DNA of 64,000 nucleotides. Origin: Eukaryota sp. TZLM1-RC. Its lineage: Eukaryota; Protista; Metamonada: BaSk clade. The translations under genes were made by a program, and so were the position numbers. Within the stretch, counting starts at the first letter, position 1; every line of letters begins with the position of its first letter. Where the stretch lies: assembly GCA_040285825.1 (NCBI GenBank), contig JAUPSS010000004.1, forward strand, positions 5,919,784-5,983,783. The letters are read 5' to 3'. A model generated the notes under the pieces. The model did no database searches. It was not told the DNA's origin and saw nothing but the letters and a program-made list of their open reading frames with translations. Below, piece by piece: positions 1 to 64,000 of this stretch.

Positions 1-539
1 GACGCTGAGGTTCACTGACATCGGCTAGTGGTATGATGTAAACAAAGATGTAATTGTGTGGGAGGAGAAAAAGAGGATTCTCTAAGTATATAGACTATTA
101 TCTATCAATCTGCTTCATTATGCTGGATAATCAATTTGGTTAATAAATAAATTACAGTGAAACTTGGGAAGGGTTCATTTATTGTCAAGATATTAAATAT
201 CAGGCTATATTATCCGTTGGTGGTAATAACATTGGTAACACAATTGATAAAAGCATTAATAATCACTTAATGTTGTTGAAATGTTTGACATTGAATTTTC
301 ATCACCAACGGTTTGTATTTCTGTTGAAGTGACCCATGTCAGTGCTCATCAGTTATACTAAATGTCTAGAAGTTTGTTGAATCAAGCACAAACTCGATGA
401 GAATACCCTGAATTTTAAAAACATCGTTTGTAGACAATGACAAGCAACACCATTGCACAATGAGCAATTTTTTCGAAGTTTCTTCATTTATTACTTTTAC
501 AAAAATGTGACAACAATTGAATTAATTCAGTTTTGTTCA

Positions 540-930
540 AGACAGGCTTTTTTGAACAGTTTTCATACTTTTATTATGAAAACAAAATTTTAAAATTCGC
601 AGCCATAAAAGAACGTTGAATACATTTGTCTACGATTATGAAGAGAGATATGGTTCGTTTATTCACCATATTCTTGAAATGAATGAAAGTTGATCTAAAC
701 GCATTTTATTGGAAAAAGAAAAAGAAGGAGATGGTAAAAAGCAGAAAATTACTCCGGCCAAGACGAACATACATAGACTTGAGATTTGTTATTGGAACCT
801 CCAATGAAACTCAGTTCTGGTTCAGAGGTGCGTGAGGTGCTTTAGAACGGTTACAATGCACTGTCGAATAAAAGCTCCGACAAAAGATTTGTTGAGATTT
901 TGCCATGAATGGTGATGATCAGATACAAAA
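540..930 (+). pseudogene. possible degenerate hAT-like transposase C-terminal relic
   Basis: Manual translation near 763-831 gives RRTYIDLRFVIGTSNETQFWF, resembling the hAT dimerisation motif Y-x-D-L-x-F-I-x-x-T-S-N-x-x-E-R-x-F-S; many stops. Confidence 0.25.
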
Positions 931-1179
931 AATCAAAGGCTTCTCTGATTATTTGGAGATTGTATTGGTTTCATCTTTCTGAATGCTGAGCTGTAAAATA
1001 GGCACATGCAATTGCTGAAGCCAGAATGAGTGGTAATGAAGGACCTCAGTGTCTGTGTAGTAGACAGTTTTTGTAAACATTCCACACGAAAATTGATCGT
1101 GTATTTATGGGAATTTCCCATAATTGTAGCTGTTCTCTCTTTTTCGATTAACTACACAACACTTTGACTTAAATAACTA

Positions 1180-1701
1180 ATGGCCGAAGTCTTCCTTATT
1201 GGCAACATACAAGGCACATCTTCTCTTAAAGGCAATTACTGTTCATGTCAGTTTTCCTTACATTTGGGCAACAACTGGGAGCTCGTTGAAGGTGCAACAG
1301 AAGGTCGTACCCAAATGGCCAAACTACATGAAGGTTCTTCCATTTGGCAGCATCCCATTGACATTCATTTAGCTGCACACACTTTTGCAGACTGGCCAAA
1401 GCTGCTTTTCAGAGTGTATTGTCGTGATTTCTTTGAAACTGATGGTTTTGCTGGATATGGGCTTCTCCAAGTTCCTTCTCATGCTGGTCACCACAAATTA
1501 GATGTTCCTTTATGGCGCCCTGAAGGATCTTTCAAGCATAAGCTTGAAGGAACTCTCTTAGGAGGACATCCAGAGTTTGAAAAGACTAACTTTTTGTTTC
1601 AAGATTCTCTGCCCACCATTAATGTTGTTAGTGTTGGGTCCCTGCAATTAGAGCTGAATGTGGTTCATAGAGGGTTTGATCGCCATGGTGTGGTTTTGTG
1701 A
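1180..1701 (+). CDS. B9D2: B9 domain-containing protein 2 (ciliary transition zone)
   Basis: 173 aa; MAEVFLIGNI N-terminus, G-x-TQ, WQHPIDIH, WPKL, GYG, PLWRP and C-terminal F-x-x-HGV match B9D2. Confidence 0.9.
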   Translation: MAEVFLIGNIQGTSSLKGNYCSCQFSLHLGNNWELVEGATEGRTQMAKLHEGSSIWQHPIDIHLAAHTFADWPKLLFRVYCRDFFETDGFAGYGLLQVPSHAGHHKLDVPLWRPEGSFKHKLEGTLLGGHPEFEKTNFLFQDSLPTINVVSVGSLQLELNVVHRGFDRHGVVL

Positions 1702-1924
1702 TTTATTTATTGAAAATATTTCTTTTAATTATTTAATTCAAATAATAATTTGGATTTTTATCAATGGTTTGTTGTCCAACTTGTATATTATTATATTTTT
1801 GCATTAAATTCAACAATGGCCAATTGTCTATTTAGTTTGTTATTGAATTCACTTATTTTTCAAAGATTAATTACTCTTTTTCAGCACCCAAAGACAAAAT
1901 TTATTAAATAAAAATTCATGTTCT

Positions 1925-2757
1925 TATCAGACATTCAGAACTGTACTAGTTTAATATCTCAGCAACCAAGGCCATTTGGTCTTCACTTAACAAATGAAGC
2001 TTGGAAACAAAACATGCGGTTGAGATTAGGGATGTATCCAAGTGGTCTTTTGGACAATTCTTATTGTATTTGTAACAAAAAACCTACTGCCAATTTTCGT
2101 CATATTGTGAGCTGTAGAAAATTTCTCCAATATAGGTCAGTTCTTCATAATGCCGTTCGTGATGTGACATATGAGATGTTCAAGTGTTACAATTTTAGTT
2201 GCAAAGTAGACCCTTTGTTGAAGCATTATAGTGATGATAATCTTTTTAATTCACGTCGAGGTGATTTAATTGCTCCTTTTGTGGGTTCCTCTCAAGTTGT
2301 TGTTGATTTCACTACAGTTGATCCCTTTGCTTTTGTTTATCGCGATGATGTTTTACTTAGTAATAATGGTCATTTAAACAAGGCTGAAGATCGTAAGAGA
2401 GATAAATATACTGAGATATTAAATGATTTAAATAAGAACATTTATTCGAAGTTTTCGTTTGTTCCTTTTGCCTTTTCGATTTTTGGCAACATTGGACAAT
2501 CCGCCTTGAATTTCATCAATGATTTTGGTAATTTATGTCGTTCAAGTGGTAAGAATTTTGCAGAGAATTTATGGAAAAATCGTATCATTTTCGCTTTGTA
2601 CAGAAGTGTTCCCAAGTACTTGAGTTTAATGATGTCTAAACTTTATAAGGATTCATCAAGAGTTGGCGTGGAGAATTTAGTTTCTTATGTGTTTTAGTTT
2701 GTTTTGTTTTTATTTGATTCTTTATATAAATGGTTTAATAAATAAATAAATAAATAA
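1925..2757 (+). mobile_element. 5'-truncated RLE non-LTR retrotransposon, family A
   Basis: CICN..HIVSC..LHNAVRD..RGD..D..K-x-x-KY (CCHC plus restriction-like endonuclease); (AAAT)n tail; TSD AAAAATTCATGTTCT at 1910-1924 and 2758-2772; near-identical to 34440-35219. Confidence 0.88.
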
Positions 2758-3564
2758 AAAAATTCATGTTCTATTTATTTTCGATTATAGCGACAGAACA
2801 GGCTTAATTTTGTGTAATCTTTGGTGAACCAAGACATCTTTCTGTAATATTCCTCATTTTTCAATAGATAGAACATCATTGATTTGTTATTGGTACTGTT
2901 TAATAATGAACAATGTCTTAATGTTAAAGGAACTAAGTGATTAAATTTTATGAATTTGTCAGATTGTTTGCAATGTTCACCACCATTTTTGAATGATCCT
3001 TTAGTTGTCGTAAAGAGTCTAAGTCCGCTGCAAATAGGTGCAAGCACATGTGTTGGCTTCAATGCACGGTTTTCCATAAACTAGAGAAAAAAATGATGTT
3101 TATAAAGAGAGTTAAGAAAATCAACTATAAAAGACAACACTAAAGAAAAAGCTAAAGGTGACGTGATAGGATACGTGATACTTTCTAGATCTGGAAAGTC
3201 GTGTTCAGCCTTATCTAACACATGTTTTCTATTTGTCCAATTGTTATACGGTGTCCAAAAAAATCAGTTTTTTTGGACCAACAAATTGGGTGATTTTTGA
3301 ACTGTAAAACTTAATAAAATAAACTCACAACTAGTAGGACATAAGTTCTTGAAAGAAGATTCCCTTTACATGATCCCAATCTACATGTTTCCAAGCTAGA
3401 GCTGCTTTAGTTCGATTAAAGTACTTTGTCAATATTCATCGAGGTTAATTGAATTCGTGAACCTCATAAAAAGATATCAAACATCGCGATTGTTCTTTAC
3501 ACCCCTTTTGTCGAAGTAAAAATATCAAGTTCCTTCTAGTAGTGAAGGAATCCTTGAAATGCCT

Positions 3565-3970
3565 CAAATGAATTGCTTGTTAATTCTGAAATTCATAATC
3601 CTCTTTCAAATGCTGAAAATTTCTAAATCAATAAATACAATGAACCTTTGACCAAAATGTTCACTCAACAGCATGCAAAATACAATTTGTGTCAATTTGT
3701 ATTTTCTCTTTTTGGTTCTCTTGCTCCAACTGCTATACGTTTTTTGGCAGATTTTGCAATGATTGCAAAGAGAAGAACTAACAGAAATTTCAACAGATTG
3801 CTTTGGCAAAATAGAATTGTGTTTTCCATTTTTAAAGGAATGTTGAAGATGGTTTCTGATGCTTTGCTTTCTCTTGGATCTCACTATGAGAGAGTTGCAT
3901 CAAGTGTTTTTGGTTTGGGAGAAATGGATTATTTAGATGTTGAATTATAGGTTTTTGATAAAAAAATATT
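3565..3970 (+). mobile_element. 3' fragment of RLE non-LTR retrotransposon, family C
   Basis: FVFSLFGSLAP..WQNRIVFSIFKG, similar to 9500-9897 and 45780-46169. Confidence 0.8.
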
Positions 3971-4029
3971 AAAAGTATTCCAATACTTTTGATAATTGAC
4001 ACATATTGGAACTCAACCAAAAACCTTAA

Positions 4030-4690
4030 CTAATGTGTTTACCTACTCAAACCCTATCAATTGAATGACCGAAGATTTTCGCTATTCACATGGATAGCAA
4101 CTGGCTTGTTATAAAACCCGTAATGTTATTCAAAATGGAGTTAATACAGCGAGGAAGGGCTTTCAATAACGATAATGCAACTCTGTTCTTCCAAATGAAG
4201 AAATCGAATGCACCACCACCTTCTTTGAAAAGTTTTCCTAAATAATCTGAAAATTGAGACCTTCAGTTCCAATGGAACCAAAAATAGGAATTGTAATTGA
4301 GACAAATTTGATGTTTCTGCCTCTTGCTCCATTAGTGCGTTGTAGAAGGCTTCGTATTTTGATTTCTCCGAAAGTTTTGCAACTCTGAGTAGATGATTGA
4401 ATGTCAGAATTGGAACTTCTTTTCCATGGAGATAAGGTAGTACAATCGATAAAAAGTTCAGTTCCATCATACCATGTACAATGAATTCCACTTCGTTTTT
4501 GGCTCAAACTGAAATTTAATTCATCAAACAGTTGTTCTAAATGGACTGATTGATGAGCACATTTTAACAGATCATAAATACAATCACGAACAGCATTGTG
4601 GATAATTGATCTTTTTTGAGTGAATTTACAAAAGGGAATAAGGTGATCAAAAGACGCTTAAGCACAACAATATTTCTTGGAATATAACCA
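4030..4690 (-). mobile_element. degenerate RLE non-LTR retrotransposon 3' fragment, family E
   Basis: HNAVRDCIYD, IDCT, K-x-x-KY and FGSIG motifs of the RLE domain in broken frames. Confidence 0.7.
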
Positions 4691-4714
4691 ATAATAGTGT
4701 CTTTAGGGCTGTCT

Positions 4715-5788
4715 ATGTATACTCAACTGCTCTCTCTTGATCTCAATGCACCCTTAGACTCCCAACTGTCTCCAGCTGTATCAGCTTTACAAAATGATGG
4801 TCTTGTCTGTTGTCCTTCAGAAACTGTATATGGTCTTTGCGCCAATGCTCTCAGTGACAAAGCTGTCAAGGGAATCTTTCACGCTAAGGGAAGGCCCAGT
4901 GACAATCCTCTCATTGTTCACATTTCCTCCACTGATATGCTCCCTCTCATTACCTCCCATGTTCCTAGCTACGTGAAACCTTTAATGGACCACTTTTGGC
5001 CTGGACCCATCTCTTTCGTTCTCCCAGCGTGCCCAAATCTTCCCTCAATTGTCACTGCTGGTCTATCAACTGTAGCTGTTCGTATGCCCTCTCATCCAGT
5101 CATGTCTTCCTTGATTTCAAACTCCAACCTTCCTTTAGCCGCCCCCTCCGCCAATACGTCAGGACGACCTTCCCCCACACTAGCCAAACACTGTATGGAG
5201 GATCTTGAAGGCAAGGTAGATGTTGTTATTGACGGAGGTAGTTCAGCAGTTGGAATTGAAAGCACCGTTGTGGACGTCACTAGTGAAGTACCTGTGATAC
5301 TACGTCCTGGTGTAATTGGAATTGATGATTTATATCAAGTATTGAATATTAAAGGACCATGTGGTGATGTGTGCAACGAAATTTCGCTATCTTCTGATTC
5401 CCCTAGATGCCCTGGACTTCGACACAAACATTATGCTCCGGAAGGTGACGTGATGTTGATCGATGATTGTACAGAGGTAAAAATGAATGGTGGTAGGGTT
5501 GGGGTCTTAGTCACTCGTGATTTGATTGGTGATTTGATTGATGATTGTGATTCTTTTGATTTGGTAAGCATGGATGATCTGAGTGATTTAAATCTCGACA
5601 AGAGCTCAAAATCAATCATTTTTGATTGTGGAATTGATGCCAATTCTTTTGCAAAGAATTTGTACAGTGCACTTCGTCTCTGTGATGATTTTTTGATCTC
5701 TACTATATTTATTTTAAAGTTTTCAAAAAATTCACCAGTGAAACTTGCCCTAATGAATAGAATAGAGAAGGCGGCGTCAAAGGTTTAA
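4715..5788 (+). CDS. SUA5: threonylcarbamoyl-AMP synthase Sua5 (TsaC2 type)
   Basis: PSETVYGL, KGRPSDNPLIVH, FWPGP, AVRMP, APSANTSGRPSPT, GIEST, PG-x-x-x-x-HYAP, ALMNRIEKAA; first ATG at 4715. Confidence 0.95.
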   Translation: MYTQLLSLDLNAPLDSQLSPAVSALQNDGLVCCPSETVYGLCANALSDKAVKGIFHAKGRPSDNPLIVHISSTDMLPLITSHVPSYVKPLMDHFWPGPISFVLPACPNLPSIVTAGLSTVAVRMPSHPVMSSLISNSNLPLAAPSANTSGRPSPTLAKHCMEDLEGKVDVVIDGGSSAVGIESTVVDVTSEVPVILRPGVIGIDDLYQVLNIKGPCGDVCNEISLSSDSPRCPGLRHKHYAPEGDVMLIDDCTEVKMNGGRVGVLVTRDLIGDLIDDCDSFDLVSMDDLSDLNLDKSSKSIIFDCGIDANSFAKNLYSALRLCDDFLISTIFILKFSKNSPVKLALMNRIEKAASKV

Positions 5789-6016
5789 ATTTTCCTAGTT
5801 TTTTAGTTTTATTTAAATTATTTAGTTTTATTTAAATTATTTTTTGGAAGTAATCAGGTTACTAGGTGATTGGTGATTCTGATTGTGTTATATTTTACAA
5901 TTGAAATTTTCTTTGAATAATGCAACAATTCATAGTTATTATTTGTAAAAATGTCTTTATAAAAACTCACTTAATAGAATTCTTTAAAAAAAGTAAAATG
6001 AAAAAAATATTTTATT

Positions 6017-6931
6017 TTACATTTTGACAATTTGAAGTTCTTCCCGTTCAGCTAGAGTTACGATTAAAGAATCTTCATTTGTTACAACACCAGAGGGAAT
6101 GGAATTTTCAATAATCAGCGAACTTAATTTCTTGATATTTTTCAAATCAAAACTTACAGAAAATAATGTTAAAGTGGTATCTTCCGAACCAACAATCAGA
6201 TGATAGCCAGAGTCTTCCCTAGTCAAACAAATACACGTGATCATTTTGACCATGTTTATGACCGAAACAACAGCACTAATTCTTGTATCAAAAAGGGTAA
6301 TCATTCCATTCAAATGACCAATTGCTATTAAATTTTCCTTATGCTGCAGGAAGCAAACATCGTTATCCAAGGAACATTTGCCAACTGCAGAGGCTTTGAG
6401 ATCAGGGGTGAGTGAGAAAAAGTGTAAACAGGACGACTCAGTGAGACAGTACAGAGTGTTGTTGTAAACAGCAAGGCCAATAATAGCAGAGTCAATCAAA
6501 TTCTGATTGAGGGTCAGAACAGCTGAGGAAAGCTTGTTGAAGGTGGGAGAGGAAAAGTTAAATGACCAGACCTCACCCTTTGTCGTTGAAACTAACACGG
6601 TACTGAGATCAGGAAGGACAATAGAATCAGTAGGAAAGACACCACTCCCATCAAATCTGTATTCGAATTGTAACTGTTGATCAGAGATTGAATATATCTT
6701 TATGATGGAGAGATCAAAAACGATGAGGTGACCCGATTGAACTAGAACTTTGTTGACAGGTGATTTGAGTGTGGAAAAAGATGGGTTGGCAGCATTGAGA
6801 TCAGACAAAGATCCTAAAACAATGGTATTGGGACCAGCATAAGCAATCATTCCATCTGAAGATGAAAGATTCTGAGGACCATGTAGAGCAGGAACTGATG
6901 TCCTGATAGCAGACTGCATTGACAGTGGCAT
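6017..6931 (-). CDS. WD40 beta-propeller protein, WDR54-like
   Basis: 304 aa, beta-strand-rich; IGHLNGMITLFD, GSEDTTLTLF; termini resemble WDR54. Confidence 0.55.
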   Translation of the reverse strand: MPLSMQSAIRTSVPALHGPQNLSSSDGMIAYAGPNTIVLGSLSDLNAANPSFSTLKSPVNKVLVQSGHLIVFDLSIIKIYSISDQQLQFEYRFDGSGVFPTDSIVLPDLSTVLVSTTKGEVWSFNFSSPTFNKLSSAVLTLNQNLIDSAIIGLAVYNNTLYCLTESSCLHFFSLTPDLKASAVGKCSLDNDVCFLQHKENLIAIGHLNGMITLFDTRISAVVSVINMVKMITCICLTREDSGYHLIVGSEDTTLTLFSVSFDLKNIKKLSSLIIENSIPSGVVTNEDSLIVTLAEREELQIVKM

Positions 6932-6999
6932 TAGCTAATAGCGCAAAATAATAGACTGCAGAATAATGTTGGGGACACAATGAAACATTTCTTTAATTC

Positions 7000-8000
7000 T
7001 TTCTCAAACTTTTGCTTTGACATTAAATGTTACATTCAATTCGTTGAAATGATTCAACCAGCTGTAATTCTTTGCCTTGAAGCAGTTGATGTATAAGTGA
7101 GAAAGCTTAGATTGAAATCACAAGATTTTACATTCATTGTCCATGCTGTTTTGAACATTGTGAACTCTAAGCGCAGAAAATCATTCATGAAGAATCATTA
7201 TTTCGATATTTGGGCTTAGGCAATGACGATGAAGTATCATTATACAAACTTGCTACTAAAATATTTCTCGGTTGATTATAAATTTTTGAGTACATTTAGC
7301 CAATTGTTTTTTTGCATGTACATTGATAAAATGTTCGTGAAGAATTACAGGGGTCAATGGACATGGTATCTCAAGTGGTAAAGCTTCCAATTAAGCCGGG
7401 AACCACCAATCACCTCTTGTCAGACCCATAGAAGCTCCGTCGTAGCGCGTACTGTCAATACTGGGGTTATTGACAATTTATTTTGATATCAGAGGCTCTT
7501 GAAATGAATCTACTCAATATGATTTGCAAATAACATAAATATGGTCCTTGACATCATTATGCACTTTGCTTCTAAATGTAATAAAATGTTTACAGTTCCA
7601 AAGATGAGTAAACAAAAGAGGTTTACCACATTTTCATGTTGATGATTAGACCAATTGTTCATCTACAGAAAACAAAGAAAACGCGTGTTTCAAAGCCATC
7701 CATTGTCTCCTGAAAGAAGTTCATTAATAGAGGGATTTGGTGTCACTAAAGCAACTGTTGGCGCCCAAGGGTTATTTGATATAAATAGAAAATAAATCAG
7801 ACTTTTCTTTATTTATAATAGACTTTAGGCAACACAGCAGAACTGTTACGAATATCTTACATCAAATTTCCGAAAGCAGGAATTTTGTTGGCCAAACCAA
7901 GTCTTACTTCAAAAAGCGAGGTTTCATATAATTGAAAGAATATGGTGCTGGAACTTTTTCAAGTAAAATGTTGTTGTTACTGATTAACTAACTTGGTAGA
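7000..8000 (-). mobile_element. degenerate RLE non-LTR retrotransposon fragments (7380-8000 family D)
   Basis: 7380-7920 is nucleotide-similar to 33310-33800 (HL-x-NCKHFITF-x-SKVH, RGD motifs). Confidence 0.7.
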
Positions 8001-8659
8001 CAGATGAGGAATTTACATGATGAACGTGGCACTTGTTCAAGAACAAGTATTTCTATTAATAAATCTTTTTTCTCTCTTTACTTCTTTGGTATTTCTGCCT
8101 AACGGCATCAAAAAAGGCAAACAAGGCAGTAAACGTTTTGGGATTTCTCGGAAAATTTTCTGAAAAGCACTGAGTCCATTTACCTCCATGCAAATTGGCT
8201 AATTCTGCTGAATATTGATTCAATAAAAAATTAATTCACTATTGAAACGATGAGAATTGTTAGAGGACCTTTGACAAAATTCAAAAACAACAGTGTTGCT
8301 CCTGAAAACGTTGCTTAACACAAGCCAGATGAATTTTCTCAACCAACTGTAATTTAATCAGAAGAACAACATAAATGATTGGGAACATAGATTCATTAAC
8401 TTCTCATAAAGAAAAATAGAATTTGAAGCAAACAAAATGTAGAAATATCAAAATATGAGTAAAGAAATACCCCAAATTGATTGATGTACAATTGACTTCA
8501 TCTTCTTGCAGCGTACCGATTATTGTGTTCTGATTTTGTTAAATTGCAATTATTGTAGAAAGCGGCGTCGATTGAGCGAGAGCAAGAAATTTATGTTGGA
8601 GCTACAGCAACGCGTTCCTGAAAACAATTATTTGGTAGAAAATATTTCCAAATCATATA

Positions 8660-9395
8660 TTTATTTATCGAATAAGAAATATATAATAATCAAATGTACT
8701 GCCAAAGCTCCACATCCTCAAAATCTGCCTCCCCTACATCGAAACAAATACTTACTAAAGATTCAGAAAATTTCTTAAAAAAAGACAGTGAATCAGAACA
8801 TAATATCACAATTCCGTTAAACGTGGAAAAAATATCCTGTTTTGTCAGTAAAATTTGGTAGAAAATTGGGTTAGGTCTGAGTTTCGCTAAACAATGATGT
8901 CGAATAGCGCTCAGGTTTTTCTAAATGTTCTGTCGATCATAGTCATGAATCATCTTCTAGAAATTTACATTTCTTAGTTATAATGATAAACCAAAGAATA
9001 ATTTTCAACAATTATTTGTTTTGGAAAGTGGCCCTCCATTTGAATTACAAGCTACACGTTTGACTGCTTTCGTAAAGCCACGTGATGGAGTAAAACCTAA
9101 TGGTATCCGTCAAATTGACATAGGAGAATCTTTATCTCGTTTGTAAGCTTCAATTGACTTTGATTGTGTCAATGAAAAATTTTCTAAATCGTTGGATCCT
9201 CATCAACTTGGAATAGAAACAATAGATGGTGCTTCTGTTGCTGCTCTTGCTTCTGAAACTTTTTTCAAGTCAGAGAATAATAACTTTATTTTTAATCATG
9301 ACTTTGAAAATCTTTTAATTCTGGAAAGCGAAAAGCAATTTTTGATGTAATTAAATCTGATTTTCCTCAGCTCTCTAGTTTTTTGTTCCACTTTT
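8660..9395 (+). mobile_element. degenerate non-LTR RT fragment
   Basis: 9058-9140 translates RLTAFVKPRDGVKPNGIRQIDIGESLSR, then PHQLGIETIDG (RT motifs 1-2a); 8720-8775 resembles 32938-32992. Confidence 0.75.
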
Positions 9396-9906
9396 ATGTT
9401 TGATGCTGAAGATGATTTTCATAAGAATAATAGAGGTGATGTTATATTACCTGGATTAGATGGAAGTTTCATTTTATTGGATGTAATGTCTGTTGATCCT
9501 TGTAGTGCCTCAAATGAAAGGCTTGTTAATTCTGAAATTCATAATCCTCTTTCAAATGCTGAAAATTTCAAACTCAAAAAATACAATGAACCTTTGTCCA
9601 AATTGGCCAGTCTACAGCATGCAAAATACAATTTATATCCATTTGTATTTTCCCTTTTTGGTTCACTTGCACCAACTGCTTTACGTTTTTTTGGATGATT
9701 TTGAATTGATTGTAAAGAGAAGAACTGGGAGAAATTTCAACAGATTGTTTTGGCAAAATAGAATTGTGTTTCCTATTTTTAAGGGGATGTTGAAGATGGT
9801 TTCTGATGCTTTGCTGTCTCTTGGTTCTCACTATGAGAGAGTTGCATCTAGTGTTTTTGTTTTGGGAGAGATGGATTTTTTAGATGTTGATTTATAGGTT
9901 TTGAAT
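9396..9906 (+). mobile_element. family C RLE retrotransposon 3' part, interrupted at its 3' end
   Basis: RGDVILPG..LLDVMSVDP..K-x-KKY; near-identical to 45670-46169; its tail resumes at 10589-10623. Confidence 0.85.
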
Positions 9907-10588
9907 TCACCTCAACTCACTTTGCGCCATGCTCTAAATTGCTCTAAATTGATAACTTATCGTTCTTCATTACATGATGCTGTTAGAGACACTGTTTTCA
10001 ATATGGCACAAACTGCAAGGATATCGTGTATCAAAGAGCCCCTGCTGAAAGAAACACTTTCTCTGAATAATTTTGGTTCTGATGATAGAGGTGATGTATA
10101 CTGTGATTGGATTGATAATTCTGAAGCTATTGTTGACTTTGTCTCATGTAATGTTGCAAACGATACTTTGGTTCACAGAAGAAAACTTAATCCTGTGGCT
10201 GCTCTGGATTTTAAAGCAAAAGAAAAACATAGAAAATATGATAAAGAAATTGAAGATGCAAATATCGATAGAAATACACAGCTGGTTTTTATTGCTTTTC
10301 CATTTTCGATAAATGGAAGATTATCAGTTGAAGCAGAAACTTTTTGGATGACTTCCAAAAAAATGGTGAAAGAAAAAACAATGAAAAGATTTGATATTTT
10401 TTTATGGCGTTCACGGATTCAATTTGCCATTATTAATAGATTACCGCGGTTTTTCAATCGAATTAGAGAAGCTTTAGCTAGACAGCAAGCAAATCAAGAT
10501 TTTGTAGAGGAAATCTTGGTTTAATGATAGTCGTCCCATTAGTTATGATTTAATTTAATCAAGTGTGCAAATTCAATAAATTAATTTT
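9903..10588 (+). mobile_element. 5'-truncated family B RLE retrotransposon nested in family C
   Basis: Near-identical to 40958-41635; 12-bp TSD TAGGTTTTGAAT at 9895-9906 and 10589-10600. Confidence 0.9.
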
Positions 10589-11266
10589 TAGGTTTTGAAT
10601 AAAATTAAAATTAAATAAAAAAAGTACATTGTTTCACAATTTCAACAAAATCATCCAGGAAAGACAAAGCAAGAGGTCCATGAAACGTGCCATGAGGGGA
10701 AAATGCAAATGGACAGAGGACATAATGAGTATGCGATTCTGCATTCAAGGATAACAATTTTGCTTTATATTTGTCATTTTTGGTTTTTTCGGAAATTCAA
10801 TGTTATCCGATCAGTTTTTTAACCACATTGTTATTCATAAACGAAAACTGAACAAAAATCTTTATTCAAAGTTTGTATTGGAAACTATTTCTTTTGATTT
10901 GATTTGCTGGAAATCCTAGAATATAAATAAACCTTAAAGGAACATTTTTTAGCAACTTCATTGCTTAATGACTTATTAATTTGGTGATTTAAATTGTTAC
11001 AATGTTTATTATCAGCCATTAATCCTTTCAAATTAATGAAACATTGAAGTGAATTGATAATAAAATCACAAATTTGAGTAGATATTGGTGAACATTGTTT
11101 TGCAGGTAAAACCACAAAATAATTAAAAATTTCAATTTAATTAATTAGTAAATTGAAAAGTCACGTAAGTATACCACAATATGGAGAAAACTACACAAGA
11201 AACACCGATAATTGAAAACAAAAAAATGAAAATGAATATTAAACAATTAAAAACAATTAAAAACAA

Positions 11267-13600
11267 TTAAAAACAATTAAATTCCTTGTACCAAGTATTA
11301 AGTGAGCGATCATCAACATTTATTTCACATACAAAAGGACAAGTGAGCTTTAGATGTTTCAAAACCAAAAAGAACAATTCACAATTACTATAATTATTTT
11401 GTGATTTAATTGAAATCAGCCAGCAAATCAATAGTAAAATGTTATTTTCCAATAATTTTGAAGTAACACTTGGAGAAACTTTAAATAAAACGTAGAAGCA
11501 AAATCCATATAAAAATGAAACTGATGAAAAAGATGGCAAACATGAATGGACTCGGTACCTAAATTTGTCAGATTCTTTGAAATTGAGCACATTTGATTCA
11601 TATTGGGAAAAATAATGATGTTCATAACAATCATTTTGAAAATAAAGAGAATATAACTTCGAAATTGAAGACTCGAAACAAATAGAAGTGTTGTTGGTTA
11701 GATTAAGAATTAAATTCAATGAAAATATCAATAACTCATTGGAATCATTAATTAATTGTTCTACAAACACGGAATAATTATCTGGAAATAATGTTAAATA
11801 GGATAATAAAAAGAAGAAACTCGTAATAGAATTAAAATCAATTGTAGAGAAACACTGCCAAAATGTTTCAAAAGAAGTTAACTTGAAATGATCCAAAAAA
11901 AGACTGAAAACGCCATAATTAATAGCTTGACTGAATAAACAAATAGATCGTGGATTTAAAAGGCTAATTCTGCACAAATGTACCACAACAGGGTTTCTTG
12001 AAAGCAGGCTAACAACTCCCTGGGACTTAAAGTCCATAAAAGAAACTAAATGTTGGACCCTTGGCTGCACTCTGTTGAAAATTGTCATGGACTGAATAAA
12101 TATACTGGGATAACATGATAGATACGAAAGACAAGTGGAAATAATATCGAAATTAGAATTCGAAATAAAAGAAACAAGTAAATGTAATAAATTACAAAAA
12201 GAATTACTTGAATGTTTCATATTGGTTAATTGATATAAAATTAACTTGAAATACGTAATAGGCTGCAAAGACAAAGAATTAAAGTCTATATCATCTATTA
12301 GGTATTTTTCAGAAACATCTGTCAATTTAATCATTAAGTTGGCGGTAAATTCGCTTAGTTTGTCATATCCTAAACAATTAAAAAGAGTCTGGAAATACTC
12401 ATTTCTATTCCCCGCCAATACATAATTTGGGCAAAATTTGAAAACTAATCCAACAATTACTACTGAAAATTCTACTGTTTTGATGGCATTTTTTGAAAAC
12501 CATTCAAAATACCGTGTGGTAGACAAAATTTTTGTTGCCGATTGTACAACTTTTTTCGAAAACAAACTTCTAAATAGATGCGTCCTGCAAATCATATTGG
12601 TATTTGAAACAACAAAGTTACTTCCACAGACCCAATGTATTAACCAACCTCCCGTGGCACTCTCCAAAGAACACAATAACAACGCTAAATGATGGAGAGA
12701 TTCCCTTGACGAGTGACTCTCTTTTAATGGTTTAATTAAAGAAAACACAGAGTCAAATAGCGAGCAACAAGATTTTTCATTAAATGAATGCCAACGTAAA
12801 GGAATTTCCAGTAGTAATCGATGTAGGTGCCCAATTCTGAAGGTTAAACTTTTCAATAACGAGGGGGTTCTTGAGTTTGAAATTAGTTTGGCATGAATAA
12901 CAGAACAATGCTGGGCGTAGAGAGAAGTGTACTCAGCCAGGAAAAGAGGATGTGAAGCAAGAGTAATACCAAGAAAGAGTCTAGAGGCTGCATAGGAAGG
13001 ACAGTCGGGAAGAGAGGAGAGGAAGGTGGTGAGGGTTAGTTGGAGGGTGGAAATTGCTTTGGAACAAAACGGCGAAGAGGCGAGCTCAAAGTAAGAGAAG
13101 TAGGATAAATGATGAAGAGCGGTCAATGCATTGGAAGAGGAACGAGAGAGGCATGCTTTCTTAAGGGAGTCTAATGTAGGGGCAATACTGGATTCTTCTG
13201 GGAAGTGGAGGAGTGAAGGGGAGAGTATTTGGGAGAGGGTGAGAGGAACAGGATCGTCAAATGTATCAGTGATAAGGTGGGGAGAAGAGGGAGCAAATGT
13301 GGTGATGGAGTTGGAGAGAGTATCAGTGATAGGGGAGACAAGAGAGATTGGAATGTTATAAGAAGAAAGGGTTCGACTGGAAGGAGGGGCCTGGGAAGCT
13401 AGGCATTTGCTTAATGTGACCAGATATCTAAAGAAAGGCGGTTTGAATGATGAAGATCTTTGTGATTGGGAGTAGTAATGATGAAGTGTATCGAGTAGCT
13501 GGTTCGTTATAGTGTCAACAGAAGCATCTGGTTGTTCAGCAACGAGGCCACGAGCTTTGTAGGAGAGAAAGGAGAACAATTGTGTGAGTTCAGCTTGCAT
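11267..13600 (-). CDS. 777-aa helical protein, BROMI/TBC1D32-like
   Basis: Long ORF; FFRYL near the N-terminus and RLLLEIPLRWHSFNEKSCCSLFDSVFSLI..GGWLIHW resemble recalled BROMI segments. Confidence 0.5.
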   Translation of the reverse strand: MQAELTQLFSFLSYKARGLVAEQPDASVDTITNQLLDTLHHYYSQSQRSSSFKPPFFRYLVTLSKCLASQAPPSSRTLSSYNIPISLVSPITDTLSNSITTFAPSSPHLITDTFDDPVPLTLSQILSPSLLHFPEESSIAPTLDSLKKACLSRSSSNALTALHHLSYFSYFELASSPFCSKAISTLQLTLTTFLSSLPDCPSYAASRLFLGITLASHPLFLAEYTSLYAQHCSVIHAKLISNSRTPSLLKSLTFRIGHLHRLLLEIPLRWHSFNEKSCCSLFDSVFSLIKPLKESHSSRESLHHLALLLCSLESATGGWLIHWVCGSNFVVSNTNMICRTHLFRSLFSKKVVQSATKILSTTRYFEWFSKNAIKTVEFSVVIVGLVFKFCPNYVLAGNRNEYFQTLFNCLGYDKLSEFTANLMIKLTDVSEKYLIDDIDFNSLSLQPITYFKLILYQLTNMKHSSNSFCNLLHLLVSFISNSNFDIISTCLSYLSCYPSIFIQSMTIFNRVQPRVQHLVSFMDFKSQGVVSLLSRNPVVVHLCRISLLNPRSICLFSQAINYGVFSLFLDHFKLTSFETFWQCFSTIDFNSITSFFFLLSYLTLFPDNYSVFVEQLINDSNELLIFSLNLILNLTNNTSICFESSISKLYSLYFQNDCYEHHYFSQYESNVLNFKESDKFRYRVHSCLPSFSSVSFLYGFCFYVLFKVSPSVTSKLLENNILLLICWLISIKSQNNYSNCELFFLVLKHLKLTCPFVCEINVDDRSLNTWYKEFNCF

Positions 13601-13852
13601 TCTTTGTATTCATAGCTTCCGTGATAAAAGATGTTGTGAATACCAACGTTGTATGAGTGGAGATTACAACAAAATTTTGATTTTGTGTGCAAAATTGACT
13701 GAAAAGGTGACTGAGGTTTTGTCACTGAGCAAGCAAAAATACATAATCCCACAAACAATTAAGACATCTGTGGGCCATGTGATACATTGGATAGGCATTT
13801 GATACCATTGTGCAAATAAGAAATTGCTTATATTACCCAAATATTTCTATAA

Positions 13853-14890
13853 TATTTATTGAACATGCACACTTAATTAAATTAATTCATAACTATTGGG
13901 ACGACTGACGTTGAACCAAGATTTCCTCTACAAAATCCTGATCTGCTTGCTGTCTAGCTAAAGCTTCTCTTATTCAATTAAAAAACCGAGGTAATCTATT
14001 GATAATGGCAAATTGAATCCGCGAACGCCATAACAAAATATCAAATTTTTTCATTGTTTTTTCTTGCACCAATTTTCGGAAGTCATTCAAAAAAGTTTCT
14101 GCTTCATCTGATAATCTTCCATTTATCGAAAATGGAAAAGCAATAAAAACCAGCTGTGTATTTCTATCGGCATTAGCTTCTTCAATATCTTTATCATATT
14201 TTCTATGTTTTTCTTTTGCTTTAAAATCAAGAGCACTCACATGATTAGGTTTTCTTCCGTGCACCAAAGTATCATTTGCAACATTACATGAGACAAAGTC
14301 AAGAATAGCTTCAGAATTATCAATCCAATCACAGTATACATCACCTCTATCATCAGAACCAACATTATTCAGAGAAAGTGTTTCCTTCAGCAGAGGCTCT
14401 TTGATACACGATATTGTTGCAGTTTGTGCCATATTGAAAACAGTGTCTCTAACAGCATCATGTAGTGAAGAACGATAAGTTATCAATTTAGAACAATTCA
14501 GAGCATGGCGCAAAATGCGTTGAGGTGAATTCGAACAAATACATTTTTATTTTGATAATAATTGATTAATGGGGATATTCAAATATAATCTCATTTTTGT
14601 TACAAATGCTTCATTAGTGACACACAATCCAAATCTTCGTGGTACAATGGTTACAAAAAGTGAAGAATCTAATGACTTTTTTTCACAAACACCCTTTTCC
14701 AATAACAATGAGTGAAGATCTTGATTTTAGACAGCCGAGCTGCATGTATTATTATAAAGATCATTTTCATACATTCCAGTCAATCGTTTCTGTAATGTTC
14801 GAAGAGTGTATTTTAAATTTAAAAACCGCCATAATATGGACTAAGATCAGCATGGTCTGGAATTTGGAACATTTTACATCCCAGTAATTG
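13853..14890 (-). mobile_element. family B RLE retrotransposon, truncated with internal deletion
   Basis: RHALNCSKLITYRSSLHDAVRD..RGDVYCDW; 3' UTR matches other copies; abuts the 5S array. Confidence 0.9.
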
Positions 14891-15343
14891 TCACAAAACT
14901 TTTGTTAATAAGTTTGCCAATTTTGTATCTGAAAATGTTTAAATTCTCATCTGATAATTTACAATTGGATGCGGCCATACTTGGTCTATAGCACCGGATC
15001 CCATTCCGAATTCCGAAGTTAAGCGGTCACAGGTCAGTAGTTGGATGGGAGACCACCAGCGAACACTGGGTGCTGCATCTTTTTAACTTTATGTTGGCTG
15101 AAAAATCCCTTTTCAACAAATTGTCAATTGATCAAGTTTATTCAATTGGCAATTTAATTTTCTCAAATGTGATTATTGTTTTGAATTGTTATGAGAAAAA
15201 TGAATTAAGAGAATGAAAAACAACACCATCCTTTTTTACTAAATTTGTTTATTGAAAGGTAAAGATAGCTACTGAGTTCCAACAATATGTTTGCCAATTT
15301 TGTAACTGAAAACGTTTAAATTCTCATCTGATAATTTACAATC

Positions 15344-17790
15344 GGATGCAGCCATACTTGGTCTATAGCACCAGATCCCATTCCGAATTCCGAAGTTAAG
15401 AGGACACAGGCCTGGGTGGGAGACCACCAGCGAACACTGGGTGCTGCATCCTATTAACATTATGTTATCCTATTAACATTATGTTGGCTGAAAAATCCTT
15501 TTTCAACAAATTGTCAATTGATCAAGTTTATTCAATTGGCAATTAAATCTTCTCAAATGTGATCATTGTTTTGAATTGTTATAAGAAAAATGAATTAAGA
15601 GAATGAAATACAACACCATCCTTTTTTACTAAATTTGTTTATTAAAAGGTAAAGATAGCTACTGAGTTCCAACAATATGTTTGCCAATTTTGAAACTGAA
15701 AATGTTTAAATTCTCATCTGATAATTGACAATCGGATGCAGCCATACTTGGTCTATAGCACCGGATCCCATTCCGAATTCCGAAGTTAAGAGGACACAGG
15801 CCTGGGTGGGAGACCACCAGCGAACACTGGGTGCTGCATCCTATTAACATTATGTTATCCTATTAACATTATGTTGGCTGAAGAATCCTTTTTCAACAAA
15901 TTGTCAATTGATCAAGTTTATTCAATTGGCAATTTAATCTTCTCAAATGTGATCATTGTTTTGAATTGTAATGATAAAAATGAATTAAGAGAATGAAATA
16001 CAACACCATCCTTTTTTACTAAATTTGTTTATTAAAAGGTAAAGATAGCTACTGAGTTCCAACAATATGTTTGCCAATTTTGAAACTGAAGATGTTTAAA
16101 TTCTCATCTGATAATTGACAATCGGATGCAGCCATACTTGGTCTATAGCACGGATCCCATTCCGAATTCCGAAGTTAAGAGGCCACAGGCCTGGGTGGGA
16201 GACCACCAGCGAACACTGGGTGCTGCATCCTATTAACATTATGTTATCCTATTAACATTATGTTGGCTGAAGAATCCTTTTTCAACAATATGTCAATTGA
16301 TCAAGTTTATTCAATTGGCAATTTAATCTTCTCAAATGTGATCATTGTTTTGAATTGTAATGATAAAAATGAATTAAGAGAATGAAATACAACACCATCC
16401 TTTTTTACTAAATTTGTTTATTAAAAGGTAAAGATAGCTACTGAGTTCCAACAATATGTTTGCCAATTTTGAAACTGAAAATGTTTAAATTCTCATCTGA
16501 TAATTGACAATCGGCTGCAGCCATACTTGGTCTATAGCACCGGATCCCATTCCGAATTCCGAAGTTAAGAGGACACAGGCCTGGGTGGGAGACCACCAGC
16601 GAACACTGGGTGCTGCATCCTATTAACATTATGTTATCCTATTAACATTATGTTGGCTGAAAAATCCTTTTTCAACAAATTGTCAATTGATCAAGTTTAT
16701 TCAATTGGCAATTTAATCTTCTCAAATGTGATCATTGTTTTGAATTGTTATAAGAAAAATGAATTAAGAGAATGAAATACAACACCATCCTTTTTTACTA
16801 AATTTGTGTATTAAAAGGTAAAGATAGCTACTGAGTTCCAACAATATGTTTGCCAATTTTGAAACTGAAAATGTTTAAATTCTCATCTGATAATTGACAA
16901 TCGGATGCAGCCATACTTGGTCTATAGCACCGGATCCCATTCCGAATTCCGAAGTTAAGAGGACACAGGCCTGGGTGGGAGACCACCAGCGAACACTGGG
17001 TGCTGCATCCTATTAACATTATGTTATCCTATTAACATTATGTTGGCTGAAAAATCCTTTTTCAACAAATTGTCAATTGATCAAGTTTATTCAATTGGCA
17101 ATTTAATCTTCTCAAATGTGATCATTGTTTTGAATTGTTATAAGAAAAATGAATTAAGAGAATGAAATACAACACCATCCTTTTTTACTAAATTTGTTTA
17201 TTAAAAGGTAAAGATAGCTACTGAGTTCCAACAATATGTTTGCCAATTTTGAAACTGAAAATGTTTAAATTCTCATCTGATAATTGACAATCGGATGCAG
17301 CCATACTTGGTCTATAGCACCGGATCCCATTCCGAATTCCGAAGTTAAGAGGACACAGGCCTGGGTGGGAGACCACCAGCGAACACTGGGTGCTGCATCC
17401 TATTAACATTATGTTATCCTATTAACATTATGTTGGCTGAAGAATCCTTTTTCAACAAATTGTCAATTGATCAAGTTTATTCAATTGGCAATTTAATCTT
17501 CTCAAATGTGATCATTGTTGTGAATTGTAATGATTAAAATGAATTAAGAGAATGAAATACAACACCATCCTTTTTTACTAAATTTGTTTATTAAAAGGTA
17601 AAGATAGCTACTGAGTTCCAACAATATGTTTGCCAATTTTGAAACTGAAAATGTTTAAATTCTCATCTGATAATTGACAATCGGATGCAGCCATACTTGG
17701 TCTATAGCACCGGATCCCATTCCGAATTCCGAAGTTAAGAGGACACAGGCCTGGGTGGGAGACCACCAGCGAATACTGGGTGTTGCATCC
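15344..17790 (+). pseudogene. seven consecutive 5S copies with the same 11-nt internal deletion
   Basis: CCTGG|GTGGG instead of CCTGGTCAGTAGTTGGGTGGG; also a 19-nt duplication downstream and no adjacent T-run. Confidence 0.8.
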
Positions 17791-18072
17791 TATTAACATT
17801 ATATTATCCTATTAACATTATGTTGGCTGAAAAATCCTTTTTCAACAAATTGTCAATTGATCAAGTTTATTCAATTGGCAATTTAATCTTCTCAAATGTG
17901 ATCATTGTTTTGAATTGTTATATGAAAAATGAATTAAGAGAATGAAATACAACACCATCCTTTTTTACTAAATTTGTTCATTAAAAGGTAAAGATAGCTA
18001 CTGAGTTCCAACAATATGTTTGCCAATTTTGAAACTGAAGATGTTTAAATTCTCATCTGATAATTGACAATC

Positions 18073-18191
18073 GGATGCAGCCATACTTGGTTTACAGCAC
18101 CGGATCCCATTCCGAATTCCGAAGTTAAGCGGCCACAGGCCTAGTCAGTAGTTGGATGGGAGACCACCAGCGAACACTGGGTGCTGCATCT
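18073..18191 (+). rRNA. 5S rRNA (first full-length copy)
   Basis: 119 nt; helix I GGATGCAG/CTGCATCT; box A-like AGTTAAGC; box C-like TGGATGGGAG; T5 terminator. Confidence 0.93.
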
Positions 18192-20319
18192 TTTTAACTT
18201 TATGTTGGCTGAAAAATCCCTTTTCAACAAATTGTCAATTGATCAAGTTTATTCAATTGGCAATTTAATCTTCTCAAATGTGATCATTGTTTTGAATTGT
18301 TATAAGAAAAATGAATTAAGAGAATTAAACACAACACCATCCTTTTTTACTTAATTTGTTTATTAAAAGGTAAAGATAGCTACTGAGTTCCAACAATATG
18401 TTTGCCAATTTTGAAACTGAAAATGTTTAAATTCTCATCTGATAATTGACAATCGGATGCAGCCATACTTGGTCTATAGCACCGGATCCCATTCCGAATT
18501 CCGAAGTTAAGAGGGCACAGGCCTGGTCAGTAGTTGGGTGGGAGACCACCAGCGAACACTGGGTGCTGCATCCTATTAACATTATGTTGGCTGAAAAATC
18601 CTTTTTCAACAAATTGTCAATTGATCAAGTTTATTCAATTGGCAATTTAATTTTCTCAAATGTGATCATTGTTTTGAATTGTAATGATAAAAATACATTA
18701 AGAGAATGAAATACAACACCATCCTTTTTTACTAAATTTGTTTATTAAATGGTAATGGTAGCTACAGTTTCCCAACAATATGTTTGCCAATTTTGTAACT
18801 GAAAATGTTTAAATTCTCATCTGATAATTTACAATTGGATGCGGCCATACTTGGTTTACAGCACCGGATCCCATTCCGAATTCCGAAGTTAAGCGGCCAC
18901 AGGCCTAGTCAGTAGTTGGATGGGAGACCACCAGCGAACACTGGGTTGTGCATCTTTTTAACTTTATGTTGGCTGAAAAATCCATTTTCAACAAATTGTT
19001 AATTGATCAAGTTTATTCAATTGGCAATTTAATCTTCTCAAATGTGATCATTGTTTTGAATTGTTATAAAAAAATGAATTAAGAGAATGAAATACAACAC
19101 CATCCTTTTTTACTTAATTTGTTTATTAAAAGGTAAAGATAGCTACTGAGTTCCAACAATATGTTTGCCAATTTTGAAACTGAAAATGTTTAAATTCTCA
19201 TCTAATAATTTACAATCGGATGCAGCCATACTTGGTCTATAGCACCGGATCCCATTCCGAATTCCGAAGTTAAGAGGCCACAGGCCTGGTCAGTAGTTGG
19301 GTGGGAGACCACCAGCGAACACTGGGTGCTGCATCCTATTAACATTATGTTGGCTGAAAAATCCTTTTTCAACAAATTGTCAATTGATCAAGTTTATTCA
19401 ATTGGCAATTTAATTTTCTCAAATGTGATCATTGTTTTGAATTGTAATGATAAAAATACATTAAGAGAATGAAATACAACACCATCCTTTTTTACTAAAT
19501 TTGTTTATTAAATGGTAATGGTAGCTACAGTTTCCCAACAATATGTTTGCCAATTTTGTAACTGAAAATGTTTAAATTCTCATCTGATAATTTACAATTG
19601 GATGCGGCCATACTTGGTTTACAGCACCGGATCCCATTCCGAATTCCGAAGTTAAGCGGCCACAGGCCTAGTCAGTAGTTGGATGGGAGACCACCAGCGA
19701 ACACTGGGTTGTGCATCTTTTTAACTTTATGTTGGCTGAAAAATCCATTTTCAACAAATTGTTAATTGATCAAGTTTATTCAATTGGCAATTTAATCTTC
19801 TCAAATGTGATCATTGTTTTGAATTGTTATAAAAAAATGAATTAAGAGAATGAAATACAACACCATCCTTTTTTACTTAATTTGTTTATTAAAAGGTAAA
19901 GATAGCTACTGAGTTCCAACAATATGTTTGCCAATTTTGAAACTGAAAATGTTTAAATTCTCATCTAATAATTTACAATCGGATGCAGCCATACTTGGTC
20001 TATAGCACCGGATCCCATTCCGAATTCCGAAGTTAAGAGGCCACAGGCCTGGTCAGTATTTGGGTGGGAGACCACCAGCGAACACTGGGTGCTGCATCCT
20101 ATTAACATTATGTTGGCTGAAAAATCCTTTTTCAACAAATTGTCAATTGATCAAGTTTATTCAATTAGCAATTCAATTTTCTCAAATGTGATCATTGTTT
20201 TGAATTGTAATGATAAAAATACATTAAGAGAATGGTAATGGTAGCTACAGTTTCCCAACAATATGTTTGCCAATTTTGTAACTGAAAATGTTTAAATTCT
20301 CATCTGATAATTTACAATT

Positions 20320-20438
20320 GGATGCGGCCATACTTGGTTTACAGCACCGGATCCCATTCCGAATTCCGAAGTTAAGCGGCCACAGGCCTAGTCAGTAGTT
20401 GGATGGGAGACCACCAGCGAACACTGGGTGCTGCATCT
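20320..20438 (+). rRNA. 5S rRNA (representative of ~24 full-length copies from 18073 to 26664)
   Basis: 119 nt, canonical eukaryotic 5S motifs, ending in a TTTTT Pol III terminator. Confidence 0.93.
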
Positions 20439-23400
20439 TTTTAACTTTATGTTGGCTGAAAAATCCCTTTTCAACAAATTGTCAATTGATCAAGTTTATT
20501 CAATTGGCAATTTAATCTTCTCAAATGTGATCATTGTTTTGAATTGTTATAAGAAAAATGAATTAAGAGAATGAAATACAACACCATCCTTTTTTACTTA
20601 ATTTGTTTATTAAAAGGTAAAGATAGCTACTGAGTTCCAACAATATGTTTGCCAATTTTGTAACTGAAAATGTTTAAATTCTCATCTGATAATTTACAAT
20701 TGGATGCGGCCATACTTGGTTTACAGCACCGGATCCCATTCCGAATTCCGAAGTTAAGAGGCCACATGCCTGGTCAGTATTTGGGTGGGAGACCACCAGC
20801 GAACACTGGGTGCTGCATCTTTTTAACTTTATGTTGGCTGAAAAATCCCTTTTCAACAAATTGTCAATTGATCAAGTTTATTCAATTGGCAATTTAATCT
20901 TCTCAAATGTGATCATTGTTTTGAATTGTTATAAGAAAAATGAATTAAGAGAATGAAATACAACACCATCCCTTTTTACTTAATTTGTTTATTAAAAGGT
21001 AAAGATAGCTACTGAGTTCCAACAATATGTTTGCCAATTTTGTAACTGAAAATGTTTAAATTCTCATCTGATAATTTACAATTGGATGCGGCCATACTTG
21101 GTCTATAGCACCGGATCCCATTCCGAATTCCGAAGTTAAGAGGCCACATGCCTGGTCAGTATTTGGGTGGGAGACCACCAGCGAACACTGGGTGCTGCAT
21201 CTTTTTAACTTTATGTTGGCTGAAAAATCCCTTTTCAACAAATTGTCAATTGATCAAGTTTATTCAATTGGCAATTTAATCTTCTCAAATGTGATCATTG
21301 TTTTGAATTGTTATAAGAAAAATGAATTAAGAGAATGAAATACAACACCATCCTTTTTTACTTAATTTGTTTATTAAAAGGTAAAGATAGCTACTGAGTT
21401 CCAACAATATGTTTGCCAATTTTGAAACTGAAAATGTTTAAATTCTCATCTAATAATTTACAATCGGATGCAGCCATACTTGGTCTATAGCACCGGATCC
21501 CATTCCGAATTCCGAAGTTAAGAGGCCACAGGCCTGGTCAGTATTTGGGTGGGAGACCACCAGCGAACACTGGGTGCTGCATCTTTTTAACTTTATGTTG
21601 GCTGAAAAATCCCTTTTCAACAAATTGTCAATTGATCAAGTTTATTCAATTGGCAATTTAATCTTCTCAAATGTGATCATTGTTTTGAATTGTTATAAGA
21701 ACAATGAATTAAGAGAATGAAATACAACACCATCCTTTTTTACTTAATTTGTTTATTAAAAGGTAAAGATAGCTACTGAGTTCCAACAATATGTTTGCCA
21801 ATTTTGAAACTGAAAATGTTTAAATTCTCATCTAATAATTTACAATCGGATGCAGCCATACTTGGTCTATAGCACCGGATCCCATTCCGAATTCCGAAGT
21901 TAAGAGGCCACAGGCCTGGTCAGTATTTGGGTGGGAGACCACCAGCGAACACTGGGTGCTGCATCCTATTAACATTATGTTGGCTGAAAAATCCTTTTTC
22001 AACAAATTGTCAATTGATCAAGTTTATTCAATTAGCAATTTAATTTTCTCAAATGTGATCATTGTTTTGAATTGTAATGATAAAAATACATTAAGAGAAT
22101 GGTAATGGTAGCTACAGTTTCCCAACAATATGTTTGCCAATTTTGTAACTGAAAATGTTTAAATTCTCATCTGATAATTTACAATTGGATGCGGCCATAC
22201 TTGGTCTATAGCACCGGATCCCATTCCGAATTCCGAAGTTAAGAGGCCACATGCCTGGTCAGTATTTGGGTGGGAGACCACCAGCGAACACTGGGTGCTG
22301 CATCTTTTTAACTTTATGTTGGCTGAAAAATCCTTTTTCAACAAATTGTCAATTGATCAAGTTTATTCAATTGGCAATTTAATCTTCTCAAATGTGATCA
22401 TTGTTTTGAATTGTTATAAGAAAAATGAATTAAGAGAATGAAATACAACACCATCCTTTTTTACTTAATTTGTTTATTAAAAGGTAAAGATAGCTACTGA
22501 GTTCCAACAATATGTTTGCCAATTTTGAAACTGAAAATGTTTAAATTCTCATCTAATAATTTACAATCGGATGCAGCCATACTTGGTCTATAGCACCGGA
22601 TCCCATTCCGAATTCCGAAGTTAAGAGGCCACAGGCCTGGTCAGTATTTGGGTGGGAGACCACCAGCGAACACTGGGTGCTGCATCCTATTAACATTATG
22701 TTGGCTGAAAAATCCTTTTTCAACAAATTGTCAATTGATCAAGTTTATTCAATTAGCAATTTAATTTTCTCAAATGTGATCATTGTTTTGAATTGTAATG
22801 ATAAAAATACATTAAGAGAATGGTAATGGTAGCTACAGTTTCCCAACAATATGTTTGCCAATTTTGTAACTGAAAATGTTTAAATTCTCATCTGATAATT
22901 TACAATTGGATGCGGCCATACTTGGTTTACAGCACCGAATCCCATTCCGAATTCCGAAGTTAAGCGGCCACAGGCCTAGTCAGTAGTTGGATGGGAGACC
23001 ACCAGCGAACACTGGGTGCTGCATCTTTTTAACTTTATGTTGGCTGAAAAATCCCTTTTCAACAAATTGTCAATTGATCAAGTTTATTCAATTGGCAATT
23101 TAATCTTCTCAAATGTGATCATTGTTTTGAATTGTTATAAGAAAAATGAATTAAGAGAATGAAATACAACACCATCCTTTTTTACTTAATTTGTTTATTA
23201 AAAGGTAAAGATAGCTACTGAGTTCCAACAATATGTTTGCCAATTTTGTAACTGAAAATGTTTAAATTCTCATCTGATAATTTACAATTGGATGCGGCCA
23301 TACTTGGTTTACAGCACCGGATCCCATTCCGAATTCCGAAGTTAAGAGGCCACATGCCTGGTCAGTATTTGGGTGGGAGACCACCAGCGAACACTGGGTG

Positions 23401-26400
23401 CTGCATCTTTTTAACTTTATGTTGGCTGAAAAATCCCTTTTCAACAAATTGTCAATTGATCAAGTTTATTCAATTGGCAATTTAATCTTCTCAAATGTGA
23501 TCATTGTTTTGAATTGTTATAAGAAAAATGAATTAAGAGAATGAAATACAACACCATCCTTTTTTACTTAATTTGTTTATTAAAAGGTAAAGATAGCTAC
23601 TGAGTTCCAACAATATGTTTGCCAATTTTGAAACTGAAAATGTTTAAATTCTCATCTAATAATTTACAATCGGATGCAGCCATACTTGGTCTATAGCACC
23701 GGATCCCATTCCGAATTCCGAAGTTAAGAGGCCACAGGCCTGGTCAGTATTTGGGTGGGGAGACCACCAGCGAACACTGGGTGCTGCATCCTATTAACAT
23801 TATGTTGGCTGAAAAATCCTTTTTCAACAAATTGTCAATTGATCAAGTTTATTCAATTAGCAATTTAATTTTTCTCAAATGTGATCATTGTTTTGAATTG
23901 TAATGATAAAAATACATTAAGAGAATGGTAATGGTAGCTACAGTTTCCCAACAATATGTTTGCCAATTTTGTAACTGAAAATGTTTAAATTCTCATCTGA
24001 TAATTTACAATTGGATGCGGCCATACTTGGTCTATAGCACCGGATCCCATTCCGAATTCCGAAGTTAAGAGGCCACATGCCTGGTCAGTATTTGGGTGGG
24101 AGACCACCAGCGAACACTGGGTGCTGCATCTTTTTAACTTTATGTTGGCTGAAAAATCCCTTTTCAACAAATTGTCAATTGATCAAGTTTATTCAATTGG
24201 CAATTTAATCTTCTCAAATGTGATCATTGTTTTGAATTGTTATAAGAAAAATGAATTAAGAGAATGAAATACAACACCATCCTTTTTTACTTAATTTGTT
24301 TATTAAAAGGTAAAGATAGCTACTGAGTTCCAACAATATGTTTGCCAATTTTGAAACTGAAAATGTTTAAATTCTCATCTAATAATTTACAATCGGATAC
24401 AGCCATACTTGGTCTATAGCACCGGATCCCATTCCGAATTCCGAAGTTAAGAGGCCACAGGCCTGGTCAGTATTTGGGTGGGAGACCACCAGCGAACACT
24501 GGGTGCTGCATCCTATTAACATTATGTTGGCTGAAAAATCCTTTTTCAACAAATTGTCAATTGATCAAGTTTATTCAATTAGCAATTTAATTTTCTCAAA
24601 TGTGATCATTGTTTTGAATTGTAATGATAAAAATACATTAAGAGAATGGTAATGGTAGCTACAGTTTCGCAACAATATGTTTGCCAATTTTGTAACTGAA
24701 AATGTTTAAATTCTCATCTGATAATTTACAATTGGATGCGGCCATACTTGGTTTACAGCACCGGATCCCATTCCGAATTCCGAAGTTAAGAGGCCACATG
24801 CCTGGTCAGTATTTGGGTGGGAGACCACCAGCGAACACTGGGTGCTGCATCTTTTTAACTTTATGTTGGCTGAAAAATCCCTTTTCAACAAATTGTCAAT
24901 TGATCAAGTTTATTCAATTGGCAATTTAATCTTCTCAAATGTGATCATTGTTTTGAATTGGTATAAGAAAAATGAATTAAGAGAATGAAATACAACACCA
25001 TCCTTTTTTACTTAATTTGTTTATTAAAAGGTAAAGATAGCTACTGAGTTCCAACAATATGTTTGCCAATTTTGAAACTGAAAATGTTTAAATTCTCATC
25101 TAATAATTTACAATCGGATGCAGCCATACTTGGTCTATAGCACCGGATCCCATTCCGAATTCCGAAGTTAAGAGGCCACAGGCCTGGTCAGTATTTGGGT
25201 GGGAGACCACCAGCGAACACTGGGTGCTGCATCCTATTAACATTATGTTGGCTGAAAAATCCTTTTTCAACAAATTGTCAATTGATCAAGTTTATTCAAT
25301 TGGCAATTTAATTTTCTCAAATGTGATCATTGTTCTGAATTGTAATGATAAAAATACATTAAGAGAATGGTAATGGTAGCTACAGTTTCCCAACAATATG
25401 TTTGCCAATTTTGAAATTGAAAATGTTTAAATTCTCATCTGATAATTTACAATTGGATGCGGCCATACTTGGTCTATAGCACCGGATCCCGTTCCGAATT
25501 CCGAAGTTAAGCTGCCACAGGCCTGGTCAGTAGTTGGGTAGGAGACCACCAGCGAACACTGGGTGCTGCATCCTTTTAACTTTATGTTGGCTGAAAAATC
25601 CCTTTTCAACAAATTGTCAATTGATCTTGTTTATTCAATTGGCAATTTAATCTTCTCAAATGTGATCATTGTTTTGAATTGTTATAAGAAAAATGAATTA
25701 AGAGAATGAAATACAACACCATCCTTTTTTACTTAATTTGTTTATTAAAAGGTAAAGATAGCTACTGAGTTCCAACAATATGTTTGCCAATTTTGAAACT
25801 GAAAATGTTTAAATTCTCATCTAATAATTTACAATCGGATGCAGCCATACTTGGTCTATAGCACCGGATCCCATTCCGAATTCCGAAGTTAAGAGGCCAC
25901 AGGCCTGGTCAGTATTTGGGTGGGAGACCACCAGCGAACACTGGGTGCTGCATCCTATTAACATTATGTTGGCTGAAAAATCCTTTTTCAACAAATTGTC
26001 AATTGATCAAGTTTATTCAATTGGCAATTTAATTTTCTCAAATGTGATCATTGTTTTGAATTGTAATGATAAAAATACATTAAGAGAATGGTAATGGTAG
26101 CTACAGTTTCCCAACAATATGTTTGCCAATTTTGAAATTGAAAATGTTTAAATTCTCATCTGATAATTTACAATTGGATGCGGCCATACTTGGTCTATAG
26201 CACCGGATCCCGTTCCGAATTCCGAAGTTAAGCTGCCACAGGCCTGGTCAGTAGTTGGGTAGGAGACCACCAGCGAACACTGGGTGCTGCATCCTTTTAA
26301 CATTATGTTGGCTGAAAAATCCTGTTTCAACAAATTGTCAATTGATCAAGTTTATTCAATTGGCAAATTAATTTTCTCAAATGTGATCATTGTTTTGAAT

Positions 26401-29046
26401 TGTAATGATAAAAATTAATTAAGAGAATGAAATACAACACCATCCTTTTTCACTAAATTTGTTTATTAAAAGGTAAAGATAGCTACGGATTTCCAACAAT
26501 TTTGTAACTAAAAATGTCTAAGTATTCATTTAATAGTTTACAATTGGATGCGGCCATACTTGGTCTATAACAGCGGATCCCATTCCGAATTCCGAAATTG
26601 AGCGGCCACATGCCTGGTCAGTAGTTGTGTGGGAGACCACCAGCGAACATTGAGTGCTGCATCCTTGTAACATCATGTTGGCTGAAAATTGTTTTTGAAC
26701 AAATTGTCAATTGATCAAGTTTATTTAATTGGGAACTTAATTATCTTAAATGTTATCTGCATTTTCAGCATTATCAATGGATTTAGCCTCTAAATGTAAT
26801 ATGACGGTTAATAAAACCGTCGAATACTTATCGGCAAATGGTATTCGCTCCACGACCCTGGGATATGCACTTGGTTTTCTTCCTCTAAATGTGAATAACT
26901 TGGCCCCAAGCGTTGTTATGGATCGAATTCCAGATCATTCCTGGTACCAATGATTTTTTGATCAAAAGGAACTTATTACAAACCTTGGGGCTACGCACAA
27001 AGCACGGTTTCAATATTAATTTGGAACGCGAACATCGCACCATCTCAAATGCTGAATGTGAGTTTGATTACAGAATTTGTCAACCAATTAGATTCATTGA
27101 ACAATTGAGTAATAAATCAAACTTAGGTAATGGTTTTGGGCATTCCACATGATTTAGATGAGTTGGGCTGTAGAATATGCCTGGATGACATTATGGACGA
27201 GGAACGCCTAGTCGTGCCTACTCGAAAAATACAGTAATGTTTTTAGTGGGCTCCCTCACCCTAAGAGAATTGATTGTTAGCCGATGACCATTCCATTTTA
27301 TGACAAAAGTAAGGTAGTCAGAAGGAAACTTCGAAGATTAAACCCACAAAAACAACGGCTATCCCAGGCAATTTTTAACGAAGTGATCCGTATGGATTTG
27401 CTGTGACAGCAAAACGTCAATTTAGTGGTCCCATCTGTCTTGTGATTTATTCTGATCACGGGAAACAACGATTAACTGGCGATTTTAGTGGTATATGTGG
27501 AGTAAATGATTTAATTAAACATGTAGAGGCAATTTTACCCAGGATTACCAACATCTTAGAGTTTCTCAGAAAAGCTAATTAAATAGCAACTCAAGATTTA
27601 CCTAAGGCATTTTTGCAGCTCAAAACTTCAGAAGAGGATATTGATAAAACTACCGTTTCAATTCCCGGGTTGTAGATCAGCTTTAATAGGACTTGTTGTG
27701 GTTTAAAAAACGTTCCTGTAGTCTTCCAAAACATGATGATGGAAATATTTGATTCCGAAAGGTGTATTTATATATATCGATGATATTATAATAATAGCTT
27801 CAACCTTTCTATCCAGAGTAGGTACGGTCCTAGAACGCGCCAAACGTTTTAGAGTGAACCTAGGCCTACCCAAGTGTAGCTTTACCACTTGCAAACATGA
27901 AATAAAAATTCTATGTAGCATTTTTGTAAACAAAACCCGTTATATAAATGAATCTAGAATTGAGGAACTGATCAATCTACCCGAACCCAGGACATTACCT
28001 GAAGTTGGGAGTTTTGTAGGTTCGATCAAATATATACGTGACTGGTTGCCAAATTTGTCTGCTTTGATAGAACCATTCATCAAATTTCTAGAAACAAACT
28101 GTCAAAAATCAAGTGGACTTCTGACGAGGCTTTTGATAAGATTATAAACCTTATTAAAGCAAATATCCCTCTTGAGTTGCCCTCAGAAGACAAGCATATT
28201 CTAATTAGTGTTGATGCGTCTGATGTGGCTGTAGGTGGAGTAATAAGGCAAGAAGCTAACCAACCTAAAGATCTTACGACACCTCTAATGGACAGAAAAG
28301 TTGTACCTATTGCCTTCTTTAGCAGATTATTATCAACTTCACAAAAGAATTGGTCTGCACTTCAGAAAGAATTGTACGCAACTTATTCTCACTGACAGAA
28401 GTTTAGAAAATTATTTCATTTCGGGGAAATTAACTATATTCACTGATGATAGAAACTTAGCATACCTTATCTCAGCTCCTGAAAAGAACAGAATTGTTAA
28501 GATGTGGCTACCAATATTGTCAGAATTCAATTTTGATGTAGTTCACACTGCAGGCGAGGAGAATTATTGGGCAGACATGTTGTCTAGATTGGTTAATATC
28601 AAACCCAAAACCCCTCGAGTCCAACAAGTGAGAAACTTGGCACCTCACAGAGTTGAAGAACAATTACCCAATTTAAATTTATTAACTAGAGTTAATTTGT
28701 TAAGGGATGACATTAGACAACCGTCCAGAATTGAAGTACCCACGATCAATAGCTTATCTGCATAAAAAGAAGCAGTTGAGGATACTAAATTTGATTTATT
28801 TGACACATGGATCTCAAAGATTAGGCAAGACCAACTCATAGTTGTTGATTCAAAACCTGATTATTATAAAGATTACAAATATAATTCTGATATTCAATTG
28901 TATACCAACAATCGTGGGAAGATTCTTATCCCAGATAGTTTAAAGAAGCAGACTTTAACCATCATTCATGGACATGCAAATGTTGGCCATCCTAGTGTGA
29001 CGACTAGCGTAAAAAATTACTCAATAGTGATTACTTTTGGTTCGAC

Positions 29047-30330
29047 ATGCGCAAAGACATGATCAATCATACTAAGAGATTCCCAGCATGTCAAAAGTCG
29101 GCACATGTGCCTAAAAATGAATCATCTGGCTCTCTTTGCGCTGTCATTGAATCATCTGGCTCTCTTTGGGCTGATCTACCTTTTGCACGATTAAACGCAG
29201 ACACTATTGGACCATTACAACAAGATGATAATGGATTCAAATATTTAATAGTCTTTGTAGATTCGTTCACTAGGTATACGATCATTTGCCCTGTGAAGGA
29301 ATTGAATGCAGTGGAGGCAACCAATCACCTCCTATGGAATGTAGTATTAATTTTTGGTATCCCACTGTTGATTCATGGTGACAATGGTATTGAATTTGCA
29401 AATGCCATTTTCAAAGGGTTATGCGATTTATTAAACATTGAAGTAAGTCGTTCACTAAATAGCTTCTCACAAAGCAATAGTTTAGTAGAAAGACGACACA
29501 AAGACATTTTACAAAGTCTAAGAAAAATTTTGGTGGACTTTGGTGATTATAGCAATTGGAGTGAATATATCCCAATTGTACAACTTCAAATCAATTCAAC
29601 TATTAGTAGAGTCACTGGTCATTCGCCCTACAATTTAATGTTTGGTAGCGACCAAAGCCCTAGAGCTGATCCTAGTAATATGTTAGAACAAATAAAAACA
29701 GCTAATATTAATATTCCCTTTGTCAAAGTTCTTAGGGCAAAAATTGAAAAGATTTCAAAGAAGAGAGAAGAAGCAGAGCTCAGGCAAGCTCAACAACTGC
29801 CTGAAATTAACAAACATAGGAACCCTTTTAATAAAGGTGATTTAGTTCTGCGATCAAAGGCTAATGGTAAACTCCATTGTTGCTTCGTTGGCCTTTTTTT
29901 CGTTGAAGAAGTTAAATCCAATAAAAGTTTATTACTCAAGTATCTTGTCGCTGGTTCGACGTCTACGGCAAGTATTAATCACTGTAAATTATACCTCTCT
30001 GATTTCCCCAAAGAAGATATAGATTGGCATAAGAACATTGCTGCCGGTGATATGGAAGAATCTGTAATTATTAAAATTATAGACCACTTCGATTTTATAG
30101 ACTTGAATGATAATAAAATTCCTTATTGCACCAAAGTTTGGTATGGCAGCGAGACAACCTTTGTCCCTGTTGCTGACGTCAAAAGCACTGATGCATACCA
30201 ATCATATTTGCGTACCCTTGGTACCAGGAAACGGAAAGTGAATTCCAATTCTAAATCTAAATCTAAGACTAATTCCCCTGCAGTTAATTCTTCTAGCTCT
30301 TGTACGAGATCTAAGAGAGGGAAGAGTTAA
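29047..30330 (+). CDS. gypsy integrase core with chromodomain-like C-terminus
   Basis: DDE core intact; tail IIKIIDH..YCTKVWYG..TTFVP resembles a chromodomain. Confidence 0.75.
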   Translation: MRKDMINHTKRFPACQKSAHVPKNESSGSLCAVIESSGSLWADLPFARLNADTIGPLQQDDNGFKYLIVFVDSFTRYTIICPVKELNAVEATNHLLWNVVLIFGIPLLIHGDNGIEFANAIFKGLCDLLNIEVSRSLNSFSQSNSLVERRHKDILQSLRKILVDFGDYSNWSEYIPIVQLQINSTISRVTGHSPYNLMFGSDQSPRADPSNMLEQIKTANINIPFVKVLRAKIEKISKKREEAELRQAQQLPEINKHRNPFNKGDLVLRSKANGKLHCCFVGLFFVEEVKSNKSLLLKYLVAGSTSTASINHCKLYLSDFPKEDIDWHKNIAAGDMEESVIIKIIDHFDFIDLNDNKIPYCTKVWYGSETTFVPVADVKSTDAYQSYLRTLGTRKRKVNSNSKSKSKTNSPAVNSSSSCTRSKRGKS

Positions 30331-30450
30331 TGTTGTACTGTGGACAATTAGTCTAGTATAGACTTCACTAGTGATGGCCTTTATAAGAGCCAGTGAATTT
30401 TAATAAAGATTCTTATCTCTATTCTGTTACTGTATATGTCTAACCTTACA
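30331..30450 (+). repeat. candidate 3' LTR (120 bp)
   Basis: TGT...ACA ends; purine tract (30313-30326) just upstream; internal TATAAG and AATAAA; no 5' partner in window. Confidence 0.5.
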
Positions 30451-30504
30451 GCATCAATATATGATAAGTATTCTCGATATGAGTTTTTGCAAGTAATCAT
30501 AGAA

Positions 30505-30790
30505 CCGCTTGGTCCTCTTGCTTTATCTTTTCTGGATGATTTTGTTGAAATTGTGAAACAACGTAATGGAAGAGTTTTTGGTAAAACAGAATTGTATTTT
30601 CAATTTTCAAAGGTGTTGTTCCCTTATTATCTTCAGCTTTGTTATCTCTTGGACGCTTTTATGAAAGAAAAACCTCCAGTCAATTCTTCTTGGCTGATTT
30701 GGGTGATGAAGGCATAGAATTTTAACCTTGTCGTTTTGTTTGTTTTTAATTAGAATAAATAAAAATATAAATAAAAAATAATAATCATAG
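30505..30790 (+). mobile_element. RLE retrotransposon 3'-end fragment
   Basis: LGPLALSFLDDFVEIVKQRNGRVF then NRIVFSIFKG-like sequence; A-rich tail. Confidence 0.65.
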
Positions 30791-30981
30791 AATGTTAACG
30801 TCTTTAGGCTTATATGTAATAATTGAAAATAAGCCAACCTTTTGACTTCACTTTATTTCAATCACATTCAAACCTTTCAATTACAGACGTACAAAAAATG
30901 AAAACATAAGATGTGGTTTAAATTCAACATAACCTTTGAAAAACAACATTATATAAATAATTTATCTACAAAAATACAAAA

Positions 30982-32199
30982 CTATAAAACTGAATAAAAC
31001 CTTTTTGGACCATGTTCCTCGTAATCAGCCTTAGTGTAAACATGGTGTTTAAACTCTGGGGTACTCGCCATCTTTGAACCACCATACCAAACAGCGAACC
31101 GTTGAAAAGGTGAAGTTTCAACATTTACTGTAATATCTTCTACATGCTGAGTGCTCCTTTTCCTTATATCAGACATTCGTTGGTTTACAATTCCAGCTAA
31201 ATCTCGTTGTAGTCTCTTATCAAACTTGGGAAACATGGTACTACCTCCAGATAAACAAATTTTTCCATAGAGCGCTCTCCTAGCATCAATAGGGGATGCC
31301 TGGATAGACTGATCAAGGAGCTCGTGCAGGGGAGTAGTGAACTGCGTGGAGAATATTTCTGGTCTAAAAAACAGCTCTGGTCCTAAAAAGCGTTCATAGC
31401 CAAGGTCAAATTCAAATTGTTTTCCAGACGCTGAATCAATTCCTGTGAGCTGTTTGATTTTGTCCGCAGGTCTGTCATCAAATTTGTTAAACTCTTTGGC
31501 CAAATCTCCACATACATAAGAATGTCGTTCCTTTGCATAACTTGCCATTGCATTAACTTCATGTGGTGGAATGCTCTTTTCTCTATGACGCAGCATTTTG
31601 GCAATGAACTGAGTAATGTCACGGCCAGCAAGAGGAATATGCTTGATAGCAGAGCCAACGACATAGCCCTCTACAATGGGAATGATGTGAGTGACACCAT
31701 CTCCTGAATCAATAATGGTTCCAGTGATGGGTACTTTTTCTTCAGGGTTAAGGTTACCATAGAGCGCTAGAACGGCCTGGACTCCAATATAAAGACCTGC
31801 AACACCAAAGGTTTCAAACATTACTTCCGCGGTGTACTCTCTATTCTCTGGTGAGTTGAGAGGAGGTTCAGTAAGAAGAAAGTTGTGTTCTTCAGGGTTG
31901 CATCGGAGATAGTCAAACATACAAGAATGCCAGTACTTTTCCATCATGTCCCAGTTTTCGATCTGGCCATGCTTAAGAGGATAGTCTAATTCATATGTGC
32001 GAGCCATTTTCAGAGCTTCATCGCCAATGAAAAAATCCATATCGGGAAACGAGTTCGATGTTATGGTCCCTGGTTTTTTAAAGTTGTGCGCAACAGCAGA
32101 AGGAACAATGTAGTTGGGTATGTTTTGTCCGGCATATCCAAGTTTGGTATAACCCGTACCATTATCAATAACAACAGCCGGTCGATCGAGAGGTGTCAT
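30982..32199 (-). CDS. ARP3: actin-related protein 3 (Arp2/3 complex)
   Basis: PAVVIDNGTGYTKLGYAG, YLRCNPEEHNFLLTEPPLN, ENREYTAEVMFE, ERFLGPE, QRFAVWYGGS. Confidence 0.96.
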   Translation of the reverse strand: MTPLDRPAVVIDNGTGYTKLGYAGQNIPNYIVPSAVAHNFKKPGTITSNSFPDMDFFIGDEALKMARTYELDYPLKHGQIENWDMMEKYWHSCMFDYLRCNPEEHNFLLTEPPLNSPENREYTAEVMFETFGVAGLYIGVQAVLALYGNLNPEEKVPITGTIIDSGDGVTHIIPIVEGYVVGSAIKHIPLAGRDITQFIAKMLRHREKSIPPHEVNAMASYAKERHSYVCGDLAKEFNKFDDRPADKIKQLTGIDSASGKQFEFDLGYERFLGPELFFRPEIFSTQFTTPLHELLDQSIQASPIDARRALYGKICLSGGSTMFPKFDKRLQRDLAGIVNQRMSDIRKRSTQHVEDITVNVETSPFQRFAVWYGGSKMASTPEFKHHVYTKADYEEHGPKRFYSVL

Positions 32200-32274
32200 G
32201 GACTATGTCGAATGCAAGAATTCGTTGAGATTAGGAGAAATCTTTAGAATTATCCTTTTGTTTTACACAACCAA

Positions 32275-32844
32275 TGCAAGAATATCGTGTGTCGAAGAGC
32301 CTCTGCTGAAGGAAACACTTTCTCTGAATAATTTTGGTTCTGATGATAGAGGTGGTGTATACTGTGATTGGATTGATAATTCTGAAGCTATTGTTGACTT
32401 TGTCTCATGTAATGTTGCAAATGATACTTTGGTGCACGGAAGAAAACTTAATCATTTGACTGCTCTTGATTTTAAAGCAAAAGAGAAACATAGAAAATAT
32501 GATAAAGATATTGAAGAAGCTAATGCCGATAGAAATACACAGCTGGTTTTTTTGCTTTTCCATTTTCGATAAATGGAAGATTATCAGATGAAGCAGAAAC
32601 TTTTTTGAATGACTTCCAAAAAATGGCGCAAGAAAAAACAATAAAAAAATTGATATTTTTTTATGGCGTTCACGAATTCAATTTGCCGTTATCAATAGAT
32701 TACCTCGGTTTTTTAATCGAATAAGAGAAGCTTTAGCTAGACAGCAAGCACATCAAGATTTTGTAGAGGAAATCTTGGTTCAATGTCAGTCGTCCCAATA
32801 GTTATGAATTAATTTAATTAAGTGTGCATGTTCAATAAATATTG
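32275..32844 (+). mobile_element. family B RLE retrotransposon 3' fragment
   Basis: ARISCVEEPLLKETLS..; imperfect 12-bp TSD ACACAACCAATG (32265-32276) / AAACAATCAATG (32845-32856); 75 bp upstream of the Arp3 ATG. Confidence 0.88.
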
Positions 32845-33029
32845 AAACAATCAATGTTTATTCAATCATTTTTGTGATAGTCTTTGATTTATTCAATAGG
32901 GAATATGAAATCATGAAATACACAACTAAAACTTCTTCAAAATCTGCGTCACCTACATCACAACAATTAATTACTAAAGATTCAGAAAATTTCCCAAATG
33001 AAGAGAGTGATTCAGAAATTAATTTTACC

Positions 33030-33810
33030 TTCCCACAAAAAATGAAAATACAATCCTGTTTTGGTAGTAAACACGATTGAAAATTTTTCCAGTTCTTTCC
33101 TTTACAACTACAACGAAATCCTCAAGGAAAGCCATAGCAGCCTTACGCAAAGATCCAAGCAAAAAAAACAAAGAAGCATAAATTATATTGGGCATGAGAA
33201 TTTTCATTTAAAGAGGAAAGGGTTCAGCGTATTTAGCAATTTTATATTTTTCGCCAGCAAGAAGAGGATTATTGAGGTTTGAGTTAATGAAATGCTCGTT
33301 AGAAGAATTACAAGGGTCTATGGACATGGCGTCTAAAATAGTAAAACTACCATTCAAGCCGAGAACAACCAAATCACCTCTTGTCAGACCCATAGAAGCT
33401 CTGCTGTAGCGCGTACTTTCAATATTGGGGTCATTGAGAATTAATTTTGATTGCAGATGCTCTAAAAAGGAATCTACTATATGTGATCTGCACACATAAA
33501 TTTGGTCCCTGACATTATTATGCACTTTACTTTTAAATGTAATGAAATGTTTACAGTTCAAAAGATGAGTAAACAAAAGAGGTTTACCACATTTACAAGT
33601 TAAATGATTGGACAAATTGTTCGGCTACAGAAAACAATGAAAACGCATGTTTCAAAGCCATTCATTGTTTTTTAACAAAAGTCCATAAACAGAGGGAATT
33701 TGACTTACTAATGCAGCAGCAGAACTATTACGAATGTCCTTTGAAAAATTTCCGAAAGCAAGATTTTCAGTTTTGGCCAAGCCAAGTCTTACTTCGTAAT
33801 CCAAGCTTCT
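33030..33810 (-). mobile_element. family D RLE retrotransposon 3' fragment
   Basis: CKCG..HLLNCKHFITFKSKVHNNVRD..RGDLVVLG..LDAMSIDP..K-x-x-KY. Confidence 0.85.
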
Positions 33811-34076
33811 TATTTAATCATGATTGTCGCTAGGTGTGGATGATTCTGGTGCAAAGACTATTACTGCAGAGATTGTCGCAAAAATAGCAGACACTGTAAG
33901 GAGTTTGGAAAGCCTAAAAATAATTCATTATGATGTTTATTGATAGTATTTTATTTTTTATTATACTATTTATTTTTATTCAATTATCCATTAAATAGTT
34001 TCATATATTTTATTCATTGAAAAGAATGAAGAATTTCATATATATTTTCTATATATTATATTATATTATATTATTA

Positions 34077-35260
34077 CATTTTTTTAGTCCTAAATTTGGT
34101 GGAGTTGGTTTTTCAAAAGCAGAGTATTTATGCAAAAGTGCTTTTATTGGTGGTATGAAAAATTTTCTTTTTGAATGGAAACTTCGTTTTGATCATATTC
34201 CTTTGAATGAATCACATCCTTTATTAATTTCTCTTGAAAAATGGTGCAAGAACTACCTGTTGATGTTTGGAATAGGAGTTTTCCTTCAAGTTTGCCTACT
34301 GTGCCTTCGAGATCTTTCACCAATCTTCATCTTGCTGTTGTGAAATTACAGAAGTCTGTTCTTATTGGTTTTTGAAGACCTGGATTTTTCTAAACGACTT
34401 AGTGTGACTAAGATTAATAATCCCGTCTTTGCTGCCTTTTTATCAGACATTCAGAACTGTACTAGTTTAATATCTCAGCAACCAAGGCCATTTGGTCTTC
34501 ACTTAACAAATGAAGCTTGGAAACAAAACATGCGGTTGAGATTAGGGATGTATCCAAGTGGTCTTTTGGACAATTCTTATTGTATTTGTAACAAAAAACC
34601 TACTGCCAATTTTCGTCATATTGTGAGCTGTAAGAAATTTCTCCAATATAGGTCAGTTCTTCATAATGCCGTTCGTGATGTGACATATGAGATGTTCAAG
34701 TGTTACAATTTTAGTTGCAAAGTAGAACCTTTGTTGAAGCATTATAGTGATGATAATCTTTTTTTAATTCACGTCGAGGTGATTTAATTGCTCCTTTTGT
34801 GGATTCCTCTCAAGTTGTTGTTGATTTCACTACAGTTGATCCCTTTGCTTTGGTTTATCGCGATGATGTTTTACTTAGTACTAATGGTCATTTGAACAAG
34901 GCTGAAATAAATAAATATACCGGATAAATATACTGAGATATTAAATGATTTAAATAAGAACCTTTATTCGAAGTTTTCGTTTGTTCCTTTTGCCTTTTCG
35001 ATTTTTGGCAACATTGGACAATCCGCCTTGAATTTCATCAATGATTTTGGTAATTTATGTCGTTCAAGTGGTAAGAATTTTGCAGAGAATTTATGGAAAA
35101 ATCGTATCATTTTCGCTTTGTACAGAAGTGTTCCCAAGTACTTGAGTTTAATGATGTCTAAACTTTATAAGGATTCATCAAGAGTTGGCGTGGAGAATTT
35201 AGTTTCTTATGTGTTTTAGTTTGTTCTATTTGATTCTTCGTAGAAAATAAATAAATAAAT
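34077..35260 (+). mobile_element. family A RLE retrotransposon, 5'-truncated
   Basis: SPKFGGVG thumb motif, then RLE near-identical to 1925-2697; preceded by short (ATTAT)n; ends in (AAAT)n. Confidence 0.88.
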
Positions 35261-35516
35261 ATTATTATTATATTATATTATATTATATTATATTATATTA
35301 ATTTATTGAATTTGCACACTTGATTAAATTAAATCATAACTAATGGGACGACTATCATATTATATTATATTATATTATATTATATTATATTATATTATAT
35401 TATATTATATTATATTATATTATATTATATTATATTATATTATATTATATTATATTATATTATATTATATTATATTATATTATATTATATTATATTATAT
35501 TATATTATATTATATT
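35261..35516. repeat. (TTATA)n microsatellite interrupted by an inverted ~58-nt family B 3' UTR (35301-35358)
   Basis: Pure ATTAT repeats on both sides; insert is the reverse complement of 41578-41635. Confidence 0.92.
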
Positions 35517-35522
35517 CAGCGA

Positions 35523-37542
35523 TTTTTGCTACTGATGTCTTATTTCGTCAAAAATGAATCCAATGTTTGCATGTCATTGGATTTTTAGTAATGCTTTCAA
35601 TTCGCTAAGTCGTCGGAGTATCCATGGTGCTCTATTGCAATATATGCCAGAATTAATACCATATTTTCAATCAACATATTGCACATATTCTAATTTACAT
35701 TTTGGTAACAACATTTTGATTTCATCAAGTGGCGTAAAGCAAGGAGATCCGTTAGGACCACTTTTGTTTTGTTTGGCCATTCATCCTATTCTACTGCAAA
35801 TTCAAGAGATGTTTCCTTCACTAAAAATGATTGCATATATGGATGATGTTGTGCTTATTGGTGAATTAAATATTGTGAAAAAAGCAACTGTATGTTTTAA
35901 AGAATTATTTACCAAAATTGGTCTCCGACTTAATTTACTTAAATATGTTTTGTTATCGAATTCTCCAGTTTCCACAATAATTGATGATATTGAAATTCAA
36001 GCCAAATTATATTCAATTGATGCTATTCGTCATTTGGGTTCGTTTTTAGGAAATAATGATGAAATTACCAAAAAAATTGTTTGAAAAGTTGAACTCAATT
36101 TCTGACAAAATTGACCGAATGATGAATTTAGATATAAAAAAACACATCAAATTTACCATTATAAGACTGTGTTTTTAGTTCCAATTTTAATCATATATTT
36201 CGATCTACAAATCCTCTCGTCACTAGACCTTTGGCTCAAAAAGTTTAATGAGTTACGTGCAAAAGTTCTGTCTCAATTACTGGGATGTAAAATGTTTCAA
36301 ATTCCAGATCATGCTTACCTTAGTCCACAATATGGTGGTTTAGGGTGGACGAAGGCTTCTATTCTTACCTCGTGTGCTTTTGTTGGTGGATGCAGAAATG
36401 CAATCTTTGAGTTCTCCGAAAGATTTGCAGATTGGGAAGATTTATTGATGACAACGCAAAGTTCCACTGTTTTTGCATTAAATGAAGAAATTTCAAGAAT
36501 TGATGTAGAAAAATGGGGTCGATGTTTTCCCCAATCATTCAATGGCAATATTCCAGAAAAAATGTTTTAAATTTGAAGTACACTCTTCGAACATTACAGA
36601 AAAGATTGACTGGAATGTATGAAAAGATCTTTATAATAATATTTGCAGCTCGGCTGTTTTTAAATCAAGATCTTCACTCATTGTTATTGGAAAAGGGTGT
36701 TTGTGAAAACAAGGTGTCAGATTCTTCACTTTTTGTAACCATTGTACCACGAAGATTTGGATTGTGTGCTACTAATGAAGCATTTGTAACAAAAATGAGA
36801 TTATATTTGAACATCCCCATTAACCAATTATTATCAAAAGAAAAATGTATTTGTTCGAATTCACCTCAACTCACTTTGCGCCATGCTCTAAATTGCTCTA
36901 AATTGATAACTTATCGTTCTTCATTACATGATGCTGTTAGAGACACTGTTTTCAATATGGCACAAACTGCAAAGGATATCGTGTATCAAAGAGCCCCTGC
37001 TGAAAGAAACACTTTCTCTGAATAATTTTGGTTCTGATGATAGAGGTGATGTATACTGTGATTGGATTGATAATTCTGAAGCTATTGTTGACTTTGTCTC
37101 ATGTAATGTTGCAAACGATACTTTGGTTCACAGAAGAAAACTTAATCCTGTGGCTGCTCTGGATTTTAAAGCAAAGAAAAACATAGAAAATATGATAAAG
37201 AAATTGAAGATGCAAATATCGATAGAAATACACAGCTGGTTTTTATTGCTTTTCCATTTTCGATAAATGGAAGATTATCAGTTGAAGCAGAAACTTTTTG
37301 GATGACTTCCAGAAAATGGTGAAAGAAAAAACAATGAAAAGATTTGACATTTTTTTATGGCGTTCACGGATTCAATTTGCCATTATTAATAGATTACCGC
37401 GGTTTTTCAATCGAATTAGAGAAGCTTTAGCTAGACAGCAAGCAAATCAAGATTTTGTAGAGGAAATCTTGGTTTAATGATAGTCGTCCCATTAGTTATG
37501 ATTTAATTTAATTAAGTGTGCAAATTCAATAAATTAATTTTT
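35523..37542 (+). mobile_element. family B RLE retrotransposon, 5'-truncated in RT
   Basis: QGDPLGP, AYMDD, RLE; near-identical to 39628-41635 apart from homopolymer indels. Confidence 0.93.
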
Positions 37543-38293
37543 TTATTATATTATATTATATTATATTATATTATATTATATTATATTATATTATATTATA
37601 TTATATTATATTATATTATATTATATTATATTATATTATATTATATTATATTATATTATATTATATTATATTATATTATATTATATTATATTATATTATA
37701 TTATATTATATTATATTATATTATATTATATTATATTATATTATATTATATTATATTATATTATATTATATTATATTATATTATATTATATTATATTATA
37801 TTATATTATATTATATTATATTATATTATATTATATTATATTATATTATATTATATTATATTATATTATATTATATTATATTATATTATATTATATTATA
37901 TTATATTATATTATATTATATTATATTATATTATATTATATTATATTATATTATATTATATTATATTATATTATATTATATTATATTATATTATATTATA
38001 TTATATTATATTATATTATATTATATTATATTATATTATATTATATTATATTATATTATATTATATTATATTATATTATATTATATTATATTATATTATA
38101 TTATATTATATTATATTATATTATATTATATTATATTATATTATATTATATTATATTATATTATATTATATTATATTATATTATATTATATTATATTATA
38201 TTATATTATATTATATTATATTATATTATATTATATTATATTATATTATATTATATTATATTATATTATATTATATTATATTATATTATATTA
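37543..38293. repeat. (TTATA)n microsatellite, about 150 perfect copies
   Basis: Uninterrupted 5-mer repeat, ~750 bp. Confidence 0.98.
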
Positions 38294-41200
38294 GTATTAA
38301 TTTTTTATTTTTTTTCCTCTACATATAACCGTTTAACTTAAGACCTGGCTGAACCGAGATCATTGCTTCTATTCTTTCTTGTTGATGCCTGAATCAGTTT
38401 CTGATTCTAATGGAGTCAAAAGAATGAACGATAGTCAACAAGATGCTCAAGACGTCCTTTCCACCTCTCCTCCTCAACCTCTTCTCTCTTCATTTTTGGA
38501 CAAAAAAAATTTTGATCAAGAATTTTTAGACAATCACGATGAAAACAAAGTTTGTTCAAAAACAAAGCCACGCTCCTACAGATGCTCAAAGTGTCGACAA
38601 CAGGGACATAATGCTCGAACATGCCCCAATGTTGGAAAAAATGATGCGGCAAATTCTGAAACAAAATGTAAAAGAAAATTTATTAGAAGGAAAGAGTCTA
38701 AGGTAGAACCCATAAATAATGCTCCACAAATTGTTGCAAAACCAGTTTGCAACCGATTAATGCACAAAACTTGCAACACTTGTGGTATTTCTTTTAGAAA
38801 AAATGCAAAAGGAAAAACTTCTGACCGCTGCTTGAAATGCCGCATAGTTGATAACTACCATCCTCCTATAAGAATACCTCAAGAAATTCATCCGACCAAA
38901 TGCAATGAATTTGCTTTCGTTTTTCAAAGATTTTTGGATCAATTATGTAAAGGAAAGTATGCTATCAATATTATTTGGGAATTTTTTGGTTCTTTTTGTC
39001 CTCCTTTTGAACAAAATTTCGTTAATATTTCCGAAGATTTAACTAATATAGCTCCGAGAAATCAGTCATCCGAGAAATTAAGTAAAATTTTTGAAGACAA
39101 ATGCTTTGACAACAAATGGTCCAAGGCTTTGTCAGCTTTAAGTCCCGGAGTTAAAGCACCGAACAATGAAAATACAATAGATAAACTGAAAATACTTCAT
39201 CCTTATGAAGACCCTATAATGGATCAAAATTTTTACGGCACATACTGGGAAAATTATCCATTGATGCCATCAGAAGTTTTTTCGGTTATCAAAAAGAGAC
39301 CTCGTGGTAAGTCTGCCGGACTTTCTGGTATTACTATTGATCATGTAAAAGCCGCGATTATTTCTTCAGAAGATTGCCTTGGTTTATTGACCAAATTTTT
39401 CAACCAAATATTATCTGGTCAACGCAAATACCCAGAAGAATTAAGAAGTTCTCGTTTGACTGCACTTGTCAAAAATTTAAAAATGGATGTTCGTCCTATT
39501 GCAGTCTCTGAGAGCTTACACAATATTTTTTCTGCGTGTTGCTTAAGCAGGTTCAATGAAAAAGCTAAAAAGATTTTATTACCCTTTCAATATGGTATAA
39601 ATACTACAGATGGAGTCTCTTCAGTGAATTTTGCTACTGATGTCTTATTTCGTCAAACTGAATCCAATGTTTGCATGTCATTGGATTTTAGTAATGCTTT
39701 CAATTCACTAAGTCGTCGCAGTATCCATGGTGCTCTATTGCAATATATGCCGGAATTAATACCATATTTTCAATCAACATATTGCACATATTCTAATTTA
39801 CATTTTGGTAACAACATTTTGATTTCATCAAGTGGCGTAAAGCAAGGAGATCCGTTAGGACCTCTTTTGTTTTGTTTGGCCATTCATCCTATTCTACTGC
39901 AAATTCAAGAGATGTTTCCTTCACTAAAAATGATTGCATATATGGATGATGTTGTGCTTATTGGTGAATTAAATATTGTGAAAAAAGCAACTGTATGTTT
40001 TAAAGAATTATTTACCAAAATTGGTCTCCGACTTAATTTACTTAAATGTGTTTTGTTATCGAATTCTCCAGTTTCCACAATAATTGATGATATTGAAATT
40101 CAAGCCAAATTATATTCAATTGATGCTATTCGTCATTTGGGTTCGTTTTTAGGAAATAATGATGAAATTACCAAAAAATTGTTTGAAAAGTTGAACTCGA
40201 TTTCTGACAAAATTGACCGAATGATGAATTTAGATATAAAAAAACACATCAAATTTACCATTATAAGACTGTGTTTTAGTTCCAATTTTAATCATATATT
40301 TCGATCTACAAATCCTCTCGTCACTAGACCTTTGGCTCAAAAGTTTAATGAGTTACGTGCAAAAGTTCTGTCTCAATTACTGGGATGTAAAATGTTTCAA
40401 ATTCCAGATCATGCTTACCTTAGTCCACATTATGGTGGTTTAGGGTGGACGAAGGCTTCTATTCTTACCTCGTGTGCTTTTGTTGGTGGATGCAGAAATG
40501 CAATCTTTGAGTTTTCCGAAAGATTTGCAGATTGGGAAGATTTATTGATGACAACGCAAAGTTCCACTGTTTTTGCATTAAATGAAGAAATTTCAAGAAT
40601 TGATGTAGAAAAATGGGGTCGATGTTTTCCCCAATCATTCAATGGCAATATTCCAGAAAAAAATGTTTTAAATTTGAAGTACACTCTTCGAACATTACAG
40701 AAAAGATTGACTGGAATGTATGAAAAAGATCTTTATAATAATATTTGCAGCTCGGCTGTTTTAAATCAAGATCTTCACTCATTGTTATTGGAAAAGGGTG
40801 TTTGTGAAAACAAGGCGTCAGATTCTTCACTTTTTGTAACCATTGTACCACGAAGATTTGGATTGTGTGCCACTAATGAAGCATTTGTAACAAAAATGAG
40901 ATTATATTTGAACATCCCCATTAACCAATTATTATCAAAAGAAAAATGTATTGGTTCGAATTCACCTCAACTCACTTTGCGCCATGCTCTAAATTGCTCT
41001 AAATTGATAACTTATCGTTCTTCATTACATGATGCTGTTAGAGACACTGTTTTCAATATGGCACAAACTGCAAGGATATCGTGTATCAAAGAGCCCTGCT
41101 GAAGGAAACACTTTCTCTGAATAATTTTGGTTCTGATGATAGAGGTGATGTATACTGTGATTGGATTGATAATTCTGAAGCTATTGTTGACTTTGTCTCA

Positions 41201-41635
41201 TGTAATGTTTCAAACGATACTTTGGTTCACAGAAGAAAACTTAATCCTGTGGCTGCTCTGGATTTTAAAGCAAAAGAAAAACATAGAAAATATGATAAAG
41301 AAATTGAAGATGCAAATGTCGATAGAAATACACAGCTGGTTTTTATTGCTTTCCCATTTTCGATAAATGGAAGATTATCAGTTGAAGCAGAAACTTTTTT
41401 GGATGACTTCCAAAAAATGGTGAAAGAAAAAACAATGAAAAGATTTGATATTTTTGTATGGCGTTCACGGATTCAATTTGCCATTATTAATAGATTACCT
41501 CGGTTTTTCAATCGAATACGAGAAGCTTTAGCTAGACATCAAGCAGATCAAGATTTTGTAGAGGAAATCTTGGTTTAATGATAGTCGTCCCATTAGTTAT
41601 GATTTAATTTAATCAAGTGTGCAAATTCAATAAAT
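38294..41635 (+). mobile_element. full-length family B CRE-like RLE non-LTR retrotransposon
   Basis: Short 5' UTR, single ORF with zinc knuckle + RT + CCHC + RLE, 3' UTR ending AATAAAT. Confidence 0.93.
38385..41578 (+). CDS. RT-RLE polyprotein (~1064 aa if one C is restored near 41094)
   Basis: CSKCRQQGHNARTC, VRPIAV, LDFSNAFN, GVKQGDPLGP, AYMDD, IRHLG, HDAVRD, RGD..D..K-x-x-KY; GAGCCCTG here versus GAGCCCCTG in sister copies explains the frame break. Confidence 0.9.
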
Positions 41636-42108
41636 ACAATTTTATTAGTATTAAGATTAATAGTAAAATATTATTATTTTTTAACAGCAATTTATAATAA
41701 TGAAAACTAAAAACTAAACTAAGGAACTAAGAACTTAAGGACTCATCAACCGATTTGCCAACGGAATAAGCTGTACATAATCAGACAACAGTAGTGTCTA
41801 GGGGGGGGGGTGCTCTCAAAACCAATAATGGTTTTTTTCAATCCAATAAAGATCAACAACTCATCATATGTAATTGTTATATTTTACGAAAACATCATGG
41901 GCTTGCCAACGAATAGGAGATGTAATGGTGAAAAAACAAAAAAATCAGATTACTGTAGATGAAATCCTGATCAAATGAATTTAGTGCCTTTTCTGATTTA
42001 ATTTCGACTTAATAATTTAATTCTAGCCCTTTGGCAACATCTTGGCTAAACGATTATTATTTCGTTGATTTTGTGTTTTTTGTGTTTAGTGCTGTAGTCT
42101 TTTTTTTT

Positions 42109-42943
42109 GTATTTATTGAATTTGCACACTTAATTAAATTAACTCATAACTAATTGGACGACTATCATTGAACCAAGATTTCCTCTACAAAGTCTTAATC
42201 TGCTTGCTGTCTAGCTAAAGCTTCTCTAATTCGATTGAAAAACCGAGGTAATCTATTAATAATGGCAAATTGAATCCGTGAACGCCATAAAAAAATATCA
42301 AATCTTTTCATTGTTATTTCTTGCACCATTTTTTGGAAGTCATCCAAAAAAGTTTCTGCTTCAACTGATCAACTTCCATTTATCGAAAATGGGAAAGCAA
42401 TAAAAACCAGCTGTTTATTTCTATCAGCATTAGGCTCTTCAATATCTTTATCATATTTTCTATGTTTCTCTTTTGCTTAAAAATCAAGAGCAGTCACAGG
42501 ATTAAGTGTTCTTCTGTGAACCAAAGAATCATTTGCAACATTACATGAGACAAAGTGAACAATAGCTTCAGAATTATCAATCCAATCACAGTATACATCA
42601 CCTCTATCATCTGAACCAAAATTATTCAGAGAATGTGCTTCCTTCAGCAGGGGCTCTTTGATACACGATATTCTTGCAGTTTGTGCCATATTGACAACAG
42701 TGTCTCTAACAGCATCATGTAATGAAGAAGTTATCAATTTAGAGCAATTCAGAGCATGGCGCAAAGTGAGTTGAGGTGAATTCGAACAAATACATTTTTT
42801 TTGATAATAATTGATTAATGGGGATATTCAAATATAATCTCATTTTTGTTACAAATGCTTCATTAGTGGCACACAATTCAAATCTTCGTGGTACAATGGT
42901 TACAAAAAGTGAAGAATCTGATGACTTGTTTTCACAAACACCC
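42109..42943 (-). mobile_element. family B RLE retrotransposon 3' fragment
   Basis: VCENKSSDSSLFVTIVPRR..RHALNCSKLIT..; 3' UTR matches. Confidence 0.9.
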
Positions 42944-43299
42944 AAAACAACGTGTTGTAGTTCAAAACAAAATATCTCTTGAAAAATAAACATATGTCTG
43001 TAGAGCAACAATAAGAAATATTTTTCATGTCTTCTTGTCATTGCTTTTGTCATCGAATCAAAAATGAGCTCAAAATTGTACTTGAATACTTTTGATATCA
43101 GAAGTCGTTTTCAATTATTAAAAATACTAAAAAAACAATTGTATATAATAAAAAATACTGGTTTCTATTCCATTCATTCAAATGCTAGGCGCTATTATCT
43201 CTACACAGCACTATAAGTCTGTCTTCCTTACGCAACTTGGTCTTCATGATTTCCCTAATTGTAGGTTAAGTGTACACACCTGTTAAAGAAAGGAAGATT

Positions 43300-45050
43300 T
43301 TATAAAAATATAAATCGTATCTGTGAACCTATTTCAAATACATCACAACAAAATATTGAACTAGCTCTGACTGATGTTGATTCGGACGATTCAAAAGTGT
43401 CTGGAATAGCAAAAATATCAGTTTTTTGAGAGATATACACAGGATAACACTGCCGTTGTAAAGAGAAATTTGATATTCCATAATCAAGTGATGGTGTTTC
43501 GAAGGAAATGTCTGGTTGAATGCAATGTAAAGTATCAGTAGATTCCACATTCCAGGATAAATTACGTCATGTGTTTTATTCATCAAAACAAATACTTTTA
43601 GTTCACTATGTTTGAAGTCTTCCAAGCAGTAATCTTGAGCAAAAAGCTGAACAGCAGAACATTTTTGTCCAAACAAAATTGTTCTTTGGAACAACAATAT
43701 AATAGAATCACCATTTGATCGGATAATTCCATAAAATGCATAATTGGATCGGTTTGTTTGTAAACATTTCGCCTCAAAATTTAAGAAGGACGACCAAATG
43801 ACATTCTTGTATGATCCAATGCGTTTCAAATAGAATTGTTTATATTTGATTGTCTTCGTACCAATTGGTGGGTCATAATTTTACTGCTCCGATCAACAAT
43901 TTCATGCATCTCCTTGATCAAAAAAGTGATCGCAAATTATAAAGCAGTGTGTCACAAAATGTTTGGGAAAATTATAGTCAATCATTATGAAACATTTGGG
44001 GATCAATTGGGGATTACCGTCTGTATGTTTCTTCATTTCAGACAATTTTGTTGATACAATGTACATGTGATAATGTCTTCATTGAGCTGCATTTTTCGGA
44101 ATAGTACATTTTTTATCACCAACCATTATCTTTTGATCAAAATTACGTTTGAAATCATCAAAACGGTTGTCAATCACGCATTGGCGAAATTCAATCAATC
44201 TTTGTTTCACTTTAGTTGTATCAGTTCCTTTTAATTTTTCAACTTCATCATTTTTAATAAAGCATATATTCAGCCAATGGAACACACATTCATGAAAAAG
44301 TTCATCAAGGTGCGTAGAGTATTCAGCTGTCACTCAGATAATTTGGTATTTCATTAACTGAAACATAATCTTATTGGAAAGAGCCAAAGAGTCTTCAGTG
44401 ATCATAAACCTATTTTAAATTTTTTCGGAAATTGGAAGCTAAAGGGTTAAGAATAATTGTGCTAGTTGGGGTCTTTTTTGAAGCATCGTTGATGATTTTT
44501 TACCACGACCAATAATGGTATTATCTGTGATCTCTGAGTGATACTTAATCGCTTTCTTTTCTAAATCTGACCTCCTAAGCCAAACAATATACTAAATGGT
44601 GCCAAGGATTTTGTTACTTTCATTTGTTGTTGTTGATGATAAACTAGGTTAGTTGGCACTTGTTCAGTAACAGGTAATTTTTTTTAATAAATGCACTTTT
44701 CTGTTTTTTTGTCTTTAGTATTTCTGCCTAACGGAATCACATTAAGAATTTCTCCATAAGAACGTATGGTGGAAGTATCACAATTGTTAATGTACGTATC
44801 AAATTCGTTAATCAAAAATAATTTTAACTGCATCCTGGTACAAACAGTAATTTGGTCGACTCTACAAGCCAGGATATTGAGAATATTCGATTTGAAATCA
44901 TATATGAAATTTGGTTTAACCACTTGACGATCATCGCTGTTTTGAAGGCCAACAACAACAGTAGCTCTTGAAGTTTTTGGTCACTAAAAAATTTATTGAT
45001 TTGACAACAAAGAAACACATCATTAACACAATAGTGGTCCAATTCTTTCC
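43300..45050 (-). pseudogene. probable degenerate family-B DNA polymerase
   Basis: Collinear motif-like segments: YCVNDV (ExoIII), IMIDYN..FP (motif A), K..SNYAFYG (motif B), SNGDSII (motif C); many stops. Confidence 0.45.
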
Positions 45051-45234
45051 GTGATGAATCGTTCCATAATATTTGGATTTTTTCAGGATTAGAAGTCTTT
45101 TTTGGTCACGACTGAATTATGGGACCACTTCAACCCGCCTTAGTGCCTTTCTACTAGGATCCTCTCACCCAAAGAAATAAAGCTGGAGTACTTTTCCATG
45201 CAAAACAAAAGTTAATTTTAAAATGATTTTCAAA

Positions 45235-46200
45235 GTTATCTCTATTTAATTTACAGTTTTGCTGTAAAAAGCTTCAACAAAAATTGTCAAAGATTTTTGA
45301 AAGCTTGGATTTTGATGTTAGACTTGGCTTGGCCAAGAAAAAGAATCCCGCTTTTGCAAATCTTTTACAAGATATGTGTGATAGTACTTCTTCTGCCTTA
45401 GTAACAACAATTCCACAAGTTTATGGTACTCTCTTATCCGATTCTGCTTGGACTCTGAATATGAGATTTCGTTCCTTTATCTGGCCTGATAATTTACCTC
45501 ATAATTTAATTTGTAAATGTTCTCGAGAAATTACAACTACTCATTTGTTAAATTGTAAACATTTTATTACTTTTAGAAGCAAGGTTCATGATGCTGTAAG
45601 AGACCAGTTATATTGTATGTGTAAATCTCATAGAATTGAATCCTTCTTGGAACCTTTGTTGTCAAATCTGTTTGATGCTGAAAATGATTTTCATAAGAAT
45701 AATAGAGGTGATGTCATATTACCTGGATTAGATGGAAGCTTCATTTTATTGGATGTAATGTCTGTTGATCCTTGTAATGCCTCAAATGAAAGGCTTGTTA
45801 ATTCTGAAATTCATAATCCCCTTTCAAATGCTGAAAATTTTAAATTCAAAAAAATACAATGAACCTTTGTCCAAATTGGCCAGTCTACAGCATGCAAAAT
45901 ACAATTTGTATCCATTTGTATTTTCCCTTTTGGTTCACTTGCACCAACTGCTTTACGTTTTTTTGGATGATTTTGAAATGATTGTAAAGAGAAGAACTGG
46001 CAGAAATTTCAACAGATTGATTTGGCAAAATAGAATTGTGTTTTCTATTTTTAAGGGGATGTTGAAGATGGTTTCTGATGCTTTGCTTTCTCTTGGATCT
46101 CACTATGAGAGAGTTGCATCTAGTGGTTTTGTTTTGGGAGAGATGGATTTTTTAGATGTTGATTTATAGGTTTAGAATAAAATTAAATTTAAAAAAAAAA
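45235..46200 (+). mobile_element. family C RLE retrotransposon, 5'-truncated, poly(A)-ended
   Basis: CKCS..HLLNCKHF..VHDAVRD..RGDVILPG..LDVMSVDP; A10 at 46191-46200, 26 bp before the Rpn12 ATG. Confidence 0.9.
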
Positions 46201-46226
46201 GTTATTTTTACATAAATCCTTCAATC

Positions 46227-47035
46227 ATGTCTGTTCTTCAACAAGCCCAAGGTCTACTCCAGGAGCTTAGATCCACAATGGACATCAAGTCTCCCTCCTT
46301 TGACAAATGTAATAATCTTCTCTCTCGTTTAAAAGTATTGTCCTTACAGTTTCCATCGAATCTTTCACAGGACTCTCCCACTTTAGATCAGGAACAATCC
46401 ATTTATCGCGAAGTTCTAGAAAGATCATGTGCGATTGCTCTCAAAACTCAAAACTACCCACAATTTTCTCGTACATTCCTCCAACTTGAACCCCTCTACA
46501 AGAATCAACCGTGTGTTTGAAACTCAAAACCATCATTTCTAATTCCAGACCATCTGATCAATATACTCTCTTTTTTGCCTGCTTCTTACTAACACTTCTA
46601 GCTGAGAACAATCTCTCCCAGTTTCACACACAGCTTGAGACGATCTCTTATCAATTCAGGCAACACCCTCTAGTCAAGTACGCCATTCGACTTGAAAGAT
46701 GTCTTATGGAAGGAGCCTATGCCGCCCTCACTCAACAAGAAGAACTCCCTGCTCCAGAATTCAAGCCTCTTTTGGAGTTGATTTTAGATACAACTAGGGA
46801 CGATATTGCTGACTGTGTGTACCGATCATTCACCACACTCTCTGTTAAAGAGTTGAGTCAGTTGTTATCGCTTTCAGAAAGGGACACCCTTGAATTTGTT
46901 AGACTTCGTTCTTGGACAGTCAAAGACAATAATGTTATTTTTGCAGATGAGCAGCTAGGTGGTTCAAAGTTTCCAGTAATTGAGGTATTACAGCAAAGCA
47001 ACAAGTTTGTAGATATGGTTAGTACACTGGAATAA
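46227..47035 (+). CDS. RPN12: 26S proteasome regulatory subunit Rpn12/PSMD8; exons 46227-46510 and 46549-47035
   Basis: REVLE, LLTLLAENNLSQFHTQLE, LERCLMEGAY, TTRDDIADC; removing GT..AG 46511-46548 joins both ORFs in frame (YKNQPPSDQY). Confidence 0.92.
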
Positions 47036-47837
47036 ATGTGAATAATTGGTGGTTTTTTTGCTTTCAACTTAAAACAATTACCAAAAATAATTGTTTTGAG
47101 GGGTTTGCGACCGATGTCCAGTGGTTTTGTGTTACAAAGGTCTTGTATGTTTAAAACACTTCACTCTGTGGCATTGAAGATATTCAATCAACACTTTTTT
47201 AAGTTTTGTGAGAAATTTCAAAATGGTCATCTATTCAGAACAGTTTCAGTTGTGGGTAACTTTAATTTGGCGCACTGAAATATTGTGTTTGAAATCTTGT
47301 TAATCAAGATTTTAAATTGTTTCCATGGTGTGTTCAATTTGTTCCACTTGTTCTCAAGAATCAGAATTACAACTACAGGTATTGTATTTGTTTATGTACT
47401 GCAATGGTTTTCGCTGTTCAGTATTTGTCTATGATCTTTGCTGAAACTATTACAGCAGATTAACTTTGAAGTCATCATATGTCGCACATCTGAATAAGTC
47501 TTCCTACACAAACTCTCTCAGGTATTAATGTCATCTAGTATCATTGTTAAGGAACTGAAATGCAGTTGTTCAATTGCAACAATGGTAGTTTTAATAAATT
47601 TGAAGTAATTTAGCTAAAATAAAAACAAACAAATGATTTATTCATGATGTAACAAGCGTAGAACCCCATCAAAAACAATCGATCGGGAAAATATTGAAGT
47701 AAGTGAAGGGAAAGCCGTGGCGATTTAGGATATTTTGAAAACTGTTGAAACTAATTACAAAGCTATCCACAAATCAAAATAATATTTAAACCAATGCAAT
47801 TAGATGACCAAACACCTGGTATTAATCAGTGACAATA

Positions 47838-48233
47838 CTAGACTCTGTGTCTCTTGGTTTGTGGTGTGATATCCATATTATCCCTAGACCGCTCTTTGAA
47901 CTGAGGAGCATGGTCAATGAGGACAATGTGATCAAAAAGTTCATAGCCAATAAGATTTTCAATGGCTAAAACCGCAGAGCGTGGATCTGAAAATGTAATC
48001 CAAAAGAAGCTTCCTGGTTTTCTTGGAATAACAACGTTTCTCACGTTTCCAAACTGAGAAAAGACAGTTTCAATGTCTTCTTTGGAAGCTGGTACCACGT
48101 CACAATGGAGAAACTTAACATAAACATGGGGACAGGTTTTGTATTGCTCATGATAGGAAGCAGAAGTTCCTGCTACACCAATGTTCAGTTCCTTCTCGCA
48201 TAAAGTCTGAATTGAGCGGATCTTTCCAGACAT
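47838..48233 (-). CDS. RBMX2: RBMX2/Ist3(Snu17)-like RRM protein (RES complex)
   Basis: From ATG 48233: EKELNIGV..ASYHEQYK, DIETVFSQFG, DPRSAVLAIENLIG, IDH. Confidence 0.85.
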   Translation of the reverse strand: MSGKIRSIQTLCEKELNIGVAGTSASYHEQYKTCPHVYVKFLHCDVVPASKEDIETVFSQFGNVRNVVIPRKPGSFFWITFSDPRSAVLAIENLIGYELFDHIVLIDHAPQFKERSRDNMDITPQTKRHRV

Positions 48234-48529
48234 GAATGACAAATGCTTTGAAGTGAAGATAACAATGTCTAGATAATGACAAGATTTATGTTTCAACCCA
48301 ATAACAAGGCCTTCAACTGTCACCTGTATGGTGGGACTCATATGATTTATGAACCATTATCCAGATATACCAGTTCCTACAATCGTTGAAAATATGAGCA
48401 ATGTTTAGAATAACTTTACATTGAAGATATTTTGTAACTACGATCAGTATATAACTTGACAAGCGTCTCCTCATACGAAATGTAAAAGATAGTTTAACCA
48501 TTGATGCGGTTGAAATTCCTTTCATAAAC

Positions 48530-50040
48530 TATTGCTCAGATGCTTTTCGTTTTTCGGGTGGGTGGCATGGAAATGTTCCAAAAATTACCGATGAATTGAA
48601 TAATCTTTTACTGAAATTGGGCTCTGAACTTGATACAATTTCTTCATTTGAAATGGAGAAACATATTAAGTGTTTTATTTTAAAAATCTGTTATTTAGGT
48701 AAAATTACTCACATTTTAAGAACAACTTCTTCAAACATTTCACGTGAGTTCTGCCGCTTCTTTAACCACCTAAGAACATAATTTTTTGCATCTTTGATTG
48801 ATGTCAATTATGAACTAATTCGAAGTCATGTATTTTCATCATCTAATTGTTGTGGTATAGATTTCACCAAATCGTCTATTCTGTCACGCTGTTTTACTTG
48901 GATATGGAGGGAAAATCTTTGTTTTGGAATTTTGCAACTGGTTTTCCAGATGATGATGATTTATTGAATTCTACAGGTAAACACTATTTAGGTGATCTGG
49001 AAAATGTTCTTCATTTTGTGTATGCTGACATTTGGAGTAAGCCTTCGCCCGATTATGTGCAGGAAATACCACCTAGAACGCCAGTAAATTTGATGTATTG
49101 GGTTTAAAAATTGCAACACAATTTAACAATAATTCTTGAAGGTTTGATTTTCATATTCGTTTTGGTTCGGACAGGATGATAATTCCGCTTTCGCAAAATT
49201 TATGTTGGATGCTCAAAGCACTGCTTCTCCGTGTTTATTTGCTCAAATTCCTCAAATTTATGGTCATCTTCTAGATGGTACCACATTTTCTTGTAAAATG
49301 CGCTTTGCATTTTTTATTTGCCCTGATAACGTTCTTCAAAATTTGATTTGCAAATGTGGGTCAAAAATTTTTCCAAATCATCTGTTTGATTAAATTAATT
49401 TATTAAATTTGCACACTTGATTAAATTAAATCATAACTAATGGGACGACTATCATTAAACCAAGATTTCCTCTACAAAATCTTGATTTGCTTGCTGTCTA
49501 GCTAAAGCTTCTCTAATTCGATTGAAAAACCGCGGTAATCTATTAATAATGGCAAATTGAATCCGTGAACGCCATAAAAAAATATCAAATCTTTTCATTG
49601 TTTTTTCTTTCACCAATTTTTGGAAGTCATCCAAAAAAGTTTCTGCTTCAACTGATAATCTTCCATTTATCGAAAATGGAAAAGCAATAAAAACCAGCTG
49701 TGTATTTCTATCGATATTTGCATCTTCAATTTCTTTATCATATTTTCTATGTTTTTCTTTTGCTTTAAAATCCAGAGCAGCCACAGGATTAAGTTTTCTT
49801 CTGTGAACCAAAGTATCGTTTGCAACATTACATGAGACAAAGTCAACAATAGCTTCAGAATTATCAATCCAATCTGTTTGATTGTAAACACTTTATTATT
49901 TTCCGATCAAAAGTTCATGGTGCAGTTAGTGATCCACTCTATTGTTTGTCAAAATCACACAAAATTGTTTTCTAGTTAGATCCTACTCTATTTTTGTTTG
50001 GTAGATGAAGATACTTTGAATTCCTTTTGCAGGATTACAA
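48530..50040 (+). mobile_element. degenerate RLE retrotransposon (family F), split by a family B insertion
   Basis: KITHILRT, QIPQIYG, CKCG..NHLFD|CKHFIIFRSKVHGAV reads across the insertion. Confidence 0.75.
49392..49871 (-). mobile_element. family B 3' fragment nested in family F
   Basis: Near-identical to other family B 3' ends; 12-bp TSD ATCTGTTTGATT at 49380-49391 and 49872-49883. Confidence 0.9.
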
Positions 50041-50044
50041 AATC

Positions 50045-50126
50045 CGCGAGAAGTGAGATTCGAACTCACGCGGGGAAACCCCACTTGTTTTCTAGACAAG
50101 CGCCTTGACCGCTCGGCCATCCTCGC
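50045..50126 (-). tRNA. tRNA-Ser(AGA)
   Basis: Minus strand: acceptor GCGAGGA/TTCTCGC, anticodon arm CTTGT-CTAGAAA-ACAAG, long variable arm GGGG-TTT-CCCC, GTGAG-TTCGAAT-CTCAC, G discriminator. Confidence 0.95.
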
Positions 50127-50405
50127 ATACACCAATGATGGCAACAATGATTTGGGAGGTGTCACCTTACGATTAGAAACAGGTAAAAATGAATCAGGAA
50201 ACAGGAAATGTAACGTTTTCACAACTAAACAACGTTGCGATCAGACAGTAGACAATGAACCGTGTTTCAACTATTACTCCATTCAGTTGAGTCAAGTTTT
50301 GTTATCCTTGTTGTTACGCCAGTATCTTAATAAATTTATAGAAAAACCGACAAATCAAACATAAAATACAATGTACAAAAAACACAAAAACGACAAAAAA
50401 AAGGC

Positions 50406-53400
50406 TCACAATGCAAATATTCTAAACGCCTCATCATCCAAGAAATCTTCAAATAAGCCTTCAGAAATTTTGTTAATGGTTTCCTCAGCGACTGAAGCCA
50501 TTTCATTTTGAAAAGCCAAAGAAACAAAGTGTTGAGAAACAAGAACGGGATCGCCGCACGAAGCAACCAAATTTTCAATAAATGCATCTGTTTCGACTGT
50601 TGGTTTACAATTGGGATCCAGTCGACCTCTTAGAGAAGATCCTTGTAATATTCCCATTATTGAAGCCGAATGTGGTGATTTTGAAGTAAACAAATCATGT
50701 GTTGGCTGACTTTGTTTTAGCACTTCAGTAATTGTGGTATCAATGAGAGAAGAAAAGATGTCGTCAGCTGCTTCTTCAAGAAGGGAAACGTCCATTTCAT
50801 CTGGGTATAATTCAGAAATTTCAGAGTAATCATGTTGACCTTGATCACGTGATTGGGGGTCATCAATGGCAACACCTTCCTTTTCAAGCGTTACAGATTG
50901 AACAGCAATGGTGTCTGGCTCTTCAAAATTAGAAATACTTTCAAAAATTTCAGAGTAATCATGTTGACCTTGATCACGTGATTGGGGGTCATCAATGGCA
51001 ACACCTTCCTTTTCCAGCGTTTGTGATTGAACAGCAATGGTGTCTGGCTCTTCAGAATTAGGAATATGTTCAGAAACTGAAATATTTTCAGAAATTTCAG
51101 AGTGTTCATGTTGACCTTGATCAGGTGATTGGGGGTCATCAATGACAACAACTTCCTTTTCAAGCGTTTCTGATTGAACAGCAATGGTGTCTGGCTCTTC
51201 AGAATTAGGAATATGTTCAGAAACTGAAATATTTTCAGAAATTTCAGAGTAATCATGTTGACCTTGATCACATGATTGGGGGTCATCAATGGCAACACCT
51301 TCCTTTTCAAGCGTTTCTGATTGAACAGCAATGGTGTCTGGCTCTTCAGAATTAGAAATATCTTGAGAAACTGAAATATGTTCAGAGATTTCAGAGTAAT
51401 CATGTTGACCTCGATCAGGTGATTGGGGGTCATCAATGGCAACACCTTCCTTTTCAAGCGTTTCTGATTGAACAGCAATGGTGTCTGGCTCTTCAGAATT
51501 AGGACTATGTTCAGAAACTGAAATATTTTCAGAAATTTCAGAGTAATCATGTTGACCTTGATCACGTGATTGGGGGTCATCAATGGCAACACCTTCCTTT
51601 TCAAGCGTTTCTGATTGAACAGCAATGGTGTCTGGCTCTTCAGAATTAGGACTATGTTCAGAAACTGAAATATTTTCAGAAATTTCAGAGTAATCATGTT
51701 GACCTTGATCACGTGATTGGGGGTCATCAATGGCAAGACCTTCCTTTGCCAGCGTTTGTGATTGAACAGCAATGGTGTCTGGCTCTTCAGAATTAGAAAT
51801 ATCTTGAGAAACTGAAATATTTTCAGAAATTTCAGAGTAATCATGTTGACCTTGATCACGTGATTGGGGGTCATCAATGGCAACACCTTCCTTTTCAAGC
51901 GTTTCTGATTGAACAGCAATGGTGTCTGGCTCTTCAGAATTAGGACTATGTTCAGAAACTGAAATATTTTCAGAAATTTCAGAGTAATCATGTTGACCTT
52001 GATCACGTGATTGGGGGTCATCAATGGCAACACCTTCCTTTTCAAGCGTTTCTGATTGAACAGCAATGGTGTCTGGCTCTTCAGAATTAGGACTATGTTC
52101 AGAAACTGAAATATTTTCAGAAATTTCTGAGTAATCATGTTGACCTTGATCACGTGATTGGGGGTCATCAATGGCAACACCTTCCTTTTCCAGCGTTTGT
52201 GATTGAACAGCAATGGTGTCTGGCTCTTCAGAATTAGAAATATCTTGAGAAACTGAAATATTTTCAGAAATTTCAGAGTAATCATGTTGACCTTGATCAC
52301 GTGATTGGGGGTCATCAATGGCAACACCTTCCTTTTCCAGCGTTTGTGATTGAACAGCAATGGTGTCTGGCTCTTCAGAATTAGGAATATGTTCAGAAAC
52401 TGAAATATTTTCAGAAATTTCAGAGTAATCATGTTGACCTTGATCACGTGATTGGGGGTCATCAATGGCAACACCTTCCTTTTCAAGCGTTTCTGATTGA
52501 ACAGCAATGGTTTCTAGCTCTTCAGAATTAGAAATATCTTGAGAAACTGAAATATGTTCAGAAATTTCAGAGTAATCATGTTGACCTTGATCACGTGATT
52601 GAGGGTCATCAATGGCAACACCTTCCTTTTCAAGCGTTTCTGATTGAACAGCAATGGTTTCTAGCTCTTCAGAATTAGAAATATCTTGAGAAACTGAAAT
52701 ATGTTCAGAAATTTCAGAGTAATCATGTTGACCTTGATCACGTGATTGGGGGTAATCAATGGCAACACCTTCCTTTTCAAGCGTTTCTGATTGAACAGCA
52801 ATGGTTTCTAGCTCTTCAGAATTAGACATATCTTGAGAAACTGAAATATGTTCAGAAATTTCAGAGTAATCATGATGACCTTGATCACGTGATTGAGGGT
52901 CATCAATGGCAACACCTTCCTTTTCAAGCGTTTCTGATTGAACAGCAATGGTGTCTAGCTCTTCAGAATTAGAAATATCTTGAGAAACTGAAATATGTTC
53001 AGAAATTTCAGAGTAATCATGTTGACCTTGATCACGTGATTGGGGGTCATCAATTGCAACACCTTGAGTTTCAAGCGTTTCTGATTGAACAGCAATGGTG
53101 TCTAGCTCTTCAGAATTAGAAATATGTTCAGAAACTGAAATATTTTCAGAAATTTCAGAGTAATAATGTTGAGCTTGATCACGTGATTGGGGGTCATCAA
53201 TTGCAACACCTTCCTTTTCAAGCGTTTCTGATTGAACAGCAATGGTGTCTAGCTCCTCAGAATCAGAAATATGTTCAGAAACTGAAATATGTTCAGAAAT
53301 TTCAGAGTAATCATGTTGGCCTTGATCACGTGATTGGGGGTCATCAATGACAACACCTTCCTTTTCAAGCGTTTCTGATTGAACAGCAATGGCGTCTGGC

Positions 53401-56400
53401 TCTTCAGAATTAGAAATATGTTCAGAAACTGAAATATGTTCAGAAATTTCAGAGTAATCATGTTGACCTTGATCACGTGATTGGGGGTCATCAATTGCAA
53501 CACCTTCCTTTTCAAGCGTTTCTGATTGAACAGCAATGGTTTCTAGCTCTTCAGAATTAGAAATATCTTGAGAAACTGAAATATTTTCAGAAATTTCAGA
53601 GTAATCATGTTGACCTTGATCACGTGATTGGGGGTCATCAATGGCAACACCTTCCTTTTCAAGCGTTTCTGATTGAACAGCAATGGTGTCTGGCTCTTCA
53701 GAATTAGGACTATGTTCAGAAACTGAAATATTTTCAGAAATTTCAGAGTAATCATGTTGACCTTGATCACGTGATTGGGGGTCATCAATGGCAACACCTT
53801 CCTTTTCAAGCGTTTCTGATTGAACAGCAATGGTTTCTAGCTCTTCAGAATTAGAAATATCTTGAGAAACTGAAATATGTTCAGAAATTTCAGAGTAATC
53901 ATGTTGACCTTGATCACGTGATTGGGGGTAATCAATGGCAACACCTTCCTTTTCAAGCGTTTCTGATTGAACAGCAATGGTTTCTAGCTCTTCAGAATTA
54001 GACATATCTTGAGAAACTGAAATATGTTCAGAAATTTCAGAGTAATCATGTTGACCTTGATCACGTGATTGGGGGTAATCAATGGCAACACCTTCCTTTT
54101 CAAGCGTTTCTGATTGAACAGCAATGGTTTCTAGCTCTTCAGAATTAGACATATCTTGAGAAACTGAAATATGTTCAGAAATTTCAGAGTAATCATGATG
54201 ACCTTGATCACGTGATTGAGGGTCATCAATGGCAACACCTTCCTTTTCAAGCGTTTCTGATTGAACAGCAATGGTGTCTAGCTCTTCAGAATTAGAAATA
54301 TCTTGAGAAACTGAAATATGTTCAGAAATTTCAGAGTAATCATGTTGACCTTGATCACGTGATTGGGGGTCATCAATTGCAACACCTTGAGTTTCAAGCG
54401 TTTCTGATTGAACAGCAATGGTGTCTAGCTCTTCAGAATTAGAAATATGTTCAGAAACTGAAATATTTTCAGAAATTTCAGAGTAATAATGTTGAGCTTG
54501 ATCACGTGATTGGGGGTCATCAATTGCAACACCTTCCTTTTCAAGCGTTTCTGATTGAACAGCAATGGTGTCTAGCTCCTCAGAATCAGAAATATGTTCA
54601 GAAACTGAAATATGTTCAGAAATTTCAGAGTAATCATGTTGGCCTTGATCACGTGATTGGGGGTCATCAATGACAACACCTTCCTTTTCAAGCGTTTCTG
54701 ATTGAACAGCAATGGCGTCTGGCTCTTCAGAATTAGAAATATGTTCAGAAACTGAAATATGTTCAGAAATTTCAGAGTAATCATGTTGACCTTGATCACG
54801 TGATTGGGGGTCATCAATTGCAACACCTTCCTTTTCAAGCGTTTCTGATTGAACAGCAATGGTTTCTAGCTCTTCAGAATTAGAAATATCTTGAGAAACT
54901 GAAATATTTTCAGAAATTTCAGAGTAATAATGTTGACCTTGATCACGTGATTGGGGGTCATCAATGGCAACACCTTCCTTTTCAAGCGTTTCTGATTGAA
55001 CAGCAATGGTGTCTGGCTCTTCAGAATTAGAAATATCTTGAGAAACTGAGATATTTTCAGAAATTTCAGAGTAATAATGTTGACCTTGATCACGTGATTG
55101 GGGGTCATCAATTGCAACACCTTGAGTTTCAAGCGTTTCTGATTGAACAGCATTGGTGTCTGGCTCTTCAGAATTAGAAATATCTTGAGAAACTGAAATA
55201 TGTTCAGAAATTTCAGAGTAATCATGTTGACCTTGATCACGTGATTGGGGGTCATCAATTGCAACACCTTCCTTTTCCAGCTTACGAGACCTAGCAAGAC
55301 TTCCCTTGAATTCAACAGAACTGCCAATTTCAACACTTGAACGTGGAGAACTTTTGAATAAAGAACCAGTAAACTTATTTTTAATTGCTCGAACAGTGGA
55401 ATCAATATCATTAATAGCTTGCCTCGCCAATGCAGTCCTTTGCAAATAAGCATAATCAGAATAATCAGTGAAACTAGGTACCTTAGGCTTAGGGTTAGGC
55501 TTAGGGTTAGGTTGACGGCTTTGGGTTTCTTTCGGAGCTTGTAGTTCTAATCTGGAAGCTTCTGGTGATTCTTCTTTTTCTATTTCTTTTTCTTCTCTTT
55601 TCTCTTCCTTTTCTTCCATTAATGATGTTTGTAGCAAAGCATCAAAAGTTAAAGGTGTATGACGCTTTGGATTTAATTCTGATGGTTCACCAACTCGATC
55701 CTGGGTAGCTCGCTGTGATTGACAAGTGTCAGGGACGTGGCCTTGACTAGAAGAGCTCACCAAAGGCTCAGAAACACGTGGCACAGAGACATGAGGGTTG
55801 ACTTGCTGTACTTCAGCTAGTATCTGAGCATTTCGAACACACTCGAATAAATCATTTGGAACTTCAAATTCTGTCAAAGTATCTAAAGCCAATTTACCTC
55901 TATTATTTAACTGAGAAGCAGAGAAAAATAAATCCTCAGATTTGGATTGAGATTGATTTGATTGACTAATTGAGTGAGACTGGGTTGATGAAGTAGTATT
56001 TGGTGTATAACTAGAACTGATTGTGGATTCTAGTAATGAATTGGATTGAGAATAAGGTTGTGGATCTTGGACTTCAAGGGATTCATCGAGGAGAACTGGT
56101 TGAGGAACATCGACAATTTTCGTTTTTGACTGCTTTTTTGTGATTTTTGGCTTGCTTGATTGGTTACTAATACTTGAGTCACGTGATTTTGACTGCTTCG
56201 TTACATTTTTGACCCTCTTTTTCTTTGCAGTTTCCTTAAACCTAAAAGGATCTGTATGAGTTTTCAATTTAGATTTTCTTTTCTTTTTGATCCTCGGTTT
56301 TGATGATGACGTCATCAATTTGACTGGTTCAGGTTCGTGGGATTGGCTGATTTCAACAGGTTCATGAATGAATGACATAAAATTTCCATTATCCACACTA

Positions 56401-57794
56401 GACAAAAGGGAAACTATATCAGAAACATCATCAATGACGTCATCAATTGGCTTTGATTGACTCGTGATTGAAAGTTCTTGACTGGTTTCCTTTTTTGAAC
56501 TAGTATGTTCATCAGAAACAGCTTCTAATGACCTCCTTCTACTTGGACTCTCACAATGGTTATCTGTCTGATTGGCAGTTTGATATATACAATCCTTCCC
56601 TAAATCATCGACACCTTGATCAATAGTTTGATTGGTTGATTGTGAGTAATCAATCACGTGATCTGACACATCATCAAGTTCAAATGGAGATGTACACGTG
56701 TCGACTAGTTCGCAGGCTTGAGTTCCAATCTCCATTCCACCAAGTACTTCGCTTTCAAAAACAGGTGAACATCCCCTATCAATAACCTCCGTAGCTTGGA
56801 TAGCTTGTTCAGACTTTGTAACCAAACAAACAGGTTGAGAAGAAATAGGTGAAGGAGGGAGTGGTGATGGGAGGTCAGAATTAGTGGAAATAGATTGACT
56901 AATTGAATGATTTGTTGAAGGAATGGGTTCTCGTGGTTCCATGTTCTCATAGGTGGTATCGAGACTGACTTTGTTTGACTTTCTTGGACTTTTCTTGACC
57001 AATGATGTTTTTGAGCTATCATTTTGACCTTTAGCGTGGATCATTGCCTTCATAGCTGGTTTTGATTTTGACCCCCTGCTTTGACCTCCATCAACAGCAC
57101 TTACCTTGACTTGACTCATTTTTGACTCCCTATTTTGACCTTCATTAACAGGACTTTCCTTGACCGCTTTCCTTTCTTCCTCCAACTCAAACAACAGATG
57201 TTCCCTTAACCAATCTCTTGGACCACTTTGTTTCTTCTCCTTATCAATACGAGCTGCCCTCAGCTTTGAAGTTTCATCCTTAATGTCTCTTAATAACTGC
57301 CGACGTGCTCTATTTTGTGCTAATTCCTCTGGACTCATCACGTGATCTGAAACGTCATCAATAGCAATCAGTTGCCGGTCTCTTTCTACCTGTGATTTGA
57401 TATGATACGTGGCCAACTTTGCTTTCTCTTGTTTAAGCTCTTCTACCGCTTTTCTCTCTGTTTTCACCCTTCTTTCTTCTTCCAATCTTCTTCTAGCACG
57501 CTCACGTTGTCTTGACCATTGTTGACGATTAAACTCTTCTATGGGTTTTATTCGTTCTTTAAATCGTTCTATTTTAGCTTGTGGGGGGCTTGGTTTTGGC
57601 AACGGTGACACACCACGTTCCAGTCGTCGACGGACAGCTTCATGAGCAGCTTGTCTGCGTTTCATACGTTCCTGTTCTGCTTCTTCTATTTCTTTACGCT
57701 GTTGTTCTGCACGACGCTTTTTACGGAGGGCTTCAAGTTTCAATTTACGTTCAATTTCTCGTCGGACCTTGTCACCAGGTCTATTGGAGGACAT
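50406..57794 (-). CDS. 2462-aa protein: charged coiled-coil N-terminus, Ser-rich linker, ~30 acidic 49-aa repeats, short helical C-terminus
   Basis: Uninterrupted 7.4-kb ORF; function unknown. Confidence 0.85.
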   Translation of the reverse strand: MSSNRPGDKVRREIERKLKLEALRKKRRAEQQRKEIEEAEQERMKRRQAAHEAVRRRLERGVSPLPKPSPPQAKIERFKERIKPIEEFNRQQWSRQRERARRRLEEERRVKTERKAVEELKQEKAKLATYHIKSQVERDRQLIAIDDVSDHVMSPEELAQNRARRQLLRDIKDETSKLRAARIDKEKKQSGPRDWLREHLLFELEEERKAVKESPVNEGQNRESKMSQVKVSAVDGGQSRGSKSKPAMKAMIHAKGQNDSSKTSLVKKSPRKSNKVSLDTTYENMEPREPIPSTNHSISQSISTNSDLPSPLPPSPISSQPVCLVTKSEQAIQATEVIDRGCSPVFESEVLGGMEIGTQACELVDTCTSPFELDDVSDHVIDYSQSTNQTIDQGVDDLGKDCIYQTANQTDNHCESPSRRRSLEAVSDEHTSSKKETSQELSITSQSKPIDDVIDDVSDIVSLLSSVDNGNFMSFIHEPVEISQSHEPEPVKLMTSSSKPRIKKKRKSKLKTHTDPFRFKETAKKKRVKNVTKQSKSRDSSISNQSSKPKITKKQSKTKIVDVPQPVLLDESLEVQDPQPYSQSNSLLESTISSSYTPNTTSSTQSHSISQSNQSQSKSEDLFFSASQLNNRGKLALDTLTEFEVPNDLFECVRNAQILAEVQQVNPHVSVPRVSEPLVSSSSQGHVPDTCQSQRATQDRVGEPSELNPKRHTPLTFDALLQTSLMEEKEEKREEKEIEKEESPEASRLELQAPKETQSRQPNPKPNPKPKVPSFTDYSDYAYLQRTALARQAINDIDSTVRAIKNKFTGSLFKSSPRSSVEIGSSVEFKGSLARSRKLEKEGVAIDDPQSRDQGQHDYSEISEHISVSQDISNSEEPDTNAVQSETLETQGVAIDDPQSRDQGQHYYSEISENISVSQDISNSEEPDTIAVQSETLEKEGVAIDDPQSRDQGQHYYSEISENISVSQDISNSEELETIAVQSETLEKEGVAIDDPQSRDQGQHDYSEISEHISVSEHISNSEEPDAIAVQSETLEKEGVVIDDPQSRDQGQHDYSEISEHISVSEHISDSEELDTIAVQSETLEKEGVAIDDPQSRDQAQHYYSEISENISVSEHISNSEELDTIAVQSETLETQGVAIDDPQSRDQGQHDYSEISEHISVSQDISNSEELDTIAVQSETLEKEGVAIDDPQSRDQGHHDYSEISEHISVSQDMSNSEELETIAVQSETLEKEGVAIDYPQSRDQGQHDYSEISEHISVSQDMSNSEELETIAVQSETLEKEGVAIDYPQSRDQGQHDYSEISEHISVSQDISNSEELETIAVQSETLEKEGVAIDDPQSRDQGQHDYSEISENISVSEHSPNSEEPDTIAVQSETLEKEGVAIDDPQSRDQGQHDYSEISENISVSQDISNSEELETIAVQSETLEKEGVAIDDPQSRDQGQHDYSEISEHISVSEHISNSEEPDAIAVQSETLEKEGVVIDDPQSRDQGQHDYSEISEHISVSEHISDSEELDTIAVQSETLEKEGVAIDDPQSRDQAQHYYSEISENISVSEHISNSEELDTIAVQSETLETQGVAIDDPQSRDQGQHDYSEISEHISVSQDISNSEELDTIAVQSETLEKEGVAIDDPQSRDQGHHDYSEISEHISVSQDMSNSEELETIAVQSETLEKEGVAIDYPQSRDQGQHDYSEISEHISVSQDISNSEELETIAVQSETLEKEGVAIDDPQSRDQGQHDYSEISEHISVSQDISNSEELETIAVQSETLEKEGVAIDDPQSRDQGQHDYSEISENISVSEHIPNSEEPDTIAVQSQTLEKEGVAIDDPQSRDQGQHDYSEISENISVSQDISNSEEPDTIAVQSQTLEKEGVAIDDPQSRDQGQHDYSEISENISVSEHSPNSEEPDTIAVQSETLEKEGVAIDDPQSRDQGQHDYSEISENISVSEHSPNSEEPDTIAVQSETLEKEGVAIDDPQSRDQGQHDYSEISENISVSQDISNSEEPDTIAVQSQTLAKEGLAIDDPQSRDQGQHDYSEISENISVSEHSPNSEEPDTIAVQSETLEKEGVAIDDPQSRDQGQHDYSEISENISVSEHSPNSEEPDTIAVQSETLEKEGVAIDDPQSPDRGQHDYSEISEHISVSQDISNSEEPDTIAVQSETLEKEGVAIDDPQSCDQGQHDYSEISENISVSEHIPNSEEPDTIAVQSETLEKEVVVIDDPQSPDQGQHEHSEISENISVSEHIPNSEEPDTIAVQSQTLEKEGVAIDDPQSRDQGQHDYSEIFESISNFEEPDTIAVQSVTLEKEGVAIDDPQSRDQGQHDYSEISELYPDEMDVSLLEEAADDIFSSLIDTTITEVLKQSQPTHDLFTSKSPHSASIMGILQGSSLRGRLDPNCKPTVETDAFIENLVASCGDPVLVSQHFVSLAFQNEMASVAEETINKISEGLFEDFLDDEAFRIFAL
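50815..55280 (-). repeat. 147-bp coding tandem repeat (~30 units)
   Basis: Unit approx EKEGVAIDDPQSRDQGQHDYSEISENISVSQDISNSEEPDTIAVQSETL; variant blocks recur at a 1323-bp (9-unit) offset. Confidence 0.97.
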
Positions 57795-57879
57795 GTGAAG
57801 TTAAGTTAAGAGAATGCGTGGATGTGGGATGTATATGACTGAAAGTATATGATGGAAGTATTTGAAAAGCAGAATATTT

Positions 57880-58160
57880 ACTTTGTACTGTGAATTTCAC
57901 TTATCATGCATTCCCCTGTGAAATTCACTCCTGTTTTCAACTTTCTCAATGTCTACTCACAGGCTGTAAGAGACATGTAGCATCATTTGACAAAGACAAT
58001 CATGATCTTCATCAATGGGCTACCTCACTTAAATACACCTACTGCATTCACAGAACAAAGCCTCGCGACTTGATGTATCTAAGTGGATCTACCAAATGCT
58101 ACTAAGGTATTTGTAGATCGGTCTCAAAAGTTTTTGTTTCTGTATGCTCACGTTCCCTAT
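57880..58160 (-). ncRNA. candidate Fanzor omegaRNA scaffold
   Basis: Directly 3' of the Fanzor ORF; stem-loops at 58086-58119, 57949-57976 and 57890-57928; boundaries inferred. Confidence 0.4.
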
Positions 58161-60120
58161 TCATCTCCTCAGCAGAGCATCTGGGCAAATGTATCTTTCC
58201 GGCCACAATTCCGCTTTCTTCTTAATTTGAATATTTTTTGCAGCGGAAATATCTCTGTCATATACTATTTGACACTCAGTACAAATACGCATCTGCCATG
58301 AGCCTGCTTGAATATTCTCGGCCATGCAACAACTTGACATTTTGCTTGTATTAAATTCACTGGTTGACAAGTGCTTCACGTCCTTTTGATAACACAACCA
58401 TTTTCTGAAAGCCCTTGCTGATCCATATCGATTGACTTTTCGGCAATGAGAAGGGAAATTAGCAGAACCCACAGCAAGATAGAGTTTTTCAGGATGTCCA
58501 GCCAGACTTTGAAATTTGTTGAGACTCTCTCTGAACCGTCTCTCTTTTCGTCTGCGGTTATCAAATTTAATTATTTTCCATTTCTGGCGATTACTTTCCA
58601 AATACACTTTCCTCCTGACCAAATTCCAATGGTTCAAATATTGGTTGAAATTTTGAACGGAATATTGGTTGGGAGAGTGTTTACTGGGTGAAGGTTTTGT
58701 CATGTATCTTCTGCCAGTTGGACAAGGGATAACTCCACATTGATTATCATTTAAGAAGTAACCACATAATCTTGATTGGCCAAGATCAACGCCGATAAGG
58801 GGCCTTTCAGGTAAAATTTCGACTGGATGTCTACGTCTTCGACGGGGCATTTTTTTAGTACCCTTCAACTGTGTTTCTCTGGTTTTGTTGGCATTAGGGT
58901 CACTTTTCATTTCACTTTTTGATCTTCTTTTCTTTTTCGGTGGTTCATCCAGCTCATCTGTGTTTTCTGAGTCATTATTTTTACCTTCAAAGGTCAAAAG
59001 CAGTTCATTACCATTAGTTTTCAATAAAATTTTGTTAAATCTATTTTTCAAACTTTTTCTGTTGATATTGAATTTTTGGTAAGGACATTGTTTGAATACT
59101 CGTTTCAGACATGTATTTTTGATAAACTTTGTTTTGGAAGATGATCCTTCAATAATTGGAAATTTTTTTCACAGAGTGGAAAATTTGTGAAGGTACCTCA
59201 ATAAATTTAGAACCTTTATGAGAAGCTAAAGGTATTATTCTAAATTTCTTCCAGCAATGCATATGAGAAAAAGAAAGTGAGTAAGTATTGTGAAATTTTA
59301 AGATTGAAGAGAAAAAGCTCACTAATTTCCTTTGATGAAAAAAGTGATTTTTATCATGTGAGGACAGTAGGGAGGCAGTGGTAGGAAATCTTTGAAAGAG
59401 ATTCAAGATAAACCTACATGCATTCAATAAAAAAAATCTTTCTCTTGAATTATTCAAATTGAAATTGATGAGGTATTCAAGAACAGAATCAACTACTACT
59501 TCCTCGGGTTGGGCTAGTAGTTCATCTGGCAAAAGTGAAAGAATATTATTTGCAAAGACATTTGTTTTATTCAGGGCTCTACAATGAGCACGAATAAAGT
59601 TTTTTGTCCAGGATTGACAAATTTTGGGTAAACATGTCTTAACGTTGGAGGCCAATTGACGAGCACGACAGGCAAGATAAGAAGAAAGCCCTTTTCTATT
59701 GATAAAATTACAGTTCTGGGACTGCAGCCAATCATTGAGGAAAAGATTGAATGAATTTCTGTAAGGCACTAAAGAATTTTCCCACACAGAAACAAGAGAC
59801 CTGTCTTGTGGGCATTCAGGAAGAAATCCATTGTAAAAGATATGGAGTAATTGGCGTTGGCCTTTAGATGTGGAAGGCTTTGGAAAAGAACCAGTGGTGA
59901 TGACGGTCATAAACAGATACCATACATCCTGTTCCACTAAAGCTCTTGATGCCAACGGAAAATTTAGAAGAAAAGATTGAAGTAATAAAGAAGCTTCATG
60001 ACAAATCTCGGTGACCACAGGAAGGTCAGTCCGAATTTGTTGCACCGCTGCAGGGGTCAGCAGCGAGTTAAGTGCACAAGACCGAGTGAATACACGTGAT
60101 ACAGAGGGGGTGTCTGACAT
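58161..60120 (-). CDS. Fanzor1-like RNA-guided RuvC endonuclease (~652 aa; one-base frameshift in A7 at 59163-59169)
   Basis: RuvC-I LIGVDLG, LAVG (Gly at the canonical TnpB Glu site), SEFNTSK, SSCC..CTEC, RuvC-III YDRDISAAKNI, KTNG (TDG-like); N-terminal ORF RSCALNSLL..VTEICHEASLLLQSFLL resembles Fanzor1 N-termini. Confidence 0.85.
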
Positions 60121-60326
60121 GTAGTGAGAATAAAGAGCTCATCTATCAAATTTTACACTTGTCACCCATTTTCGACTTCTGGTTGCCTATTCTGGGAGGT
60201 TTTTAACCCTCAACTTGGTTTTGGGAGGTTTTCACTATTCCCACACTTTCCCCTCACTTCATAAACTAGGTTCATAAACTAGGTATCCTTTGCAATAGTT
60301 TCTGGAATTTCAACACTATGTAACTC

Positions 60327-60755
60327 ATGAAAGACGCTCTCAGCATCATCAACAGATTAGTCCACGATACTTCTTTGTCTAAAGAACGTTTCTTTGTTGG
60401 TTTTGAGGATAGCTTTGGCGGTGTATTCTTCCTACCTCTTCACGATTTTCTTGCCTTATCTGTACCATCTCACAGAATTCGCTACATATCTAAAGGAAAC
60501 TCAATTCTCTGGTCTCGCACAAAATGAATCAACCTTATTGGCTCTGTTGCACCTTCTGTTTCTTTATTCTCATCTCCAACACCTGGTGTTCTCTCCCGAT
60601 ATTTTCCTCCTCATGCTACTGGTAGAAAGAATTTCCAGTTACCCTTCTTCTCTAACATTGTTTCTTGTAGTGTAGGTGTTCATCATACATTGGCACTCTC
60701 TGCTTGTGGTAATTGCTATGGATTTGGTCTGAACAAATCTACCAATTAGGCAACA
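60327..60755 (+). pseudogene. MJ1316 (DUF504/LENG9-type) domain followed in frame by an RCC1-like repeat; in-frame TGA at 60525
   Basis: IINRLVHD..FFVGFEDSFGG..VPSHRIRY..LWSR, then after the TGA: INLIG..IVSCSVGVHHTLALSACGNCYGFGLN. Confidence 0.65.
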
Positions 60756-61129
60756 ACTCAATGGAAAATAAATTCCACAGAAATGATACTATCAATAATG
60801 ATTGAAGTTTGTTAACAATAATTGAGTTCTGCGAAACAGTGAAAAGATTTCTGTATGTATGTTATCATGAAGCTTCAGTTGTTTTGATGAACACACAACC
60901 ATACTTTTATGAACAGCAATTATAAATCCTCTATTAATGAGAAAAACATTAAAACAGCCAACAAAAGATTCACATATTTACACTGTTGTGACAGCATGTC
61001 AATGCTAAAACATTAAAATCAAATAATTAAGCCATATTTATTTCTATGCAATACAAATCCAACTATCCTTGTTGTTGAGCTTTCATTGACAAGCTTCTTC
61101 CTAAAGTTAACAGAATGATCATAAGGTAA

Positions 61130-61358
61130 CAAACCAGCAGCTATAATTTCATCACACAACAATAATTGAGAAGAAATAACAGCAGATGAACGAATCATAT
61201 TTCTTAAAACACAATAGTTGTCCCAAATTCCAAGTTCCTTTGGATCACAGGCTTCTCCAGAAAAGACATCTAAACCAACAATGCCACCCTCTTCGGCTTC
61301 TTCTTGCAAGTTGATAATAGTCTCTTCAGCATCAAGACCAGAGTTTTGAGCAAGTGTT
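61130..61358 (-). pseudogene. CCT6: C-terminal fragment of chaperonin CCT6 (zeta)
   Basis: TLAQNSGLDAEETII..VGLDVFSGE..GIWDNYCVLRNMIRSSAVISSQLLLCDEIIAAG; no upstream part of the gene before 61563. Confidence 0.8.
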
Positions 61359-61386
61359 TATCTCAATAGGTCAGAAACACAAAAAA

Positions 61387-61416
61387 GGGATTAGGGAGGG
61401 ATTAGGGAGGGAAGGG
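61387..61416 (+). repeat. short G-tract cluster with two TTAGGG units
   Basis: GGGATTAGGGAGGGATTAGGGAGGGAAGGG. Confidence 0.6.
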
Positions 61417-61562
61417 AAAAAAAAAGGGATTTGTATTCAACCTAAAATTCAACCACAGTAAGAATTCTCCAACTGAGTAGTTCAGCATCTCAGTTCATTT
61501 TATCCACGTCCACCAATAATCTCAACAGGTTACCACTGTTTGACGTTTTGTGTTATTAGGCG

Positions 61563-62822
61563 ATGTCTAAACTCAATTCTTTACAAACCAAGGTGATTCA
61601 GCTTAAACACACAATCACTACTTATCAAAACTACTGCAAATCACATAATCTTCCTCTTCCACAAGTAAGTGATGTATTTTTCGCTCCAGACACACTCCAG
61701 AAGGTTTCAAATGCGTTCTCGCTTCGTTCTGATCTCAATGACCTTCGCCATGATATCAATGCAGAACTTACCTCAATTGAATCTCAACTACAGTCCTCTC
61801 TTTCCCTTGCTCTGTCGTCTCTACACTCTCATGATGCGCACATATCACAACTTAACCAAGAAATGAGCAGTGTTCAATCACTAAACCAGCAACTTGAGTG
61901 TGAAGTATCTAAATTAAATGAAGCTACTCAATCTCAGAGTCTGCAGCTTTCCGAACTTGAAAATGATTTGATTGAAAAGGAAAGGTTAATAACTGAGCTG
62001 AAAAGCAATCACGATGGCAAGGCGGTCAACCAACAGTTAGAGTTGGTTAATTTACAATCGCAAGTTTCTGATCACCAATCAACAATGTCTAAACTGGAAA
62101 CTGAAATTTCAAAGTTAAGATTCCGAAATTCCCAGTTAATGTCTGAAATTAATGAAAAGGATTTGGAATTAACTAATCAAGTGGCTGAAAATAATATTTT
62201 AGAAACTGAATTTCAACAAATTCAAAAGGAAGCGCAAAATTACAAAAGTCAGTTGAATTCAGCAGAAACACGCGTCACTGAGCTGTTCTCTGAGCTGACA
62301 AGTGTCAAGTCTCAGCTGACAAATATTTGTAGTTCAAAGGACGCGGAATGGATTGAAAAACTTGAAAATTATAAAGATGAGTGGAAGAAGAGCTCAGAAA
62401 AGGATCAGTTATTACTGAAGAGACAATTAGAATCACGTTTCAAAAGGGAAACTGATGAATTGAGGGGTAGAAATGAATATTTAGCGGAATTACTTAATGA
62501 TACTGAAGCAAAGTGCAAAAAGTTAGAAGTTTCACAGAAGGAACATCTACAGTCGATAGCGACTTTACAGTCTGATAAACGTGACATGCAAAAAACAGTG
62601 GATTCTTTGAAGATGGAAAATTTGGAATTAAGATCAGCAAGTCAGCCCAGTAATTCAGTCAATTTTGAATTAGAAATTGAACAATTAGAGAAGACTTTGG
62701 AGCGTTTATTAGTAACAATTCGGAAAAAAGATGATGAAATAAGTCAACTAAGAAGAACAATAAAGGCTGAGTGTTCAGAACGAATGGCTTTAAAACAGAA
62801 GTTGGCTTCAATCAAAAAATGA
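61563..62822 (+). CDS. coiled-coil protein, C-terminus LEKR1-like
   Basis: 419 aa heptad-rich; EISQLRRTIKAECSERMAL resembles the LEKR1 C-terminal motif. Confidence 0.7.
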   Translation: MSKLNSLQTKVIQLKHTITTYQNYCKSHNLPLPQVSDVFFAPDTLQKVSNAFSLRSDLNDLRHDINAELTSIESQLQSSLSLALSSLHSHDAHISQLNQEMSSVQSLNQQLECEVSKLNEATQSQSLQLSELENDLIEKERLITELKSNHDGKAVNQQLELVNLQSQVSDHQSTMSKLETEISKLRFRNSQLMSEINEKDLELTNQVAENNILETEFQQIQKEAQNYKSQLNSAETRVTELFSELTSVKSQLTNICSSKDAEWIEKLENYKDEWKKSSEKDQLLLKRQLESRFKRETDELRGRNEYLAELLNDTEAKCKKLEVSQKEHLQSIATLQSDKRDMQKTVDSLKMENLELRSASQPSNSVNFELEIEQLEKTLERLLVTIRKKDDEISQLRRTIKAECSERMALKQKLASIKK

Positions 62823-63722
62823 TTGTTTAATCAAATAGTCGTTTTTTCTGATTTATTTATTTAAGCCATGGAGATTGGTTTTGTGAGCTATTTTATATGA
62901 ATTTATTTTCTTTTTATTATTATTTATTTTATTTATTTATTTATTTTATTTTTTTTATTTTCTGTCTGCATATTTAGCGAGCATTCTTCCACTCAGACCT
63001 TGGTCAAGTGTGTGGTGCCATCAAAAGTAAAACTAATTTTGTGCACAACCTCCTCATTATAAAAGCTACACTCTTTGCTGTAATGACATAAACCACATTT
63101 ACTATGTTTTATTGCATTCATGGTAAAGTGCAATCAAATAAGAAATAACTATAGTGGTATAAGCATCATAATTAATTTCATAATAAATTCCTACAATTAA
63201 TAATGACACAAGTCTGCAAATTGTATGGAATTTCCAAGAAATGTACCAGACCATTACAAGAATTCAAGTTAATTCCCCCTAATCACCCCTTCAAGAGTGA
63301 AATCTAAATCTATTTATTATTCTTAAGTGGACGAATATTGTTTCTGTTTTACAACTGAGTTCTTGAAATATTAAATGTAATAACCACTTTTCCGATGCCA
63401 AATAAGGAACAAAACATGACCACTTGTTTGTTGGTTCCGTTTTGAACATAATTGAGGGTCAATACATAACATAGATTGAAAAAATTGTTAAACCGAAGTT
63501 CTGGTCCATATGCAGGGCTTGGAAATAAGCTGTGATTGAGACAATCTGTGAACGAAAAGCCGATTGTTCATGTGGATCCATTGGTGAAGATTGCGTTTCG
63601 GCATCATGACAATTTTTACTCCAGACTCTGATGTCTAAGATGTCGATCATGTCTCTTGACATGTTTGATGCATTAAGGGTTTCTGTTATTCTTGGTGTGA
63701 GTTTCCATCACATCTGTTACTC

Positions 63723-64000
63723 ATGAACGACAACCTTCTTTACCTTAAAAGACCACATACATCCTGTCCATTTGAACCAGACCCTCACTCCTTGAACAAT
63801 GTTTATCCTGGGGACCCCGAGTCAAAACTTCCTGAATCAAGAGATACTCTTTTCAAAAACTTTCTCGAAAGTGTCCAGCGTTATCCAAACCGAGAAGCCT
63901 TTGGTAGAAGGGTTGAAAACGATGGAAATGTTTCCTTCGACTATTTATCGTACACTCAAGCTCTGAAACAAGTAGAAAGTATCAGTGGCGGTTTCGCTTC
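63723..64000 (+). CDS. long-chain acyl-CoA synthetase, N-terminal part (runs off window)
   Basis: Manual translation MNDNLL..DTLFKNFLESVQRYPNREAFGRR..YLSYTQALKQVESISGGF matches the ACSL N-terminal pattern. Confidence 0.75.
   Translation, partial: MNDNLLYLKRPHTSCPFEPDPHSLNNVYPGDPESKLPESRDTLFKNFLESVQRYPNREAFGRRVENDGNVSFDYLSYTQALKQVESISGGFA

Follow-up and report, generated by a model that had tools for sequence, protein, structure and literature searches.

We identified a Fanzor element in the window, by which we mean the whole 64,000-nucleotide stretch of DNA analyzed here, and interpret it, with a probability of about 0.75, as one copy of a non-autonomous Fanzor1 transposon family that is multicopy and was recently active in Skoliomonas litria. 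We take this species, a free-living anaerobic metamonad of soda lakes, to be the organism behind the strain name TZLM1-RC. Judged from its letters, the copy combines, once four extra bases are discounted, a single reading frame of 651 amino acids, a complete catalytic triad of D444, E587 and D622, and a conserved tail that is predicted to be structured and has a fixed end. The gene lies in two open reading frames (ORFs), both present on the minus strand where the first-pass annotation had placed them, and the evidence supports reading them as one real Fanzor gene for which Fanzor1 is the best assignment.

Both ORFs occur letter for letter on a 6,907,603-bp contig of the TZLM1-RC assembly and, as had been anticipated, are recorded by NCBI as two separate hypothetical proteins (323 and 249 amino acids). 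The gene is thus hidden in the sense of being split in the annotation, but it is not a lone one: many copies exist, and one of them, KAL0223451.1 (P0076 hereafter), is an intact natural protein of 651 amino acids from the S. litria cluster. The protein cluster of the window gene has 82 members, and all 15 of the members listed come from the S. litria genome. Among the best matches listed for the C-terminal piece, those in the source assembly (GCA_040285825.1) were annotated fragments with 70–96% identity. The paper describing the assembly contains neither the word Fanzor nor TnpB (10.1101/2023.05.03.539051), and our literature search found no paper treating Fanzor and metamonads together. Searches were made with the two pieces separately and with the natural proteins P0076 and P0030 (a relative from Skoliomonas sp. 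RCL) in place of a joined or corrected window protein; the correction of four bases described below was applied only within scripts.

The reading frame is defined by the following features:

58161..60120, minus strand: Fanzor1 coding sequence, 651 amino acids after four extra homopolymer bases are discounted
59149..60120, minus strand: ORF1 as assembled, the N-terminal helical (REC/WED-type) half, homologous to P0030 and included in the profile match with Fanzor1-like proteins
59163..59169, minus strand: A7 run, A6 in the family, the extra base of which causes the visible split
59268..59348, minus strand: three further extra homopolymer bases (59268, 59343 and 59348), mutually compensating

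The two ORFs had been joined earlier by dropping a single base. Deleting one base within 59151–59171 does give an open frame of 652 codons, but the copy carries four extra bases and its proper product has 651 amino acids. The three extra bases at 59268, 59343 and 59348 sum to +3 without creating a stop, and ORF1 therefore seems uninterrupted although some 27 codons near its end are read in the wrong frame. Removal of the four bases leaves a frame of 651 codons that has no internal stop and is colinear with P0076 at 97.1% identity and zero gaps, in comparison with 93.9% and a gap for the 652-codon join. On this alignment, the colinearity with P0076 settles the reading frame of the window's Fanzor family. 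All four extra bases are absent from the dominant contigs of the short-read runs X1 and X2 and from paralogs L002, L003, L004 and L008 of the same assembly. Most likely, they are local errors of the long-read assembly; otherwise they would be very recent private mutations, and the family has an intact member either way.

The latter explanation would make the window copy a real, recently killed pseudogene and leave only other copies, such as KAL0223451.1, able to make the protein. We consider this the less likely case, though one with some weight, as most of the paralogs fetched bear stops, deletions or insertions and the short-read contigs may follow a majority path through several near-identical copies instead of this locus. 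None of the contigs runs from one unique flank through the element into the other, and they may represent other copies; the upstream flank in runs X1 and X2 differs from the window by ~1.4% substitutions and by 224 letters replacing 12 (60758–60771), differences that may stem from another haplotype, strain or duplicate of the flank, or from such a majority path. On the other hand, the four +1 changes all lengthen homopolymers and all fall within 190 bp, with no stop and no other lesion in 1,956 nt, and one 300-nt short-read contig shows no substitutions relative to the window yet lacks two of the extra bases (two gaps). The assembly rests on Nanopore reads corrected with Illumina data (10.1101/2023.05.03.539051), which also speaks against a pseudogene, as do the private substitutions. 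Changes private to the window copy comprised 18 synonymous and 13 nonsynonymous ones (P = 9e-6 versus neutrality, with 21% of sites synonymous; dN/dS about 0.2), and the lineage leading to the window copy has thus been under purifying selection. Changes private to the paralogs comprised 61 synonymous and 143 nonsynonymous ones (dN/dS about 0.63), close to decay. There is next to no probability that the gene is intact as assembled and that the A7 run is bridged by a small intron or by programmed frameshifting. Four GT–AG pairs could restore the frame, and small introns do occur in the organism among the called genes of the loci examined, but all relatives have A6 and read straight through the stretch, and the candidate introns would remove residues that P0076 has. 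Since the natural 651-amino-acid P0076 aligns gap-free, these colinear relatives exclude both an intron and recoding as explanations of the break.

With the frame established, the Fanzor1 assignment proposed in the first-pass annotation remains the best fit to the 651-amino-acid protein, resting on transitive profiles, language-model features and a weak fold match. The C-terminal part matched the Pfam family Cas12f1-like_TNB, a TnpB-type zinc-finger domain, above the cut-off (E = 8e-7). ORF1 alone gave no Pfam, PDB or credible Atlas match, and direct sequence searches of the PDB with P0076, the Skoliomonas profile or pieces reached the zinc-finger region only. ORF1 is part of the same gene, as had been claimed: it is clearly homologous to the N-terminal half of the intact relatives P0076 and P0030 (26% identity over 403 amino acids with residues 581–974 of P0030), and an unrelated N-terminal ORF is thereby excluded. 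Homology to Fanzor1 appears to extend over the enlarged N-terminal half, the link being transitive via a bridging profile. A profile of Skoliomonas proteins only matched a profile of five environmental, Fanzor1-like proteins over 536 columns (P 99.75, E = 3e-27); the latter profile, searched against the PDB, found SpuFz1 as the best match (1.8e-30), GtFz1 (5e-14) and ApmFz2 (1e-7), the similarity to ApmFz2 being confined to the zinc finger. The size of 651 amino acids is above the Fanzor1 bound of about 550.

The features of P0076 in the ESM Atlas were nearest to those of giant-virus (Nucleocytoviricota) DUF8286/TNB clusters of 625–804 amino acids (0.97–0.98), Fanzor1-like proteins with which identity is nonetheless below 25%. 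The nearest HMMER matches outside Skoliomonas were environmental proteins resembling these giant-virus ones, and viral and metagenome contigs yielded no close relatives. A tree built on the RuvC region placed the six Skoliomonas proteins on one branch of their own (95/93) beside the Fanzor1-like proteins, with the two groups together apart from 18 TnpBs (100/100); the tree held no labelled Fanzor2 or SpuFz1 sequence and omitted eight rows without a recognizable RuvC-I motif and three short fragments. A model of 58164–59147 (pLDDT 69) gave 24 Foldseek matches at E ≤ 0.001, all of them TnpB, Cas12 or Fanzor (Z 11–14), and the C-terminal half is thus predicted to have the RuvC fold of these proteins; on the RuvC half, the structure search could not tell Fanzor1 and Fanzor2 apart. 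Fanzor1 is marked by a kinked pair of REC2 helices around the heteroduplex; in the window model, RuvC-I is followed by a 53-residue helix, which is in two pieces in the full-length model of P0030, itself of low confidence (pLDDT 52, pTM 0.34), whose top Foldseek match was SpuFz1 over about 630 columns. Fanzor2 (ApmFz2, PDB 9B0L) and the IS607 pro-Fanzors share the rearranged RuvC triad with the window protein, and their RuvC folds match about equally well; they are, however, shorter and tied to the IS607 serine recombinase, whereas the window element has no recombinase.

The catalytic residues and motifs of the protein are distributed as follows:

58785..58787, minus strand: RuvC-I Asp444 in GVDLG, an invariant column in alignment A8
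58467..58469, minus strand: Gly550 (LAVG) at the canonical TnpB RuvC-II position, invariant in A8
58356..58358, minus strand: shifted RuvC-II Glu587, placed by alignment A8
58251..58253, minus strand: RuvC-III Asp622 in RDISA, placed by alignment A8
58272..58331, minus strand: zinc-finger region with Cys596-Cys597 and Cys612-x-x-Cys615 (Pfam PF07282)
59010..59018, minus strand: TNG motif, aligned with the TDG of Fanzor1-like proteins
58830..58937, minus strand: run of basic residues ahead of RuvC-I (KKKRR ... RRRRR), by its sequence a putative nuclear localization signal

The RuvC triad, the Gly of LAVG and the Cys cluster were all found where they had been reported. G550 and E587 are 37 residues apart and are invariant or nearly so in A8; Fanzors have Gly or Pro at the canonical RuvC-II position, with an alternative Glu some 45 residues further along (PMC10530073), an arrangement present in the window protein. 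The displaced Glu, regarded earlier as characteristic of Fanzors, is indeed there, but Fanzor1, Fanzor2 and some bacterial TnpBs all have this Glu together with the Gly (PMC10530073; 10.1101/2023.08.09.552727), so that the pair does not identify Fanzor1 by itself. Two departures from the consensus, DLG at RuvC-I and SxCC at the first zinc knuckle, count against the Fanzor1 reading. DPG at RuvC-I is highly conserved and the dominant Fanzor signature (10.1101/2023.08.09.552727); the window protein, P0076 and other S. litria copies have DLG instead and keep the catalytic Asp. As the sister proteins P0030 and P0058 have DPG, the alignment indicates that DLG is derived within the Skoliomonas clade, where it is confined to the window's family. 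In the zinc finger, the first canonical knuckle Cys is replaced by Ser (SxCC, not CxxC), and the adjacent CC is common to all six Skoliomonas proteins examined. With this first knuckle, the window protein conforms to the superfamily motif D-X(125,275)-[TS][TS]-xx-C4 zinc finger-X(5,50)-RD (PMC3627910), having 146 residues between D444 and TS, four Cys and RD.

Around the gene, the element consists of the following parts:

57888..60295, minus strand: whole Fanzor element, about 2.4 kb, delimited by homology to paralog L008 and by loose ends of short-read contigs
60121..60295, minus strand: 5' noncoding part with a 13-bp tandem duplication (60258–60283), common to L008
57888..58160, minus strand: 273-nt noncoding tail, a candidate omegaRNA scaffold by folding and conservation
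57888..57928, minus strand: terminal hairpin with an 11-bp stem and a 17-nt loop, followed by AG, with the same end in the window, L002, L008 and L041
57868..57887, minus strand: predicted guide, the flank directly after the element end according to the TnpB/Fanzor rule, different in every copy

The similarity to the full-length paralog L008 (92.5%) spans 60300 to 57888, placing the 3' end exactly and the 5' end at 60295–60300, and short-read contigs have loose ends at 57883–57899 and 60273. L005 and loose ends of contigs show a second type of 5' end. The S. litria assembly contains several copies, each with its own flanks, as expected of a mobile element of a eukaryote. No transposase, recombinase or other second gene was found within the 2.4 kb, and no terminal inverted match of at least 7 nt between the first and last 130 nt of either the window copy or L008. 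The element lacks the terminal inverted repeats (TIRs) of the Mariner, MuDR and Sola types of DNA transposon that carry Fanzor1, as well as the asymmetric TIRs and 5' hairpin that go with non-autonomous Helitron2 elements of the CRe-1 type.

At the 3' end, the element stops with ...CACAG at the same base in the window, L002, L008 and L041, and the flanks beyond differ. The noncoding tail preceding this end folds better than all 200 shuffles (z −3.47) and is more conserved than four-fold sites, with 13 of 243 columns variable in comparison with 26 of 133 (P = 2.7e-5). An Rfam search of the tail gave no match. Folding and conservation suggest that the tail is likely an omegaRNA scaffold, and part of its constraint may serve end recognition. 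An 11-bp target duplication was found at L008, while a candidate at the window, merely a 5-nt match, was dismissed. The TAM could not be read from the flanks, both ends being available in only two copies; AACTA precedes both of these, but at L008 it lies within the duplication. The idea that the terminal palindrome is a host promoter motif was not supported, as it occurs almost only inside elements. In L002 (5310–5391), the palindrome GTGAAWTTCAC is found in three copies, 34 and 15 nt apart, the third beyond the usual end. Other mobile elements also surround or interrupt copies of the family: a non-LTR retrotransposon fragment lies within the Fanzor gene of L004 (4397–5749), an LTR-type element starts about 34 nt past the Fanzor end in L008 (7378 onward), and the internally deleted copy in L005 (4844–7918) has directly behind it genes that encode PolB-exonuclease and DUF8286 domains and appear to belong to a second type of Fanzor element inserted at its 3' end.

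From the biology of TnpB and Fanzor, transcription through the tail into the flank would yield an omegaRNA whose last ~15–20 nt are flank sequence. The protein would enter the nucleus by means of its basic stretch, bind this RNA, and cut where a short motif, the TAM, precedes a match to the guide, that is, at an insertion site still unoccupied by the element. With the filled chromatid or allele as template, repair would then restore or spread the element, and movement to new sites would need a partner in trans. Against such activity, the Cr-1 Fanzor, from a similar type of element, did not cleave when assayed in vitro (PMC10530073).

Among described elements, the closest in type are CRe-1, CRe-2 and CRe-3 of Chlamydomonas, non-autonomous Helitron2 elements that carry Fanzor1 only and have no TIRs, a 3' hairpin, variable 5' ends and 7–19-bp duplications (PMC3627910). 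The window family resembles them in its sole Fanzor1 and absence of TIRs, and perhaps in its 3' hairpin and target duplications, one of 11 bp being present at L008 and none recognizable at the window; it differs in having no introns and no asymmetric terminal inverted repeat, nor was a Helitron partner recognized, and because this defining repeat is missing we do not file the element as Helitron2. SpuFz1 (PDB 8GKH) of the SPu-1 element in Spizellomyces punctatus is likewise similar in protein length (633 vs. 651 amino acids), element length (about 2.1 vs. 2.4 kb), the Fanzor as sole gene, the Gly with shifted Glu, and a TDG strand that is TNG in the window. However, SPu-1 is bounded by 33-bp TIRs and TA duplications (PMC3627910), whereas the window element is TIR-less; the proteins differ in DPG vs. 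DLG and CxxC vs. SxCC, and are too diverged for a direct sequence match. Fanzor1 is known from many eukaryotes, and one more is unsurprising; the value lies in a host group, the metamonads, unreported for Fanzor in the literature found. The family also offers a kit for testing, with the intact KAL0223451.1, a predicted RNA end exact to the base and several flanks for guide design.

In the window, the 3' end of the element lies 93 nt before the same-strand start codon of a host gene, and the predicted guide sits upstream of this gene, which starts at 57794. The gene (50406–57794) is a 2462-amino-acid ORF made up largely of a 49-residue tandem repeat. On the other side, a short gene (60327–60755) stands head-to-head with the element, its start about 30 nt from the 5' end. 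It resembles, we presume, an MJ1316 RNA-end-recognition domain. The next same-strand called start follows the element end by 39 nt in L041 and by 65 nt in L002 (a doubtful gene model), and by 63 and 41 nt, respectively, in the RCL loci L007 and L006; in L042 it lies 140 nt after the Fanzor stop. The orientation is the same in 6/6 informative loci, a 1 in 64 outcome by orientation alone, for loci that were not randomly sampled. Three loci (L004, L005 and L008) have other mobile elements downstream or no true end and were not counted as informative, and in the window family the element ends are not exactly at the host ATG.

This placement bears on the possibility that the protein has kept RNA-guided DNA binding but lost the ability to cut, acting as a regulator at host promoters in the manner of the nuclease-dead TnpB repressors. 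We regard such a role as improbable. The guides do correspond to sequences just upstream of host genes, with ends 39–93 nt before same-strand called starts in the window, L041, L002 and the two RCL Exo1-family loci and the 140-nt case of L042, and DLG and SxCC depart from the consensus. However, the three catalytic acids are retained in the window family and across the Skoliomonas families, a multicopy family with decaying members looks like a selfish element and not like a domesticated single gene, and the guide matches its own empty site and no other gene, with no second close match among the loci examined.

The closest full-length relative of the window protein is P0030 (KAL0209630.1, 1323 amino acids) of Skoliomonas sp. 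RCL, with 31% identity over 747 columns (E = 2e-93) and a position as its sister branch in the tree (100/97). The N-terminal part of P0030 is an Exo1 nuclease (E = 3e-39 to human Exo1) with all catalytic-acid motifs present, preceded by a 2A-like DVEPNPG-M motif. Fusion loci were found at L007:4001–7972 (P0030) and L006:4001–8058, and the Exo1–Fanzor junction is read through in 5/6 RCL proteins reaching it, all from one assembly, a stop splitting L001/L006. The window protein and P0030 share the SxCC knuckle and elements that are TIR-less and end close to a host start codon; P0030 differs in its 2A-like motif, Exo1 domain and DPG. The RCL element is 4.5 kb long, with a 5' hairpin, other terminal sequences and only 44 nt from stop to end, in comparison with 273 nt in the window. 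No trace of Exo1 was found in the window or in the S. litria loci examined. Our literature search returned only engineering and plant-editing reviews and general nuclease papers, and in the parts of these available to us no paper described an Exo1–Fanzor fusion.

The fusion suggests a broader but doubtful generalization, by which the Skoliomonas Fanzor1s would form a clade without TIRs and transposase, sitting before host genes and repeatedly recruiting DNA end-processing enzymes, and spreading by RNA-guided breaks and recombination. The reading frame of the fusion is well supported; the uncertainty lies in spread without a transposase. For the elements themselves, a spread in which Fanzor cuts, an exonuclease resects and copying proceeds by recombination or microhomology-primed repair seems to us quite unlikely. 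In the RCL sister family, the exonuclease would be the Exo1 part of the fusion, and in the window family a host enzyme. The element has neither transposase nor TIRs, and the nearest relative is an Exo1–Fanzor fusion with its catalytic residues present, both in line with such a spread. On the other hand, a 3' end exact to the base with a hairpin, and the 11-bp duplication at L008, point to an end-recognizing enzyme; trans-mobilized Fanzor1-only elements are known, including hairpin-ended ones with 7–19-bp duplications (PMC3627910), and the window family has no exonuclease. If the transposase-free model were true, the Exo1–Fanzor fusion could cut and resect in one protein, and the window's solo family would be the exonuclease-free form, a natural control. 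The fusion pairs a predicted RNA-guided cutter with an enzyme that resects breaks for homologous recombination, and comparing the solo and fused forms would directly test whether resection helps the element to home.

Some further observations concern the surroundings of these elements. The right end of the RCL element at L006 (8087–8120) has three tandem 11-nt units and that at L007 two similar ones, which suggests slippage at insertion. A PAZ-Piwi gene of the Argonaute family (L007:110–2803) stands head-to-head with the Exo1–Fanzor element. Elsewhere in the window, there are many copies of non-LTR retrotransposons (9493–10524, 33208–41578 and 45284–46169; reverse transcriptase and restriction-like endonuclease recognized by eye) and an LTR-type element (27749–30330), most of the retrotransposon-type copies being frameshifted. 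A long 5-nt microsatellite (37516–38328), which reads as an ORF of ILYY repeats, lies directly before a retrotransposon. Skoliomonas sp. RCL also contains two solo Fanzor families, the clusters of P0012 and P0014, with DPN at RuvC-I. Their copies include seven of 592 and four of 604–605 amino acids, and, by these equal lengths, both families are probably active.
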